A stretch of DNA of 33,535 nt from a bacterium. Its GTDB lineage: Bacteria > Bacillota > Clostridia > Oscillospirales > CAG-272. The DNA lies in NCBI GenBank assembly GCA_963643175.1, contig CAVIJF010000001.1, positions 226,975-260,509 of the forward strand. The letters are read 5' to 3'. The notes beneath the pieces are model-generated. The model was not told where the DNA came from. It searched no databases and saw only the letters and a program-made list of their open reading frames with translations. Both the position numbers and the translations under genes were made by a program. Of the stretch, positions 1 through 33,535 are shown piece after piece. The number at the start of each line of letters is the position of its first letter. The first letter of the stretch is position 1.

Positions 1-570
1 TGTCTTGCCGACGCCCGGTTCACCGATGAGGCAGGGATTGTTCTTCTGCCGCCGGCAGAGTATCTGCGTCACGCGGGCAAGCTCCCGCTCTCTGCCGACG
101 ATGCTGTCCAGTTTGCCAGCGCGCGCCGCGTCGGTCAGGCAGGTGCAGTAGGTCGGGAGAAATCTCAGCTGTTTCTTTTCCCGGCCGTCGGCTTCCCGCT
201 CCTTCCGCGTCCGGCGTCCGCCGACCTGCTCCCCGGACGGCTGGTCGTCCTGCCGCTTATCGGGAACGGAGGAATCCGTCAGTCCCATATCCTCAAACAG
301 GCGCGGAATATCAATCGCCGGGGCGCCGCCGTCCTCCAGATCGTCCTGATCGGACGGAACCAGCGAATCCGACACCGAGTCCTCCATGCTTTCCAACTGT
401 TCCGGCGTGATGCCCATCCGCTTGGTGATGTCACCCAACGCCTGATTGACCGGAAGTCCGGATTCGCGTGCGCACCGGAGGCAAAGCCCCTCGCTGGTAC
501 GCTGTCCGTTCTCCAGTTTTGTTATAAAAACCACAGCCATCCGCTTGTGGCATTTTGAACACATAACCAT
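1..570 (-). CDS. clpE: ClpE-like AAA+ Clp ATPase with an N-terminal C4 zinc finger, partial: the 5' end is in the window and the gene runs past position 1
   Basis: The minus-strand frame is open from the ATG at 570 (alternative ATG at 564) to the window edge. It translates as [36 protein letters not shown] (CxxC...CxxC zinc finger), followed by ...[50 protein letters not shown]. This matches the ClpA/B/C/E NBD1 signature up to the Walker A motif at the window edge. An AAAGGAAAAA RBS sits 9 nt upstream. Confidence 0.75.
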
Positions 571-591
571 ACGTTCCGTTTTTCCTTTCAC

Positions 592-611
592 CCGGAGAGG
601 CTTCTCTCCGG
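592..611 (-). other. Small perfect hairpin (8-bp stem, 4-nt loop) in the clpE-like 5' UTR, just upstream of the RBS
   Basis: ccggagag-gctt-ctctccgg, read directly from the sequence. Confidence 0.4.
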
Positions 612-651
612 CAGACAGTGTATGCGGGAATTCCTACAAATACCCGATGAT

Positions 652-680
652 ATATTACCATGTTTTTTGCCGCTTGTCAA
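652..680 (-). promoter_or_regulatory. Sigma-70-type promoter for the clpE-like gene
   Basis: On the minus strand: TTGACA, 17-nt spacer, TGgTAATAT (extended -10). Predicted TSS is about 75 nt upstream of the ATG. Confidence 0.5.
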
Positions 681-721
681 GGGCGGCGGGGTGAATTTTC
701 ACGGTAGCAACAGTGACCATG

Positions 722-762
722 CCGCCATCCCGGCAGGAAAAGATGTCCTGCCGGGATGGCGG
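722..762. repeat. 41-bp perfect palindrome (17-bp arms, 7-nt spacer) followed on the plus strand by a T-rich tract
   Basis: Arms are ccgccatcccggcagga and tcctgccgggatggcgg with spacer aaagatg, then gtttgttgctttgtt. It lies between the two divergent promoters and upstream of both. Confidence 0.8.
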
Positions 763-831
763 GGTTTGTTGCTTTGTTACGCCGGGACTGCCGCTCTGTG
801 TGTCGTTTCCGTGATTTTTTGGCAGAACGTA

Positions 832-860
832 TTGACAGAAGAAACTGTTCATGATATAAT
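832..860 (+). promoter_or_regulatory. Consensus sigma-70 promoter for the membrane-protein gene
   Basis: TTGACA (832-837), 17-nt spacer, TGaTATAAT (852-860). It is an exact consensus with an extended -10. Confidence 0.6.
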
Positions 861-993
861 AACTGTGTGTTTTCGTACATAGTAGCCGTGCCGCTGCGAT
901 CGCGCAGACCGGCGGCTGGAAGAGTCGCCTGCAAACAGCAGGCATCCGGATGATATGCCGCGCCTGCGTGATGCGGCTGGGAAAGGAAAACTC

Positions 994-1836
994 ATGAGTC
1001 AACTTTTGGGATTCGGTATAATCGGATTATTGGGAGCATTTCTTCTTGTCCTGCTGATTGCGGCAGTGGCGGGTATCGTTCACGCCATACGTGAATCGGT
1101 GCGCCTGCACCGCAAACCGCCGATGCTGTCGTTTGTCCTGTGGGGCGTGTCGCTGTTTTCGTTCATAGCGTACATTGCCTCGCGTGTCCTGTGGAACGTC
1201 CTGAGCATAGACCTTTACATACTTGGCAGATTCGGGGATTTCTGGCAGAAATTCCTGCTCGGCGCCTTCTTTGTCTGCCTGACGACTGCGACGGGTTTCT
1301 ATGTCTTTCTCTCCTTCCGCACGCCAGCCGGAAGGCACGGTCATGACGACAGGGATGATGAGGACGATGAGGATGACGTTCTGGACGAGGAGGATCTGGA
1401 GGATCTCCGCCGCCGCGCCGCCATGCGCGATGCCGAGGCGAAGCACAACAGAATCAGCCAGCTTCTGTCGGTTGCAGTGCCGCTGGTTCTGGATGCCATT
1501 CTGATCGGACTGCTTATTGTCACAGGTGTGATTGTGCAGTATAAGCACAATGTAACGGAACTGCATTCACCGGATGGAAACCGCGTGATTTACGTGGATA
1601 ACGGCACGCTTACCATGAACGGCTACATTCAGGGCAGCGCACCGTATGTCTTTACGTATGAAAAGGTGAACCCCTTCATGGTTGCCAAACTGGACCGCCC
1701 AGCCGGGCAGGACGCTCCCTCTGTGCTGGACGTCAGCGAGGAGAACCTGATCTGGAAGGAGGACAGACTCCGTATCCTGTACGGAAACACTTGTGTAGAC
1801 TACTTCTATTACGGGGTCGAGCCGACGGAGGAGTAA
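994..1836 (+). CDS. Hypothetical multi-pass membrane protein with a poly-acidic loop
   Basis: ORF 955..1836 in the track. The ATG at 994 is preferred because of a GGGAAAGGAAAA RBS. Hydrophobic helices are MSQLLGFGIIGLLGAFLLVLLIAAVAGIV..., and there is a DDRDDEDDEDDVLDEEDLEDL tract. No family was recognised. Confidence 0.65.
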   Translation: MSQLLGFGIIGLLGAFLLVLLIAAVAGIVHAIRESVRLHRKPPMLSFVLWGVSLFSFIAYIASRVLWNVLSIDLYILGRFGDFWQKFLLGAFFVCLTTATGFYVFLSFRTPAGRHGHDDRDDEDDEDDVLDEEDLEDLRRRAAMRDAEAKHNRISQLLSVAVPLVLDAILIGLLIVTGVIVQYKHNVTELHSPDGNRVIYVDNGTLTMNGYIQGSAPYVFTYEKVNPFMVAKLDRPAGQDAPSVLDVSEENLIWKEDRLRILYGNTCVDYFYYGVEPTEE

Positions 1837-1861
1837 CGCCGGCGGGCGCGACCGGTCAGAT

Positions 1862-1907
1862 AAAAAAGCAGGGATGCAACCTTTGTGGGTTGCATCCCTG
1901 CTTTTTT
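1862..1907. terminator. Bidirectional rho-independent terminator between the convergent membrane-protein and EEP genes
   Basis: aaaaaa-gcagggatgcaacc-tttgtg-ggttgcatccctgc-tttttt: a 14-bp perfect stem flanked by an A-run and a T-run. Confidence 0.8.
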
Positions 1908-1942
1908 CAGCCAATTGGCGGCTGGCAGCCGGGTTGCCCCAA

Positions 1943-2686
1943 TCAATCCCCCGTCAGCGAAAACCGTGCCCAGAAGAGATTGTGGTCAGACTCGCCGCCG
2001 ACGCGCATACCGCACGCGGTCAGCGTCAGCGCCGTGCTGTCGTATACAATGTTGTCTATCGCCATAGGCGGCTCACGGAAGGTTTGGAACCGCGCTCCCT
2101 GCGGGCGGTCGGGTGCCAGCGCGTTGGCAAGTGCAGCGCGACCATCCAGCAGCGGCTGAAGCTCGGAGTAGGTTTCGGTATTGAAATCGCCGGTCAGGAC
2201 AAACGCCTCGTCCGCCGGTATGCGCCGGATTCCCGCACGCAGTACCTCAATCTGCGGTCTGCGGCTGGCGGGATTCTCAAAAGCAAGGTGCGTGTTGAGC
2301 AGATGCAGGAGACGTCCGGGCTTTCCGTTTTCCTCCAGACGGATTACCGCGTGCATACAGGAGCGCGGCTCCTCCCCCTCCCGGTGCGGGAGGGGGAGGC
2401 AGGTCAGGCGCTCGGGATATACCGACGGAAACCGGGACAGGAACGCAATTCCGTACTCCCCGCCGTCATACGGCATGGCGGGGGAGAAGCGCCCGTAGCG
2501 CCACCCCAGCAGGCGGAGCAGCTCGCTCAGCCCGTCCGTCCCGCCGGCGCGGTGCGTGCGCCGATCCACTTCCTGCAGACCGACTATGTCGGCGCCGCTC
2601 TCCCGGATTACGGCGGCAAGCTGCGCCCAGTCATACCTGACCGCCGCCCCGTGCAGAATGTTGTAGGATGCGACTGTCAGGTTCAT
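1943..2686 (-). CDS. Endonuclease/exonuclease/phosphatase (EEP) family protein
   Basis: The N-terminus MNLTVASYNILHGAAV...DIVGLQEVD is typical of the EEP fold. Its ATG lies 1 nt after the TGA of the upstream gene (TGAtATG), indicating translational coupling. Confidence 0.8.
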   Translation of the reverse strand: MNLTVASYNILHGAAVRYDWAQLAAVIRESGADIVGLQEVDRRTHRAGGTDGLSELLRLLGWRYGRFSPAMPYDGGEYGIAFLSRFPSVYPERLTCLPLPHREGEEPRSCMHAVIRLEENGKPGRLLHLLNTHLAFENPASRRPQIEVLRAGIRRIPADEAFVLTGDFNTETYSELQPLLDGRAALANALAPDRPQGARFQTFREPPMAIDNIVYDSTALTLTACGMRVGGESDHNLFWARFSLTGD

Positions 2687-2687
2687 A

Positions 2688-5600
2688 TCAGCGCTTCACA
2701 TCCCTGTCCAGGAGGTCAAAGGTCACGCCGCCCACGTGCGGATTGCTGTTCTTCTGCACGCGACGCTTCTCAAGGAACTTGATGCCGACAGAATCCTGCT
2801 GGAGCGTACCCAGCATATTCTCAATGTGTAACCCCGTCTCGCTGGCGCCGTCCTCCGTGCGGAATTCCACGCGCACCTCGGCACCGGTCATCGGCAGCTG
2901 GTTGGACAGGACGTAGCGGTAGGGAGTCAGCGTACCGTTCAGCTCAAACTCCACCACGGAGGCGGGCATCTCACAGCCGCTGTTATACACCGAGAAGCGG
3001 ACGTATGCCTTGCCCACGCCTGTGTAGGATGCGCGAAGCGTCAGCTCCACCATATCGGAATTCTTGATGAAGGGCGTCAGAACGCCGGTCGAGTAGACGT
3101 TGGTGCAGCCCTCCATCGACTGACTGAGCGCATCCAGCGTCGTGACTTTGACGTAAGAATGGAACGGAACCACATACACGGTGCCTTCCCACTTTCCGTC
3201 TGCCGTCACGGACTTGAGCAGTCCCTGACCGTTGGATCCGTCGCCGTCGCCAATCTGGATGATGTTGTAGGAAACGCCGTCACGGACAACGCCCACGGAC
3301 GAGGTTGTGCCGCCGGTGTAGCCCGGGCGGGGCATATTCTTCGATGCCAACAATTCTATGGCTTCCTTCTCTGCATTGGCCTGGCTGTCGCTGAAGGTGA
3401 TATGGTGCAGCATCCGGACGCCGCGGTTCCACATATACTCCAGCTGCGTGTAAGCGTCAGCGCCGCTGTCCTGCAGGGCGCAGTACTCACCGATGGAAAT
3501 ATTCCACTGTCCCGCACGGTTGGCAACAGTGATCCAGTTGTCGCCGCTGTTGGCAATATATCCGTAGCGCGTGCCGCCGTAGGATGTGCCACAGGTCAGG
3601 ACGGTATCAATGGGGGAAATGCGGGTGTCTGCCTGCCCGAGGAAACCGGACACGGCTTCTCCTTCCGGAATCTGATGCGCCGAAATGGACTCGGGCGGAT
3701 ACCCGGCAATCAGTGCCTCGCGGTATGCCTCCATGATGCGCTTGCTGACAATATAGCGGTTGTACAGTGCCCACTGCGTGAAGTAATCGCCTGCGTACTT
3801 GTCCCAGTCACCGCGACCGCTCTCACGCGGCGGGTCGATTTCCTCCACGCTGGCGAAGGTGGTTCCCAGCTTTTCGTTGATCTGCTCCAGCGTTCCGTAC
3901 TGCTGCAACAGGTACAGGCGGAAGCCCTGAATCATATTCTGGTTATAGTCTCCGACCGAGCCGGGCACATTGATTTCGTGCTCATGCACGGGCGACACAC
4001 CCACCAAATGCTCCGGGTTGCCGTTCTCACCCCGGAATTCCACCACCATGGAGCGCAGGAAGGAGCGCAGCGGATAAATACGCAGCTTGGCAAGGTCAAG
4101 GATACCGTCCGCATAGGTGCCGATATAGAAACTGGATTCCAGTTCCAGATATTCGGACGCCTCGCCGTTCTTTCCGATCGAAATGTAGTCGTGTGCGCCG
4201 GTATAGGAATTCACGTAATTCTGCAGATGGGCGGTGGCGGAAATCTTGTTCCAGCGGTGTGTGAAGCACGGCTCAAGGAACATATGGCTTGAGCGGAAGG
4301 AATTGATATATCCGCTGATGCCGCCGAAGGCATAGTTCGCATAGGTGGCGCTGTCAAAGACCTGTTCCACCTTTTCCGAAGTGGAGGCACTGTTCAGCTT
4401 GCTTATGATGCCGTTGGACAGGTCACAGCGGATATGCTGGAAGGAGCCGGTACTGACGTAGGTGTCATCGTTATCATTCCAGTAACGGGCGGTGTAGAAC
4501 ACGTTTTCGCGGAACGCGACGTCAAGAAGACCGCTGTTCCCTCCGTCATAGTCATACGTGACCACAAACGAACGGTTCTCCTCGCCCTCTACTTCAGGCA
4601 GGGTCACAATGTACCGTTCCCCGACATTGGCGGAAGCATACACACCGGTCGCCGTGTCCGGCAGAGAAATGCCGCTGTTCCGGAATTCGGCGGTACGTGC
4701 ATTCCCCTCGTAGACAAGCTGCTTTGCCTTAAAATGCAGGATAATGCTGTCCTCCGTGCCGTCATTCATGGTGCGCACGGTGGCGGCGACCTCAAGGGTC
4801 TCGCCGTCTGTCGTTGGCAGTGCGAAGGCGCAGTCCAGCGTGTTCCGGCTGATGACCGACCCGTCCGCCAGATTGATCAGTACTGTCGGCAGCTTGCCGT
4901 CAGCCGTCATGCTCTGGGACAGGACAAGCAGGGTTTCGTCCTTGCTGCCCGCCACGAAGTGTCCCGTCAGGATGGTGTAGGGTCCCTCCATGATGGGGCT
5001 GAGCGTAATCTCCATGCGCAGGGTGCCGAACGTATCAAACACACGGATGTCTCCGTTCCTGCCGTCGTGCTTTACAAAGGCAGCCGTTGCAATCAGCGTT
5101 TCGTTGCCGACCTGTGCAGCCGCTACCTGCACACCGCCGCGGACGGACGGGTCAAACGCAAGGAACTGTGCCGTGACCGTCTGCTGCTGATTCAGGACGC
5201 GCACAACCGTATGGTTCGCCTCGTTTGTGCCGTCTCCCATGAAGTAACCCTCGCCCGCCACGATGCGCGGTCCCGCCGTCACACCGTCAACGGCGCCGAT
5301 CTGGGCAAAGTAGACGCTGGACTGCACGCCCAGATTCAGATCCGGCGCGGTGTAGTAGACAGCGTTGTTTTTCCCGTTGGAGATGCGGTCAGGCAGATCG
5401 ATGAAGGCATTGACGATGTCCTCCTCCGAGGCGTCGGTCATGTACAGGTACATTGCCTCCAGCGTGTAGAGATCATGGTAGGTATCCAGCGTTTCGCCGC
5501 CGTCAAAGAACATGACCAGCTTGTGGTCGTACACCAGCACCTTCTTGCCGAGATCGGCGGCAATCAGCTGCGGCGCCGCCATGCCGGTCAGAGCACCGCC

Positions 5601-6041
5601 GGTCACGCCGTAGGTATCGTACACAAAGTCCGCCAGAACCTCGACCTCACCGTCGGACAGCGCGACCAGATCGGCGGAATACTCGTTCAGCTCGGCGCCG
5701 CGGTACCCCTTGGCGGTGTTCAGACCGAGCACCAGCGCGTCGTTGCCCGCCAATACGTCATGAATGCGGGTCGCCGTGATATACTGAGCGTAGTCTGGCG
5801 TATCCGCTTCGGGGAATACGACAGCCGAGGCGTGCGGATCGGTTTCCGTCTCGGTGTCGGACCCGGCGGTGTCAGGCTCTCCGGAGCCGGATTCGTCGGG
5901 TACAATCTGGATGGTTTCAGGCAGCGTAGTCTCTCCGTCGCCGCTTTCCGTGCGGCAGGAAACGGAACACAGAACGGTGAGAAGCAGGACTGCCAGCGTC
6001 AGCAGGATGCCAAGCACAAGGTATTTCGCATTGTTTTTCAT
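2688..6041 (-). CDS. Large secreted lipoprotein (1117 aa) with FG-GAP-like beta-propeller repeats and a C-terminal glycoside-hydrolase-like region
   Basis: Signal/lipobox-like N-terminus MKNNAKYLVLGILLTLAVLLLTVLCSVSC. Repeated ..GDG.. / ..DLG.. motifs are present (FMGDGTNEA, HDGRNGDIRVFD). The C-terminal segment FRLYLLQQYGTLEQINEKLGTTFASVEEIDPP...GDWDKYAGDYFTQW resembles the GH42 / DUF4832-type motif. RBS GGGAAAGGAAACC. The family assignment is tentative. Confidence 0.7.
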   Translation of the reverse strand: MKNNAKYLVLGILLTLAVLLLTVLCSVSCRTESGDGETTLPETIQIVPDESGSGEPDTAGSDTETETDPHASAVVFPEADTPDYAQYITATRIHDVLAGNDALVLGLNTAKGYRGAELNEYSADLVALSDGEVEVLADFVYDTYGVTGGALTGMAAPQLIAADLGKKVLVYDHKLVMFFDGGETLDTYHDLYTLEAMYLYMTDASEEDIVNAFIDLPDRISNGKNNAVYYTAPDLNLGVQSSVYFAQIGAVDGVTAGPRIVAGEGYFMGDGTNEANHTVVRVLNQQQTVTAQFLAFDPSVRGGVQVAAAQVGNETLIATAAFVKHDGRNGDIRVFDTFGTLRMEITLSPIMEGPYTILTGHFVAGSKDETLLVLSQSMTADGKLPTVLINLADGSVISRNTLDCAFALPTTDGETLEVAATVRTMNDGTEDSIILHFKAKQLVYEGNARTAEFRNSGISLPDTATGVYASANVGERYIVTLPEVEGEENRSFVVTYDYDGGNSGLLDVAFRENVFYTARYWNDNDDTYVSTGSFQHIRCDLSNGIISKLNSASTSEKVEQVFDSATYANYAFGGISGYINSFRSSHMFLEPCFTHRWNKISATAHLQNYVNSYTGAHDYISIGKNGEASEYLELESSFYIGTYADGILDLAKLRIYPLRSFLRSMVVEFRGENGNPEHLVGVSPVHEHEINVPGSVGDYNQNMIQGFRLYLLQQYGTLEQINEKLGTTFASVEEIDPPRESGRGDWDKYAGDYFTQWALYNRYIVSKRIMEAYREALIAGYPPESISAHQIPEGEAVSGFLGQADTRISPIDTVLTCGTSYGGTRYGYIANSGDNWITVANRAGQWNISIGEYCALQDSGADAYTQLEYMWNRGVRMLHHITFSDSQANAEKEAIELLASKNMPRPGYTGGTTSSVGVVRDGVSYNIIQIGDGDGSNGQGLLKSVTADGKWEGTVYVVPFHSYVKVTTLDALSQSMEGCTNVYSTGVLTPFIKNSDMVELTLRASYTGVGKAYVRFSVYNSGCEMPASVVEFELNGTLTPYRYVLSNQLPMTGAEVRVEFRTEDGASETGLHIENMLGTLQQDSVGIKFLEKRRVQKNSNPHVGGVTFDLLDRDVKR

Positions 6042-6089
6042 GTTGTGGTTTCCTTTCCCGTTAAGGTCTGATTTGGTTCGTCTTCCGGA

Positions 6090-6734
6090 CTATCCCCGCC
6101 GCCCCGCAGGCACACGTGCTGCGAGACGCGCAAGGTAAGCGCCGGTGTCAAAGAGTTCCAGTCTGGTGTCTGCCCGCAGATACAGCGGATGGTGGGGATG
6201 TCCTGCCTTGGACAGTGCACCGGCGTGATACCAGACGGCGCCGCGCTGTCCGGCAATCTCCAGCATATCCGCCACGCAGGCGAACAGGTAGGTGCGCTTT
6301 TCGATAATGCTCCCCCATGCCGCCCACACGGCAGGCTCATCACGGCAATGCGCAAGCAGGTGCGCAAATGCCTTCATATTCTCGCCGTGAAGCCATGTGT
6401 TGGGGGTTTTCTCCATGTCGTCCGGGCGGGTTGCCCGCTGGGCGTACACGTTGAACATGAGGAAACTGTCATATCCGTTGAAGCGCGCAATGCGCTGAGC
6501 GGACTGCAGGGTCGGGTCGAGCCTGTCCGGCTTGGCTGTGGAAGGATTGATGCCCACGCAGATAAGAGGATGCGTCCCGCGCGTACCGAGAATATACCGG
6601 TACTCTTCATAGGTTGGCGGAACGTACAGCCAGCGGCTGACATCGTAGTCCGTCTGCGGGCATTCGGCAGCGGCAAGTGCCTCCGCAAAGGACAGCACGT
6701 CGATGCCGGCGGTGTCCTGCTTTGGTATGTGCAT
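6090..6734 (-). CDS. Conserved hypothetical protein, DUF1643-like
   Basis: The track ORF 6090..6803 is trimmed to the ATG at 6734, which has a GGGAGG RBS. The ...LICVGINPSTAKPD... motif recalls the DUF1643 hallmark, from memory. The start is 12 nt after the polC stop. Confidence 0.6.
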   Translation of the reverse strand: MHIPKQDTAGIDVLSFAEALAAAECPQTDYDVSRWLYVPPTYEEYRYILGTRGTHPLICVGINPSTAKPDRLDPTLQSAQRIARFNGYDSFLMFNVYAQRATRPDDMEKTPNTWLHGENMKAFAHLLAHCRDEPAVWAAWGSIIEKRTYLFACVADMLEIAGQRGAVWYHAGALSKAGHPHHPLYLRADTRLELFDTGAYLARLAARVPAGRRG

Positions 6735-6748
6735 GACAGGTTCCCTCC

Positions 6749-9700
6749 CTAAAAAGCAATGGTCATCTGGTCGGTCTCGTCCAGCCCGTCCAGCACCCGG
6801 CACTGGCGGAGGATATCCACCACCGCCCGCGTCAGTTTGGCGCGGGTCTGCAGATCCTCCACGGAGAAGAACGGCTCCTCTTCGCGTGCGGCGACAATGT
6901 TCGCCGCGGCGTTGTCGCCCACCCCGGCAAGAGCCGAAAAGGGCATCCGGATGCCGCCGTCCTCCGGCAGATACTCGCGGTCACTGGAGTGCACCAGATC
7001 GACCGGCAGGAAGCGGATTCCCCGCGCCATCGCCTCATTGATGAGCTGCAGAACCGGCAGACTCTGCTGTTCCTTCGGCTGGGCGTCGTTGCCGCGCTTG
7101 TCGATGTCAAGAATATACTCCTGCACAGCCCGCTTGCCGCGCATGACCAGCTCCCCGTCAAACCCGGTCGGCTGAACCGTGAACATGGCACAGTAGAACG
7201 CCAGCGGGCGGTGCACCTTGTACCACCCCAGCCGGATAGCCGACATATCGTATGCGGCGGCGTGTGCCTTCGGGAACATATACTTTATCTTCTTGCAGGA
7301 GGCAATGTACCAGTCCGGCACATTGGCGGCGCGCATCTCCGCCTCGTACTCCGGGGTCAGTCCCTTGCCTTTCCGCACCATCTCCATTATCTTGAAGGAA
7401 TGGCTTTTCTCCACGCCGTAACGGATCAGCGCCAGCATGATAGAGTCGCGTGTTCCGATGACATTGGAAATGGTACAGGTTCCGTTCTTTATCAGATCCT
7501 GCGCGTTGTTCGTCCAGACGTCGGTGCCGTGCGACAGACCGGAAATCTGGAGCAGGTCGGAGAAGGACTGCGGGCGCGATTCCTGCAGCATCTTGATGAC
7601 GAATTTGGTACCCAGTTCCGGCAGCCCCAGCGTTCCGAGCGGTACACCGGCAATGTCGTCCGGCGATACGCCCAGCGAGCGGGTGGACAGGAACAGGTCG
7701 TAAATGGAACGGTCGTTCATGGGCACATCCATAACCGAGGTGTCCGAATACTTCTCCAGATACTTGTACTTGGTCGGCATATCGTGCCCTAACTCGTCCA
7801 GCTTGAGTAGCGTATCGTGCAGATACTCAAACGTGAAATGCGTGGTCACGATGTCCGAGTTGGGGTCGTCCGCCGGGTGCTGCACCGGGCAGAAGTCGTA
7901 AATCTGATACTCCTTCGGCACCACGACGATACCGCCGGGATGCTGTCCCGTCGTGCGGCGGACACCGACACAGCGGGAGGACAGGCGGTTGACCTCGGCG
8001 CGGTTCACGCTGATGCCCTTCCCTTCCAGATACTTCATGACAAAGCCGTAGGCGGTCTTGTCCGCCAGTGCGCCGATGGTTCCGGCGCGGAACACGTTTT
8101 CGGCGCCGAACAGCTGCTCGGTGTACTTGTGGACCTTGCCCTGCACTTCGCCGGAGAAGTTCAGGTCAATATCCGGAGACTTGTCGCCGTAAAATCCGAG
8201 GAAGGTTTCAAAGGGAATGTCGTGCCCGTCGTAGTTGAGTTTTGTCCCGCAGCGCGGGCAGGTCGCATCCGGCAAATCAAAGCCGGAACCGATTTCGGGC
8301 GGCACGTCAAAGTTGCTGTACCGGCAGTCCGGGCACCAGTAGTGCGGGCGCAGGGGGTTGACCTCCGAGATTCCCGCCAACGATGCCACAACCGAGGAGC
8401 CGACCGAGCCGCGCGAGCCGACCAGATACCCCTGCTGTTCGCTGTAATAAACCAGCTTCTGTGCAATCATGTACAGTACGGCGAAGCCGTTCTTGATGAT
8501 GGAGGACAGTTCACGCTCCAGCCGCTGTGCCACAATATCGGGCAGCGGGTCGCCATACCGCTTCCGGGCGTTCTCATAGCAGATGCGGGTGAGATCCTCC
8601 TCCGCGCCGTCCATGTGCGGCGTAAAGGTTCCCTTCGGGAAGGGGCGCACATTGTCCTCAATACAGCCCGCGATATAGTTTGTGTTGGTGACGACTACCT
8701 CGTAAGCCTTCTCCGCTCCGAGGTAGGCAAACTCATCCAGCATCTCGCGCGTCGTGCGGTAGTACAGCCCGCAGTCGCGGTCGTAGTCCCGGAATTTCAT
8801 GCCCGCCTGCAGAATCTTGCGGTATATTTCATCCTCCGGATTCATGAAGTGCGCATCGCAGGTGGCAACGACCGGCTTGCCGTACTTCTCGCCCAGCGCA
8901 ACCACCCGCCTGTTCAGATTGCGCAGGTCCTCATCGTCCCGGACCTTCCCCTCCGCAATGAGGAACCGGTTGTTGCAGACAGGCTGTATCTCCAGATAGT
9001 CATAGAACCGGACAATTGTCTCAATCTCCGCCTCCGGCTTGTTGTCCAGTATGGCGCGGAACAGTTCTCCCGCTTCGCAGGCGGAGCCTATGATAAGCCC
9101 CTCCCGATACTTTTCCAGCTCGGTTTTGGGAATCCGCGGGTTTTTCTTGAAATACTTCAGGTAACTGTCCGAAATCAGGCGGTAGAGATTCTTCTGCCCC
9201 ACCTTGTTGCGGATGAGGATAATCTGGTGGTAGGAAGGCAGGCGGGTCGGATCCGTTTTCTCCGCCATATCGGTACGCAGGGCTTCAAATGTCCGGATGC
9301 CCCCCTCGTCCAGATCGGCAAGCATGGAAAACCAGATGTTCGCCAGCATTTCCGCATCGTCACAGGCGCGGTGATGGTTGAAGTCGCCGAGACTGTAATG
9401 CTCCGCCACAGTGTCCAACTTATGATTTTTCAGGTCGGGCAGGAGGTAACGCGCCAGCGCCAGCGTATCCAGATACGGATTCGTAAACGGAACGCCGTGC
9501 CGGTCCGCCGCCGCCCGGATAAATCCGGTGTCGAAGTCGGCGTTGTGGGCAATCAGCAGCATTGCGCCGCCGTCCGCCCGCCTGCCGACAAAATCAAAGA
9601 ACATCCGCAGTGCGGTCAGTTCGTCCGGCGCACCCGTCGTCATGTCCTGCGTGATGCCGGTCAGCTTGGTAATTTCCGACGGAATAACGCCCTCCGGGTC

Positions 9701-11206
9701 AACAAAGGTATCAAAGCGATCCAGCACCTGCCCGCCGCGTATCTTCACGGCGCCGATTTCAATGATACGGCAGTTCTGCGCGGAAAGACCCGTCGTCTCC
9801 AGGTCGAATACGACAGCCTCCTCCTCCAGCGCGCCCTCACAGCTCCCGTATACGGCGCCGGAGGTGTTGTTGACGAAGTATGCTTCCATACCCCAGATGA
9901 CCTTCTGCCCGGTCTTCTCAGCGGCAAGCATGGCTTCCATAAAGCCCTGCACGTTCCCGTGGTCGGTGATGGCAACGGCGGGATGTCCCCAGCGTTTCGC
10001 CTGCTTTACGGCATCCGCCGGGTTTATCAGAGCGTCCATGGAGGACATCTGCGTGTGCAGATGCAGTTCCACGCGCTTCACCGGCTCGTCGTCGGCGCGG
10101 TCTATGCGCCGTATCCGGGCGACCGCATCGTGAAAGAAAATCAGGTCGGGTCCTTCGGTGCGGTCGCGCCGCACCTCCCGGTGGCAGTAGCCGTGCAGGG
10201 CAAGGACTGCGCCGTTCGCCACCACCGCTCCCAGCGCGTCGGCATCCTCCGGCAAAAGCCCGAACGCCTTGCACTCGATGGAGGCGCTGTTGTCGGTCAG
10301 GTTGAACGTGACGTTGTATTTTTCGCCGCTGCGGTTTGCTTCCTTGGTGTAGCCGAACACCTCGCCCACAATGACCAGCCCGCGGCGCGGTTTGTCGATG
10401 GCGGACAGCGGCGTCGGAAGTATATCGAACCGGGCGCCCAGTGCATACTCCGGCGCGGATACGTCAAAGGTCATAAAACCGATATGGCACCTGCCTCCTG
10501 TCACCGTGGCGGTCTCGGACGCCGGCTGTGCGGCACCGTCCGCCCCGCCGGCAGTCGGCGACGCTGTAAACAGACTGCCGACACGGGGCAGTATGGCTTC
10601 CTTGGGCTTGTCCTCTGCCGGGGCATTCCGGGACGCGCCGCTCTGCCCATAGCTGCGCAGGGCGTCCTGTATCTGCCTGTCTGCCTGCTCCAACACGGCG
10701 TGCTGGCGCGGCGTAACCATGTCCTGTGCCGCTTCGGAATTGATAACCTCTACGCGCAGGTCAAGGTCAAATTCGGACTTGAGGATTCGCTGCATGACCA
10801 GCGGCGTCTGCGCATGAATCAGCAGCTCCACGCCTGCGCGGACAAAGGGAATCTCCACCGTCAGGCATCCGTCCTCCAGGCGATAGGTGTAGTTGCCGAA
10901 GAAGCCGCGTGCCACGATGCCGACCCGTTCGGTCTCGCAGAGCAGTTCCGGAATATAGTCCTCCGAGAACAGTTCCTGCGGGTAGTGCGGCATGATTTTG
11001 GTGTACGCCAACCCGTATGCTTTGGTTATTTCGTCCTCTATGCGGTACAGTGTCCGCTTGCGCACGACAGCCGGAAAGGATACATTCAGCACCAATGCCC
11101 GGTTTGCCTTGTCCGCCTGCACGCTGTATTCCGTGGCGGACAGCAGGATGTCCCGGGTATCGGGATCCGGATCGTAACGGTTCAGCAGTTCCGGCAGTGT
11201 CCTCAT
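6749..11206 (-). CDS. polC: DNA polymerase III alpha subunit, PolC type (Gram-positive replicative polymerase)
   Basis: 1485 aa. Internal 3'-5' exonuclease motif VVFDLETTGLSAQNCRIIEIGAV. PHP and polymerase regions are present (HLHTQMSSMDA..., ...GSRGSVGSSVVASLAGISEVNP...). The start overlaps the ispG stop (ATGA). Confidence 0.95.
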   Translation of the reverse strand: MRTLPELLNRYDPDPDTRDILLSATEYSVQADKANRALVLNVSFPAVVRKRTLYRIEDEITKAYGLAYTKIMPHYPQELFSEDYIPELLCETERVGIVARGFFGNYTYRLEDGCLTVEIPFVRAGVELLIHAQTPLVMQRILKSEFDLDLRVEVINSEAAQDMVTPRQHAVLEQADRQIQDALRSYGQSGASRNAPAEDKPKEAILPRVGSLFTASPTAGGADGAAQPASETATVTGGRCHIGFMTFDVSAPEYALGARFDILPTPLSAIDKPRRGLVIVGEVFGYTKEANRSGEKYNVTFNLTDNSASIECKAFGLLPEDADALGAVVANGAVLALHGYCHREVRRDRTEGPDLIFFHDAVARIRRIDRADDEPVKRVELHLHTQMSSMDALINPADAVKQAKRWGHPAVAITDHGNVQGFMEAMLAAEKTGQKVIWGMEAYFVNNTSGAVYGSCEGALEEEAVVFDLETTGLSAQNCRIIEIGAVKIRGGQVLDRFDTFVDPEGVIPSEITKLTGITQDMTTGAPDELTALRMFFDFVGRRADGGAMLLIAHNADFDTGFIRAAADRHGVPFTNPYLDTLALARYLLPDLKNHKLDTVAEHYSLGDFNHHRACDDAEMLANIWFSMLADLDEGGIRTFEALRTDMAEKTDPTRLPSYHQIILIRNKVGQKNLYRLISDSYLKYFKKNPRIPKTELEKYREGLIIGSACEAGELFRAILDNKPEAEIETIVRFYDYLEIQPVCNNRFLIAEGKVRDDEDLRNLNRRVVALGEKYGKPVVATCDAHFMNPEDEIYRKILQAGMKFRDYDRDCGLYYRTTREMLDEFAYLGAEKAYEVVVTNTNYIAGCIEDNVRPFPKGTFTPHMDGAEEDLTRICYENARKRYGDPLPDIVAQRLERELSSIIKNGFAVLYMIAQKLVYYSEQQGYLVGSRGSVGSSVVASLAGISEVNPLRPHYWCPDCRYSNFDVPPEIGSGFDLPDATCPRCGTKLNYDGHDIPFETFLGFYGDKSPDIDLNFSGEVQGKVHKYTEQLFGAENVFRAGTIGALADKTAYGFVMKYLEGKGISVNRAEVNRLSSRCVGVRRTTGQHPGGIVVVPKEYQIYDFCPVQHPADDPNSDIVTTHFTFEYLHDTLLKLDELGHDMPTKYKYLEKYSDTSVMDVPMNDRSIYDLFLSTRSLGVSPDDIAGVPLGTLGLPELGTKFVIKMLQESRPQSFSDLLQISGLSHGTDVWTNNAQDLIKNGTCTISNVIGTRDSIMLALIRYGVEKSHSFKIMEMVRKGKGLTPEYEAEMRAANVPDWYIASCKKIKYMFPKAHAAAYDMSAIRLGWYKVHRPLAFYCAMFTVQPTGFDGELVMRGKRAVQEYILDIDKRGNDAQPKEQQSLPVLQLINEAMARGIRFLPVDLVHSSDREYLPEDGGIRMPFSALAGVGDNAAANIVAAREEEPFFSVEDLQTRAKLTRAVVDILRQCRVLDGLDETDQMTIAF

Positions 11207-12303
11207 ACCCCGCCCTCCCGCGTGCGCCGGATGTCCTCCAGAGCACGGAGCAGCGTCGGAATGATTTCCTTCTCCGGAACCTTCCGCAGAATCTCACCGT
11301 GGGCGAACAGCAATGCCTCACCTCTGCCGCCCGCGATGCCGATGTCCGCCTCGCGAGCCTCGCCCGGTCCGTTGACCGCACAGCCCATCAGGGCGACTTT
11401 GACCGGCAGGTCGGACAGTCCCGCCTCGCGCACCGCCGCCTCAAAGCGCTCTGCCAGCGGGATAAGGTCAATTTTCGTCCGTCCGCAGGTCGGGCAGGAC
11501 ACGATCTGCAGACCGCACTGCCCCTCCACGCCCAGCGCATTCAGGATGCGGTGCGCCGCCTCCACCTCCCGCACCGGGTCGGCGGTCAGCGACACCCGGA
11601 AGGTATCCCCGATACCGTCACACAGCAGGGCACCGATTCCGGCGGCGGACTTGATTACTCCCATTTCCACCCCGCCCGCCTCGGTAACGCCGAGATGCAG
11701 CGGATAGGGACAGGCGGCGGCAAGCGCACGGTTGGCGGCAATCATGGCGGGAACAGAGGATGCCTTGATGGAAATGACAATATCCTCAAACCCGAACTTT
11801 TCCAGCAGGGATGCGTGGTAGAGTGCCGACTCGCACAGTGCCTCCGGAGTCGGGGCGCCGTACTTGGCAAGAATATGCTTTTCCAACGAGCCGCTGTTCA
11901 CGCCGATACGGATCGGGATATGCCGGGCGCGGCAGGCGTCAGCCACAGCCTGAACGCGGTCGTCGCCGCCGATGTTTCCGGGATTGATGCGGATTTTGTC
12001 CACCCCGTACTCCGCGCACAGCACAGCCAGCCGATAGTCAAAATGGATATCCGCGACAATCGGAATCTGTATGCCGCTCTCCTTGATGAGGCGGACAGTC
12101 TCCGCCGCTTCGCAATCCGGCACGGTCAGACGCACTATATCACAGCCCGCTGCCGCCAGCGCCCGTATCTGGGAAAGCGTTGCCGCGGCATCATGCGGGT
12201 CGGTGTTGGTCATAGACTGGACGGCAAGGGGCGCGTCGCCTCCGATCGTCAGCCGTCCGATATGTACCGCCCGCGCCGGGCGGCGTATGTCATTGTACTT
12301 CAT
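11203..12303 (-). CDS. ispG: 4-hydroxy-3-methylbut-2-en-1-yl diphosphate synthase (flavodoxin), IspG/GcpE
   Basis: MKYNDIRRPARAVHIGRLTIGGDAPLAVQSMTNT... and the C-terminal CPTCGR 4Fe-4S cluster motif are typical of GcpE. Confidence 0.93.
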   Translation of the reverse strand: MKYNDIRRPARAVHIGRLTIGGDAPLAVQSMTNTDPHDAAATLSQIRALAAAGCDIVRLTVPDCEAAETVRLIKESGIQIPIVADIHFDYRLAVLCAEYGVDKIRINPGNIGGDDRVQAVADACRARHIPIRIGVNSGSLEKHILAKYGAPTPEALCESALYHASLLEKFGFEDIVISIKASSVPAMIAANRALAAACPYPLHLGVTEAGGVEMGVIKSAAGIGALLCDGIGDTFRVSLTADPVREVEAAHRILNALGVEGQCGLQIVSCPTCGRTKIDLIPLAERFEAAVREAGLSDLPVKVALMGCAVNGPGEAREADIGIAGGRGEALLFAHGEILRKVPEKEIIPTLLRALEDIRRTREGGV

Positions 12304-12314
12304 TCGTTTGCCCC

Positions 12315-13397
12315 TCAGAACAGATTGAATATATCCTTGCAGGCGATGACAGCCGTAAACGCCAGCAGCAGCAGCATACCCACACTGTGAATCTTTGCTT
12401 CCGCCTTGGGATTTATCGGTTTGCCGAAGGACAGCACCTCCAGTACCCGGAAGAACAGCCGTCCGCCGTCCAGCGCCGGTATGGGAAGCAGATTGAATAC
12501 GCCCAGATTCATGGCAATGACGGCGAACAGGTAAAGCAGGTTCCAGCCCGCCATCGGCTGGTGCGCCACCTCCGTGACGGTCGAGGTCACGCCGATAGGT
12601 CCGGACAGGTCGGACAGCCCGAAGCGTCCGGTCACGATACCCTTCAGTGAGTCAAACACCATTTTGATGGAGGATACGCCGCGCCAGAACCCCGTGCGGA
12701 CAACATTCCAGACGGTCGGTTCCATGGCGGCGGTCTGAAAATCCATACTGCCGAGCGCAACGCCCTGCTCCGCCTCGGTCGGGAACCGGACATTCTCCAC
12801 CAGCACGCGGTCGCCGTTCCGCTCCACCAACACGTCAATCGGCTCATAGCCGGAGAACATAATCTCATATGCCAGCTCGTAGCCGGTGTGCACCATCGTG
12901 TCGCCAACGCGGAGAATGGTGTCCCCCTTCTCCAATCCGGTGACATAACTGGGCGCCCCGGCGGCAAAATACTCAACCGTCGCGGAAGGCAGACGGTAGC
13001 CGGATGCCGTCAGTCCGGCGGTCAGAATCAGCATGGCAAGAAAGCCTGTCAGAACATTCATGCCGGCTCCTGCCGCCAGTATCAGCATCCGCTGCCAGAC
13101 ATTCTTTTTGCAGAAGGCGTTGGGGTCGCCCGCGCCCTCGCCGACCTCGTCCTCGCCTGCGTCCTCGCCTGCCATAGCAACATAGCCGCCGATGGGCAAT
13201 AGGCGCAGCGAATACTGAATGCCGGTCTTTTTGGACGTGAAGCCGCACAGGCGCTTGCCCATGCCTAGCGAGAACTCATGCACGGTGACGCGGCACGCCC
13301 GCGCCGTCAGGTAGTGTCCCAGCTCGTGGACGAAAATCAGCACGCCCAGCCCCAGAACGGTCAGGGCAAAGTACAGAAGAAAGTTCAGTATCTGCAT
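12315..13397 (-). CDS. rseP: RIP metalloprotease RseP (site-2 protease, M50 family)
   Basis: HExxH motif (VHELGHYLTA), a PDZ-like middle region, and multiple TM segments. The track ORF 12315..13460 is trimmed to the ATG at 13397, which has a GGAGG RBS. Confidence 0.88.
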   Translation of the reverse strand: MQILNFLLYFALTVLGLGVLIFVHELGHYLTARACRVTVHEFSLGMGKRLCGFTSKKTGIQYSLRLLPIGGYVAMAGEDAGEDEVGEGAGDPNAFCKKNVWQRMLILAAGAGMNVLTGFLAMLILTAGLTASGYRLPSATVEYFAAGAPSYVTGLEKGDTILRVGDTMVHTGYELAYEIMFSGYEPIDVLVERNGDRVLVENVRFPTEAEQGVALGSMDFQTAAMEPTVWNVVRTGFWRGVSSIKMVFDSLKGIVTGRFGLSDLSGPIGVTSTVTEVAHQPMAGWNLLYLFAVIAMNLGVFNLLPIPALDGGRLFFRVLEVLSFGKPINPKAEAKIHSVGMLLLLAFTAVIACKDIFNLF

Positions 13398-13425
13398 CGG
13401 TATCCGAAAGCCTCCGGTCACGCAT

Positions 13426-14637
13426 TCATGTGCGGGACAGCAGCGCCCGCGCCGCCTCACGCGCCGCCCGGTCGGCGCTCAGTATCTCCTCGTAAAGGTG
13501 CAGGTCTGCCGCGTCCGAAAGCTGCTCCGTGACGCGCGTTACAAGACCGGGAATGTCGCAGAAGCGTATCCGCTCCTGAAGGAATGCCTCCACCACCACC
13601 TCGTTGGCGGCATTGAGCACGGCAGGAAGCGCCCCGCCGCGCCGGATGCAGTCCACAGCCAATGCCAGCAGGGGGAAAGTTTCGGTATCGGGGGGGCAAA
13701 AGGTCAGCCTGCCGACCGAGAACAGGTCAAGCTCCCCCACCGTATCCCCGGCGGGAAGGCGGTGCGGGTGGGTCAGCGCATACTGCACGCAGTGCCGCAT
13801 ATCCGGCACCGAAAGCTGCGCGATGACACTGCGGTCAACATACTCCACCATGGAGTGGACAATGCTCTCGCGGTGCACCACAACCTGCACCTGCTCCGGC
13901 ATCACGCCGAACAGGTGCACCGCCTCGATGACCTCGAAGCCCTTATTCATCAGGGTCGCGCTGTCCACCGTGATTTTCTGACCCATGCGCCATGTCGGAT
14001 GCGCCAGCGTCATCTGTCTGGTGACGCCGGTCAGCTGTTCCGTCGTATACCCGAAGAAGGGTCCGCCCGATGCGGTAAGCAGGATGCGCCGCACCTCGCG
14101 CCGCTCCCCTGCCCGCAAGCACTGGAAAATGGCACAGTGCTCACTGTCCACCGGCAGAATCGTGTTGCCTGTACGGCGGGACAGCTCCATGACCAGTTCG
14201 CCGCCCACGACCAGCGATTCCTTGTTGGCAAGCGCCAGCCGATGCCCTGCCTCCAACGTGTCCAGCGTGGGGCGCAGTCCCGCCTCGCCGAGGATGGAGT
14301 TTTCCACGGTCAGCCCGTGCGGATTCTCCGTCCGCGTCCCGTGTATCATGTCCCGGATGCCCTCAAAACCGGACAGCACCCGCACCGGCGTATCCGCCAG
14401 CCGCACCCGCAGGTCGGCGGCGGCATCCGGGTCGGTCATGACGGCGCAGTCCGGCAGAAAGCGGCGTGCCTGCGCCTCCACTGCCGCCACGTTGCGGTGG
14501 GCGGACAGCCCCCGGACGCGGATGCCGTGTGCCGCGGCGACATCTGCCGCCTGCGTCCCCACCGAGCCGGTGGAGCCTAAGATGATTAAATCCGGATACC
14601 CCGCGGATGTATCCTCTATTGCTTCCTGATTCACCAT
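13426..14637 (-). CDS. dxr: 1-deoxy-D-xylulose 5-phosphate reductoisomerase
   Basis: ...LIILGSTGSVGTQAADV... NADPH-binding motif, with Dxr-like sequence throughout. There is a short N-terminal extension (MVNQEAIEDTSAGYPD), so the start is slightly uncertain. Confidence 0.92.
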   Translation of the reverse strand: MVNQEAIEDTSAGYPDLIILGSTGSVGTQAADVAAAHGIRVRGLSAHRNVAAVEAQARRFLPDCAVMTDPDAAADLRVRLADTPVRVLSGFEGIRDMIHGTRTENPHGLTVENSILGEAGLRPTLDTLEAGHRLALANKESLVVGGELVMELSRRTGNTILPVDSEHCAIFQCLRAGERREVRRILLTASGGPFFGYTTEQLTGVTRQMTLAHPTWRMGQKITVDSATLMNKGFEVIEAVHLFGVMPEQVQVVVHRESIVHSMVEYVDRSVIAQLSVPDMRHCVQYALTHPHRLPAGDTVGELDLFSVGRLTFCPPDTETFPLLALAVDCIRRGGALPAVLNAANEVVVEAFLQERIRFCDIPGLVTRVTEQLSDAADLHLYEEILSADRAAREAARALLSRT

Positions 14638-14691
14638 GATTCAGTGTATATCCCTTCCGTCCCGCGTATGCATAAGCAGGCGCGGAATCAA

Positions 14692-15543
14692 TCAACCCAC
14701 CGTAACGCCGGTTGCCATAAAGAAAACCAGCAGAGTGACCGACACCGCCAGCACCGAATCGAAACGGTCAAGAATGCCGCCGTGCCCCGGAAGGAGCCTG
14801 CCGAAATCCTTGATGCCGAAGCGGCGCTTGAGCTGGGACATGGCAAGGTCGCCGATCTGGGACACGACGGATACCAGCAGTCCCGCCGGAATCATCAGCC
14901 AGACCGACAGCGCCTCGTGCTCCCCCCAGATGCCGGTACGGTTATAGAGAACCGTCATACCCGCAAAAATTAGCGTGCAGCACAGCGTTCCGCCGATGGA
15001 GCCTTCCACGGTTTTCTTGGGGCTGACTTCCGGTATCAGCTTGTGCCTGCCGAACAGTCTGCCGGAAAAGTATGCAAACGTATCTGTCACCCACGCGCCG
15101 ACAAACACCATGACGGCGAAGAAAAAGGAGAACAGATCATGCAGGCAGACGACTCCGGCAAAGCCCCCTGCCGTATACAGGAACACGGCATATGCCGTGC
15201 AGACCGACGTAATATCGGTTTTTTTGTGATCCAGCACCGCCACGCCGAGCAGGTACACGATCAGCAGCAGAAGCACGCCCAGCGCAACCGCACTGACGGT
15301 TCCCTCCCCTGCGTTGCGGACGACCAGCGCATAGCGCGCCCCGATCGGTGCGGCAAGTGCCAACAGGCAGAGCGGGACAGCGACCCACAGGTTCCGGTGC
15401 AGACCCACACAGCGGAGCAGTTCAAATGTCCCGATCAGTGCGCAGAGTGCGAACAGAACGGGAAAAGCCCATGTTTCGGAAAAAATCAGAACCGGGACGA
15501 ATACGCACAAAGCCACGGCGGCTGTCAGAACTCGTTTTAACAT
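14692..15543 (-). CDS. cdsA: Phosphatidate cytidylyltransferase
   Basis: Polytopic membrane protein with a CdsA-like C-terminal region. The ATG at 15543 is preferred because of a GGGAGG RBS; the track ORF begins at 15567. Confidence 0.85.
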   Translation of the reverse strand: MLKRVLTAAVALCVFVPVLIFSETWAFPVLFALCALIGTFELLRCVGLHRNLWVAVPLCLLALAAPIGARYALVVRNAGEGTVSAVALGVLLLLIVYLLGVAVLDHKKTDITSVCTAYAVFLYTAGGFAGVVCLHDLFSFFFAVMVFVGAWVTDTFAYFSGRLFGRHKLIPEVSPKKTVEGSIGGTLCCTLIFAGMTVLYNRTGIWGEHEALSVWLMIPAGLLVSVVSQIGDLAMSQLKRRFGIKDFGRLLPGHGGILDRFDSVLAVSVTLLVFFMATGVTVG

Positions 15544-15570
15544 AGGAATACCTCCCGACGATAGCAATAA

Positions 15571-15595
15571 GGAAAACGCTGCCGGACAATCCGGC
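15571..15595 (-). other. Weak terminator-like or attenuator hairpin in the 117-nt uppS-cdsA spacer
   Basis: Minus-strand RNA reads GCCGGA-uug-UCCGGC-agcg-UUUUCCUUAUUG. The stem is 6 bp and the U-tract is displaced by 4 nt. Confidence 0.3.
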
Positions 15596-15660
15596 GGTTT
15601 CTGAAGGCATCACCGCGCAATGTCACCATCTGAATCACGCGGTTCAGCAGTGCCCTGACT

Positions 15661-16383
15661 TCACAGCCCGCCCCAGCGGCGCTTGCGGGAGTAAAACTCC
15701 CGGACACACTCGTCCACATCGGCAGGTCCGAAATCCGGCCAGAGCGTGTCGGTAAAGTACAGCTCCGCGTAAGCCGCCTGCCAAAGAAGAAAGTTGGAAA
15801 GGCGCAGATCGCCCCCGGTGCGCACAATCATATCCGGGTCGCCGCACTCCGCGGTATACACCGAGCGGGAAATATCGTCCTCGGTGATGTCCCCGGCGCC
15901 CTTCCCCTCCGCAGCCAGTCTGCGGAAGGCATGAACCATCTCGGCACGCCCCCCGTAATTCAGTGCGATGTTCAGCACCTGCGGCTCGTTCGCGTTGAGC
16001 GTTTCGACATACGCAATCTTTTCCCGCAGGGCAGGCGTCAGCACCGACAGATCCCCGATGAAGCGGAAATGGTTGTGGTACTTTGGATAGTCGCGTTTCA
16101 GCTCCTCTAAATAGCTGTCCAGAATGTCCATGATGGTTTCCACCTCATGGGGCGGACGCTTCCAGTTCTCGGTGGAGAAAGCATACACCGTCACCGCCTG
16201 AAATCCGATGTCACAGCAGTACAGGCACACCTTCTTGAAGGTCGAGGAGCCGACCTTGTGACCGTATTCCCGCGGCATTCCGCGCTTTTTAGCCCAGCGC
16301 CCGTTGCCGTCCATGATGAAAGCAATGTGCCTGAAATTCTCGTCCGGACGCAGTATCTCCTGCGTCGCCGTCTTTTTTCTCAC
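15661..16383 (-). CDS. uppS: Isoprenyl transferase / undecaprenyl diphosphate synthase
   Basis: HIAFIMDGNGRWAKKRGMPR...: the cis-prenyltransferase signature. GTG start with a GAGGAAAGGA RBS. Confidence 0.92.
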   Translation of the reverse strand: MRKKTATQEILRPDENFRHIAFIMDGNGRWAKKRGMPREYGHKVGSSTFKKVCLYCCDIGFQAVTVYAFSTENWKRPPHEVETIMDILDSYLEELKRDYPKYHNHFRFIGDLSVLTPALREKIAYVETLNANEPQVLNIALNYGGRAEMVHAFRRLAAEGKGAGDITEDDISRSVYTAECGDPDMIVRTGGDLRLSNFLLWQAAYAELYFTDTLWPDFGPADVDECVREFYSRKRRWGGL

Positions 16384-16420
16384 GGTTGTATCCTTTCCTC
16401 ACCGAACTGTGCCCACGGCA

Positions 16421-16474
16421 GACAGGCAGGACGGAGCCGACCCGTCTGTGCGTGCGGTCTCCGCCCTGCCTGTC
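16421..16474 (-). other. Long RNA stem-loop immediately 3' of the frr stop, in the frr-uppS spacer
   Basis: 16-nt arms gacaggcaggacggag and ctccgccctgcctgtc give 16 bp on the minus-strand RNA, including one G-U pair, with a loop of about 22 nt. No U-tract follows. Confidence 0.45.
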
Positions 16475-16476
16475 CG

Positions 16477-17040
16477 TCAGATTTCCATCAGTTCCTTGCT
16501 CTTTGTCTCGGTAATGGCATCCACATTCTTGACAAATCTGTCGGTCACTTCCTGTATTGCCTTTTCGGAAGCGGCCGCCTCGTCCTCGGTCATGGTGCTG
16601 TCCTTCTTCGCCTTCTTGACTTCCTCGTTGGCGTTGCGGCGCTCGTTGCGCAGGGCAACCTTGGCGTCCTCTCCCATCTTCCTGACCTGCTTGGTCAGGT
16701 CGCGGCGGCGCTCCTCGGTCAGCTGCGGGAACACAAGCCGCAGTACTGAACCGTCATTCAGCGGCGTGATGCCGACATCCGACGCCAGAATCGCCTTCTC
16801 CATCGCCTTGAGCGTGGAGCGGTCATAGGGCTGAATAGTCAGCGTGCGTGCGTCCGTCACCATGAGATTCGCCATAGTGTTCAGCGGGGTCGGGGCGCCG
16901 TAATACTCAAACGTCACGCGGTTGAGCACGGCGGGGTTCGCCTGCCCGGCACGGATGGTCTCCAGATTGGACTCGTAGGCAGATATGGTCTTCTTCATCT
17001 TCGCCTCAAGGGCTTTGGTATCGTACTTCATGGTATGCAT
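16477..17040 (-). CDS. frr: Ribosome recycling factor
   Basis: MKYDTKALEAKMKKTISAYESNLETIRAGQANPAVLNRVTFEYYGAPTPLN... is canonical Frr. The start could also be the ATG at 17031. Confidence 0.93.
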   Translation of the reverse strand: MHTMKYDTKALEAKMKKTISAYESNLETIRAGQANPAVLNRVTFEYYGAPTPLNTMANLMVTDARTLTIQPYDRSTLKAMEKAILASDVGITPLNDGSVLRLVFPQLTEERRRDLTKQVRKMGEDAKVALRNERRNANEEVKKAKKDSTMTEDEAAASEKAIQEVTDRFVKNVDAITETKSKELMEI

Positions 17041-17079
17041 TCCTTTCCTTGTGTGTGGGTTTCGGTGACAGGGCGCGGC

Positions 17080-17799
17080 TTACGTGTGCATCCGTGTGCC
17101 GACGGGCTGACCCATGACCGCTCTGTAAATATTTTCGGGATCCGCCAATGCGAAGCCGTATGCCTCAATGCCGTTTTCGTTGCAGAAGGAAACGGCTGTC
17201 ATGTCAAAGGCGCGCAGGTCTTTTTCCAGAATCTCGGCGTAGGTGATGTCATAAATCGGCTTGGCATCGGGATCCTTGCGGGGATCGGCGGTGTAGAGGT
17301 AATCCACGTTCTTCGCCATCAGCAGTGCATCCGCATTGATTTCGGCGGCACGCAGGACGGCTGCCGTGTCGGTGGAGAAGTACGGCACGCCCATGCCGCA
17401 CCCGAAGATTACGATTTTCCCCTCGGAGAGCAGATGGTTGGCTGTCCGCGCATTGTAGCGGTCGGCGTAGGCGTCCATCTCCACGGCGGTCATGACAACG
17501 GTGTCCATGCCCGCACGCTGAAAGCTGTCCTGCAATGCCAGCGCATTGATGGCGGTTGCCAGCATTCCCATATGGTCGGCGCGGCACCGCTCTATCTGTG
17601 CCGCCCCCTGCTTGCCGCGCCAGATATTGCCCGCACCGACAATGACGCCTATCTCAACGCCCTCCTCGCGGCATTTTTTCAGCACAGCGGCTATCTTGTC
17701 AATAAAGGAAAAATCCAGAACCCCGTCCTCCCGGTGCGCGGGTGCCAGCGCCTCGCCGGAGAGCTTGAGCAGGATTCGTTTGTATACCGGTTGATTCAT
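17080..17799 (-). CDS. pyrH: UMP kinase
   Basis: MNQPVYKRILLKLSGEAL... and an amino-acid kinase fold characteristic of PyrH. Confidence 0.95.
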   Translation of the reverse strand: MNQPVYKRILLKLSGEALAPAHREDGVLDFSFIDKIAAVLKKCREEGVEIGVIVGAGNIWRGKQGAAQIERCRADHMGMLATAINALALQDSFQRAGMDTVVMTAVEMDAYADRYNARTANHLLSEGKIVIFGCGMGVPYFSTDTAAVLRAAEINADALLMAKNVDYLYTADPRKDPDAKPIYDITYAEILEKDLRAFDMTAVSFCNENGIEAYGFALADPENIYRAVMGQPVGTRMHT

Positions 17800-17885
17800 T
17801 GGAGTGTGCCTCGCCTTCTGAAGTTTCTGAGGAAGTGCCGAATCAATCAGCGCTTCCCTGATATCTGCTGTATTCGTACATTGCT

Positions 17886-17914
17886 ATTTTACTACATTCC
17901 CGTCCGGTTGTAAA
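17886..17914 (-). promoter_or_regulatory. Candidate sigma-70 promoter for pyrH and the downstream operon
   Basis: Minus strand: TTTACA, 17-nt spacer, TAAAAT, about 90 nt upstream of the pyrH ATG. Confidence 0.4.
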
Positions 17915-17970
17915 GAGCTTTCATGAAATTTTCTGCATCCGGAGACGGGACGGACAATGCAGGCAGTGCG

Positions 17971-19602
17971 TTACTCCGCCACCGTGACTGCCACGTCAAA
18001 CTCATGCCCACCGCAGGACAGCGTTACGGTACCGGTGCCCTTGCGTCCGGTGGGGAGAACATGCCCGTCCTCATCCACGATGAACAGCTCCGGACTGCGA
18101 TTGATGTACGCAACGCCGTCAGCTTTGCCGGCAAGCTCAAACCACGAGCCGTCCGCATACGTGCAAAGCCCCCGGAGCTGCTTTTTGTCGCAGTGCAGCA
18201 GGCTGACGCGGTACTCACGGATCAGCGGCTCAAAGAATACCACCTTTTTGTCCGGATACGGCTGCATGGGGCAGAAGACAGGCGGATCGGTGTCGTACAC
18301 ATACACCGGGAATTCACAGCGCAGCCCGTTCCAGACAGCCGTCACGTAGGTCAGTCCCGGGGAGCGTGCCGTGATGCGGCAGCAGCGGATAACGGCTATC
18401 TCCTTGTCGTAATTGGAGAATTTCGCACCTGCCGTTACAGGGCGTGCCTCATAGCATACATTCATGGAGAACAGCGGCAGCGGACGCGATTCGCCCACCT
18501 TTAGGCGGAGGAAGTGCGGCTTCTCCAAGAACAGTGCGGTCGGCACATATTCAGCCGGGTCATCCCACTTGACAATCTCATGGTGGACGTTGGGCTCATC
18601 CTTCTCGGAGTAGAAATCCTCGAACATCAGCTCAAAATCGTAGGCGTGCATCCGCGTTCCCCAGCAGCCCCACTGATTGCCGTAAGCGTATGCCAACAGC
18701 ATGGTGTCGCCCTTCCGGATGTGATGCTGCTCATCGCCGGAGATGCCGCAGTTGTGCAGCATCCAGCCCGTGTGAAGCCGTATCTCGTTGATGCGGCGGT
18801 AGATGAGTCCGTCGTCCGACTCGTACACCGCCAGCATGCTGTCCTCGGTAAAGCGGTAATCCGTGGACAGGGCGATAAACTTGCCCAGATCCTCACAGTA
18901 CACCATATCATAGGAATCGTTGGAGCCGCGCGGGCGCGTCACCGCCACGCCCCGGTATGTCACCGTGGCGGGCCAGTCCTCGCGCGTGATGTCCGCCGTG
19001 GCGACGCGCGTCTCATGCACTTCCTTTCCGTTGATGTCCCGGGACGTCCATGTGTAGTAGATGTACAGCACATTGTCCTTGACAACAAACGAAAACTCTC
19101 CCGCACCCCAGTTGTGCCAGTCCTCATCGTAGTAGATGACCGGCGCGGGCTTACCCAGCCAGTGGGCGCCGTCGGGGCTAACCTCGCCCCATCCATTGCC
19201 GCACCAACGCTCAAACGGTCCTGTCGGGGAGGTGGAGCGGGCAATGAATCCGTTGTTGCACACGCCGCCGTCATTGGCAAAAACGGTAGAGGTATACCCT
19301 ATGTAGTAGTACTTGCCATACTTGAACACCGCCGGGTCACAGACCGAAAACCAGTCCATGGAGTTCGGAACCGGGGTCATGACCACACGCTCCTCGCTCC
19401 ACGTCCTGCCGCCGTCCTCGGAGTGGCGGTAGGTAAACCAGTCTGCCTCGTACCCGTCGCCCGGGGAGGCAAACCACGCCTCGCACACCCCGCCGTGCAC
19501 CATGATGCTGGGACCGTAGCGGTACCCCCAGCCCTGGCTCTTCCGCGGCATATAAATGTCCTGTCCGTCGTCCTTCAGAATGAGTCTGAAATGTTTATCC
19601 AT
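17971..19602 (-). CDS. BNR/Asp-box repeat beta-propeller protein, sialidase-like glycoside hydrolase (family unassigned), cytoplasmic
   Basis: Asp-box motifs SEDGGRTWS and SDDGLIY, beta-propeller-like repeats, a C-terminal Ig-like region and no signal peptide. The ATG at 19602 (AAGGAA RBS) is preferred over the track start at 19638. Confidence 0.65.
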   Translation of the reverse strand: MDKHFRLILKDDGQDIYMPRKSQGWGYRYGPSIMVHGGVCEAWFASPGDGYEADWFTYRHSEDGGRTWSEERVVMTPVPNSMDWFSVCDPAVFKYGKYYYIGYTSTVFANDGGVCNNGFIARSTSPTGPFERWCGNGWGEVSPDGAHWLGKPAPVIYYDEDWHNWGAGEFSFVVKDNVLYIYYTWTSRDINGKEVHETRVATADITREDWPATVTYRGVAVTRPRGSNDSYDMVYCEDLGKFIALSTDYRFTEDSMLAVYESDDGLIYRRINEIRLHTGWMLHNCGISGDEQHHIRKGDTMLLAYAYGNQWGCWGTRMHAYDFELMFEDFYSEKDEPNVHHEIVKWDDPAEYVPTALFLEKPHFLRLKVGESRPLPLFSMNVCYEARPVTAGAKFSNYDKEIAVIRCCRITARSPGLTYVTAVWNGLRCEFPVYVYDTDPPVFCPMQPYPDKKVVFFEPLIREYRVSLLHCDKKQLRGLCTYADGSWFELAGKADGVAYINRSPELFIVDEDGHVLPTGRKGTGTVTLSCGGHEFDVAVTVAE

Positions 19603-19678
19603 GTCAGCGTTCCTTTCTTTACCTCTGTCATTTGTCATTCACATAAATTCAACCGGTTCCGCAGACCGCCGGACAGCA

Positions 19679-20090
19679 CTACAGCTGCCGGCGGAGCTTT
19701 TCCAGTGCCGCCTTTTCCAGCCGGGATACCTGCGCCTGCGATATGCCGATTCCTGACGCAATTTCCATCTGCGTTTTGTCGCCGTCCGGCGATTTCGTCC
19801 ACTGTCGGCTTCTTCTGATTCTCGGCAGCCAACTCCTCCCGCACGGTCAGCGCCCGATAGGCAAGGTCGCACGTGGAGTGGCTGATGCGGACGGCGGCGC
19901 TGTCCCGCAGGAAGCGGTGCACATCACCTAAAATCATGGGGACGGCATAGGTGGAGAACATGACCTCGCGGGCGGGGTCGAAGTTATCCGCCACTTTGAT
20001 CAGCCCGATACAGCCAACCTGAAACAGATCGTCCACGACCCAGCTGCTCTCGCGGCGTCCGGTAAAGCGTTGTATGATGTGGTTATGCGG
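19679..20090 (-). pseudogene. Remnant of a sporulation-type sigma-70 family sigma factor (SigG/SigF-like), with an N-terminal truncation and an internal deletion plus frameshift
   Basis: Frame A gives ...IIQRFTGRRESSWVVDDLFQVGCIGLIKVADNFDPAREVMFSTYAVPMILGDVHRFLRDSAAVRISHS..YRALTVREELAAENQKKPTVDEIA. This matches regions 2.2-3.0 of B. subtilis SigG (VIQRFNNRGEYVDDLFQVGCIGLMKSIDNFD...FSTYAVPMIIGEIRRYLRD...). Region 4.2 is in a different frame (DGDKTQMEIASGIGISQAQVSRLEKAALEKLRRQL*), starting directly at the DEIA junction near 19788. An in-frame TGA lies immediately 5' of IIQRF, only about 40 nt from the nagB stop. Confidence 0.7.
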
Positions 20091-20128
20091 TCAGGCAGGC
20101 TGGAAGGTTTTCTCAGGTACCCGCGTGA

Positions 20129-20857
20129 TTACTTCCCCAGCGCAGCGCCGTCGCAGACAAGCGTCACATCGGGGTGCAGGTTGAGAAGCGAGGCAGGGCA
20201 GGATGTTGTCAGCCCGCCTGCCAGCATGGTTGCTACGGCATCGCGCTTGGCGTTCCCGTTCGCCATAATCAGAATCTTCTTTGCCCGCAGGATGGTGCCC
20301 ATTCCCATAGTCAGGGCACGGGTCGGAACCTCCGCCTCGGAGGCAAAGAAGCGGGCGTTCGCACGGATGGTCGATGCCGTCAGGTCGGTGACGTGCGTGT
20401 CAACGGACAGGGTATCCGCAGGCTCGTTGAAGCCGATGTGCCCGTTCTGCCCGATGCCCAGCACCTGTATATCCACCTGCCCGACCGAGGCAAGGATGTC
20501 CTCATAGCGCCGGCACGCCTCCTCCGGGTCGGCGGCAGCACCGTCCGGCACATAGGTACGGGACATAACCACGTTCACGTGGTCGAACAGGTTACGGTTC
20601 ATGAAGTAGCGATAGCTCTGGTCATTCTCCGGCGCGATGGGATAGTACTCGTCCAGATTGACCGATGTCACGGCGGAAAAGTCAATCTCGCCCGCCCGGT
20701 TCATCCGGGCAAGCTCACGGTACATTCCCACGGGAGTGGAACCGGTGGCAAGTCCCAGCACGGCGTTCTGCCGGGCATGCATAACCTCCGCCACCAGTCC
20801 GGCGGCGGTGCGGGACATTTCCTCATAGTCCCTGCATTCGATTACCTTGACAGACAT
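20129..20857 (-). CDS. nagB: Glucosamine-6-phosphate deaminase
   Basis: MSVKVIECRDYEEMSRTAAGLVAEVMHARQNAVLGLATGSTPVGMYREL... is canonical NagB, 242 aa. Confidence 0.92.
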   Translation of the reverse strand: MSVKVIECRDYEEMSRTAAGLVAEVMHARQNAVLGLATGSTPVGMYRELARMNRAGEIDFSAVTSVNLDEYYPIAPENDQSYRYFMNRNLFDHVNVVMSRTYVPDGAAADPEEACRRYEDILASVGQVDIQVLGIGQNGHIGFNEPADTLSVDTHVTDLTASTIRANARFFASEAEVPTRALTMGMGTILRAKKILIMANGNAKRDAVATMLAGGLTTSCPASLLNLHPDVTLVCDGAALGK

Positions 20858-20919
20858 AGTAAAACCCCCCTACTGTCCGGCTCAGCCGGAATATTCGTTT
20901 ATGCTCCCCGGGGATTCCG

Positions 20920-22086
20920 TCACCACGCGTCGCTGCCGTCCTCCGGGATGACCTCCCGGACAGCGGCAATCGCGCATTCGATCATGGAATCATCTGGTTC
21001 AAATACGGTGATATGCTGCAGGGCAAGTCCGGGTGCCGCGATGATGCGTGTCAGCCAGTTGTCATGCCGCCCGCAGAACTTGATAAGCTCATAGCCCAGC
21101 CCCACAATAACAGGTACCAGCAGGATGCGGATGCCGCTGTACAGCATGGTATTGACGATACGGTTGCCCTCGTACAGAGTCGGCGGGATGAAAAACCCGA
21201 CAAAAATGCTGACCAGTACCATCAGGATAAGGAAGGACGTGCCGCAGCGGGGGTGGAAACGGCGCTGCGCCCGCACATTCTCCACCGTCAGCGGCAGACC
21301 CGCCTCGTAGCAGAAGATGGTCTTATGCTCGGCGCCGTGGTAGCGGAAAGTGCGCCGGATATCCTTCATCAGAGAGACGGCGGCCATATAGCCGACCAGC
21401 AGGATAATTTTCAGGATGCCGGTAAAAATTGACTTGGTATAGCGGTTGTCCGCGTCGAGCCAGTCCACGTGCGAGGCAAGCGTCTCGTACAGCCATGTCG
21501 GCACGATGATGAACAGTCCGACTGCAAGCGCCAACGCCAGCACGATACTGACAACCGTCACCGCCAGCATCAGCGGCGATGTTTTCCTGTCCTTGTCCCG
21601 GACAGGCGCGGCGGCGGATTCCGCGGGCGGTGCCGCCGGGGCAGCGTTCTCCGGTACCGCATCAGCGGGTGCAGATTCCTCTGCACTTACGGGTTCCTCT
21701 GCACTGCCGCCGTCTGCGGACGTCAGCGGCGTTCCGTTTTTCGCGGCTTTCCGCGCGGCGCGGCGCTCCTCCTTTTCACGGCGCAGTTCCTCCTCGGCGT
21801 CCTCCAGACCGGATATTTCGGCGGAGCGCATCAGGCACCGGTAGCCGAATATCATGCTGTCGGCAAAATTGAAAATACCGCGTATGACCGGCACACGCCA
21901 CGGCCACGGGCGTTTGCCGGAGGAGGTCGGGAATTTTTCCAGCACAATCTCCCCGCGCGGATTGCGGACCGCCATGGCGGTAATGCGCGGACCGCGCATC
22001 ATAATGCCCTCCATCAGCGCCTGCCCTCCGATGGAGGTTTTCCGGACGGGGCACGCGGTTTCGGATTCTTTTATATGTTTACTCAT
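20920..22086 (-). CDS. DUF1385-family (YqhQ-like) membrane protein with an inserted low-complexity acidic/Ala-Pro-rich segment
   Basis: ...RYHGAEHKTIF... DUF1385 hallmark. The track ORF 20920..22260 is trimmed to the ATG at 22086, which has an AGAGGGAAAGGA RBS. An insert of about 75 aa reads EDAEEELRREKEERRAARKAAKNGTPLTSADGGSAEEPVSAEESAPADAVPENAAPAAPPAESAAAPV. Confidence 0.75.
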   Translation of the reverse strand: MSKHIKESETACPVRKTSIGGQALMEGIMMRGPRITAMAVRNPRGEIVLEKFPTSSGKRPWPWRVPVIRGIFNFADSMIFGYRCLMRSAEISGLEDAEEELRREKEERRAARKAAKNGTPLTSADGGSAEEPVSAEESAPADAVPENAAPAAPPAESAAAPVRDKDRKTSPLMLAVTVVSIVLALALAVGLFIIVPTWLYETLASHVDWLDADNRYTKSIFTGILKIILLVGYMAAVSLMKDIRRTFRYHGAEHKTIFCYEAGLPLTVENVRAQRRFHPRCGTSFLILMVLVSIFVGFFIPPTLYEGNRIVNTMLYSGIRILLVPVIVGLGYELIKFCGRHDNWLTRIIAAPGLALQHITVFEPDDSMIECAIAAVREVIPEDGSDAW

Positions 22087-22320
22087 TCTTGTCCTTTCCC
22101 TCTGTACCTGCGGCGGGGTGCGACCCTCCTGCGGGCAGTATACACAGTGTTCACATTCTACCATATATTTGTGAACGCCGTATGAATACTGGGTAATATG
22201 ACGGAAAATATTGTGCAGACCGTGCCGCGCCTCCGCAAGGTCGGGGAGTATCCGTCGCATAAATCAAGCGGTTCCCTGAATACGCCCGTACTTCCGCCGC
22301 AAGTGTTTCCGCGAAAGCGG

Positions 22321-22349
22321 TTGACAAAAACCGCAAAAACCTGTATAAT
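22321..22349 (+). promoter_or_regulatory. Consensus sigma-70 promoter for the SPFH/ZnR/TPM operon
   Basis: TTGACA (22321-22326), 17-nt spacer, TATAAT (22344-22349). The -35 element is embedded in the small inverted repeat gcggtt...aaccgc. Confidence 0.6.
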
Positions 22350-22408
22350 AGAGGCAACAAAGCCCTCCCGGACGGGGCGGGCTGCATCTGAAAGGAGTCA
22401 AAATACGT

Positions 22409-23824
22409 ATGGGACTGATTAAGGCAGCTTTCGGCGCAACAGGCGGCGTACTTGCCGACCAGTGGAAGGAATTCTTCTACTGCGATGCGCTGGACAAAAA
22501 CACGCTGGTCGTGCGGGGGCAGAAGAAAACAACCCGCCGCTCCTCCAACACCAAGGGCAACGACAATGTCATTTCCAACGGTTCCGGCATCGCCGTGGCG
22601 GACGGACAGTGCATGATCATCGTGGATCAGGGGAAGGTCGCGGAGGTCTGCGCCGAGCCGGGCGAATTTACATGGGACAACTCCAGTGAGCCGAGCGTTT
22701 TCACGGGCAGGTTCGGCGACTCGCTCAAGAAGACCTTTGCCGCCATCGGTAAGCGCTTTGCCTACGGCGGCGACCCCGGCAAGGATCAGCGCGTGTACTA
22801 CTTCAACACCAAGGAAATTCTGGACAACAAGTTCGGCACTGCCACGCCCATTGATTTCCGCGTGGTGGACAGCCGCATCGGCATCGACCGCGATGTGCGC
22901 CTGCGCGTCAACGGAACCTATTCCTACCGCATTTCAGACCCCATTCTGTTCTACACAAACGTCTGCGGCAATGTCTCGGGCAGCTATGAGCGCTCTGAAC
23001 TGGATGGTCAGCTCAAGACCGAGTTTGTCTCGGCACTCATGCCCGCCGTGGGGCGTATGTCCGAGCTGGAGCTGCGTCCGAACCAGCTGATGAACCACAC
23101 CAAGGAACTGCGGGACTATCTCAACCAGGAGCTGACCGCCGAGTGGGCGGAAAAGCGCGGACTGTCGGTCGTATCGGTCGCACTGGGCGGCGTCACACTG
23201 TCCGAGGAGGACGCCGAACTGCTCCGGCAGGATCAGCGCGCGGGAACCTACCGCGATCCCGGCATGGCTGCCGGTATGCTGGCGACCGCGCAGGCGGAAG
23301 CCATGCGCACTGCCGCTGGCAATACGGGCGGCGCGATGACAGGCTTCATGGGTATGGGCATGGCGATGAACGCCGGCGCCAACACGCAGAACCTGTACGC
23401 CATGCAGCAGCAACAGCAGGCGGCACAGCCCCAGCCCGCCCCGGCGCAGGCGCCTGCCGCCGACGGCTGGGTCTGCCCCGGCTGCGGAAAAACCGTCACT
23501 GGGAAGTTCTGCCCCGAGTGCGGTGCAAAGAAGCCGGAGGCAAAGCCGGCGGACAGCTGGATCTGCCCGGAATGCGGAAAGACCGCGACCGGCAAATTCT
23601 GCCCTGAGTGCGGATCGGCGCGTCCGGCGGACAGCAGCTGGGTCTGCTCCTGCGGCGCACGGAACACCGGAAAGTTCTGCTCCGAATGCGGCGCCAGAAA
23701 GCCGGAGGCGGCTCCCCGCTACCGGTGCGATAAGTGCGGCTGGGTTCCGGAGGATCCGACCACCCCGCCCAAGTTCTGCCCGGAGTGCGGAAATCGGTTC
23801 GACGAAAACGACATCGTGCGCTGA
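22409..23824 (+). CDS. SPFH/Band-7 (stomatin/prohibitin-like) protein with four C-terminal tandem zinc ribbons (COG4260 / YdjI-like)
   Basis: N-terminus MGLIKAAFGATGGVLADQWKEFFYCD.... A Q/A/P-rich linker (MQQQQQAAQPQPAPAQAPAADG) is followed by four repeats of W[VI]CP[GE]CGKT.TGKFCPECGA.KP (23468-23824). RBS AAAGGAG. Confidence 0.82.
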   Translation: MGLIKAAFGATGGVLADQWKEFFYCDALDKNTLVVRGQKKTTRRSSNTKGNDNVISNGSGIAVADGQCMIIVDQGKVAEVCAEPGEFTWDNSSEPSVFTGRFGDSLKKTFAAIGKRFAYGGDPGKDQRVYYFNTKEILDNKFGTATPIDFRVVDSRIGIDRDVRLRVNGTYSYRISDPILFYTNVCGNVSGSYERSELDGQLKTEFVSALMPAVGRMSELELRPNQLMNHTKELRDYLNQELTAEWAEKRGLSVVSVALGGVTLSEEDAELLRQDQRAGTYRDPGMAAGMLATAQAEAMRTAAGNTGGAMTGFMGMGMAMNAGANTQNLYAMQQQQQAAQPQPAPAQAPAADGWVCPGCGKTVTGKFCPECGAKKPEAKPADSWICPECGKTATGKFCPECGSARPADSSWVCSCGARNTGKFCSECGARKPEAAPRYRCDKCGWVPEDPTTPPKFCPECGNRFDENDIVR

Positions 23825-23871
23825 TTTTACACTGTCATAGATAGGCATAGATAGGTAGGAGGGCGTTCCCC

Positions 23872-24960
23872 ATGGAACAAACTATTCAGGAATTCAAGTG
23901 CCCCTGCTGCAGCGGCGCCATTGAATTCGACACCAGTCTCCAGAAAATGAAATGTCCGTATTGCGATACGGAATTCGAGCTGGACACGCTCCGGCAGTTT
24001 GACAAAACAATCCGGGAGGAACAGCCGGATCACCTGGACTGGAAAACCGAAAGCCAGTCATGGGATGCGGCGGAGGCGCAGAGCATGGCAAGTTATGTCT
24101 GCAACTCCTGCGGCGGCGAAATCATCGCGGAAGCGGCTGCCGCCGCCACCTTCTGCCCCTTCTGCGGGAACCCTGTCATTCTCAGGGGCAATTTGGAGGG
24201 CGATCTGCGTCCCGATCTGGTTATCCCGTTCAAGGTGGACAAAAAAGCCGCCGTCGCGGCGATGGCAAAGCATCTGTCCGGCAAGCGGCTCCTGCCCCGG
24301 GTATTCAAGGACGAGAACCACCTGCAGGAAATCAAGGGAATCTATGTTCCCTTCTGGCTGTACGATGCGGACTGCGAGACCGGCATCCGCTTCCGCGCAA
24401 CGCAGGTGCGCACATGGAGCAGCCGAGACTACATCTACACCGAAACCTCGCACTTTGCAGTCTTCCGCCGCGGCTCGCTGTCCTTTGAGCACGTCCCGGT
24501 GGACGGATCGACCCAGATTCCGAATGACCTGATGGAATCCATTGAGCCGTTTGACTACCGCGAGGCGGTGGACTTCCGGACGGCGTACCTGTCCGGTTTC
24601 TTCGCCGACCGCTACAACGAGTCTGCCTCCGACTGTGAGGAACGCGCCAACGAACGCATCCGGAACAGCACGCAGGCGGCGGTCATGGCTACGGTGCAGG
24701 GGTACTCCAGCATCACGCCGGAGCACATCTCGGTACAGATGCAGGCAGGCAAAACGCTCTATGCCCTGCTTCCGGTCTGGATATTGACCACCAAGTGGAA
24801 CGGACAAAACTATACCTTCGCCATGAACGGGCAGACAGGTAAATTTGTGGGCAATCTGCCGATGGACAAGGCGGCATACCACAAGTGGCTCTGGGGACTG
24901 ACCGCCGCCGTCAGCGCGGGTATCATCGGGCTGTCCTACCTCATCCACCTGCTGACCTGA
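23872..24960 (+). CDS. Membrane protein with two N-terminal zinc ribbons (YdjG-like)
   Basis: CPCCSG..(17 aa)..CPYCDTEF and CNSCGG..(14 aa)..CPFCGNPV, with a C-terminal TM segment WLWGLTAAVSAGIIGLSYLIHLL. RBS AGGAGGG. Assignment as a YdjG homolog is from memory of the B. subtilis pspA-ydjGHI operon. Confidence 0.7.
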   Translation: MEQTIQEFKCPCCSGAIEFDTSLQKMKCPYCDTEFELDTLRQFDKTIREEQPDHLDWKTESQSWDAAEAQSMASYVCNSCGGEIIAEAAAAATFCPFCGNPVILRGNLEGDLRPDLVIPFKVDKKAAVAAMAKHLSGKRLLPRVFKDENHLQEIKGIYVPFWLYDADCETGIRFRATQVRTWSSRDYIYTETSHFAVFRRGSLSFEHVPVDGSTQIPNDLMESIEPFDYREAVDFRTAYLSGFFADRYNESASDCEERANERIRNSTQAAVMATVQGYSSITPEHISVQMQAGKTLYALLPVWILTTKWNGQNYTFAMNGQTGKFVGNLPMDKAAYHKWLWGLTAAVSAGIIGLSYLIHLLT

Positions 24961-24973
24961 GGAGGTGAGGCGT

Positions 24974-25777
24974 ATGAAAAAGACAGTACAGCCCACCCGG
25001 CGCAGATTTGCCGGGATACTGGCGGCAGTCATACTCGGTATTTGCCTGCTGATGACGGTCGGAATACTGACGGTCAGTGCGGCAGACACGCACCCGCCCC
25101 GGTTGATTGACAATGCGGGACTGCTGAGTCAGGCGGATGCAGACTCCCTGCGCACCCTGCTGGACGAGTACAGCGAGGAACTGCAGATGGACATTGTGGT
25201 CGTGACAACCACCACACTCGGCGGCAAAACACCGCAGGACTATGCAGACGACTACTTTGACTACAATGGCTACGGATACGGCGAGAACCGGGACGGCGTT
25301 CTGTTCCTGCGCTACATCAACGGCACCGCCAAGGAAGTGTGGATTTCCACCAGCGGCGAAGGCATCCATGCTGTTTCGGATTCGGTCATGGAAACCATTT
25401 TTGACAATATCTCCTCCGACATTTACAGCGGGCAGTATGCCGCCGCCTTCCGGACCTTCGCGCAGAACGTGCGGGACGAGGTAATAAGCTACCGGGCATA
25501 CGATCCCATCTGGATTTTCATCGGGTTGGCAGTCGGTCTGGGCGTCGGACTGATCGTGACGGGCACCATGCGCTCCTCGCTGAAATCTGTCAGGCAGCAG
25601 CGCTTCGCCGGAAACTACATCAAGGACGGCAGTCTCAACATCACGGAAGCGCGGGATATTTTCCTGTACCGCACTGTGACGCGGGTTGCCAAGCCCAAGG
25701 AATCCTCCGGCGGCGGTTCCTCCACGCATACAAGCTCTTCCGGCAGTTCGCACGGCGGCGGCGGAAGATCCATGTAG
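24974..25777 (+). CDS. TPM-domain (TLP18.3/Psb32/MOLO-1-like) membrane protein (YdjH-like)
   Basis: Signal/TM N-terminus, a TPM-like core (...LLDEYSEELQMDIVVVTTTTLGGKTPQDYADDYFDYNGYGYGENRDGVLFL...), a C-terminal TM segment and a Gly/Ser-rich tail. The ATG at 24974 has a GAGGAGGTGAGG RBS; the track ORF begins at the GTG at 24965. Confidence 0.78.
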   Translation: MKKTVQPTRRRFAGILAAVILGICLLMTVGILTVSAADTHPPRLIDNAGLLSQADADSLRTLLDEYSEELQMDIVVVTTTTLGGKTPQDYADDYFDYNGYGYGENRDGVLFLRYINGTAKEVWISTSGEGIHAVSDSVMETIFDNISSDIYSGQYAAAFRTFAQNVRDEVISYRAYDPIWIFIGLAVGLGVGLIVTGTMRSSLKSVRQQRFAGNYIKDGSLNITEARDIFLYRTVTRVAKPKESSGGGSSTHTSSSGSSHGGGGRSM

Positions 25778-25796
25778 ACGCATTCCGCCGCATACC

Positions 25797-25840
25797 GGGA
25801 AAATCCGGGGAGCCCTTACAAGGGCTCCCCGGATTTTCCC
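25797..25840. terminator. Bidirectional rho-independent terminator (44-nt perfect palindrome) between the convergent TPM and isomerase genes
   Basis: gggaaaatccggggagccctt-ac-aagggctccccggattttccc. The GC-rich stem is followed by a U-tract on both strands. Confidence 0.8.
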
Positions 25841-25845
25841 GTGGA

Positions 25846-26760
25846 TTATTCCGCGGAATTTTCCGCGGAATTTTCCGCGGAATTTTCCGTATTCTCTTTC
25901 ATCATCCGCTCCACCGTCGCGGCAAGATGTGCCACGCAGTCCGCCATGAAGCGGCAGGCAGTCGGGCGGAAATCCTTATCGTAATGGTACAGGAAGCGCC
26001 CCGCCTCCAACGTCATATCGCCCCGGTAGCGGATGTCCGCCAGCGCACGGCAAACCGCCTCCCACCGGATGTTGCCCATACCGGGCAGATTGTGCAGGTC
26101 GTTGACATAGTCCACATCGTGGATGTGCAGGGCGCCCAGCCGATCGTGACCGAGGACGCGCACGGCATCCTCCGGTTCCCGCCCGCACAGTGCCACGTGC
26201 CCCAAGTCGAGACAGACCGTGAAGCTCTCCGGATCGTCCAGCGTGTCGTAATACGCCGCCAGCTCGTGCGGGTCTGCGCACACGTCGTCCACGATGTACC
26301 GGTTGACCGGATGGTTCTGCCACATATTCTCAATGGCGATGCGCACGCCCGCCTCGCGGGCATACGATGCAAGCGAACGGTAAAACGCCATGTTCATATC
26401 GAACAGTTCCCGCTCGTGACCGTAGTAGCGTCCCTTTTGCAGGGGGTGCACCACCACCTGCCGGATGCCGAGCCGTCCGGCAAAGGCAAATACGCGCGGC
26501 ATCTGCGGCACCAGCACCTCCGTATAGTGCGCGTACCCGCCGCCGCAGGGCGCGTGCGCCTGATTAAACACCACGCCCCGGCTGTTCGCCAACGCCCGGA
26601 GCCGGTCGGCGGTTTCACGCCAGTCCTCCCGGAACAGAAAATCGTTTTCTTCGCTCAGATTCAGGTCGATTGCCGGAAACCCGGCGTCCATCATCAGCTC
26701 CAGCCCGCGCTCCAGTCCGTACTCACTGATCATGCCGGATGTTGTGGATGAATACAGCAT
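25846..26760 (-). CDS. Sugar phosphate isomerase/epimerase (xylose-isomerase-like TIM-barrel family)
   Basis: ...VRIAIENMW...HIHD... motifs typical of AP-endonuclease-2 / xylose-isomerase-like TIM barrels. The track ORF 25846..27081 is trimmed to the ATG at 26760, which has an AAGGGAG RBS. Confidence 0.75.
   Translation of the reverse strand: MLYSSTTSGMISEYGLERGLELMMDAGFPAIDLNLSEENDFLFREDWRETADRLRALANSRGVVFNQAHAPCGGGYAHYTEVLVPQMPRVFAFAGRLGIRQVVVHPLQKGRYYGHERELFDMNMAFYRSLASYAREAGVRIAIENMWQNHPVNRYIVDDVCADPHELAAYYDTLDDPESFTVCLDLGHVALCGREPEDAVRVLGHDRLGALHIHDVDYVNDLHNLPGMGNIRWEAVCRALADIRYRGDMTLEAGRFLYHYDKDFRPTACRFMADCVAHLAATVERMMKENTENSAENSAENSAE
25849..25889. repeat. Tandem array of about 3.4 copies of a 12-bp unit whose 10-bp core is palindromic (TTCCGCGGAA + TT)
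   Basis: ttccgcggaa-tt-ttccgcggaa-tt-ttccgcggaa-tt-ttccg. It lies inside the last codons of the isomerase gene, encoding ENSAENSAENSAE*. Confidence 0.8.
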
Positions 26761-26845
26761 ACAGCTCCCTTCCCCGCTCTGCGGAAAGCAGCTCCGGAAT
26801 TCGAAACCGCTTTGTTTTTTGTAAGTATAATAAGTATAAATTGAT

Positions 26846-29245
26846 TTACTGCGCCAGCCCGGCGAGATATTTCTTAATTTCCGGCAATCCGGCGTACTTT
26901 TCGGTCGCGCCGTCCGAAACAACCACCAGCGTGGGTGCCTGACGGACGCCGTACTCCTTCGCCATGTCGATGTGCTCGTTGGCATAGATTTTCTCGTAAA
27001 CCATGCCTGCCTTATCCAGCGCCACCGCCGCAATCTTGCAGTTGGGGCAGGTGGGTGTGGCGAACAGGTACATCCGCGCATTGCAGGTCTGCGGCTCCGC
27101 CGTCACGGGCGCCGCCTCTCCGGCAGTGCAGGACGCCGCACCGTCCGAACGGGGACCGACGTGCGTCAGATGGGAGGCGCCGAGGTCGTAGGTCTTGCGG
27201 TCCTTGAACTCCTGCGACTTGCCGTCGTTCCAGTTCTGCACGGGGCGGTAGTAGCCGGTGATACGGCTGTATACCTCCGTCTTCTGACCGCAGATGGGGC
27301 AGGTATACTGCTCGCCGGTCAGATAGCCGTGGTCGCGGCAGACCGAATAGGTGGGGGACAGCGTGTAGTAGGGCAGGCGGTAGTTCTCAGCAATCTTGCG
27401 CACCAGCGCCGCCGCCGCCTTCCAGTCAGGCAGCTTCTCGCCGAGGAAGGCGTGGAAAACCGTACCCGATGTGTACAGCGTCTGCAGCTCGTCCTGAATA
27501 TCCAGCGCCGTGAAGATGTCCTCCGTGTAACCGACCGGCAGGTGGGAGGAGTTGGTATAGTACGGGGTGTCGCCGTCGCGGGCAGCCGTGATGATGTCCG
27601 GGAAGCGCTCCTTGTCATGCTTGGCGAAGCGGTAGGAAGTGGACTCGGCGGGCGTTGCCTCCAGATTGTACAGATCGCCGTACATCTCCTGATAGTCGGA
27701 CAGGCGCTCCCGCATATGGTTCAGCACCTCGGCAGTAAACTTCTGCGCCGCCGTATGCGTCAGATCCTCACGTAGCCAGTTGGCATTGAGGCACGCCTCG
27801 TTCATGCCGACCAGACCGATGGTGGAAAAGTGATTGTCGAAGGAGCCGAGATAGCGCTTGGTGTAGGGATACAGTCCGTTCTCCATCAGCTGGGTAATGA
27901 CGCGGCGCTTGATTTTGAGCGAGCGGGCGGAGATATCCATCAGCCGGTCAAGGCGGCGGTAGAAGTCCTCCACGTTGCTTGCCTGATAGGCAATGCTGGG
28001 CATATTGATGGTCACGACGCCCACCGAACCGGTAGATTCGCCGCTTCCGAAGAAACCGCCGGACTTCTTGCGCAGCTCGCGCAGGTCAAGGCGCAGGCGG
28101 CAGCACATGGAACGGACATCGGTCGGCTCCATATCGCTGTTGACATAGTTGGAGAAGTACGGCGTGCCGTACTTGGATGTCATCTCAAACAGCAGGCGGT
28201 TGTTTTCGGTATCCGACCAGTCAAAATTGCGGGTTATGGAGTAGGTGGGAATGGGGTACTGGAAGCCGCGCCCGTTGGCGTCGCCCTCAATCATGGTCTC
28301 GATGAACGCCTTGTTTACGATGTCCATCTCGTGCTGGCAGTCCTTGTACTTGAAGTCCATTTCCTTTCCGCCAATAATGCAGTTCTGCTCGGCGAGATCA
28401 GGCGGAACCACCCAGTCCAGCGTAATGTTGGAGAAAGGCGCCTGCGTGCCCCAGCGGGAAGGCGTATTGACGCCGAAGATGAAGGACTCGATGCACTTCT
28501 TCACGGCGTCGTAACTCAGATTGTCGTACTTGACGAAAGGCGCAAGGTATGTATCGAAGGAGGAGAACGCCTGCGCGCCCGCCCACTCGTTCTGCATGAT
28601 ACCGAGGAAGTTGACCATCTGGTTGCACAGCGTCGCCAGATGCTTGGCGGGCGCCGAAGTAATCTTACCGGTCACGCCGCCCAGTCCCTCCTGAATCAGC
28701 TGCTTGAGCGACCATCCGGCGCAATAGCCGGTCAGCATGGAGAGGTCATGCAGGTGGATGTCCGCATTGCGGTGCGCATCGGCGATTTCCTCGTCGTAGA
28801 CCTCGCTCAGCCAGTAGTTGGCGGTGATGGCACCGGAGTTGGACAGAATCAGACCGCCGACCGAATAGGTAACGGTGGAGTTTTCCTTGACACGCCAGTC
28901 GTTGACCTTGAGGTAGTTGTCCACAATCTTTTTGTAGTCCAGCAGCGTATTGCTCATATTGCGCATACGCTCACGCTGTTTACGGTACAGGATGTAGGAC
29001 TTGGCGACCTCGTCATAGCCCGCCTTAATCAGAACCGACTCCACGCTGTCCTGAATATCCTCCACCGACACCCGATCCTCCTTGATTTTGGACTGGAAGT
29101 CGGATGTGACCTTCAGCGCCAGAAAGTCGATGGTATCATCGTTATACTGCAAATCGCAGGCATCAAACGCCTTGATGATTGCATTCCGTATCTTGCTCAG
29201 GTTGAAATTGACAACCTTGCCGTCCCGTTTGACTACTGTATACAT
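26846..29245 (-). CDS. nrdD: Anaerobic ribonucleoside-triphosphate reductase (class III RNR) with a fused C-terminal glutaredoxin-like domain
   Basis: N-terminal ATP-cone (MYTVVKRDGKVVNFNLSKIRNAI...). C-terminal zinc ribbon plus glycyl-radical motif CPICGQKTEVYSRITGYYRPVQNWNDGKSQEFKDRKTYD. An in-frame extension of about 105 aa follows. RBS AAAGGAGAGG. Confidence 0.93.
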   Translation of the reverse strand: MYTVVKRDGKVVNFNLSKIRNAIIKAFDACDLQYNDDTIDFLALKVTSDFQSKIKEDRVSVEDIQDSVESVLIKAGYDEVAKSYILYRKQRERMRNMSNTLLDYKKIVDNYLKVNDWRVKENSTVTYSVGGLILSNSGAITANYWLSEVYDEEIADAHRNADIHLHDLSMLTGYCAGWSLKQLIQEGLGGVTGKITSAPAKHLATLCNQMVNFLGIMQNEWAGAQAFSSFDTYLAPFVKYDNLSYDAVKKCIESFIFGVNTPSRWGTQAPFSNITLDWVVPPDLAEQNCIIGGKEMDFKYKDCQHEMDIVNKAFIETMIEGDANGRGFQYPIPTYSITRNFDWSDTENNRLLFEMTSKYGTPYFSNYVNSDMEPTDVRSMCCRLRLDLRELRKKSGGFFGSGESTGSVGVVTINMPSIAYQASNVEDFYRRLDRLMDISARSLKIKRRVITQLMENGLYPYTKRYLGSFDNHFSTIGLVGMNEACLNANWLREDLTHTAAQKFTAEVLNHMRERLSDYQEMYGDLYNLEATPAESTSYRFAKHDKERFPDIITAARDGDTPYYTNSSHLPVGYTEDIFTALDIQDELQTLYTSGTVFHAFLGEKLPDWKAAAALVRKIAENYRLPYYTLSPTYSVCRDHGYLTGEQYTCPICGQKTEVYSRITGYYRPVQNWNDGKSQEFKDRKTYDLGASHLTHVGPRSDGAASCTAGEAAPVTAEPQTCNARMYLFATPTCPNCKIAAVALDKAGMVYEKIYANEHIDMAKEYGVRQAPTLVVVSDGATEKYAGLPEIKKYLAGLAQ
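26849..27073 (-). other. Glutaredoxin/NrdH-like thioredoxin-fold domain (CPNC motif) fused in-frame to the NrdD C-terminus
   Basis: MYLFATPTCPNCKIAAVALDKAGMVYEKIYANEHIDMAKEYGVRQAPTLVVVSDGATEKYAGLPEIKKYLAGLAQ*. It has a CxxC motif, about 75 aa of beta-alpha-beta topology, no intervening stop codon and no RBS before the internal Met. Confidence 0.7.
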
Positions 29246-29311
29246 ACTGCCTCTCCTTTGTTCCTCTGTATGCGCGGCGTCTGGCTGTCAGCCGGAGTGC
29301 GCTGTTCTTAT

Positions 29312-29340
29312 ACTATACCATACTTGCCACTGTTTGTCAA
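29312..29340 (-). promoter_or_regulatory. Near-consensus sigma-70 promoter for nrdD
   Basis: Minus strand: TTGACA (29335-29340), 17-nt spacer, TATAGT (29312-29317), about 67 nt upstream of the ATG. Confidence 0.5.
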
Positions 29341-29348
29341 GCCCGTTT

Positions 29349-29395
29349 TTTCTATATTTTGTGTTAAATTTGAAAAATATGTCAAGATATTGTGT
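29349..29395. promoter_or_regulatory. Two putative NrdR boxes in tandem, 31 bp start-to-start, overlapping the nrdD -35 element
   Basis: Minus-strand reads are ACACAATATCTTGACA (29380-29395) and ACACAAAATATAGAAA (29349-29364). Each matches the NrdR-box core CwAtATaTwG at 9 of 10 positions. The 31-32 bp tandem spacing is typical of NrdR operators. Confidence 0.4.
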
Positions 29396-29429
29396 CTGCT
29401 GCCTTCTCCGGGACAGCACGGCAGCGTGC

Positions 29430-30128
29430 TCACACGCCGCGCAGGTCGGTCGGAATGCCCCGGTCGCACGCGATTTTCCGCATAGTCTCGAGCGTCCCGG
29501 GCGTATGCGCTGTGAACGGTCCGCTGCCCACAAGGCTCCCGCTGTCCTTGAAATTCTGCAAAAAGTAGTGCCGCGCTCCGGATATCCGGTCGGCGATGGC
29601 GGCAATATCCGCCTCCGTGTGCAGCTCCCGGACAACGGTCGTGCGGAACTCATAGTCCACGGCACCGCCGAGCAGATAGTCCATACTGACAAAGACGCCG
29701 GACAGCTCCGTCTCCGGGATTCCCGCCGTCATGGCGTACTTGGCGGGGCTGTTCTTGACGTCCATGGCGACGTAATCCACCAGCCCCTCCTCAACCAGCA
29801 CACGCAGCGTTCCGGGGTGCGTGCCGTTCGTATCCAGCTTGACGGCGTACCCCAGCTCCTTCACCTGCCGCAGAAATCCGGCAAGCCCCGGCTGGAGCGT
29901 CGGCTCCCCGCCCGTGACGCACACGCCGTCCAGAAGTCCCTTCCGGCGCCGGAGGTATGCCAGCACATCCGCCTCTTCCCATATATCGTCTGCCTGCTCC
30001 AGCTCCGTGACCAGCAGCGCATTGTGGCAGAAGGGGCAGCGCATATTGCACCCTCCCGTGAACAGAGTGCAGGCAACCTGACCCGGAAAGTCAAGCAGCG
30101 TCATTTTCTGAAATCCGTAAAAGCGCAT
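29430..30128 (-). CDS. nrdG: Anaerobic ribonucleotide reductase activating protein (radical SAM)
   Basis: ...DFPGQVACTLFTGGCNMRCPFCHN... CxxxCxxC radical-SAM motif in an NrdG-type context, immediately upstream of nrdD. Confidence 0.88.
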   Translation of the reverse strand: MRFYGFQKMTLLDFPGQVACTLFTGGCNMRCPFCHNALLVTELEQADDIWEEADVLAYLRRRKGLLDGVCVTGGEPTLQPGLAGFLRQVKELGYAVKLDTNGTHPGTLRVLVEEGLVDYVAMDVKNSPAKYAMTAGIPETELSGVFVSMDYLLGGAVDYEFRTTVVRELHTEADIAAIADRISGARHYFLQNFKDSGSLVGSGPFTAHTPGTLETMRKIACDRGIPTDLRGV

Positions 30129-30208
30129 GGTATCCGTCGGGCTGACAGCCCCGACACTCCTTTCAGTTCAATATGCCGGACAGAGGGGACGGCGCCTCCC
30201 TGCCCCCG

Positions 30209-31300
30209 TCAGTTGCCGTTCGGGAAAGGACCGTACAGGGTCAGCGCCGGAACGTGGCGCACGGTAAAGGGGGCGTACTCGCTGTTGTCCGGCAGTGCAC
30301 CGGTTTCCGCATCCGGGTTGAGCGTGACCAGCGTGCCGCCCATGTGACCGGGAATATGATAGTCGTACTGCCCTGTCTTGAGTCCGTATGTCCAGCGGAC
30401 ACCCTGCCAGAGCACGGAGGTGTTGATGGCGTGGTCATGCCCCACAAACACGCCGTCCGTGCAGGCGGCACGCATGGCATCGCGGAAGCCCTCCGGCGAC
30501 GCGAACGCGCTGTGCATCTCCCGGCGGCAGCCGAAGTCCCCGTTGCGCGCAGGCACGTCCGCGCCGATAACATAGCTGCGCCGGATGTCCTCCGTCTCGT
30601 AGCCGCATGAACGGGCGGAAAGCAGGAAGTCGGTCGTGGGAATATGGAAAGCAAGCAATCCGGGAATATCGCCCGCCTGCCCGACCGCCTCACCGCGTGC
30701 GCGGAGCCACGCGACCTGATCCGGCGCGAAGCCCGCCGTCCGACACAGCGCCGGGTCGGTTCCGCCGCCGCAGCCGTTGGAATCCATCATGTACAGGACG
30801 CGGCACAGCCGTCCGCCGACCGATATGCCGACCGTGTAGTTGCCGTGCCCGGTCACATCCCCCCGGCGGAACAGGCAGTACGACCCGCTCTCCAGCAGGT
30901 CACACTGCCATGCCACCCCGCGGGCGCTTTCGTTGTCGTGATTGCCGAACACCGGTGCCCACGGAATGCACAGCCCGTTCATGAAGGCGCAGAACTGCTC
31001 CAGACTCCGCCCGCTGTCGTCAAATTCCCCGTACACGATGTCGCCCGTGATGAAAATCAAATCCGGGTTGGTCTGCGCCACCAGGCTGCGGATGTGCCCG
31101 TAGCACTCGGCATCCGCGTTTTCCGGCGCCCAGCATACGATTTCCCGGTCGTTCAGCCGTCCCGGGAACCGCCTCTGGCTGGCGTCAATAACCTGCATAT
31201 CCGTCAGCTGCAGGATGCGCGGTATGCGCCCCGCAGGCAGCCGCACCAGAAAATCACAGCCGGGTGCGTCGGCGTTGGCCATATACTGTCGGTCTGCCAT
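30209..31300 (-). CDS. Metallophosphoesterase (calcineurin-like phosphoesterase family)
   Basis: ...LIFITGDIVYGE... and ...VFGNHDNE... metal-binding motifs. RBS GGGGGAAAG. Confidence 0.82.
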   Translation of the reverse strand: MADRQYMANADAPGCDFLVRLPAGRIPRILQLTDMQVIDASQRRFPGRLNDREIVCWAPENADAECYGHIRSLVAQTNPDLIFITGDIVYGEFDDSGRSLEQFCAFMNGLCIPWAPVFGNHDNESARGVAWQCDLLESGSYCLFRRGDVTGHGNYTVGISVGGRLCRVLYMMDSNGCGGGTDPALCRTAGFAPDQVAWLRARGEAVGQAGDIPGLLAFHIPTTDFLLSARSCGYETEDIRRSYVIGADVPARNGDFGCRREMHSAFASPEGFRDAMRAACTDGVFVGHDHAINTSVLWQGVRWTYGLKTGQYDYHIPGHMGGTLVTLNPDAETGALPDNSEYAPFTVRHVPALTLYGPFPNGN

Positions 31301-31325
31301 ATCTGTTCTTTCCCCCGTTGTTGTT

Positions 31326-32261
31326 TTATTTAAGGAACCCGTTGATAATCTGTTCCTCTGCCTGCTTTTCCGTCAGACCGAGCGTCATCAGCTTGGTCAG
31401 CTGCTCTCCGGCAATCTTTCCGATAGCCGCCTCATGAATCAGCGATGCTTCGACATGGTTGGCGGCGATTTCCGGCTTTGCCGTGACCGATGCGGAATCC
31501 ATGATGATGGCATCGCATTCGGTATGCCCGGAGCAGCGGTTGTTCCCGCGCACGTCCGAGACAAACAGCTGCCGGGAGGAATCGCGTGCAACCGAGCGCG
31601 ACACGACGTGCGTGCCGCACCCGGCACCGTTGAGATCGACCCGGAAATGCGTCTCCGCCCATTGGGCGCCGTGCGTCATGATTTTTTCATGAACAACCAG
31701 CGTGGCTCGGTCGGCAAGCTCGGCGTCCGTCTCGCGGCGGGTGGAGTCCACGCCCTTGATCTGCGCCGTTTCCATTTCCATGTAGCTGTCTGCGGCAAGG
31801 TGTACCTCCGTTGTCGGGTTCATGACCCGCTCGCCGGTTCCCTCCCCCTCGCCGTAGTGCTTTTCCACATACCGGACCCGCGCCCGCTCGCCGACCCAGA
31901 AGCGGTGGATGCCGCTGTGCTCGCTGGTCTCGGCACCGCCGTTGTGAATGCCGCATCCGGCGACAATGGTGACATCACAGTCCTCACCGACGTGGAAGTC
32001 GTTGTAGACCAGCTCTTTCAGTCCCGTCTGCGCCAGCAGAACCGGAATGTGGACGCTTTCGTTCTTTGTGCCCGGCTCGATGTAAATATCAATACCGGCA
32101 ACATCGGTTTTCTTCTCAATGCGGATGTGCGCGGAGGAATTCTTGCCGAACAGGGCGCCGTTGATACGCAGGGAGTACGCCCCCTCCGGCATCTCGTGCA
32201 GTCCGGACACCTCCGCCAGCAGCTGCTTCTGAATGGCGTCAAGCCCCTTGAATTCAGCCAT
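31326..32261 (-). CDS. Fe-S cluster assembly protein, SufB/SufD family (short form)
   Basis: 311 aa with the beta-helix-rich composition typical of SufBD. It overlaps the upstream sufC stop by 8 nt (operon). Confidence 0.8.
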   Translation of the reverse strand: MAEFKGLDAIQKQLLAEVSGLHEMPEGAYSLRINGALFGKNSSAHIRIEKKTDVAGIDIYIEPGTKNESVHIPVLLAQTGLKELVYNDFHVGEDCDVTIVAGCGIHNGGAETSEHSGIHRFWVGERARVRYVEKHYGEGEGTGERVMNPTTEVHLAADSYMEMETAQIKGVDSTRRETDAELADRATLVVHEKIMTHGAQWAETHFRVDLNGAGCGTHVVSRSVARDSSRQLFVSDVRGNNRCSGHTECDAIIMDSASVTAKPEIAANHVEASLIHEAAIGKIAGEQLTKLMTLGLTEKQAEEQIINGFLK

Positions 32262-33003
32262 GGCGTATCTCCTTTCCCTGTGCTACGGCACAGCCCGCCG
32301 TCACATGGAGCAGTCCGGGCAGGACTTCCTCCCGGCTACCGTCCGCCGTTACGCGACCGCCGGACAGCACAATCACGCGGTCGGCAATATCCAGAATGCG
32401 CTCCTGATGCGAGATAATCAAGATTGTGCCGTGTGTCTGCTCATACATATTCCGGAACACGCCGATGAGATTCTGGAAGCTCCACAGATCGATACCCGCC
32501 TCCGGCTCGTCAAAGACCGAAAACTTTGTGCCGCGCGCCAGAATCATGGCAATCTCAATGCGCTTCAACTCTCCGCCGGACAGCGACGCATTGACTTCGC
32601 GGTTCACATACTCCTTCGCGCACAGCCCCACCTCCGAGAGGTAATCGCAGACCTGCCCCATGGACAGCGGCTTTCCTGCGGCAAGGGTCAGCAGGTCGCG
32701 CACGGTCAGCCCCTTGAAGCGAACCGGCTGCTGAAAGGCATAGCTGATGCCCGCGCGTGCCCGATCGGTAACGGACATATCCGTGATATCCTGCCCATCC
32801 AGCAGAATGCGCCCCTCTGCGGGGCGGATAATGCCCGCAATCAAGCGTGCCAGTGTGGATTTTCCGCTTCCGTTCGGACCGGTGATTGCCACAAAGCGTT
32901 CCTGTACGGTGAGATTGACGTCGGACAGGATTTCGGTTTCCTTCCCGTCTCCGGCGGGGGCGGAATCCTTGACCCGATACGTAATGTGTGATAGTGTCAG
33001 CAT
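32254..33003 (-). CDS. sufC: Fe-S cluster assembly ATPase SufC (ABC ATPase)
   Basis: Walker A motif GPNGSGKST, ABC signature LSGGELKR, Walker B motif FSVFDEPEAGIDL. The track ORF 32254..33171 is trimmed to the ATG at 33003, which has a GGAAGGAAGGAAA RBS. Confidence 0.9.
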   Translation of the reverse strand: MLTLSHITYRVKDSAPAGDGKETEILSDVNLTVQERFVAITGPNGSGKSTLARLIAGIIRPAEGRILLDGQDITDMSVTDRARAGISYAFQQPVRFKGLTVRDLLTLAAGKPLSMGQVCDYLSEVGLCAKEYVNREVNASLSGGELKRIEIAMILARGTKFSVFDEPEAGIDLWSFQNLIGVFRNMYEQTHGTILIISHQERILDIADRVIVLSGGRVTADGSREEVLPGLLHVTAGCAVAQGKEIRHG

Positions 33004-33114
33004 GACATTTCCTTCCTTCCGGGGAGACGCTGACTGGCAGGCTTTCCGTGCCGATACCGGGTCAGCGCTTCCCTGAACATTGCGGAACCGCACGGGGCGG
33101 CTCCCTACCCGTAT

Positions 33115-33143
33115 AATATACCACAGTTTGCCGATTTTTTCAA
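33115..33143 (-). promoter_or_regulatory. Sigma-70 promoter for the sufC-sufBD operon
   Basis: Minus strand: TTGAAA, 17-nt spacer, TGgTATATT (extended -10). The 5' UTR is about 110 nt and carries a 7-bp inverted repeat (cgctgac...gtcagcg) just before the RBS. Confidence 0.5.
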
Positions 33144-33424
33144 CGGGTTTTCCGCTTTTTTCTTGGGACAAGAGCAGTTGACTTTTGGGGATAAGGATAC
33201 CGGGGGCGTCGCCCTACGCGGCAGTGCAACACGCCCGGTATGCAGTGTCGCCTCTGGCACAGATGCAGGGTTGCAAGGGACGAAGCCCCTTGCATAAGAC
33301 AACCTTGAACCTCCTGCTTCCCGTTGGAAAGGGGCACCGTGGAATGGTGTGCTATACTATAAGTAGAGTCGACAATCCCCTAAGAATCTGATATAAGGGC
33401 ACCTCTAAAAATTCTGCCCATATC

Positions 33425-33453
33425 TTGCAATTTTCCGCAAGATACGGTATAAT
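33425..33453 (+). promoter_or_regulatory. Sigma-70 promoter for the gene starting at 33487
   Basis: TTGCAA, 17-nt spacer, TATAAT. The -35 element is embedded in the inverted repeat cttgc...gcaag. Confidence 0.5.
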
Positions 33454-33486
33454 AGAGAAAGCCAAGAAAGGGCGGGAAAGAAAGAC

Positions 33487-33535
33487 ATGAAACAAATCAA
33501 CCTGTTTGCGGAAGAAACCCAACTTGAAAGACTAA
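33487..33535 (+). CDS. Hypothetical protein with only its 5' end in the window (MKQINLFAEETQLERL...)
   Basis: An ATG preceded by AAAGGGCGGGAAAG and by the promoter above. Too short to identify. Confidence 0.35.
   Translation, partial: MKQINLFAEETQLERL

What the first reader, a model, noticed from the sequence alone, without database searches (positions are those of the whole stretch)
19679..20090. Decayed SigG/SigF-type sporulation sigma factor gene wedged between nagB and a glycosidase gene
About 410 nt translate as sigma-70 regions 2.2 to 3.0 with high similarity to B. subtilis SigG, from IIQRF..DDLFQVGCIGLIK..FSTYAVPMI to KPTVDEIA. At that point the sequence jumps, with a frame change, straight into region 4.2 (KTQMEIASGIGISQAQVSRLEKAALEKL). 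The region-1/2.1 coding part is absent: an in-frame TGA lies directly 5' of IIQRF, about 40 nt from the nagB stop. The gene therefore has an N-terminal truncation plus an internal deletion of about 65 codons, a classic pseudogene. It suggests a lineage that has lost, or is losing, endospore formation, or a past rearrangement that brought nagB in. The remnant still sits inside an apparently transcribed operon.
Basis: partly seen in the sequence, partly recalled or inferred. Interest (0 to 1): 0.7.

Follow-up and report, generated by a model that had tools for sequence, protein, structure and literature searches.

The report
Dead sigG sporulation sigma-factor gene
This stretch is the broken remnant of sigG, the gene that switches on late spore development; it was wrecked by two deletions in one uncultured gut Clostridia lineage, while its closest relatives keep the gene intact at the same place, so it is an ordinary though clean marker of probable recent loss of spore formation.

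Summary
On the minus strand, 20081-19679 matches the SigG sporulation sigma factor (NCBIfam SigG equivalog, E 5e-50). Only codons 59-157 and 236-268 of a 268-codon gene survive. DNA alignment with the sister species shows two deletions. A 225-nt deletion removed the promoter -10 box, the RBS hairpin, the ATG and about 58 codons. A 233-nt deletion removed codons 158-235 and shifted the frame. The same remnant occurs in six independent assemblies, so it is not an assembly error. The gene order nagB-sigG-GH-pyrH-frr is ancestral. Twenty-two related species and the sister species carry an intact sigG there, behind a conserved forespore-type promoter, so no rearrangement "brought nagB in". The remnant has changed at 7 of 72 positions that are invariant in the intact orthologues. 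Its branch has 10 nonsynonymous to 15 synonymous changes, against 1 to 13 on the sister branch. The sister's intact protein is seen on more than 1,500 contigs; damaged sister alleles are rare. I conclude this is a lineage-specific unitary sigG pseudogene, implying loss of late forespore gene expression. Genome-wide sporulation loss could not be tested. This is a known kind of event, of modest interest.

The parts
20129..20857 (-). nagB (glucosamine-6-phosphate deaminase), intact, 242 aa; the upstream neighbour
   Evidence: TIGR00502 scores 277 bits against a cut-off of 237, with full-length profile coverage. It is syntenic in all relatives.
20084..20088 (-). Surviving -35 box (GCATA) of the ancestral forespore-type sigG promoter; the -10 box is deleted
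   Evidence: G[CT]ATA-N18-19-[CA]ATACT is found upstream of sigG in 23 of 23 orthologous loci. The window keeps only GCATA.
20080..20081 (-). Junction of deletion 1. The 225 nt missing relative to the sister species comprise the -10 box, the leader hairpin with the RBS, the ATG and codons 1 to about 58
   Evidence: DNA alignments; 2 nt of microhomology at most.
19782..20078 (-). Remnant segment A: codons 59-157 (sigma regions 2.1 end / 2.2-2.4 and 3.0)
   Evidence: 89% amino-acid identity to the sister SigG, residues 58-157; Pfam Sigma70_r2.
19780..19781 (-). Junction of deletion 2. The 233 nt missing are codons 158-235 plus 2 nt, covering regions 3.1-4.1, which shifts the frame
   Evidence: no microhomology.
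19679..19780 (-). Remnant segment B: codons 236-268 (region 4.2 helix-turn-helix) plus the original stop codon, now out of frame with segment A
   Evidence: 97% amino-acid identity to the sister SigG, residues 236-268; Pfam Sigma70_r4.
19635..20036 (-). Mechanical 133-aa ORF (GTG start) that gene callers report for the remnant (protein P0003); a 100-residue sigma fragment plus a 33-residue out-of-frame tail
   Evidence: The identical ORF is called in 6 other assemblies.
19675..19676 (-). Junction of a further gap of about 35 nt just 3' of the stop codon, relative to the sister species
   Evidence: placement of the gap is somewhat alignment-dependent.
17971..19602 (-). Downstream neighbour, a 543-aa protein (the ORF can extend to 19638); it is conserved next to sigG in most relatives
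   Evidence: Matches are a Big-like C-terminal domain and a sub-threshold GH130 hit only.

Best explanation
Window 19679-20093 (minus strand) is a unitary pseudogene of sigG (spoIIIG), the late forespore RNA-polymerase sigma factor. It sits at the position where the single sigG orthologue lies in this clade of uncultured gut Clostridia (DUF1385 - nagB - sigG - 543-aa protein - pyrH - frr). In the lineage of this window two deletions destroyed it. One of 225 nt removed the -10 box of its own forespore-type promoter, the leader with the ribosome-binding site, the start codon and about 58 codons (regions 1.2/2.1). One of 233 nt removed regions 3.1-4.1 and put region 4.2 out of frame. What remains cannot be translated into a sigma factor and has since drifted. 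Shown here: homology, synteny, the two deletions, reproducibility and relaxed constraint. Inferred: sigG is required for sporulation and is present in every known spore-former, so this organism can no longer complete endospores. The loss is specific to this lineage and fairly recent, since the sister species keeps sigG under strong purifying selection. The remnant is probably carried passively on read-through RNA from nagB.
For: The family assignment is SigG: it is the best NCBIfam match for the remnant (170 bits, E 5e-50; SigF 144) and for the intact sister orthologue (369 bits against SigF 271). The base-level alignment to L007-L009 defines the deletions of 225 and 233 nt. An identical remnant occurs in 4 NCBI MAGs and 2 Logan assemblies of independent runs. 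Twenty-two species (L010-L031) have intact 256-268-aa sigG in the same gene order. The intact sister protein variants are seen on 606, 592, 208, 110 and 21 contigs. A forespore-type promoter motif is present in 23 of 23 orthologous upstream regions and is half deleted here. The remnant differs at 7 of 72 positions that are invariant in the 22 intact orthologues, while the sister differs at 0 of 133. On the window branch there are 10 nonsynonymous and 15 synonymous changes, against 1 and 13 on the sister branch (one-sided Fisher p = 0.03). The missing parts are not elsewhere in the window. [quoted passage not shown]
Against: Only 33.5 kb of the genome is visible, so a second sigG copy or the state of spo0A, sigF, sigE, sigK and spoIVA could not be examined. 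Pairwise dN/dS between window and sister is still low (0.07). Most of the divergence therefore predates inactivation, and the relaxed-constraint signal rests on few substitutions (two-sided p = 0.06). The intact orthologue falls 3 bits short of the NF006071 cut-off (369 against 372). All seven assemblies of this species may come from one or two studies, so fixation across the species is not proven.
Confidence: 0.9

Rival explanations
1. This is an assembly or sequencing artefact: the gene is intact in the organism and the deletions were created by the assembler.
For: Some metagenome contigs of the sister species do show error-like lesions. L118 has 1-2-nt indels throughout, including in the neighbouring gene, and L007 has an N gap.
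Against: The identical 133-aa remnant ORF, with 100% identical neighbours, occurs in six separate assemblies from NCBI MAGs and Logan runs. The two lesions are large, clean deletions. The retained part also carries 7 changes at invariant residues, which an assembly error would not produce.
Confidence: 0.02
2. The remnant is a decayed duplicate, and an intact sigG elsewhere in the genome still supports sporulation.
For: The rest of the genome could not be searched. The protein search is not exhaustive: it missed the large intact sister cluster, which was found only.
Against: The remnant occupies the exact syntenic slot of the orthologue in 22 species plus the sister species. No second SigG-like hit lies in any of those 20-kb loci. 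No other protein with more than 73% identity to the remnant was returned. From general knowledge, sigG is single-copy in characterised spore-formers.
Confidence: 0.04
3. The 133-aa ORF (19635-20036) is expressed and has a new function, for example as a sigma region-2/3.0 fragment that binds core RNA polymerase or an anti-sigma factor.
For: An open frame of 133 codons persists and is called as a gene in public assemblies. It is probably transcribed by read-through from nagB, since no terminator-like site was found.
Against: The promoter -10 box and RBS are deleted. The start is a GTG without a clear Shine-Dalgarno sequence. The last 33 residues are out-of-frame junk. Invariant residues of regions 2.3/2.4 and 3.0 have been replaced (E>D, R>H, R>H, R>C). 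Nonsynonymous change is raised about ninefold relative to the sister branch.
Confidence: 0.03
4. The gene is split and is reconstituted by programmed DNA rearrangement, as sigK is by excision of the skin element.
For: Interrupted sporulation sigma genes exist (sigK).
Against: Here sequence is missing, not interrupted. There is no inserted element or recombinase gene at either junction. The missing N-terminal and middle segments are not found anywhere in the window. The two retained pieces abut directly.
Confidence: 0.01

Closest known systems
sigG / spoIIIG, the late forespore sigma factor of Bacillus and Clostridia (NCBIfam NF006071, TIGR02850)
   Same: It is the best-scoring family for the remnant and for the intact orthologues. 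The orthologues have the SigG-type N-terminus (MY..KV.ICGVNT..L), are monocistronic behind a GCATA-N18-CATACT forespore-type promoter, and have a leader hairpin covering the RBS.
   Different: In this window, regions 1.2/2.1 and 3.1-4.1, the promoter -10 box, the RBS and the start codon are gone, so it is not a functional member. In this clade sigG follows nagB instead of spoIIGA-sigE. In the Clostridium loci L046-L088, by contrast, a sigE-like gene lies directly upstream.
Sporulation-gene loss in gut 'Former-Spore-Formers' (Browne et al. 2021, PMC8340488)
   Same: A gut-associated Clostridia lineage has lost a core sporulation gene while close relatives keep it. This fits the picture of repeated independent losses.
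   Different: That study scored presence or absence of 66 signature genes and spo0A across genomes. Here only one gene is seen, still present as a datable remnant. Genome-wide loss is not demonstrated.
Frameshifted or nonsense-mutated sporulation genes noted in Firmicutes genomes (Galperin et al. preprint 10.1101/2022.02.25.481979, Table S3)
   Same: Disabling lesions in an otherwise widely conserved sporulation gene.
   Different: Those cases are mostly single frameshifts that may be sequencing errors. This one has two large deletions reproduced in seven assemblies, plus substitution evidence of decay.
sigK interrupted by the skin element
   Same: A sporulation sigma gene whose coding sequence is not contiguous.
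   Different: skin is an insertion that is excised to restore the gene. Here the sequence is deleted and nothing can restore it.

Membership tests
SigG (RNA polymerase sporulation sigma factor, NCBIfam NF006071 / TIGR02850) | Whole-protein score at or above the curated equivalog cut-off | tested here: not met
   The remnant scores 170.5 bits against a cut-off of 372, as expected for a fragment. The intact sister orthologue scores 369.1 against 372 on NF006071, and 358 against 457 on TIGR02850, which is just short. SigG is still about 100 bits above SigF, and the SigB/F/G subfamily cut-off is met (254 against 234).
SigG (RNA polymerase sporulation sigma factor, NCBIfam NF006071 / TIGR02850) | Complete sigma-70 architecture (regions 2, 3 and 4) in one reading frame | tested here: not met
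   Only codons 59-157 and 236-268 remain, in two frames, with no start codon. Intact orthologues have all regions.
SigG (RNA polymerase sporulation sigma factor, NCBIfam NF006071 / TIGR02850) | Forespore-type (sigmaF/sigmaG-dependent) promoter upstream. The consensus was recalled from the B. subtilis literature and was not itself tested. | tested here: inconclusive
   G[CT]ATA-N18-19-[CA]ATACT is present in 23 of 23 orthologous upstream regions. In the window only the GCATA box survives. Promoter activity is not testable here.
SigG (RNA polymerase sporulation sigma factor, NCBIfam NF006071 / TIGR02850) | Position downstream of spoIIGA-sigE | tested here: not met
   In this clade the gene follows nagB. 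A sigE-like gene directly upstream is seen only in the Clostridium sensu stricto loci. This feature is common but not universal.
Unitary pseudogene | Homology to a functional gene at the orthologous (syntenic) position | tested here: met
   The same flanking genes are found in 22 species and the sister species, all with intact sigG.
Unitary pseudogene | Disabling lesions that are real (reproducible) | tested here: met
   The lesions are two deletions, a frameshift, and loss of the start codon and RBS. They are identical in 6 other assemblies.
Unitary pseudogene | Relaxed selective constraint after inactivation | tested here: met
   7 of 72 invariant residues have changed, against 0 of 133 in the sister. 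The branch counts are 10 nonsynonymous to 15 synonymous against 1 to 13, one-sided p = 0.03. The numbers are small.
Unitary pseudogene | No functional product | not testable with these tools
   This needs transcript and protein data.
Former-Spore-Former genome (Browne et al. 2021) | Low genome-wide sporulation-signature score, usually with spo0A absent | not testable with these tools
   Only the 33.5-kb window is available. No tool here searches a named genome.
skin-like split sigma gene | Both gene halves present, separated by an excisable element carrying a recombinase | tested here: not met
   There is no insertion at the junctions, and the missing segments are absent from the window.

The most novel reading that the evidence does not exclude
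The sigG deletion is not a late by-product but an early or initiating lesion of a very recent loss of sporulation. This rare lineage and its abundant sigG-intact human-gut sister species would then be a natural before/after pair for studying how a gut commensal abandons spore-based transmission. A related reading concerns the rare damaged sigG alleles in the sister species: three nonsense alleles, five in-frame deletions with breakpoints crowded at CDS nt 533-569, one 767-nt deletion and two frameshifts (about 30 of more than 1,500 contigs). These could reflect recurrent within-host selection of asporogenous variants that do not transmit.
Probability: 0.12. Interest if true: 0.55.

Novelty: new member of a known kind. 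Interest (0 to 1): 0.3.

Why it matters
Loss of spore formation changes how a gut anaerobe is transmitted and is a recognised route of host adaptation. A sigG remnant that can be dated, with an intact orthologue in the sister species and in 22 further species at the same locus, flags a recent, lineage-specific loss. It also gives a simple marker (the two deletion junctions) for telling spore-forming from non-spore-forming relatives in metagenomes. It warns annotators that the 133-aa 'sigma factor' ORF called in public MAGs is a pseudogene fragment. It does not reveal a new mechanism.

Tried and rejected
1. After it looked as if the sister species had only damaged sigG alleles, which suggested massive recurrent inactivation. 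This was an ascertainment artefact. The remnant query pulled out only the clusters of truncated proteins. The metagenome scan found intact alleles, and an exact look-up showed intact 268-aa variants on 606, 592, 208, 110 and 21 contigs in a 228-member cluster. Polymorphism counts in the sister species (28 synonymous, 7 missense) resemble nagB (29, 6). The damaged alleles are therefore rare.

2. All five internal deletions in the sister species are in frame (p about 0.004). I do not build on this, because discovery through protein clusters favours in-frame products.

3. L118 was discarded as sequencing error, since it has indels everywhere. L101 was discarded as a possible chimera at 1.8x coverage.

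4. I looked for the missing gene segments elsewhere in the window and found none.

5. I checked whether the genes lying between sigG and the 543-aa gene in more distant relatives are sporulation genes lost here. They are IMPase-like, YhhQ-like and SDR genes.

6. I tried to name the organism from cluster annotations. No names were available, only 'Clostridiales/Oscillospiraceae bacterium' on relatives.

7. Promoter and terminator scans of the locus found nothing.

8. pyrH polymorphism counts are corrupted by the frameshifted L007 contig and were ignored.

Full report
**What is there.** On the minus strand between nagB (20129-20857) and a 543/555-aa gene (17971-19602/19638), two pieces of a sigma-70-family gene can be read.
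- Frame A (20087->19782) gives HNHIIQRFTGRRESSWVVDDLFQVGCIGLIKVADNFDPAREVMFSTYAVPMILGDVHRFLRDSAAVRISHSTCDLAYRALTVREELAAENQKKPTVDEIAGR.
- After a frame change, frame B (19780->19682) gives DKTQMEIASGIGISQAQVSRLEKAALEKLRRQL, followed by a stop at 19681-19679.
- An in-frame TGA lies at 20093-20091, 35 nt after the nagB stop.
- The joined translation matches the NCBIfam SigG equivalog best (NF006071, 170.5 bits, E 4.8e-50; SigF 143.6 bits). It also hits Pfam Sigma70_r2 and Sigma70_r4.

**What the intact gene looks like.** A protein search with the remnant returned closely related proteins from metagenomes. Their contigs (L007-L009) have the same gene order: DUF1385 - nagB - sigma - 543-aa gene - pyrH - frr. 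The reconstructed full-length protein has 268 residues. It scores 369 bits on the SigG equivalog (cut-off 372) against 271 on SigF, and it carries the SigG-type N-terminus MYRSKVVICGVNTSRL.

A scan of one genome per species returned 22 further species (L010-L031). They share 72-88% amino-acid identity and are MAGs labelled Oscillospiraceae, Clostridia or Eubacteriales from human, horse, deer, sheep and yak guts. In each, an uninterrupted 256-268-aa sigG lies in the same neighbourhood. In Clostridium sensu stricto loci from the same scan, sigG is instead preceded by a sigE-like gene. The nagB-sigG adjacency is therefore ancestral to this clade and not the result of a rearrangement in the window.

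**The lesions.** Base-level alignment of the window with the sister-species loci shows two deletions.
- Deletion 1 (junction 20081|20080) removes 225 nt: 53 nt of leader and the first 172 nt of coding sequence.
- Deletion 2 (junction 19781|19780) removes 233 nt: CDS nt 473-705, i.e. codons 158-235 plus 2 nt. This explains the frame change.
- Microhomology at the junctions is 0-2 nt.
- About 35 nt just after the stop codon are also missing.

The missing segments are nowhere else in the window, and nothing is inserted at the junctions. A skin-like split gene is therefore excluded.

**What deletion 1 removed besides codons.** All 23 orthologous upstream regions examined contain G[CT]ATA-N18-19-[CA]ATACT, ending 28-50 nt before the ATG. 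From my memory of the B. subtilis literature, this resembles forespore sigmaF/sigmaG-type promoters. Downstream of it, the leader folds into a hairpin (-20 to -30 kcal/mol). The 5' arm overlaps the -10 box and the 3' arm covers the GGGAG ribosome-binding site. Seven of the 10 consensus pairs show compensatory changes. The window retains only the GCATA box (20084-20088).

**Artefact or real.** The identical 133-aa ORF that gene callers make from the remnant (P0003; window 19635-20036) is present, with 100% identical neighbours, in four NCBI MAGs and two Logan assemblies of separate sequencing runs. This rules out a one-off assembly error.

**Evidence of decay.**
- Within the 132 retained codons, 72 positions are invariant in the 22 intact orthologues. 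The window differs at 7 of them (A>V, V>A, E>D, R>H, R>H, R>C, E>G). The sister species differs at none of 133 invariant positions, and leave-one-out controls give 0 of 72.
- Changes were polarised with L010 as outgroup. The window branch has 15 synonymous and 10 nonsynonymous changes; the sister branch has 13 and 1 (Fisher one-sided p = 0.03, two-sided 0.06).
- Pairwise dN/dS between window and sister is still 0.07. Most of the divergence (dS about 0.6) therefore accrued while the gene was functional. A rough estimate is that the gene has been dead for about a fifth of the time since the split.

**The sister species.** I first thought the sister species held only damaged alleles, because the clusters retrieved with the remnant query contain only truncated or internally deleted proteins. 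That was ascertainment bias. The metagenome scan found intact genes (L104-L107, L115). An exact look-up shows intact 268-aa variants on 606, 592, 208, 110 and 21 contigs, within a 228-member cluster. Segregating variation in sigG (28 synonymous, 7 missense) looks like that of nagB (29, 6). Damaged alleles do exist at low frequency:
- nonsense K147*, W208* (8 contigs) and Q226*;
- in-frame deletions of 9, 30, 114 (6 contigs), 120 and 213 nt;
- a 767-nt deletion running into the next gene;
- frameshifts of -1 and +2.

Counting independent lesions, sigG has about 10 in 0.8 kb against about 6 in 4.25 kb of flanking genes (binomial p = 3e-5). That count is affected by the same ascertainment, and I treat it only as a side observation.

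**Interpretation.** The feature is a lineage-specific unitary pseudogene of sigG. According to a survey of Firmicutes genomes, sigG is found in every spore-former (10.1101/2022.02.25.481979). From general knowledge, it is needed for late forespore gene expression. The organism therefore very probably cannot complete endospores. Independent sporulation losses are well documented in gut Firmicutes (PMC8340488), so this is a new instance of a known process.

What I could not do is examine the rest of the genome for spo0A, sigF, sigE, sigK and the structural sporulation genes. 'Sporulation lost' therefore remains an inference, and a second sigG copy cannot be formally excluded.

All genes from DUF1385 to frr are co-directional, and no terminator-like site lies between nagB and the 543-aa gene. 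The remnant is thus probably transcribed passively, but this is untested.

**Verdict.** This is a new member of a known kind, of modest interest.

Noticed in passing
L115:2941-3006, L010:9941-10006, L012:9941-10006, L020:9941-10006 and the other orthologous leaders; deleted in the window at 20080/20081: Intact sigG genes of this clade have a leader hairpin whose 5' arm overlaps the promoter -10 box and whose 3' arm covers the RBS. Seven of 10 consensus pairs show compensatory changes, and the MFE is -20 to -30 kcal/mol. Only read-through RNA from nagB would contain both arms. This suggests a block on sigG translation from vegetative read-through transcripts, analogous (from memory) to the spoIIG-sigG read-through transcript of B. 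subtilis.
   Followed up: partly
Sister-species loci L007, L009, L096-L100, L109 (sigG CDS nt 414-761): All five internal sigG deletions seen in sister-species contigs are multiples of three (9, 30, 114, 120, 213 nt). Their breakpoints crowd into CDS nt 533-569, with 0-2 nt of microhomology. The window's own 233-nt deletion spans the same spot. This may be an ascertainment effect of protein clustering; it remains unexplained.
   Followed up: partly
L111:706-1476 (metagenome contig OHDE01004723.1): The first 60 or so codons of this sigG come from a different SigG lineage. The sequence switches to the sister-species sequence at the conserved DDLFQVGCIGL stretch. This is either a chimeric assembly or recombination.
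   Followed up: no
L009:2347-3067, L103:673-1396, L174:489-1136: nagB itself is frameshifted or shortened in a few sister-species contigs, so some lesions in these metagenome contigs hit housekeeping neighbours too (error or rare variants).
   Followed up: partly
window 20920-22260 (-): The DUF1385 protein has an Ala/Pro/Glu-rich low-complexity insert of about 100 residues splitting the domain. The insert is the part that varies most among relatives.
   Followed up: no
window 22409-23824 (+): This is an SPFH/Band-7 domain protein followed by a Gln/Ala-rich linker and four to five tandem CxxC...CxxC zinc-ribbon repeats.
   Followed up: no
It has only a C-terminal Big-like domain, a sub-threshold GH130 hit (E 0.004) and insignificant sialidase-like PDB hits. 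Its function is open.
   Followed up: partly
window 2688-6041 (-) and 23872-24960 (+): Large ORFs of 1117 aa and 362 aa have no Pfam match at E<=1e-5.
   Followed up: no

Follow-up and report, generated by a model that had tools for sequence, protein, structure and literature searches.

A class III ribonucleotide reductase gene of gut Clostridia with an in-frame C-terminal CPNC thioredoxin-fold domain, probably a tethered reductant

The window, a stretch of 33,535 nucleotides of bacterial DNA (GCA_963643175.1, CAVIJF010000001.1:226975-260509), contains an nrdD::trx fusion gene, which in gut Clostridia encodes an oxygen-sensitive class III ribonucleotide reductase (RNR). The reading frame is present exactly as an earlier reading of the sequence alone (hereafter the sequence-only reading) had claimed, and its product was assigned to the class III RNR catalytic subunits since curated NrdD models were matched full-length and above their cutoffs: NCBIfam NF006126 'ribonucleoside triphosphate reductase' scored 1134 bits (cutoff 548) over residues 2-687, TIGR02487 scored 519 bits (cutoff 326), and Pfam NRDD matched with E=1.3e-189. 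The 799-aa protein is arranged as an ATP-cone, an NrdD core that aligns with the solved NrdDs 4coi/4u3e and 8p23, a linker of about 37 aa, and a 75-aa thioredoxin-fold domain, hereafter the tail (MYLFATPTCPNCK...LAGLAQ). The zinc-ribbon-like motif, a putative metal site, and the glycyl-radical motif, within a stretch spanning residues 660-687 (SRITGYYRPVQNWNDGKSQEFKDRKTYD), align with the same elements of the Thermotoga maritima and P. copri NrdDs, as expected of an NrdD from its sequence; the Cys/His motif was kept in the alignment of fused homologues, and SRITGYYRPVxNWN was invariant in 37 of them. Coordinates of all features are given in Table 1.

Table 1. Features of the fusion locus, in window coordinates.
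Feature	Coordinates	Strand	Details
nrdD::trx fusion gene	26846..29245	(-)	799 codons + stop, ATG start; ORF list
Thioredoxin-fold domain, residues 725-799	26849..27073	(-)	topology beta-alpha-beta-alpha-beta-beta-alpha; AlphaFold2 pLDDT 95.5
Pro771 in Q-A-P-T, cis-proline loop signature	26933..26935	(-)	A-P-T invariant in alignment A1
Redox motif C733-P-N-C736, start of helix 1	27038..27049	(-)	T-C-P-N-C invariant in alignment A1
Linker, residues 688-724	27074..27184	(-)	first ~11 residues semi-conserved (LGASHLTHVGP)
NrdD catalytic barrel and glycyl-radical domain, residues 121-686	27188..28885	(-)	PF13597 profile positions 1-562 of 562
Glycyl-radical motif R661-I-T-G664-Y665	27251..27265	(-)	sequence reading; aligns to solved NrdDs
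Zinc-ribbon-like C636-x2-H639 ... C649-x2-C652	27290..27340	(-)	sequence reading; just before glycyl-radical loop
Glu529 (YNLE529ATPAE), putative proton donor of thiol-type class III	27659..27661	(-)	aligns to Glu of T. maritima FNIEQVPAE
Finger loop M380-C381-C382-R383, double-cysteine, Met retained	28097..28108	(-)	aligns to T. maritima 328-SCCR-331
Cys175, beta-A active-site cysteine (GYC175AGW)	28721..28723	(-)	aligns to T. maritima PYC125FAY
ATP-cone domain, residues 3-92, allosteric on/off	28970..29239	(-)	Pfam PF03477, 90 bits vs cutoff 25.8
Promoter-like TTGACA-17 nt-TATAGT, TG extension	29312..29340	(-)	predicted; 67 nt upstream of ATG; consensus scan, 11 of 12 matches
Two NrdR-box-like 16-mers, ACACAATATCTTGACA and ACACAAAATATAGAAA	29349..29395	(-)	starts 31 bp apart
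nrdG, radical-SAM activase, 232 aa	29430..30128	(-)	TIGR02495 NrdG2 211.7 bits vs cutoff 131.15; Pfam Radical_SAM + Fer4_12

The activase gene nrdG adjoins the fusion upstream, as expected of a cognate activase, and occupies the same position in 54 related loci. The two NrdR-box-like sites have 4 and 3 mismatches to the NrdR-box consensus ACACWAWATWTWGTGT; 16 such sites were counted in the 67,070 positions of the whole window, and upstream of nrdD in related loci at least one box was present in 37 of 48, with a tandem pair in 25. The window was searched for genes of thioredoxin reductase, ferredoxin and formate metabolism, of which none were found, and against Rfam, which gave no matches.

The claim that the two parts form a genuine fusion, free of sequencing error, was confirmed by 120 independently assembled proteins at 95-100% identity, all exactly 799 aa long and carrying CPNC, of which one (P0112) is indexed in 493 collection blocks. 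Reading of the ORF bore out that no stop codon separates core and tail. Codon 725 is preceded by a single GGAG, whose distance of about 19-22 nt exceeds that of a normal ribosome-binding site, in agreement with the proposal that the internal start has none; nor is that start conserved, most close relatives having Val and not Met at residue 725. In a survey of related genomes for the same fusion, the domain followed the NrdD glycyl-radical motif in frame and in the same ORF in 74 of the 77 species-level genomes where it could be located, and a genome scan gave at least 591 confirmed matches. The tail is under purifying selection and the fusion is evolutionarily maintained, with dN/dS within the lineage of about 0.09 for the tail, about 0.7 for the linker, and 0.015 for the core, the tail evolving about 7 times faster than the core at the protein level. 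Although common in public genomes, the fusion has barely been described before: the literature search for an NrdD-redoxin fusion found one mention, a 2018 table row (Grx:NrdD), in which a 'Glutaredoxin:NrdD' of Lachnospiraceae bacterium TWA4 (WP_082039398.1, subclass NrdDd) is listed but not analysed (PMC6187632, Table S1). It also falls in an annotation blind spot, as precomputed Pfam gives only ATP-cone and NRDD in the window's lineage, leaving 117 of 120 close relatives without an annotated tail.

The tail was modelled with AlphaFold2 using an alignment (window residue = model residue + 722), producing strands at model residues 2-7, 29-32, 50-55, and 58-63 and helices at 12-23, 37-43, and 65-75, with CPNC at 11-14 and A-P-T at 48-50. 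The model thus predicts the core topology of the thioredoxin fold, with the CxxC at the N-terminus of helix 1 and the cis-Pro loop before strand 3. The top Foldseek matches to it in the PDB were almost all thioredoxins, with TM about 0.75-0.79; first among these was 9bxs_E (TM 0.77), a chain of the Bacillus subtilis class Ib RNR complex, which we take to be its thioredoxin. A profile of the tail matched 183 distinct PDB sequences, and all 60 among the matches listed have the thioredoxin fold. CPNC was present in nearly all of 220 retrieved homologues, and PTLV was retained in 120/120 close relatives. Model, Foldseek, profile matches and the two motifs agree on a CxxC thioredoxin-fold domain, as first read from the sequence. 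In Pfam, the fold assignment was marginal for the single sequence and firm at family level: the query tail scored 25-26 bits with Thioredoxin (cutoff 23.5) and 23.2-24.3 bits with Glutaredoxin PF00462 (cutoff 22.9), falling to 19.2 bits within the full protein, while PF00462 was matched by all 31 aligned tails at E<=1e-3 (best 3.4e-10).

The label 'glutaredoxin/NrdH-like' given to the tail by the sequence-only reading held for its size and probable function and failed at the curated family cutoffs, with scores of 19.4-23.2 bits for NrdH-redoxin TIGR02194 (cutoff 85.75), 17.9-21.4 bits for YruB-family TIGR02196 (cutoff 88.55), and 17.7-22.3 bits for classical thioredoxin TIGR01068 (cutoff 96.8). 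CPYC and GSH-binding motifs were not evident in the tail sequence. The NrdH-redoxins of class Ib RNRs (1r7h, 4hs1, 4f2i), matched by the alignment A1 profile at E about 1e-6, are likewise about 75 aa long and dedicated to an RNR, and are reduced by thioredoxin reductase, not glutathione; however, they carry CVQC, and they differ from the tail in that the latter is part of a catalytic subunit and belongs with another RNR class; a search of residues 725-799 for CVQC and WSGFRP found CPNC in place of the former and no WSGFRP. Classical thioredoxins differ in having WCGPC and five strands in about 105 aa, compared with TCPNC and 75 aa lacking the N-terminal beta-alpha unit. The best profile matches, at E about 2e-8 to 2e-7, were the two-domain 'glutaredoxin-like' oxidoreductases of thermophiles (1a8l, 1j08, 2ywm, 2ayt) and short thioredoxins of the MJ0307 type (1fo5), and the same families gave the best NCBIfam matches, far below their cutoffs; these proteins, with motifs of the CPYC/CPHC type, stand alone and have no link to RNR, unlike the NrdD-fused tail. 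By its sequence, the tail is outside the NrdH, YruB, and classical thioredoxin families and is assigned to a distinct CPNC family.

The core was compared with class III enzymes of the thiol and formate types. Cys175 aligns with T. maritima Cys125, a conserved active-site cysteine (PMC4493059), and GYCAGW occurs in each of the 51 related fusions that extend far enough, as does RSMCCR in each of 62; [YF]NLEATPAE was found in 70 of 77 related ORFs, the rest being truncated, and the T. maritima counterpart of Glu529 is E495 by numbering derived from the alignment. The formate-type P. copri enzyme instead aligns with MGCR at the finger loop and Leu at the Glu529 position. The beta-A cysteine, the double-cysteine xCCR and the Glu, the three Cys plus Glu of thiol-dependent enzymes in the NrdD2 sense, are thus all recognisable in the sequence of the fusion core. 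The proposed thiol-type assignment stood on these aligned residues. The core falls outside the 'thioredoxin-only' subclades, in which the Glu is present and the finger-loop Met absent (Burnim et al. 2022), as its loop reads SMCCRL, with Met380, and not the Met-less SCCR of the proven thioredoxin-only enzymes. MCCR enzymes, the 83% majority of double-cysteine class III enzymes, have what they would need to use formate or thioredoxin (Burnim et al. 2022, PMC9669993), and with Met380 retained, formate use stays compatible with the sequence. The fusion core appears to have a thiol-type active site with formate components kept.

Beyond its first residues the linker varies in sequence and contains many A, E, P, and T residues, with an amino-acid divergence of 44% within the lineage and a median length of 30 aa across 74 species. 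Two cysteines, Cys706 and Cys721, lie within it in the window; C721 was kept in 120/120 close relatives, while position 706 was Gly in 117/120, one of the two cysteines being unique to the window sequence. A CxC/CC pair was found in the tether of about 43% of species. The linker cysteine pair was considered as an essential element and judged unlikely to be one, since 25/74 species lack it and a distance of 15 residues separates the window's two cysteines, of which only one is shared with other sequences.

In related species, the fusion is followed by a thioredoxin-reductase-like gene in 75 of 80 (94%), adjacent in all but one, giving the cluster nrdG - nrdD::Trx - trxB-like. The partner is roughly 300 aa long and lies on the same strand, with a median gap of about 25-30 nt; CAVCD is invariant at its redox site, GGGNSA (GxGxxA) is kept, and QNLxxxT takes the place of HRRxxxR in about 60 of 73, with HRRxxxR itself retained in 11. 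Two partners scored 314 and 326.5 bits with TIGR01292, low-Mr thioredoxin reductase, just below the equivalog cutoff of 343.45. As HRRxxxR was mostly lost, a clostridial ferredoxin-dependent FFTR was considered and, as a family assignment, rejected on scores and on the retained GxGxxA: the C. acetobutylicum FFTR structures 6gna-6gnd gave 116-133 bits vs 252 for 7jyp_A, on which no literature was found, and several ordinary thioredoxin reductases scored over 200 bits, so that the partner is neither closest to characterised FFTRs nor devoid of both NAD(P)H motifs. The window itself contains no TrxB-like gene, and its 95-96% relatives have none within 10 kb on either side; four other species also had none nearby.

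Genes for CPNC domains on their own were also sought beside nrdD. One candidate, directly upstream of a TrxB-like gene (P0063), is on contigs that end at its 5' side and may be a truncated fusion; a second (L088) may be a frameshifted fusion, and a third (L089) has 1.4x coverage. Only P0066, not near nrdD, was convincingly stand-alone. A search of phage sequences gave no evidence of carriage by phage: its one close match, a faecal scaffold that shares the three-gene arrangement, is unannotated and marked UNVERIFIED, and the remaining phage matches are distant NrdH-like proteins.

Taken together, the C-terminal CPNC domain, on a flexible linker of ~37 residues, is probably a tethered reductant for NrdD. 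A route for the electrons, from an upstream donor through the tail to the active-site cysteines, may be inferred in four steps. NrdG would install the radical on Gly664, and turnover, modelled on the thioredoxin-dependent N. bacilliformis enzyme, would oxidise Cys175 with one of Cys381/Cys382, Glu529 serving as proton donor. The tethered CPNC would then swing in on the linker and re-reduce the active-site disulfide of its own or the partner subunit, and its own disulfide would be re-reduced by a low-molecular-weight flavoprotein of the thioredoxin-reductase type, which would be the one encoded directly downstream in most related species and encoded elsewhere in the window's organism. The idea of a tethered reductant, put forward from the sequence alone, gained strong independent support from the downstream TrxB-like gene, and the tail's exclusive partnership with thiol-type NrdD also counts for it (74/77 loci, with RSMCCR and the Glu in all ORFs long enough). 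Counting against it are the occurrence of a single NrdD subtype in every fusion examined, by which tail and active-site type could be linked through one ancestral fusion and not through repeated functional coupling, the retained Met380, by which components for formate-dependent chemistry are kept (Burnim et al. 2022), the missing TrxB-like gene near the fusion in the window lineage and four other species, and the faster evolution of the tail.

Three known systems resemble parts of this arrangement. The class III RNR of Neisseria bacilliformis ('NrdD2'; Wei et al. 2014 PNAS) is thioredoxin-dependent, according to PMC9669993 and PMC4390871. It and the T. maritima enzyme (4u3e, 4coi) share with the fusion the glycyl radical, the beta-A Cys, the double-Cys loop and the active-site Glu, and in this type electrons come from a thioredoxin-type protein, with no class I/II C-terminal shuttle Cys pair; they differ in using a free general thioredoxin and in having SCCR without Met, whereas the fusion has MCCR and an attached redoxin of the CPNC family, and the T. 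maritima core is only distantly similar (E=2e-37). Methanosarcina barkeri 'NrdD3' is reported (Wei et al. 2015, Biochemistry) to be encoded in an operon with an NrdH-like redoxin and a ferredoxin:disulfide reductase. Such a dedicated redoxin and reductase encoded with nrdD would parallel the clusters found here, but the M. barkeri system is archaeal, with separate polypeptides and an iron-sulfur reductase where the relatives of the fusion have a TrxB-family flavoprotein. That M. barkeri work (Wei et al. 2015) is cited in PMC5704485, and the M. barkeri finger loop is QCCR, without the Glu (PMC9669993). In Facklamia ignava, Grx::ATP-cone::NrdB provides a precedent for a redoxin fused to an RNR subunit, the Grx having been shown experimentally to be an efficient reductant (Rozman Grinberg et al. 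2018, PMC6187632), unlike the NrdD fusion in that the RNR is class I and a GSH-dependent GrxC-type domain sits at the N-terminus of the radical-generating subunit.

Other functions for the tail were weighed against a tethered reductant. It is unlikely, though the best placed of these, that the tail serves maintenance or activation. By keeping the zinc-ribbon cysteines (C636, C649, and C652), or others at the surface, in reduced form, it would let NrdG introduce the radical or restore it, for instance following a brief exposure to oxygen, and turnover electrons would come from formate or free thioredoxin. Attachment beside the zinc-ribbon and glycyl-radical region would suit such a role, Met380 is compatible with formate chemistry, and a reductase gene missing nearby in the window lineage fits a low flux. 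The E. coli class III enzyme is reportedly activated by thioredoxin (Padovani et al. 2001, J Biol Chem 276:9587). Activation of that formate-type enzyme by thioredoxin is a precedent cited in PMC4390871. Against this, none of the 74 species-level fusions has a formate-type MGCR NrdD, though MGCR enzymes share the zinc ribbon; every residue of the thiol-type set is present in the active site; and in 94% of related species a dedicated reductase gene adjoins the fusion, which suggests sustained electron flux over occasional repair.

Less probable again is that CPNC senses or buffers thiol redox state or oxidants, or serves other clients, and merely travels with nrdD. CPNC homologues do occur occasionally on unrelated N-terminal parts (zinc-ribbon/TPR-like; P0315, P0247, P0306) or alone, the rapid evolution of the tail would be consistent with a looser role, and thioredoxin systems of Clostridia are multiple and stress-linked (PMC10880999). 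The domain family is, however, overwhelmingly NrdD-attached, its redox dithiol and cis-Pro loop are invariant, the enzyme encoded beside it in the operon reduces disulfides and is no peroxidase, and the predicted NrdR boxes point to dNTP-supply rather than stress regulation. An artefact, in which a missed stop or frameshift joined two genes in assembly or the tail is a decaying remnant, finds a foothold in the low-coverage metagenomic contig L088, where the NrdD ORF ends 19 nt before a separate CPNC ORF, and in the blindness of precomputed Pfam to the tail, but is already effectively refuted by the identical ORF length and retained CPNC in 120 independent assemblies, the 74 in-frame fusions, and the tail dN/dS.

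On a more tentative joint reading, which we consider possible but hold with less confidence than the tethered reductant itself, the whole extension would be a complete electron-delivery arm, with the CPNC redoxin on a tether, a shuttle-like CxC/CC pair in the species that have one, likened to the C-terminal shuttle of class I/II RNRs, and, in most species, the operon's own TrxB-like flavoprotein, which would have lost the NADPH-specific HRRxxxR and would use NADH, ferredoxin or another donor. If this is true, it would reveal what physiologically reduces the majority 'MCCR plus Glu' class III enzymes, which are frequent in abundant gut Clostridia, and the fusion would offer a natural, trappable complex showing how a redoxin gains access to the buried class III active site.

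Class III RNRs supply strict and facultative anaerobes with DNA precursors, and only a handful have been characterised. The attached redoxin and its usual reductase neighbour form a natural 'Rosetta stone', which argues that a large MCCR clade runs on a thiol relay and names the parts for its reconstitution in vitro, and the tether is a handle for structural work on redoxin access to a class III active site, where a C-terminal shuttle of the class I style is lacking. The proteins are encoded by Oscillospiraceae and Acutalibacteraceae that are very abundant in the gut, giving their chemistry relevance to nucleotide supply in the microbiome.

The nrdD::trx gene was read as a single open reading frame with no stop codon between the NrdD core and the tail, and query residues 2-687 matched the NCBIfam equivalog NF006126 with 1134 bits (cutoff 548). 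Since the closest GGAG lies ~19-22 nt 5' of codon 725, and most close relatives have Val there, translation of the tail from a start of its own lacks good support, nor is such a start conserved, in agreement with the sequence-only reading, which had described a genuine in-frame fusion without an internal ribosome-binding site. The matches listed in a full-protein search were 120 proteins, 95-100% identical and from many independent assemblies (one of them, P0112, indexed in 493 collection blocks), and all 120 were exactly 799 aa long, with the CPNC motif and the cis-Pro loop PTLV intact. The fusion is not an assembly artefact.

Features of the fusion gene and of the region upstream of it, in window positions and protein residues
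Feature	Position	Strand	Residues	Remarks
nrdD::trx fusion ORF	26846..29245	-	799 in all	
ATP-cone domain			3-92	Pfam
NRDD domain			121-686	Pfam, E=1.3e-189
Weak thioredoxin and glutaredoxin matches			~727-786	Pfam
Thioredoxin-like tail	26849..27073	-	725-799	
CPNC motif	27038..27049	-	733-736	
Near-consensus promoter, TTGACA-17-TATAGT with TG extension	29312..29340			Just downstream of the NrdR-like boxes
Two NrdR-box-like 16-mers	29349..29395	-		Between nrdG and nrdD; starts 31 bp apart
nrdG (activase)	29430..30128	-		Directly upstream of fusion; TIGR02495, 211.7 bits vs cutoff 131.15

The query tail passed the Pfam thresholds barely, both for Thioredoxin (25-26 bits vs 23.5) and for Glutaredoxin (23.2-24.3 bits vs 22.9), and PF00462 was matched by all 31 tails of alignment A1, with a best E-value of 3.4e-10. 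A profile built from A1 matched 183 distinct PDB sequences at E<=0.01, the best 60 of which were all thioredoxin-fold, led by the thermophile 'glutaredoxin-like' PDOs (1j08, 1a8l), thioredoxins, MJ0307 (1fo5) and NrdH (4hs1, 1r7h). The tail was modelled by AlphaFold2 with A1 at a pLDDT of 95.5 and a beta-alpha-beta-alpha-beta-beta-alpha topology, and the top Foldseek matches of this model in the PDB (TM ~0.75-0.79) were thioredoxins in nearly every case, the exceptions being a few domains of the PDI family and a single KaiB chain. The best match, 9bxs_E, is one chain of the class Ib RNR complex from B. subtilis, and was taken as B. subtilis thioredoxin because the sequence of that thioredoxin is listed among the 9bxs chains. 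Invariant A1 columns comprised L, T-C-P-N-C, which is the dithiol where helix 1 begins, and A-P-T, which is the cis-proline loop. The thioredoxin-fold assignment is marginal for the query alone and firm at the family level. The tail had been called glutaredoxin/NrdH-like from sequence; the thioredoxin fold with its CxxC stands, but membership of the NrdH, YruB or classical thioredoxin families was ruled out, the tail scoring 18-23 bits against cutoffs of 86-97 bits.

Selection was estimated as dN/dS between the window and three relatives at ~90% nucleotide identity, giving ~0.015 for the NrdD core, ~0.09 for the tail and ~0.7 for the linker; judged by these ratios, the tail is a functional domain under selection, and the linker a nearly neutral tether. 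Across 74 species the linker was 26-45 residues long (median 30), with A, E, S and T abundant. In 32/74 linkers there was a CxC or CC pair, often among acidic residues (e.g. ECACEE, VCECV), a count that does not represent independent events since the linkers come from related sequences; 1000 within-linker residue shuffles produced such a pair in 5.7 linkers on average and in at most 13. No Cys at all was found in 25/74 linkers, and that of the window has two, 15 residues apart, of which C706 is unique to the window sequence and C721 is conserved in the lineage. The linker pair recalls the shuttle cysteines at the C-terminus of class I and class II RNRs and may be a facultative shuttle dithiol; it is not universal in the fusions.

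For the active site, the query was aligned to T. maritima NrdD structures, with residue landmarks checked in Aurelius et al. 2015 (PMC4493059). Query C175 aligned with the beta-A cysteine (T. maritima C125), the finger loop S-M380-C-C-R with 328-SCCR-331 (MGCR in the formate-type P. copri enzyme), and E529 with the active-site Glu in FNIEQV (Leu in P. copri). The query therefore has the three-cysteine-plus-glutamate set tied to thiol-dependent reduction, as the earlier assignment to the thiol type (NrdD2) would have it, but its finger loop, MCCR, retains the Met. We know of no characterised class III enzyme of this MCCR group. The label 'thioredoxin only' has been kept for small subclades without the finger-loop Met (Burnim et al. 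2022, PMC9669993), and the query falls outside these; according to that survey, MCCR enzymes have what is needed for either formate or thioredoxin.

When GTDB species were scanned for the pattern, with one genome each, at least 591 matching stretches were confirmed, from which 80 loci were kept, almost all labelled Clostridia (Acutalibacteraceae, Oscillospiraceae, Candidatus Fimenecus, Ruminococcaceae, Butyricicoccaceae, some Lachnospiraceae), with one labelled Lentisphaeria and one Bacteroidaceae. The domain was located by regular expression in 77 loci, and the same fusion was present in 74 of them, the CPNC domain sharing its ORF with the NrdD glycyl-radical motif; the remaining 3 were cut off by contig ends. 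All fusion ORFs that were long enough carried RSMCCR (62), [YF]NLEATPAE (70) and GYCAGW (51). An exhaustive HMMER search of the 112-residue tail against 1.84 billion representative proteins produced 652 matches at E<=1e-3 and 196 at E<=1e-10, mostly short contig-end fragments, among which CPNC was almost invariant. Stand-alone CPNC-domain proteins are apparently rare, with the public protein P0066 the only convincing case, and a few tail-homologous domains were attached to unrelated N-terminal parts. Such other architectures were seen in P0315, P0247, P0306 and P0203, which include an 877-aa zinc-ribbon/TPR-like protein whose tail reads DPHC, the first Cys of the motif being gone, small zinc-ribbon proteins with a tail homologue, and a 255-aa protein in which the N-terminal half of a QNL-type TrxB is joined straight to a CPNC domain, either as a chimera or as a genuine fusion of reductase and redoxin. 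One further locus, on a human faeces scaffold (MT835493.1, 'UNVERIFIED: Bacteriophage sp.'), encodes a 231-aa NrdG-like, an 802-aa NrdD::CPNC and a 302-aa TrxB-like ORF, and is either a mislabelled bacterial contig or a phage that has acquired all three genes together.

In 54 related loci the fusion is preceded by the activase gene nrdG, and NrdR-box-like sites precede nrdD in 37 of 48. The placement of boxes and promoter between nrdG and nrdD suggests that nrdD may have its own NrdR-controlled promoter, separate from that of nrdG. On the 3' side, a same-strand gene for a ~300-aa low-Mr thioredoxin-reductase-like protein follows the fusion in 75 of the 80 species loci (at locus positions ~4220-5200 in most), with a median gap of ~25-30 nt and one outlier at ~3.6 kb (L025). 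This partner favours the idea of a tethered reductant, put forward from the sequence, but no TrxB-like gene was found anywhere in the 33,535-nt window, within 10 kb either side of the fusion in 95-96% relatives, or nearby in four other species; the window organism's reductase must either be encoded elsewhere or be replaced by a general thioredoxin reductase. The redox site CAVCD was invariant in 62 TrxB-like genes selected by a CxxCD pattern, a CAVC- or CALC-type site was present in 73/73 aligned sequences, and GGGNSA was retained, while the NADPH 2'-phosphate motif HRRxxxR was replaced by QNLxxxT in ~60/73 and HRR was kept in 11/73. By the rule of PMC10880999 these partners would be 'non-NTR'. 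Their best PDB match was 7jyp_A (252 bits), with which they share the motif VQNLPYLT; an FFTR identity was rejected, the C. acetobutylicum FFTR structures scoring <=133 bits. Since HRR-less reductases comprise both NADH-preferring and NAD(P)H-independent enzymes (PMC5627308), the partner's electron donor is not callable from sequence.

Elsewhere in the window, the xylose-isomerase-like TIM-barrel gene downstream of the fusion ends in a short tandem peptide repeat (25846..25900, …ENTENSAENSAENSAE; opposite strand FPRNFPRNFPRN), which overlaps a terminator-like palindrome, TTCCGCGGAATTTTCCGCGGAA, at 25861..25882. A cluster at 22409..25777 encodes an SPFH/Band-7 protein carrying a double zinc ribbon, a 362-aa protein with zinc-ribbon motifs and a TPM-domain protein, in an order conserved in the 96% relatives L085-L087. 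These relatives differ from the window upstream of nrdG, where it has a metallophosphoesterase and SufBD/SufC genes (30209..33171) and they have genes for a small zf_Tbcl protein and for an ECF-transporter module; synteny is therefore lost immediately upstream of nrdG. A 1117-aa ORF at 2688..6041 (-) lacked a Pfam match, as did the overlapping ORFs 3159..4292 (+) and 4434..6071 (+); the region either encodes a large protein not yet characterised or holds long spurious ORFs of the sort common in DNA of 60% GC.

From the architecture, fold, residue pattern, selection and neighbourhood of the fusion, we infer that electrons flow through the tail. NrdG would put the radical on Gly664, turnover would oxidise Cys175 and Cys381 or Cys382 with Glu529 as the acid, and the tethered CPNC domain would re-reduce the resulting disulfide before being itself re-reduced by a TrxB-type flavoprotein. 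This scheme would parallel that of the N. bacilliformis enzyme, but with the redoxin intramolecular; the fusion with its TrxB-like partner likewise resembles the dedicated redoxin and reductase logic of the M. barkeri operon, and the experimentally validated F. ignava Grx::NrdB offers a parallel redoxin-RNR fusion (PMC6187632). The main rival assigns the tail a role in maintenance or activation at the adjacent zinc-ribbon cysteines, for which the activation of the E. coli enzyme by thioredoxin, as cited in PMC4390871, is a precedent; against it, the reductase gene abuts the fusion in relatives, and the fusion is found exclusively with CCR-type enzymes, an argument that is not decisive because one event may have given rise to all the fusions.

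Fusions of a redoxin to an RNR have been described before, as have class III enzymes that depend on thiols. The sole mention of a redoxin::NrdD fusion found in the literature was one row, without analysis, in Table S1 of Rozman Grinberg et al. 2018 (PMC6187632; 'Glutaredoxin:NrdD', Lachnospiraceae bacterium TWA4, NrdDd, WP_082039398.1), and no redoxin extension of class III appears in a survey of insertions and extensions in RNRs published in 2022 ('glutaredoxin' and 'redoxin' being absent). Public annotation of the fusion proteins reads just 'ribonucleoside triphosphate reductase', and precomputed Pfam gives ATP-cone and NRDD alone in 117 of the 120 listed close relatives, missing the tail; domain-architecture surveys would overlook the fusion because the tail of this lineage falls under automated thresholds. 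The C-terminal CPNC domain on an MCCR-type NrdD, its scale in gut Clostridia and its usual operon partner appear to be previously undescribed.
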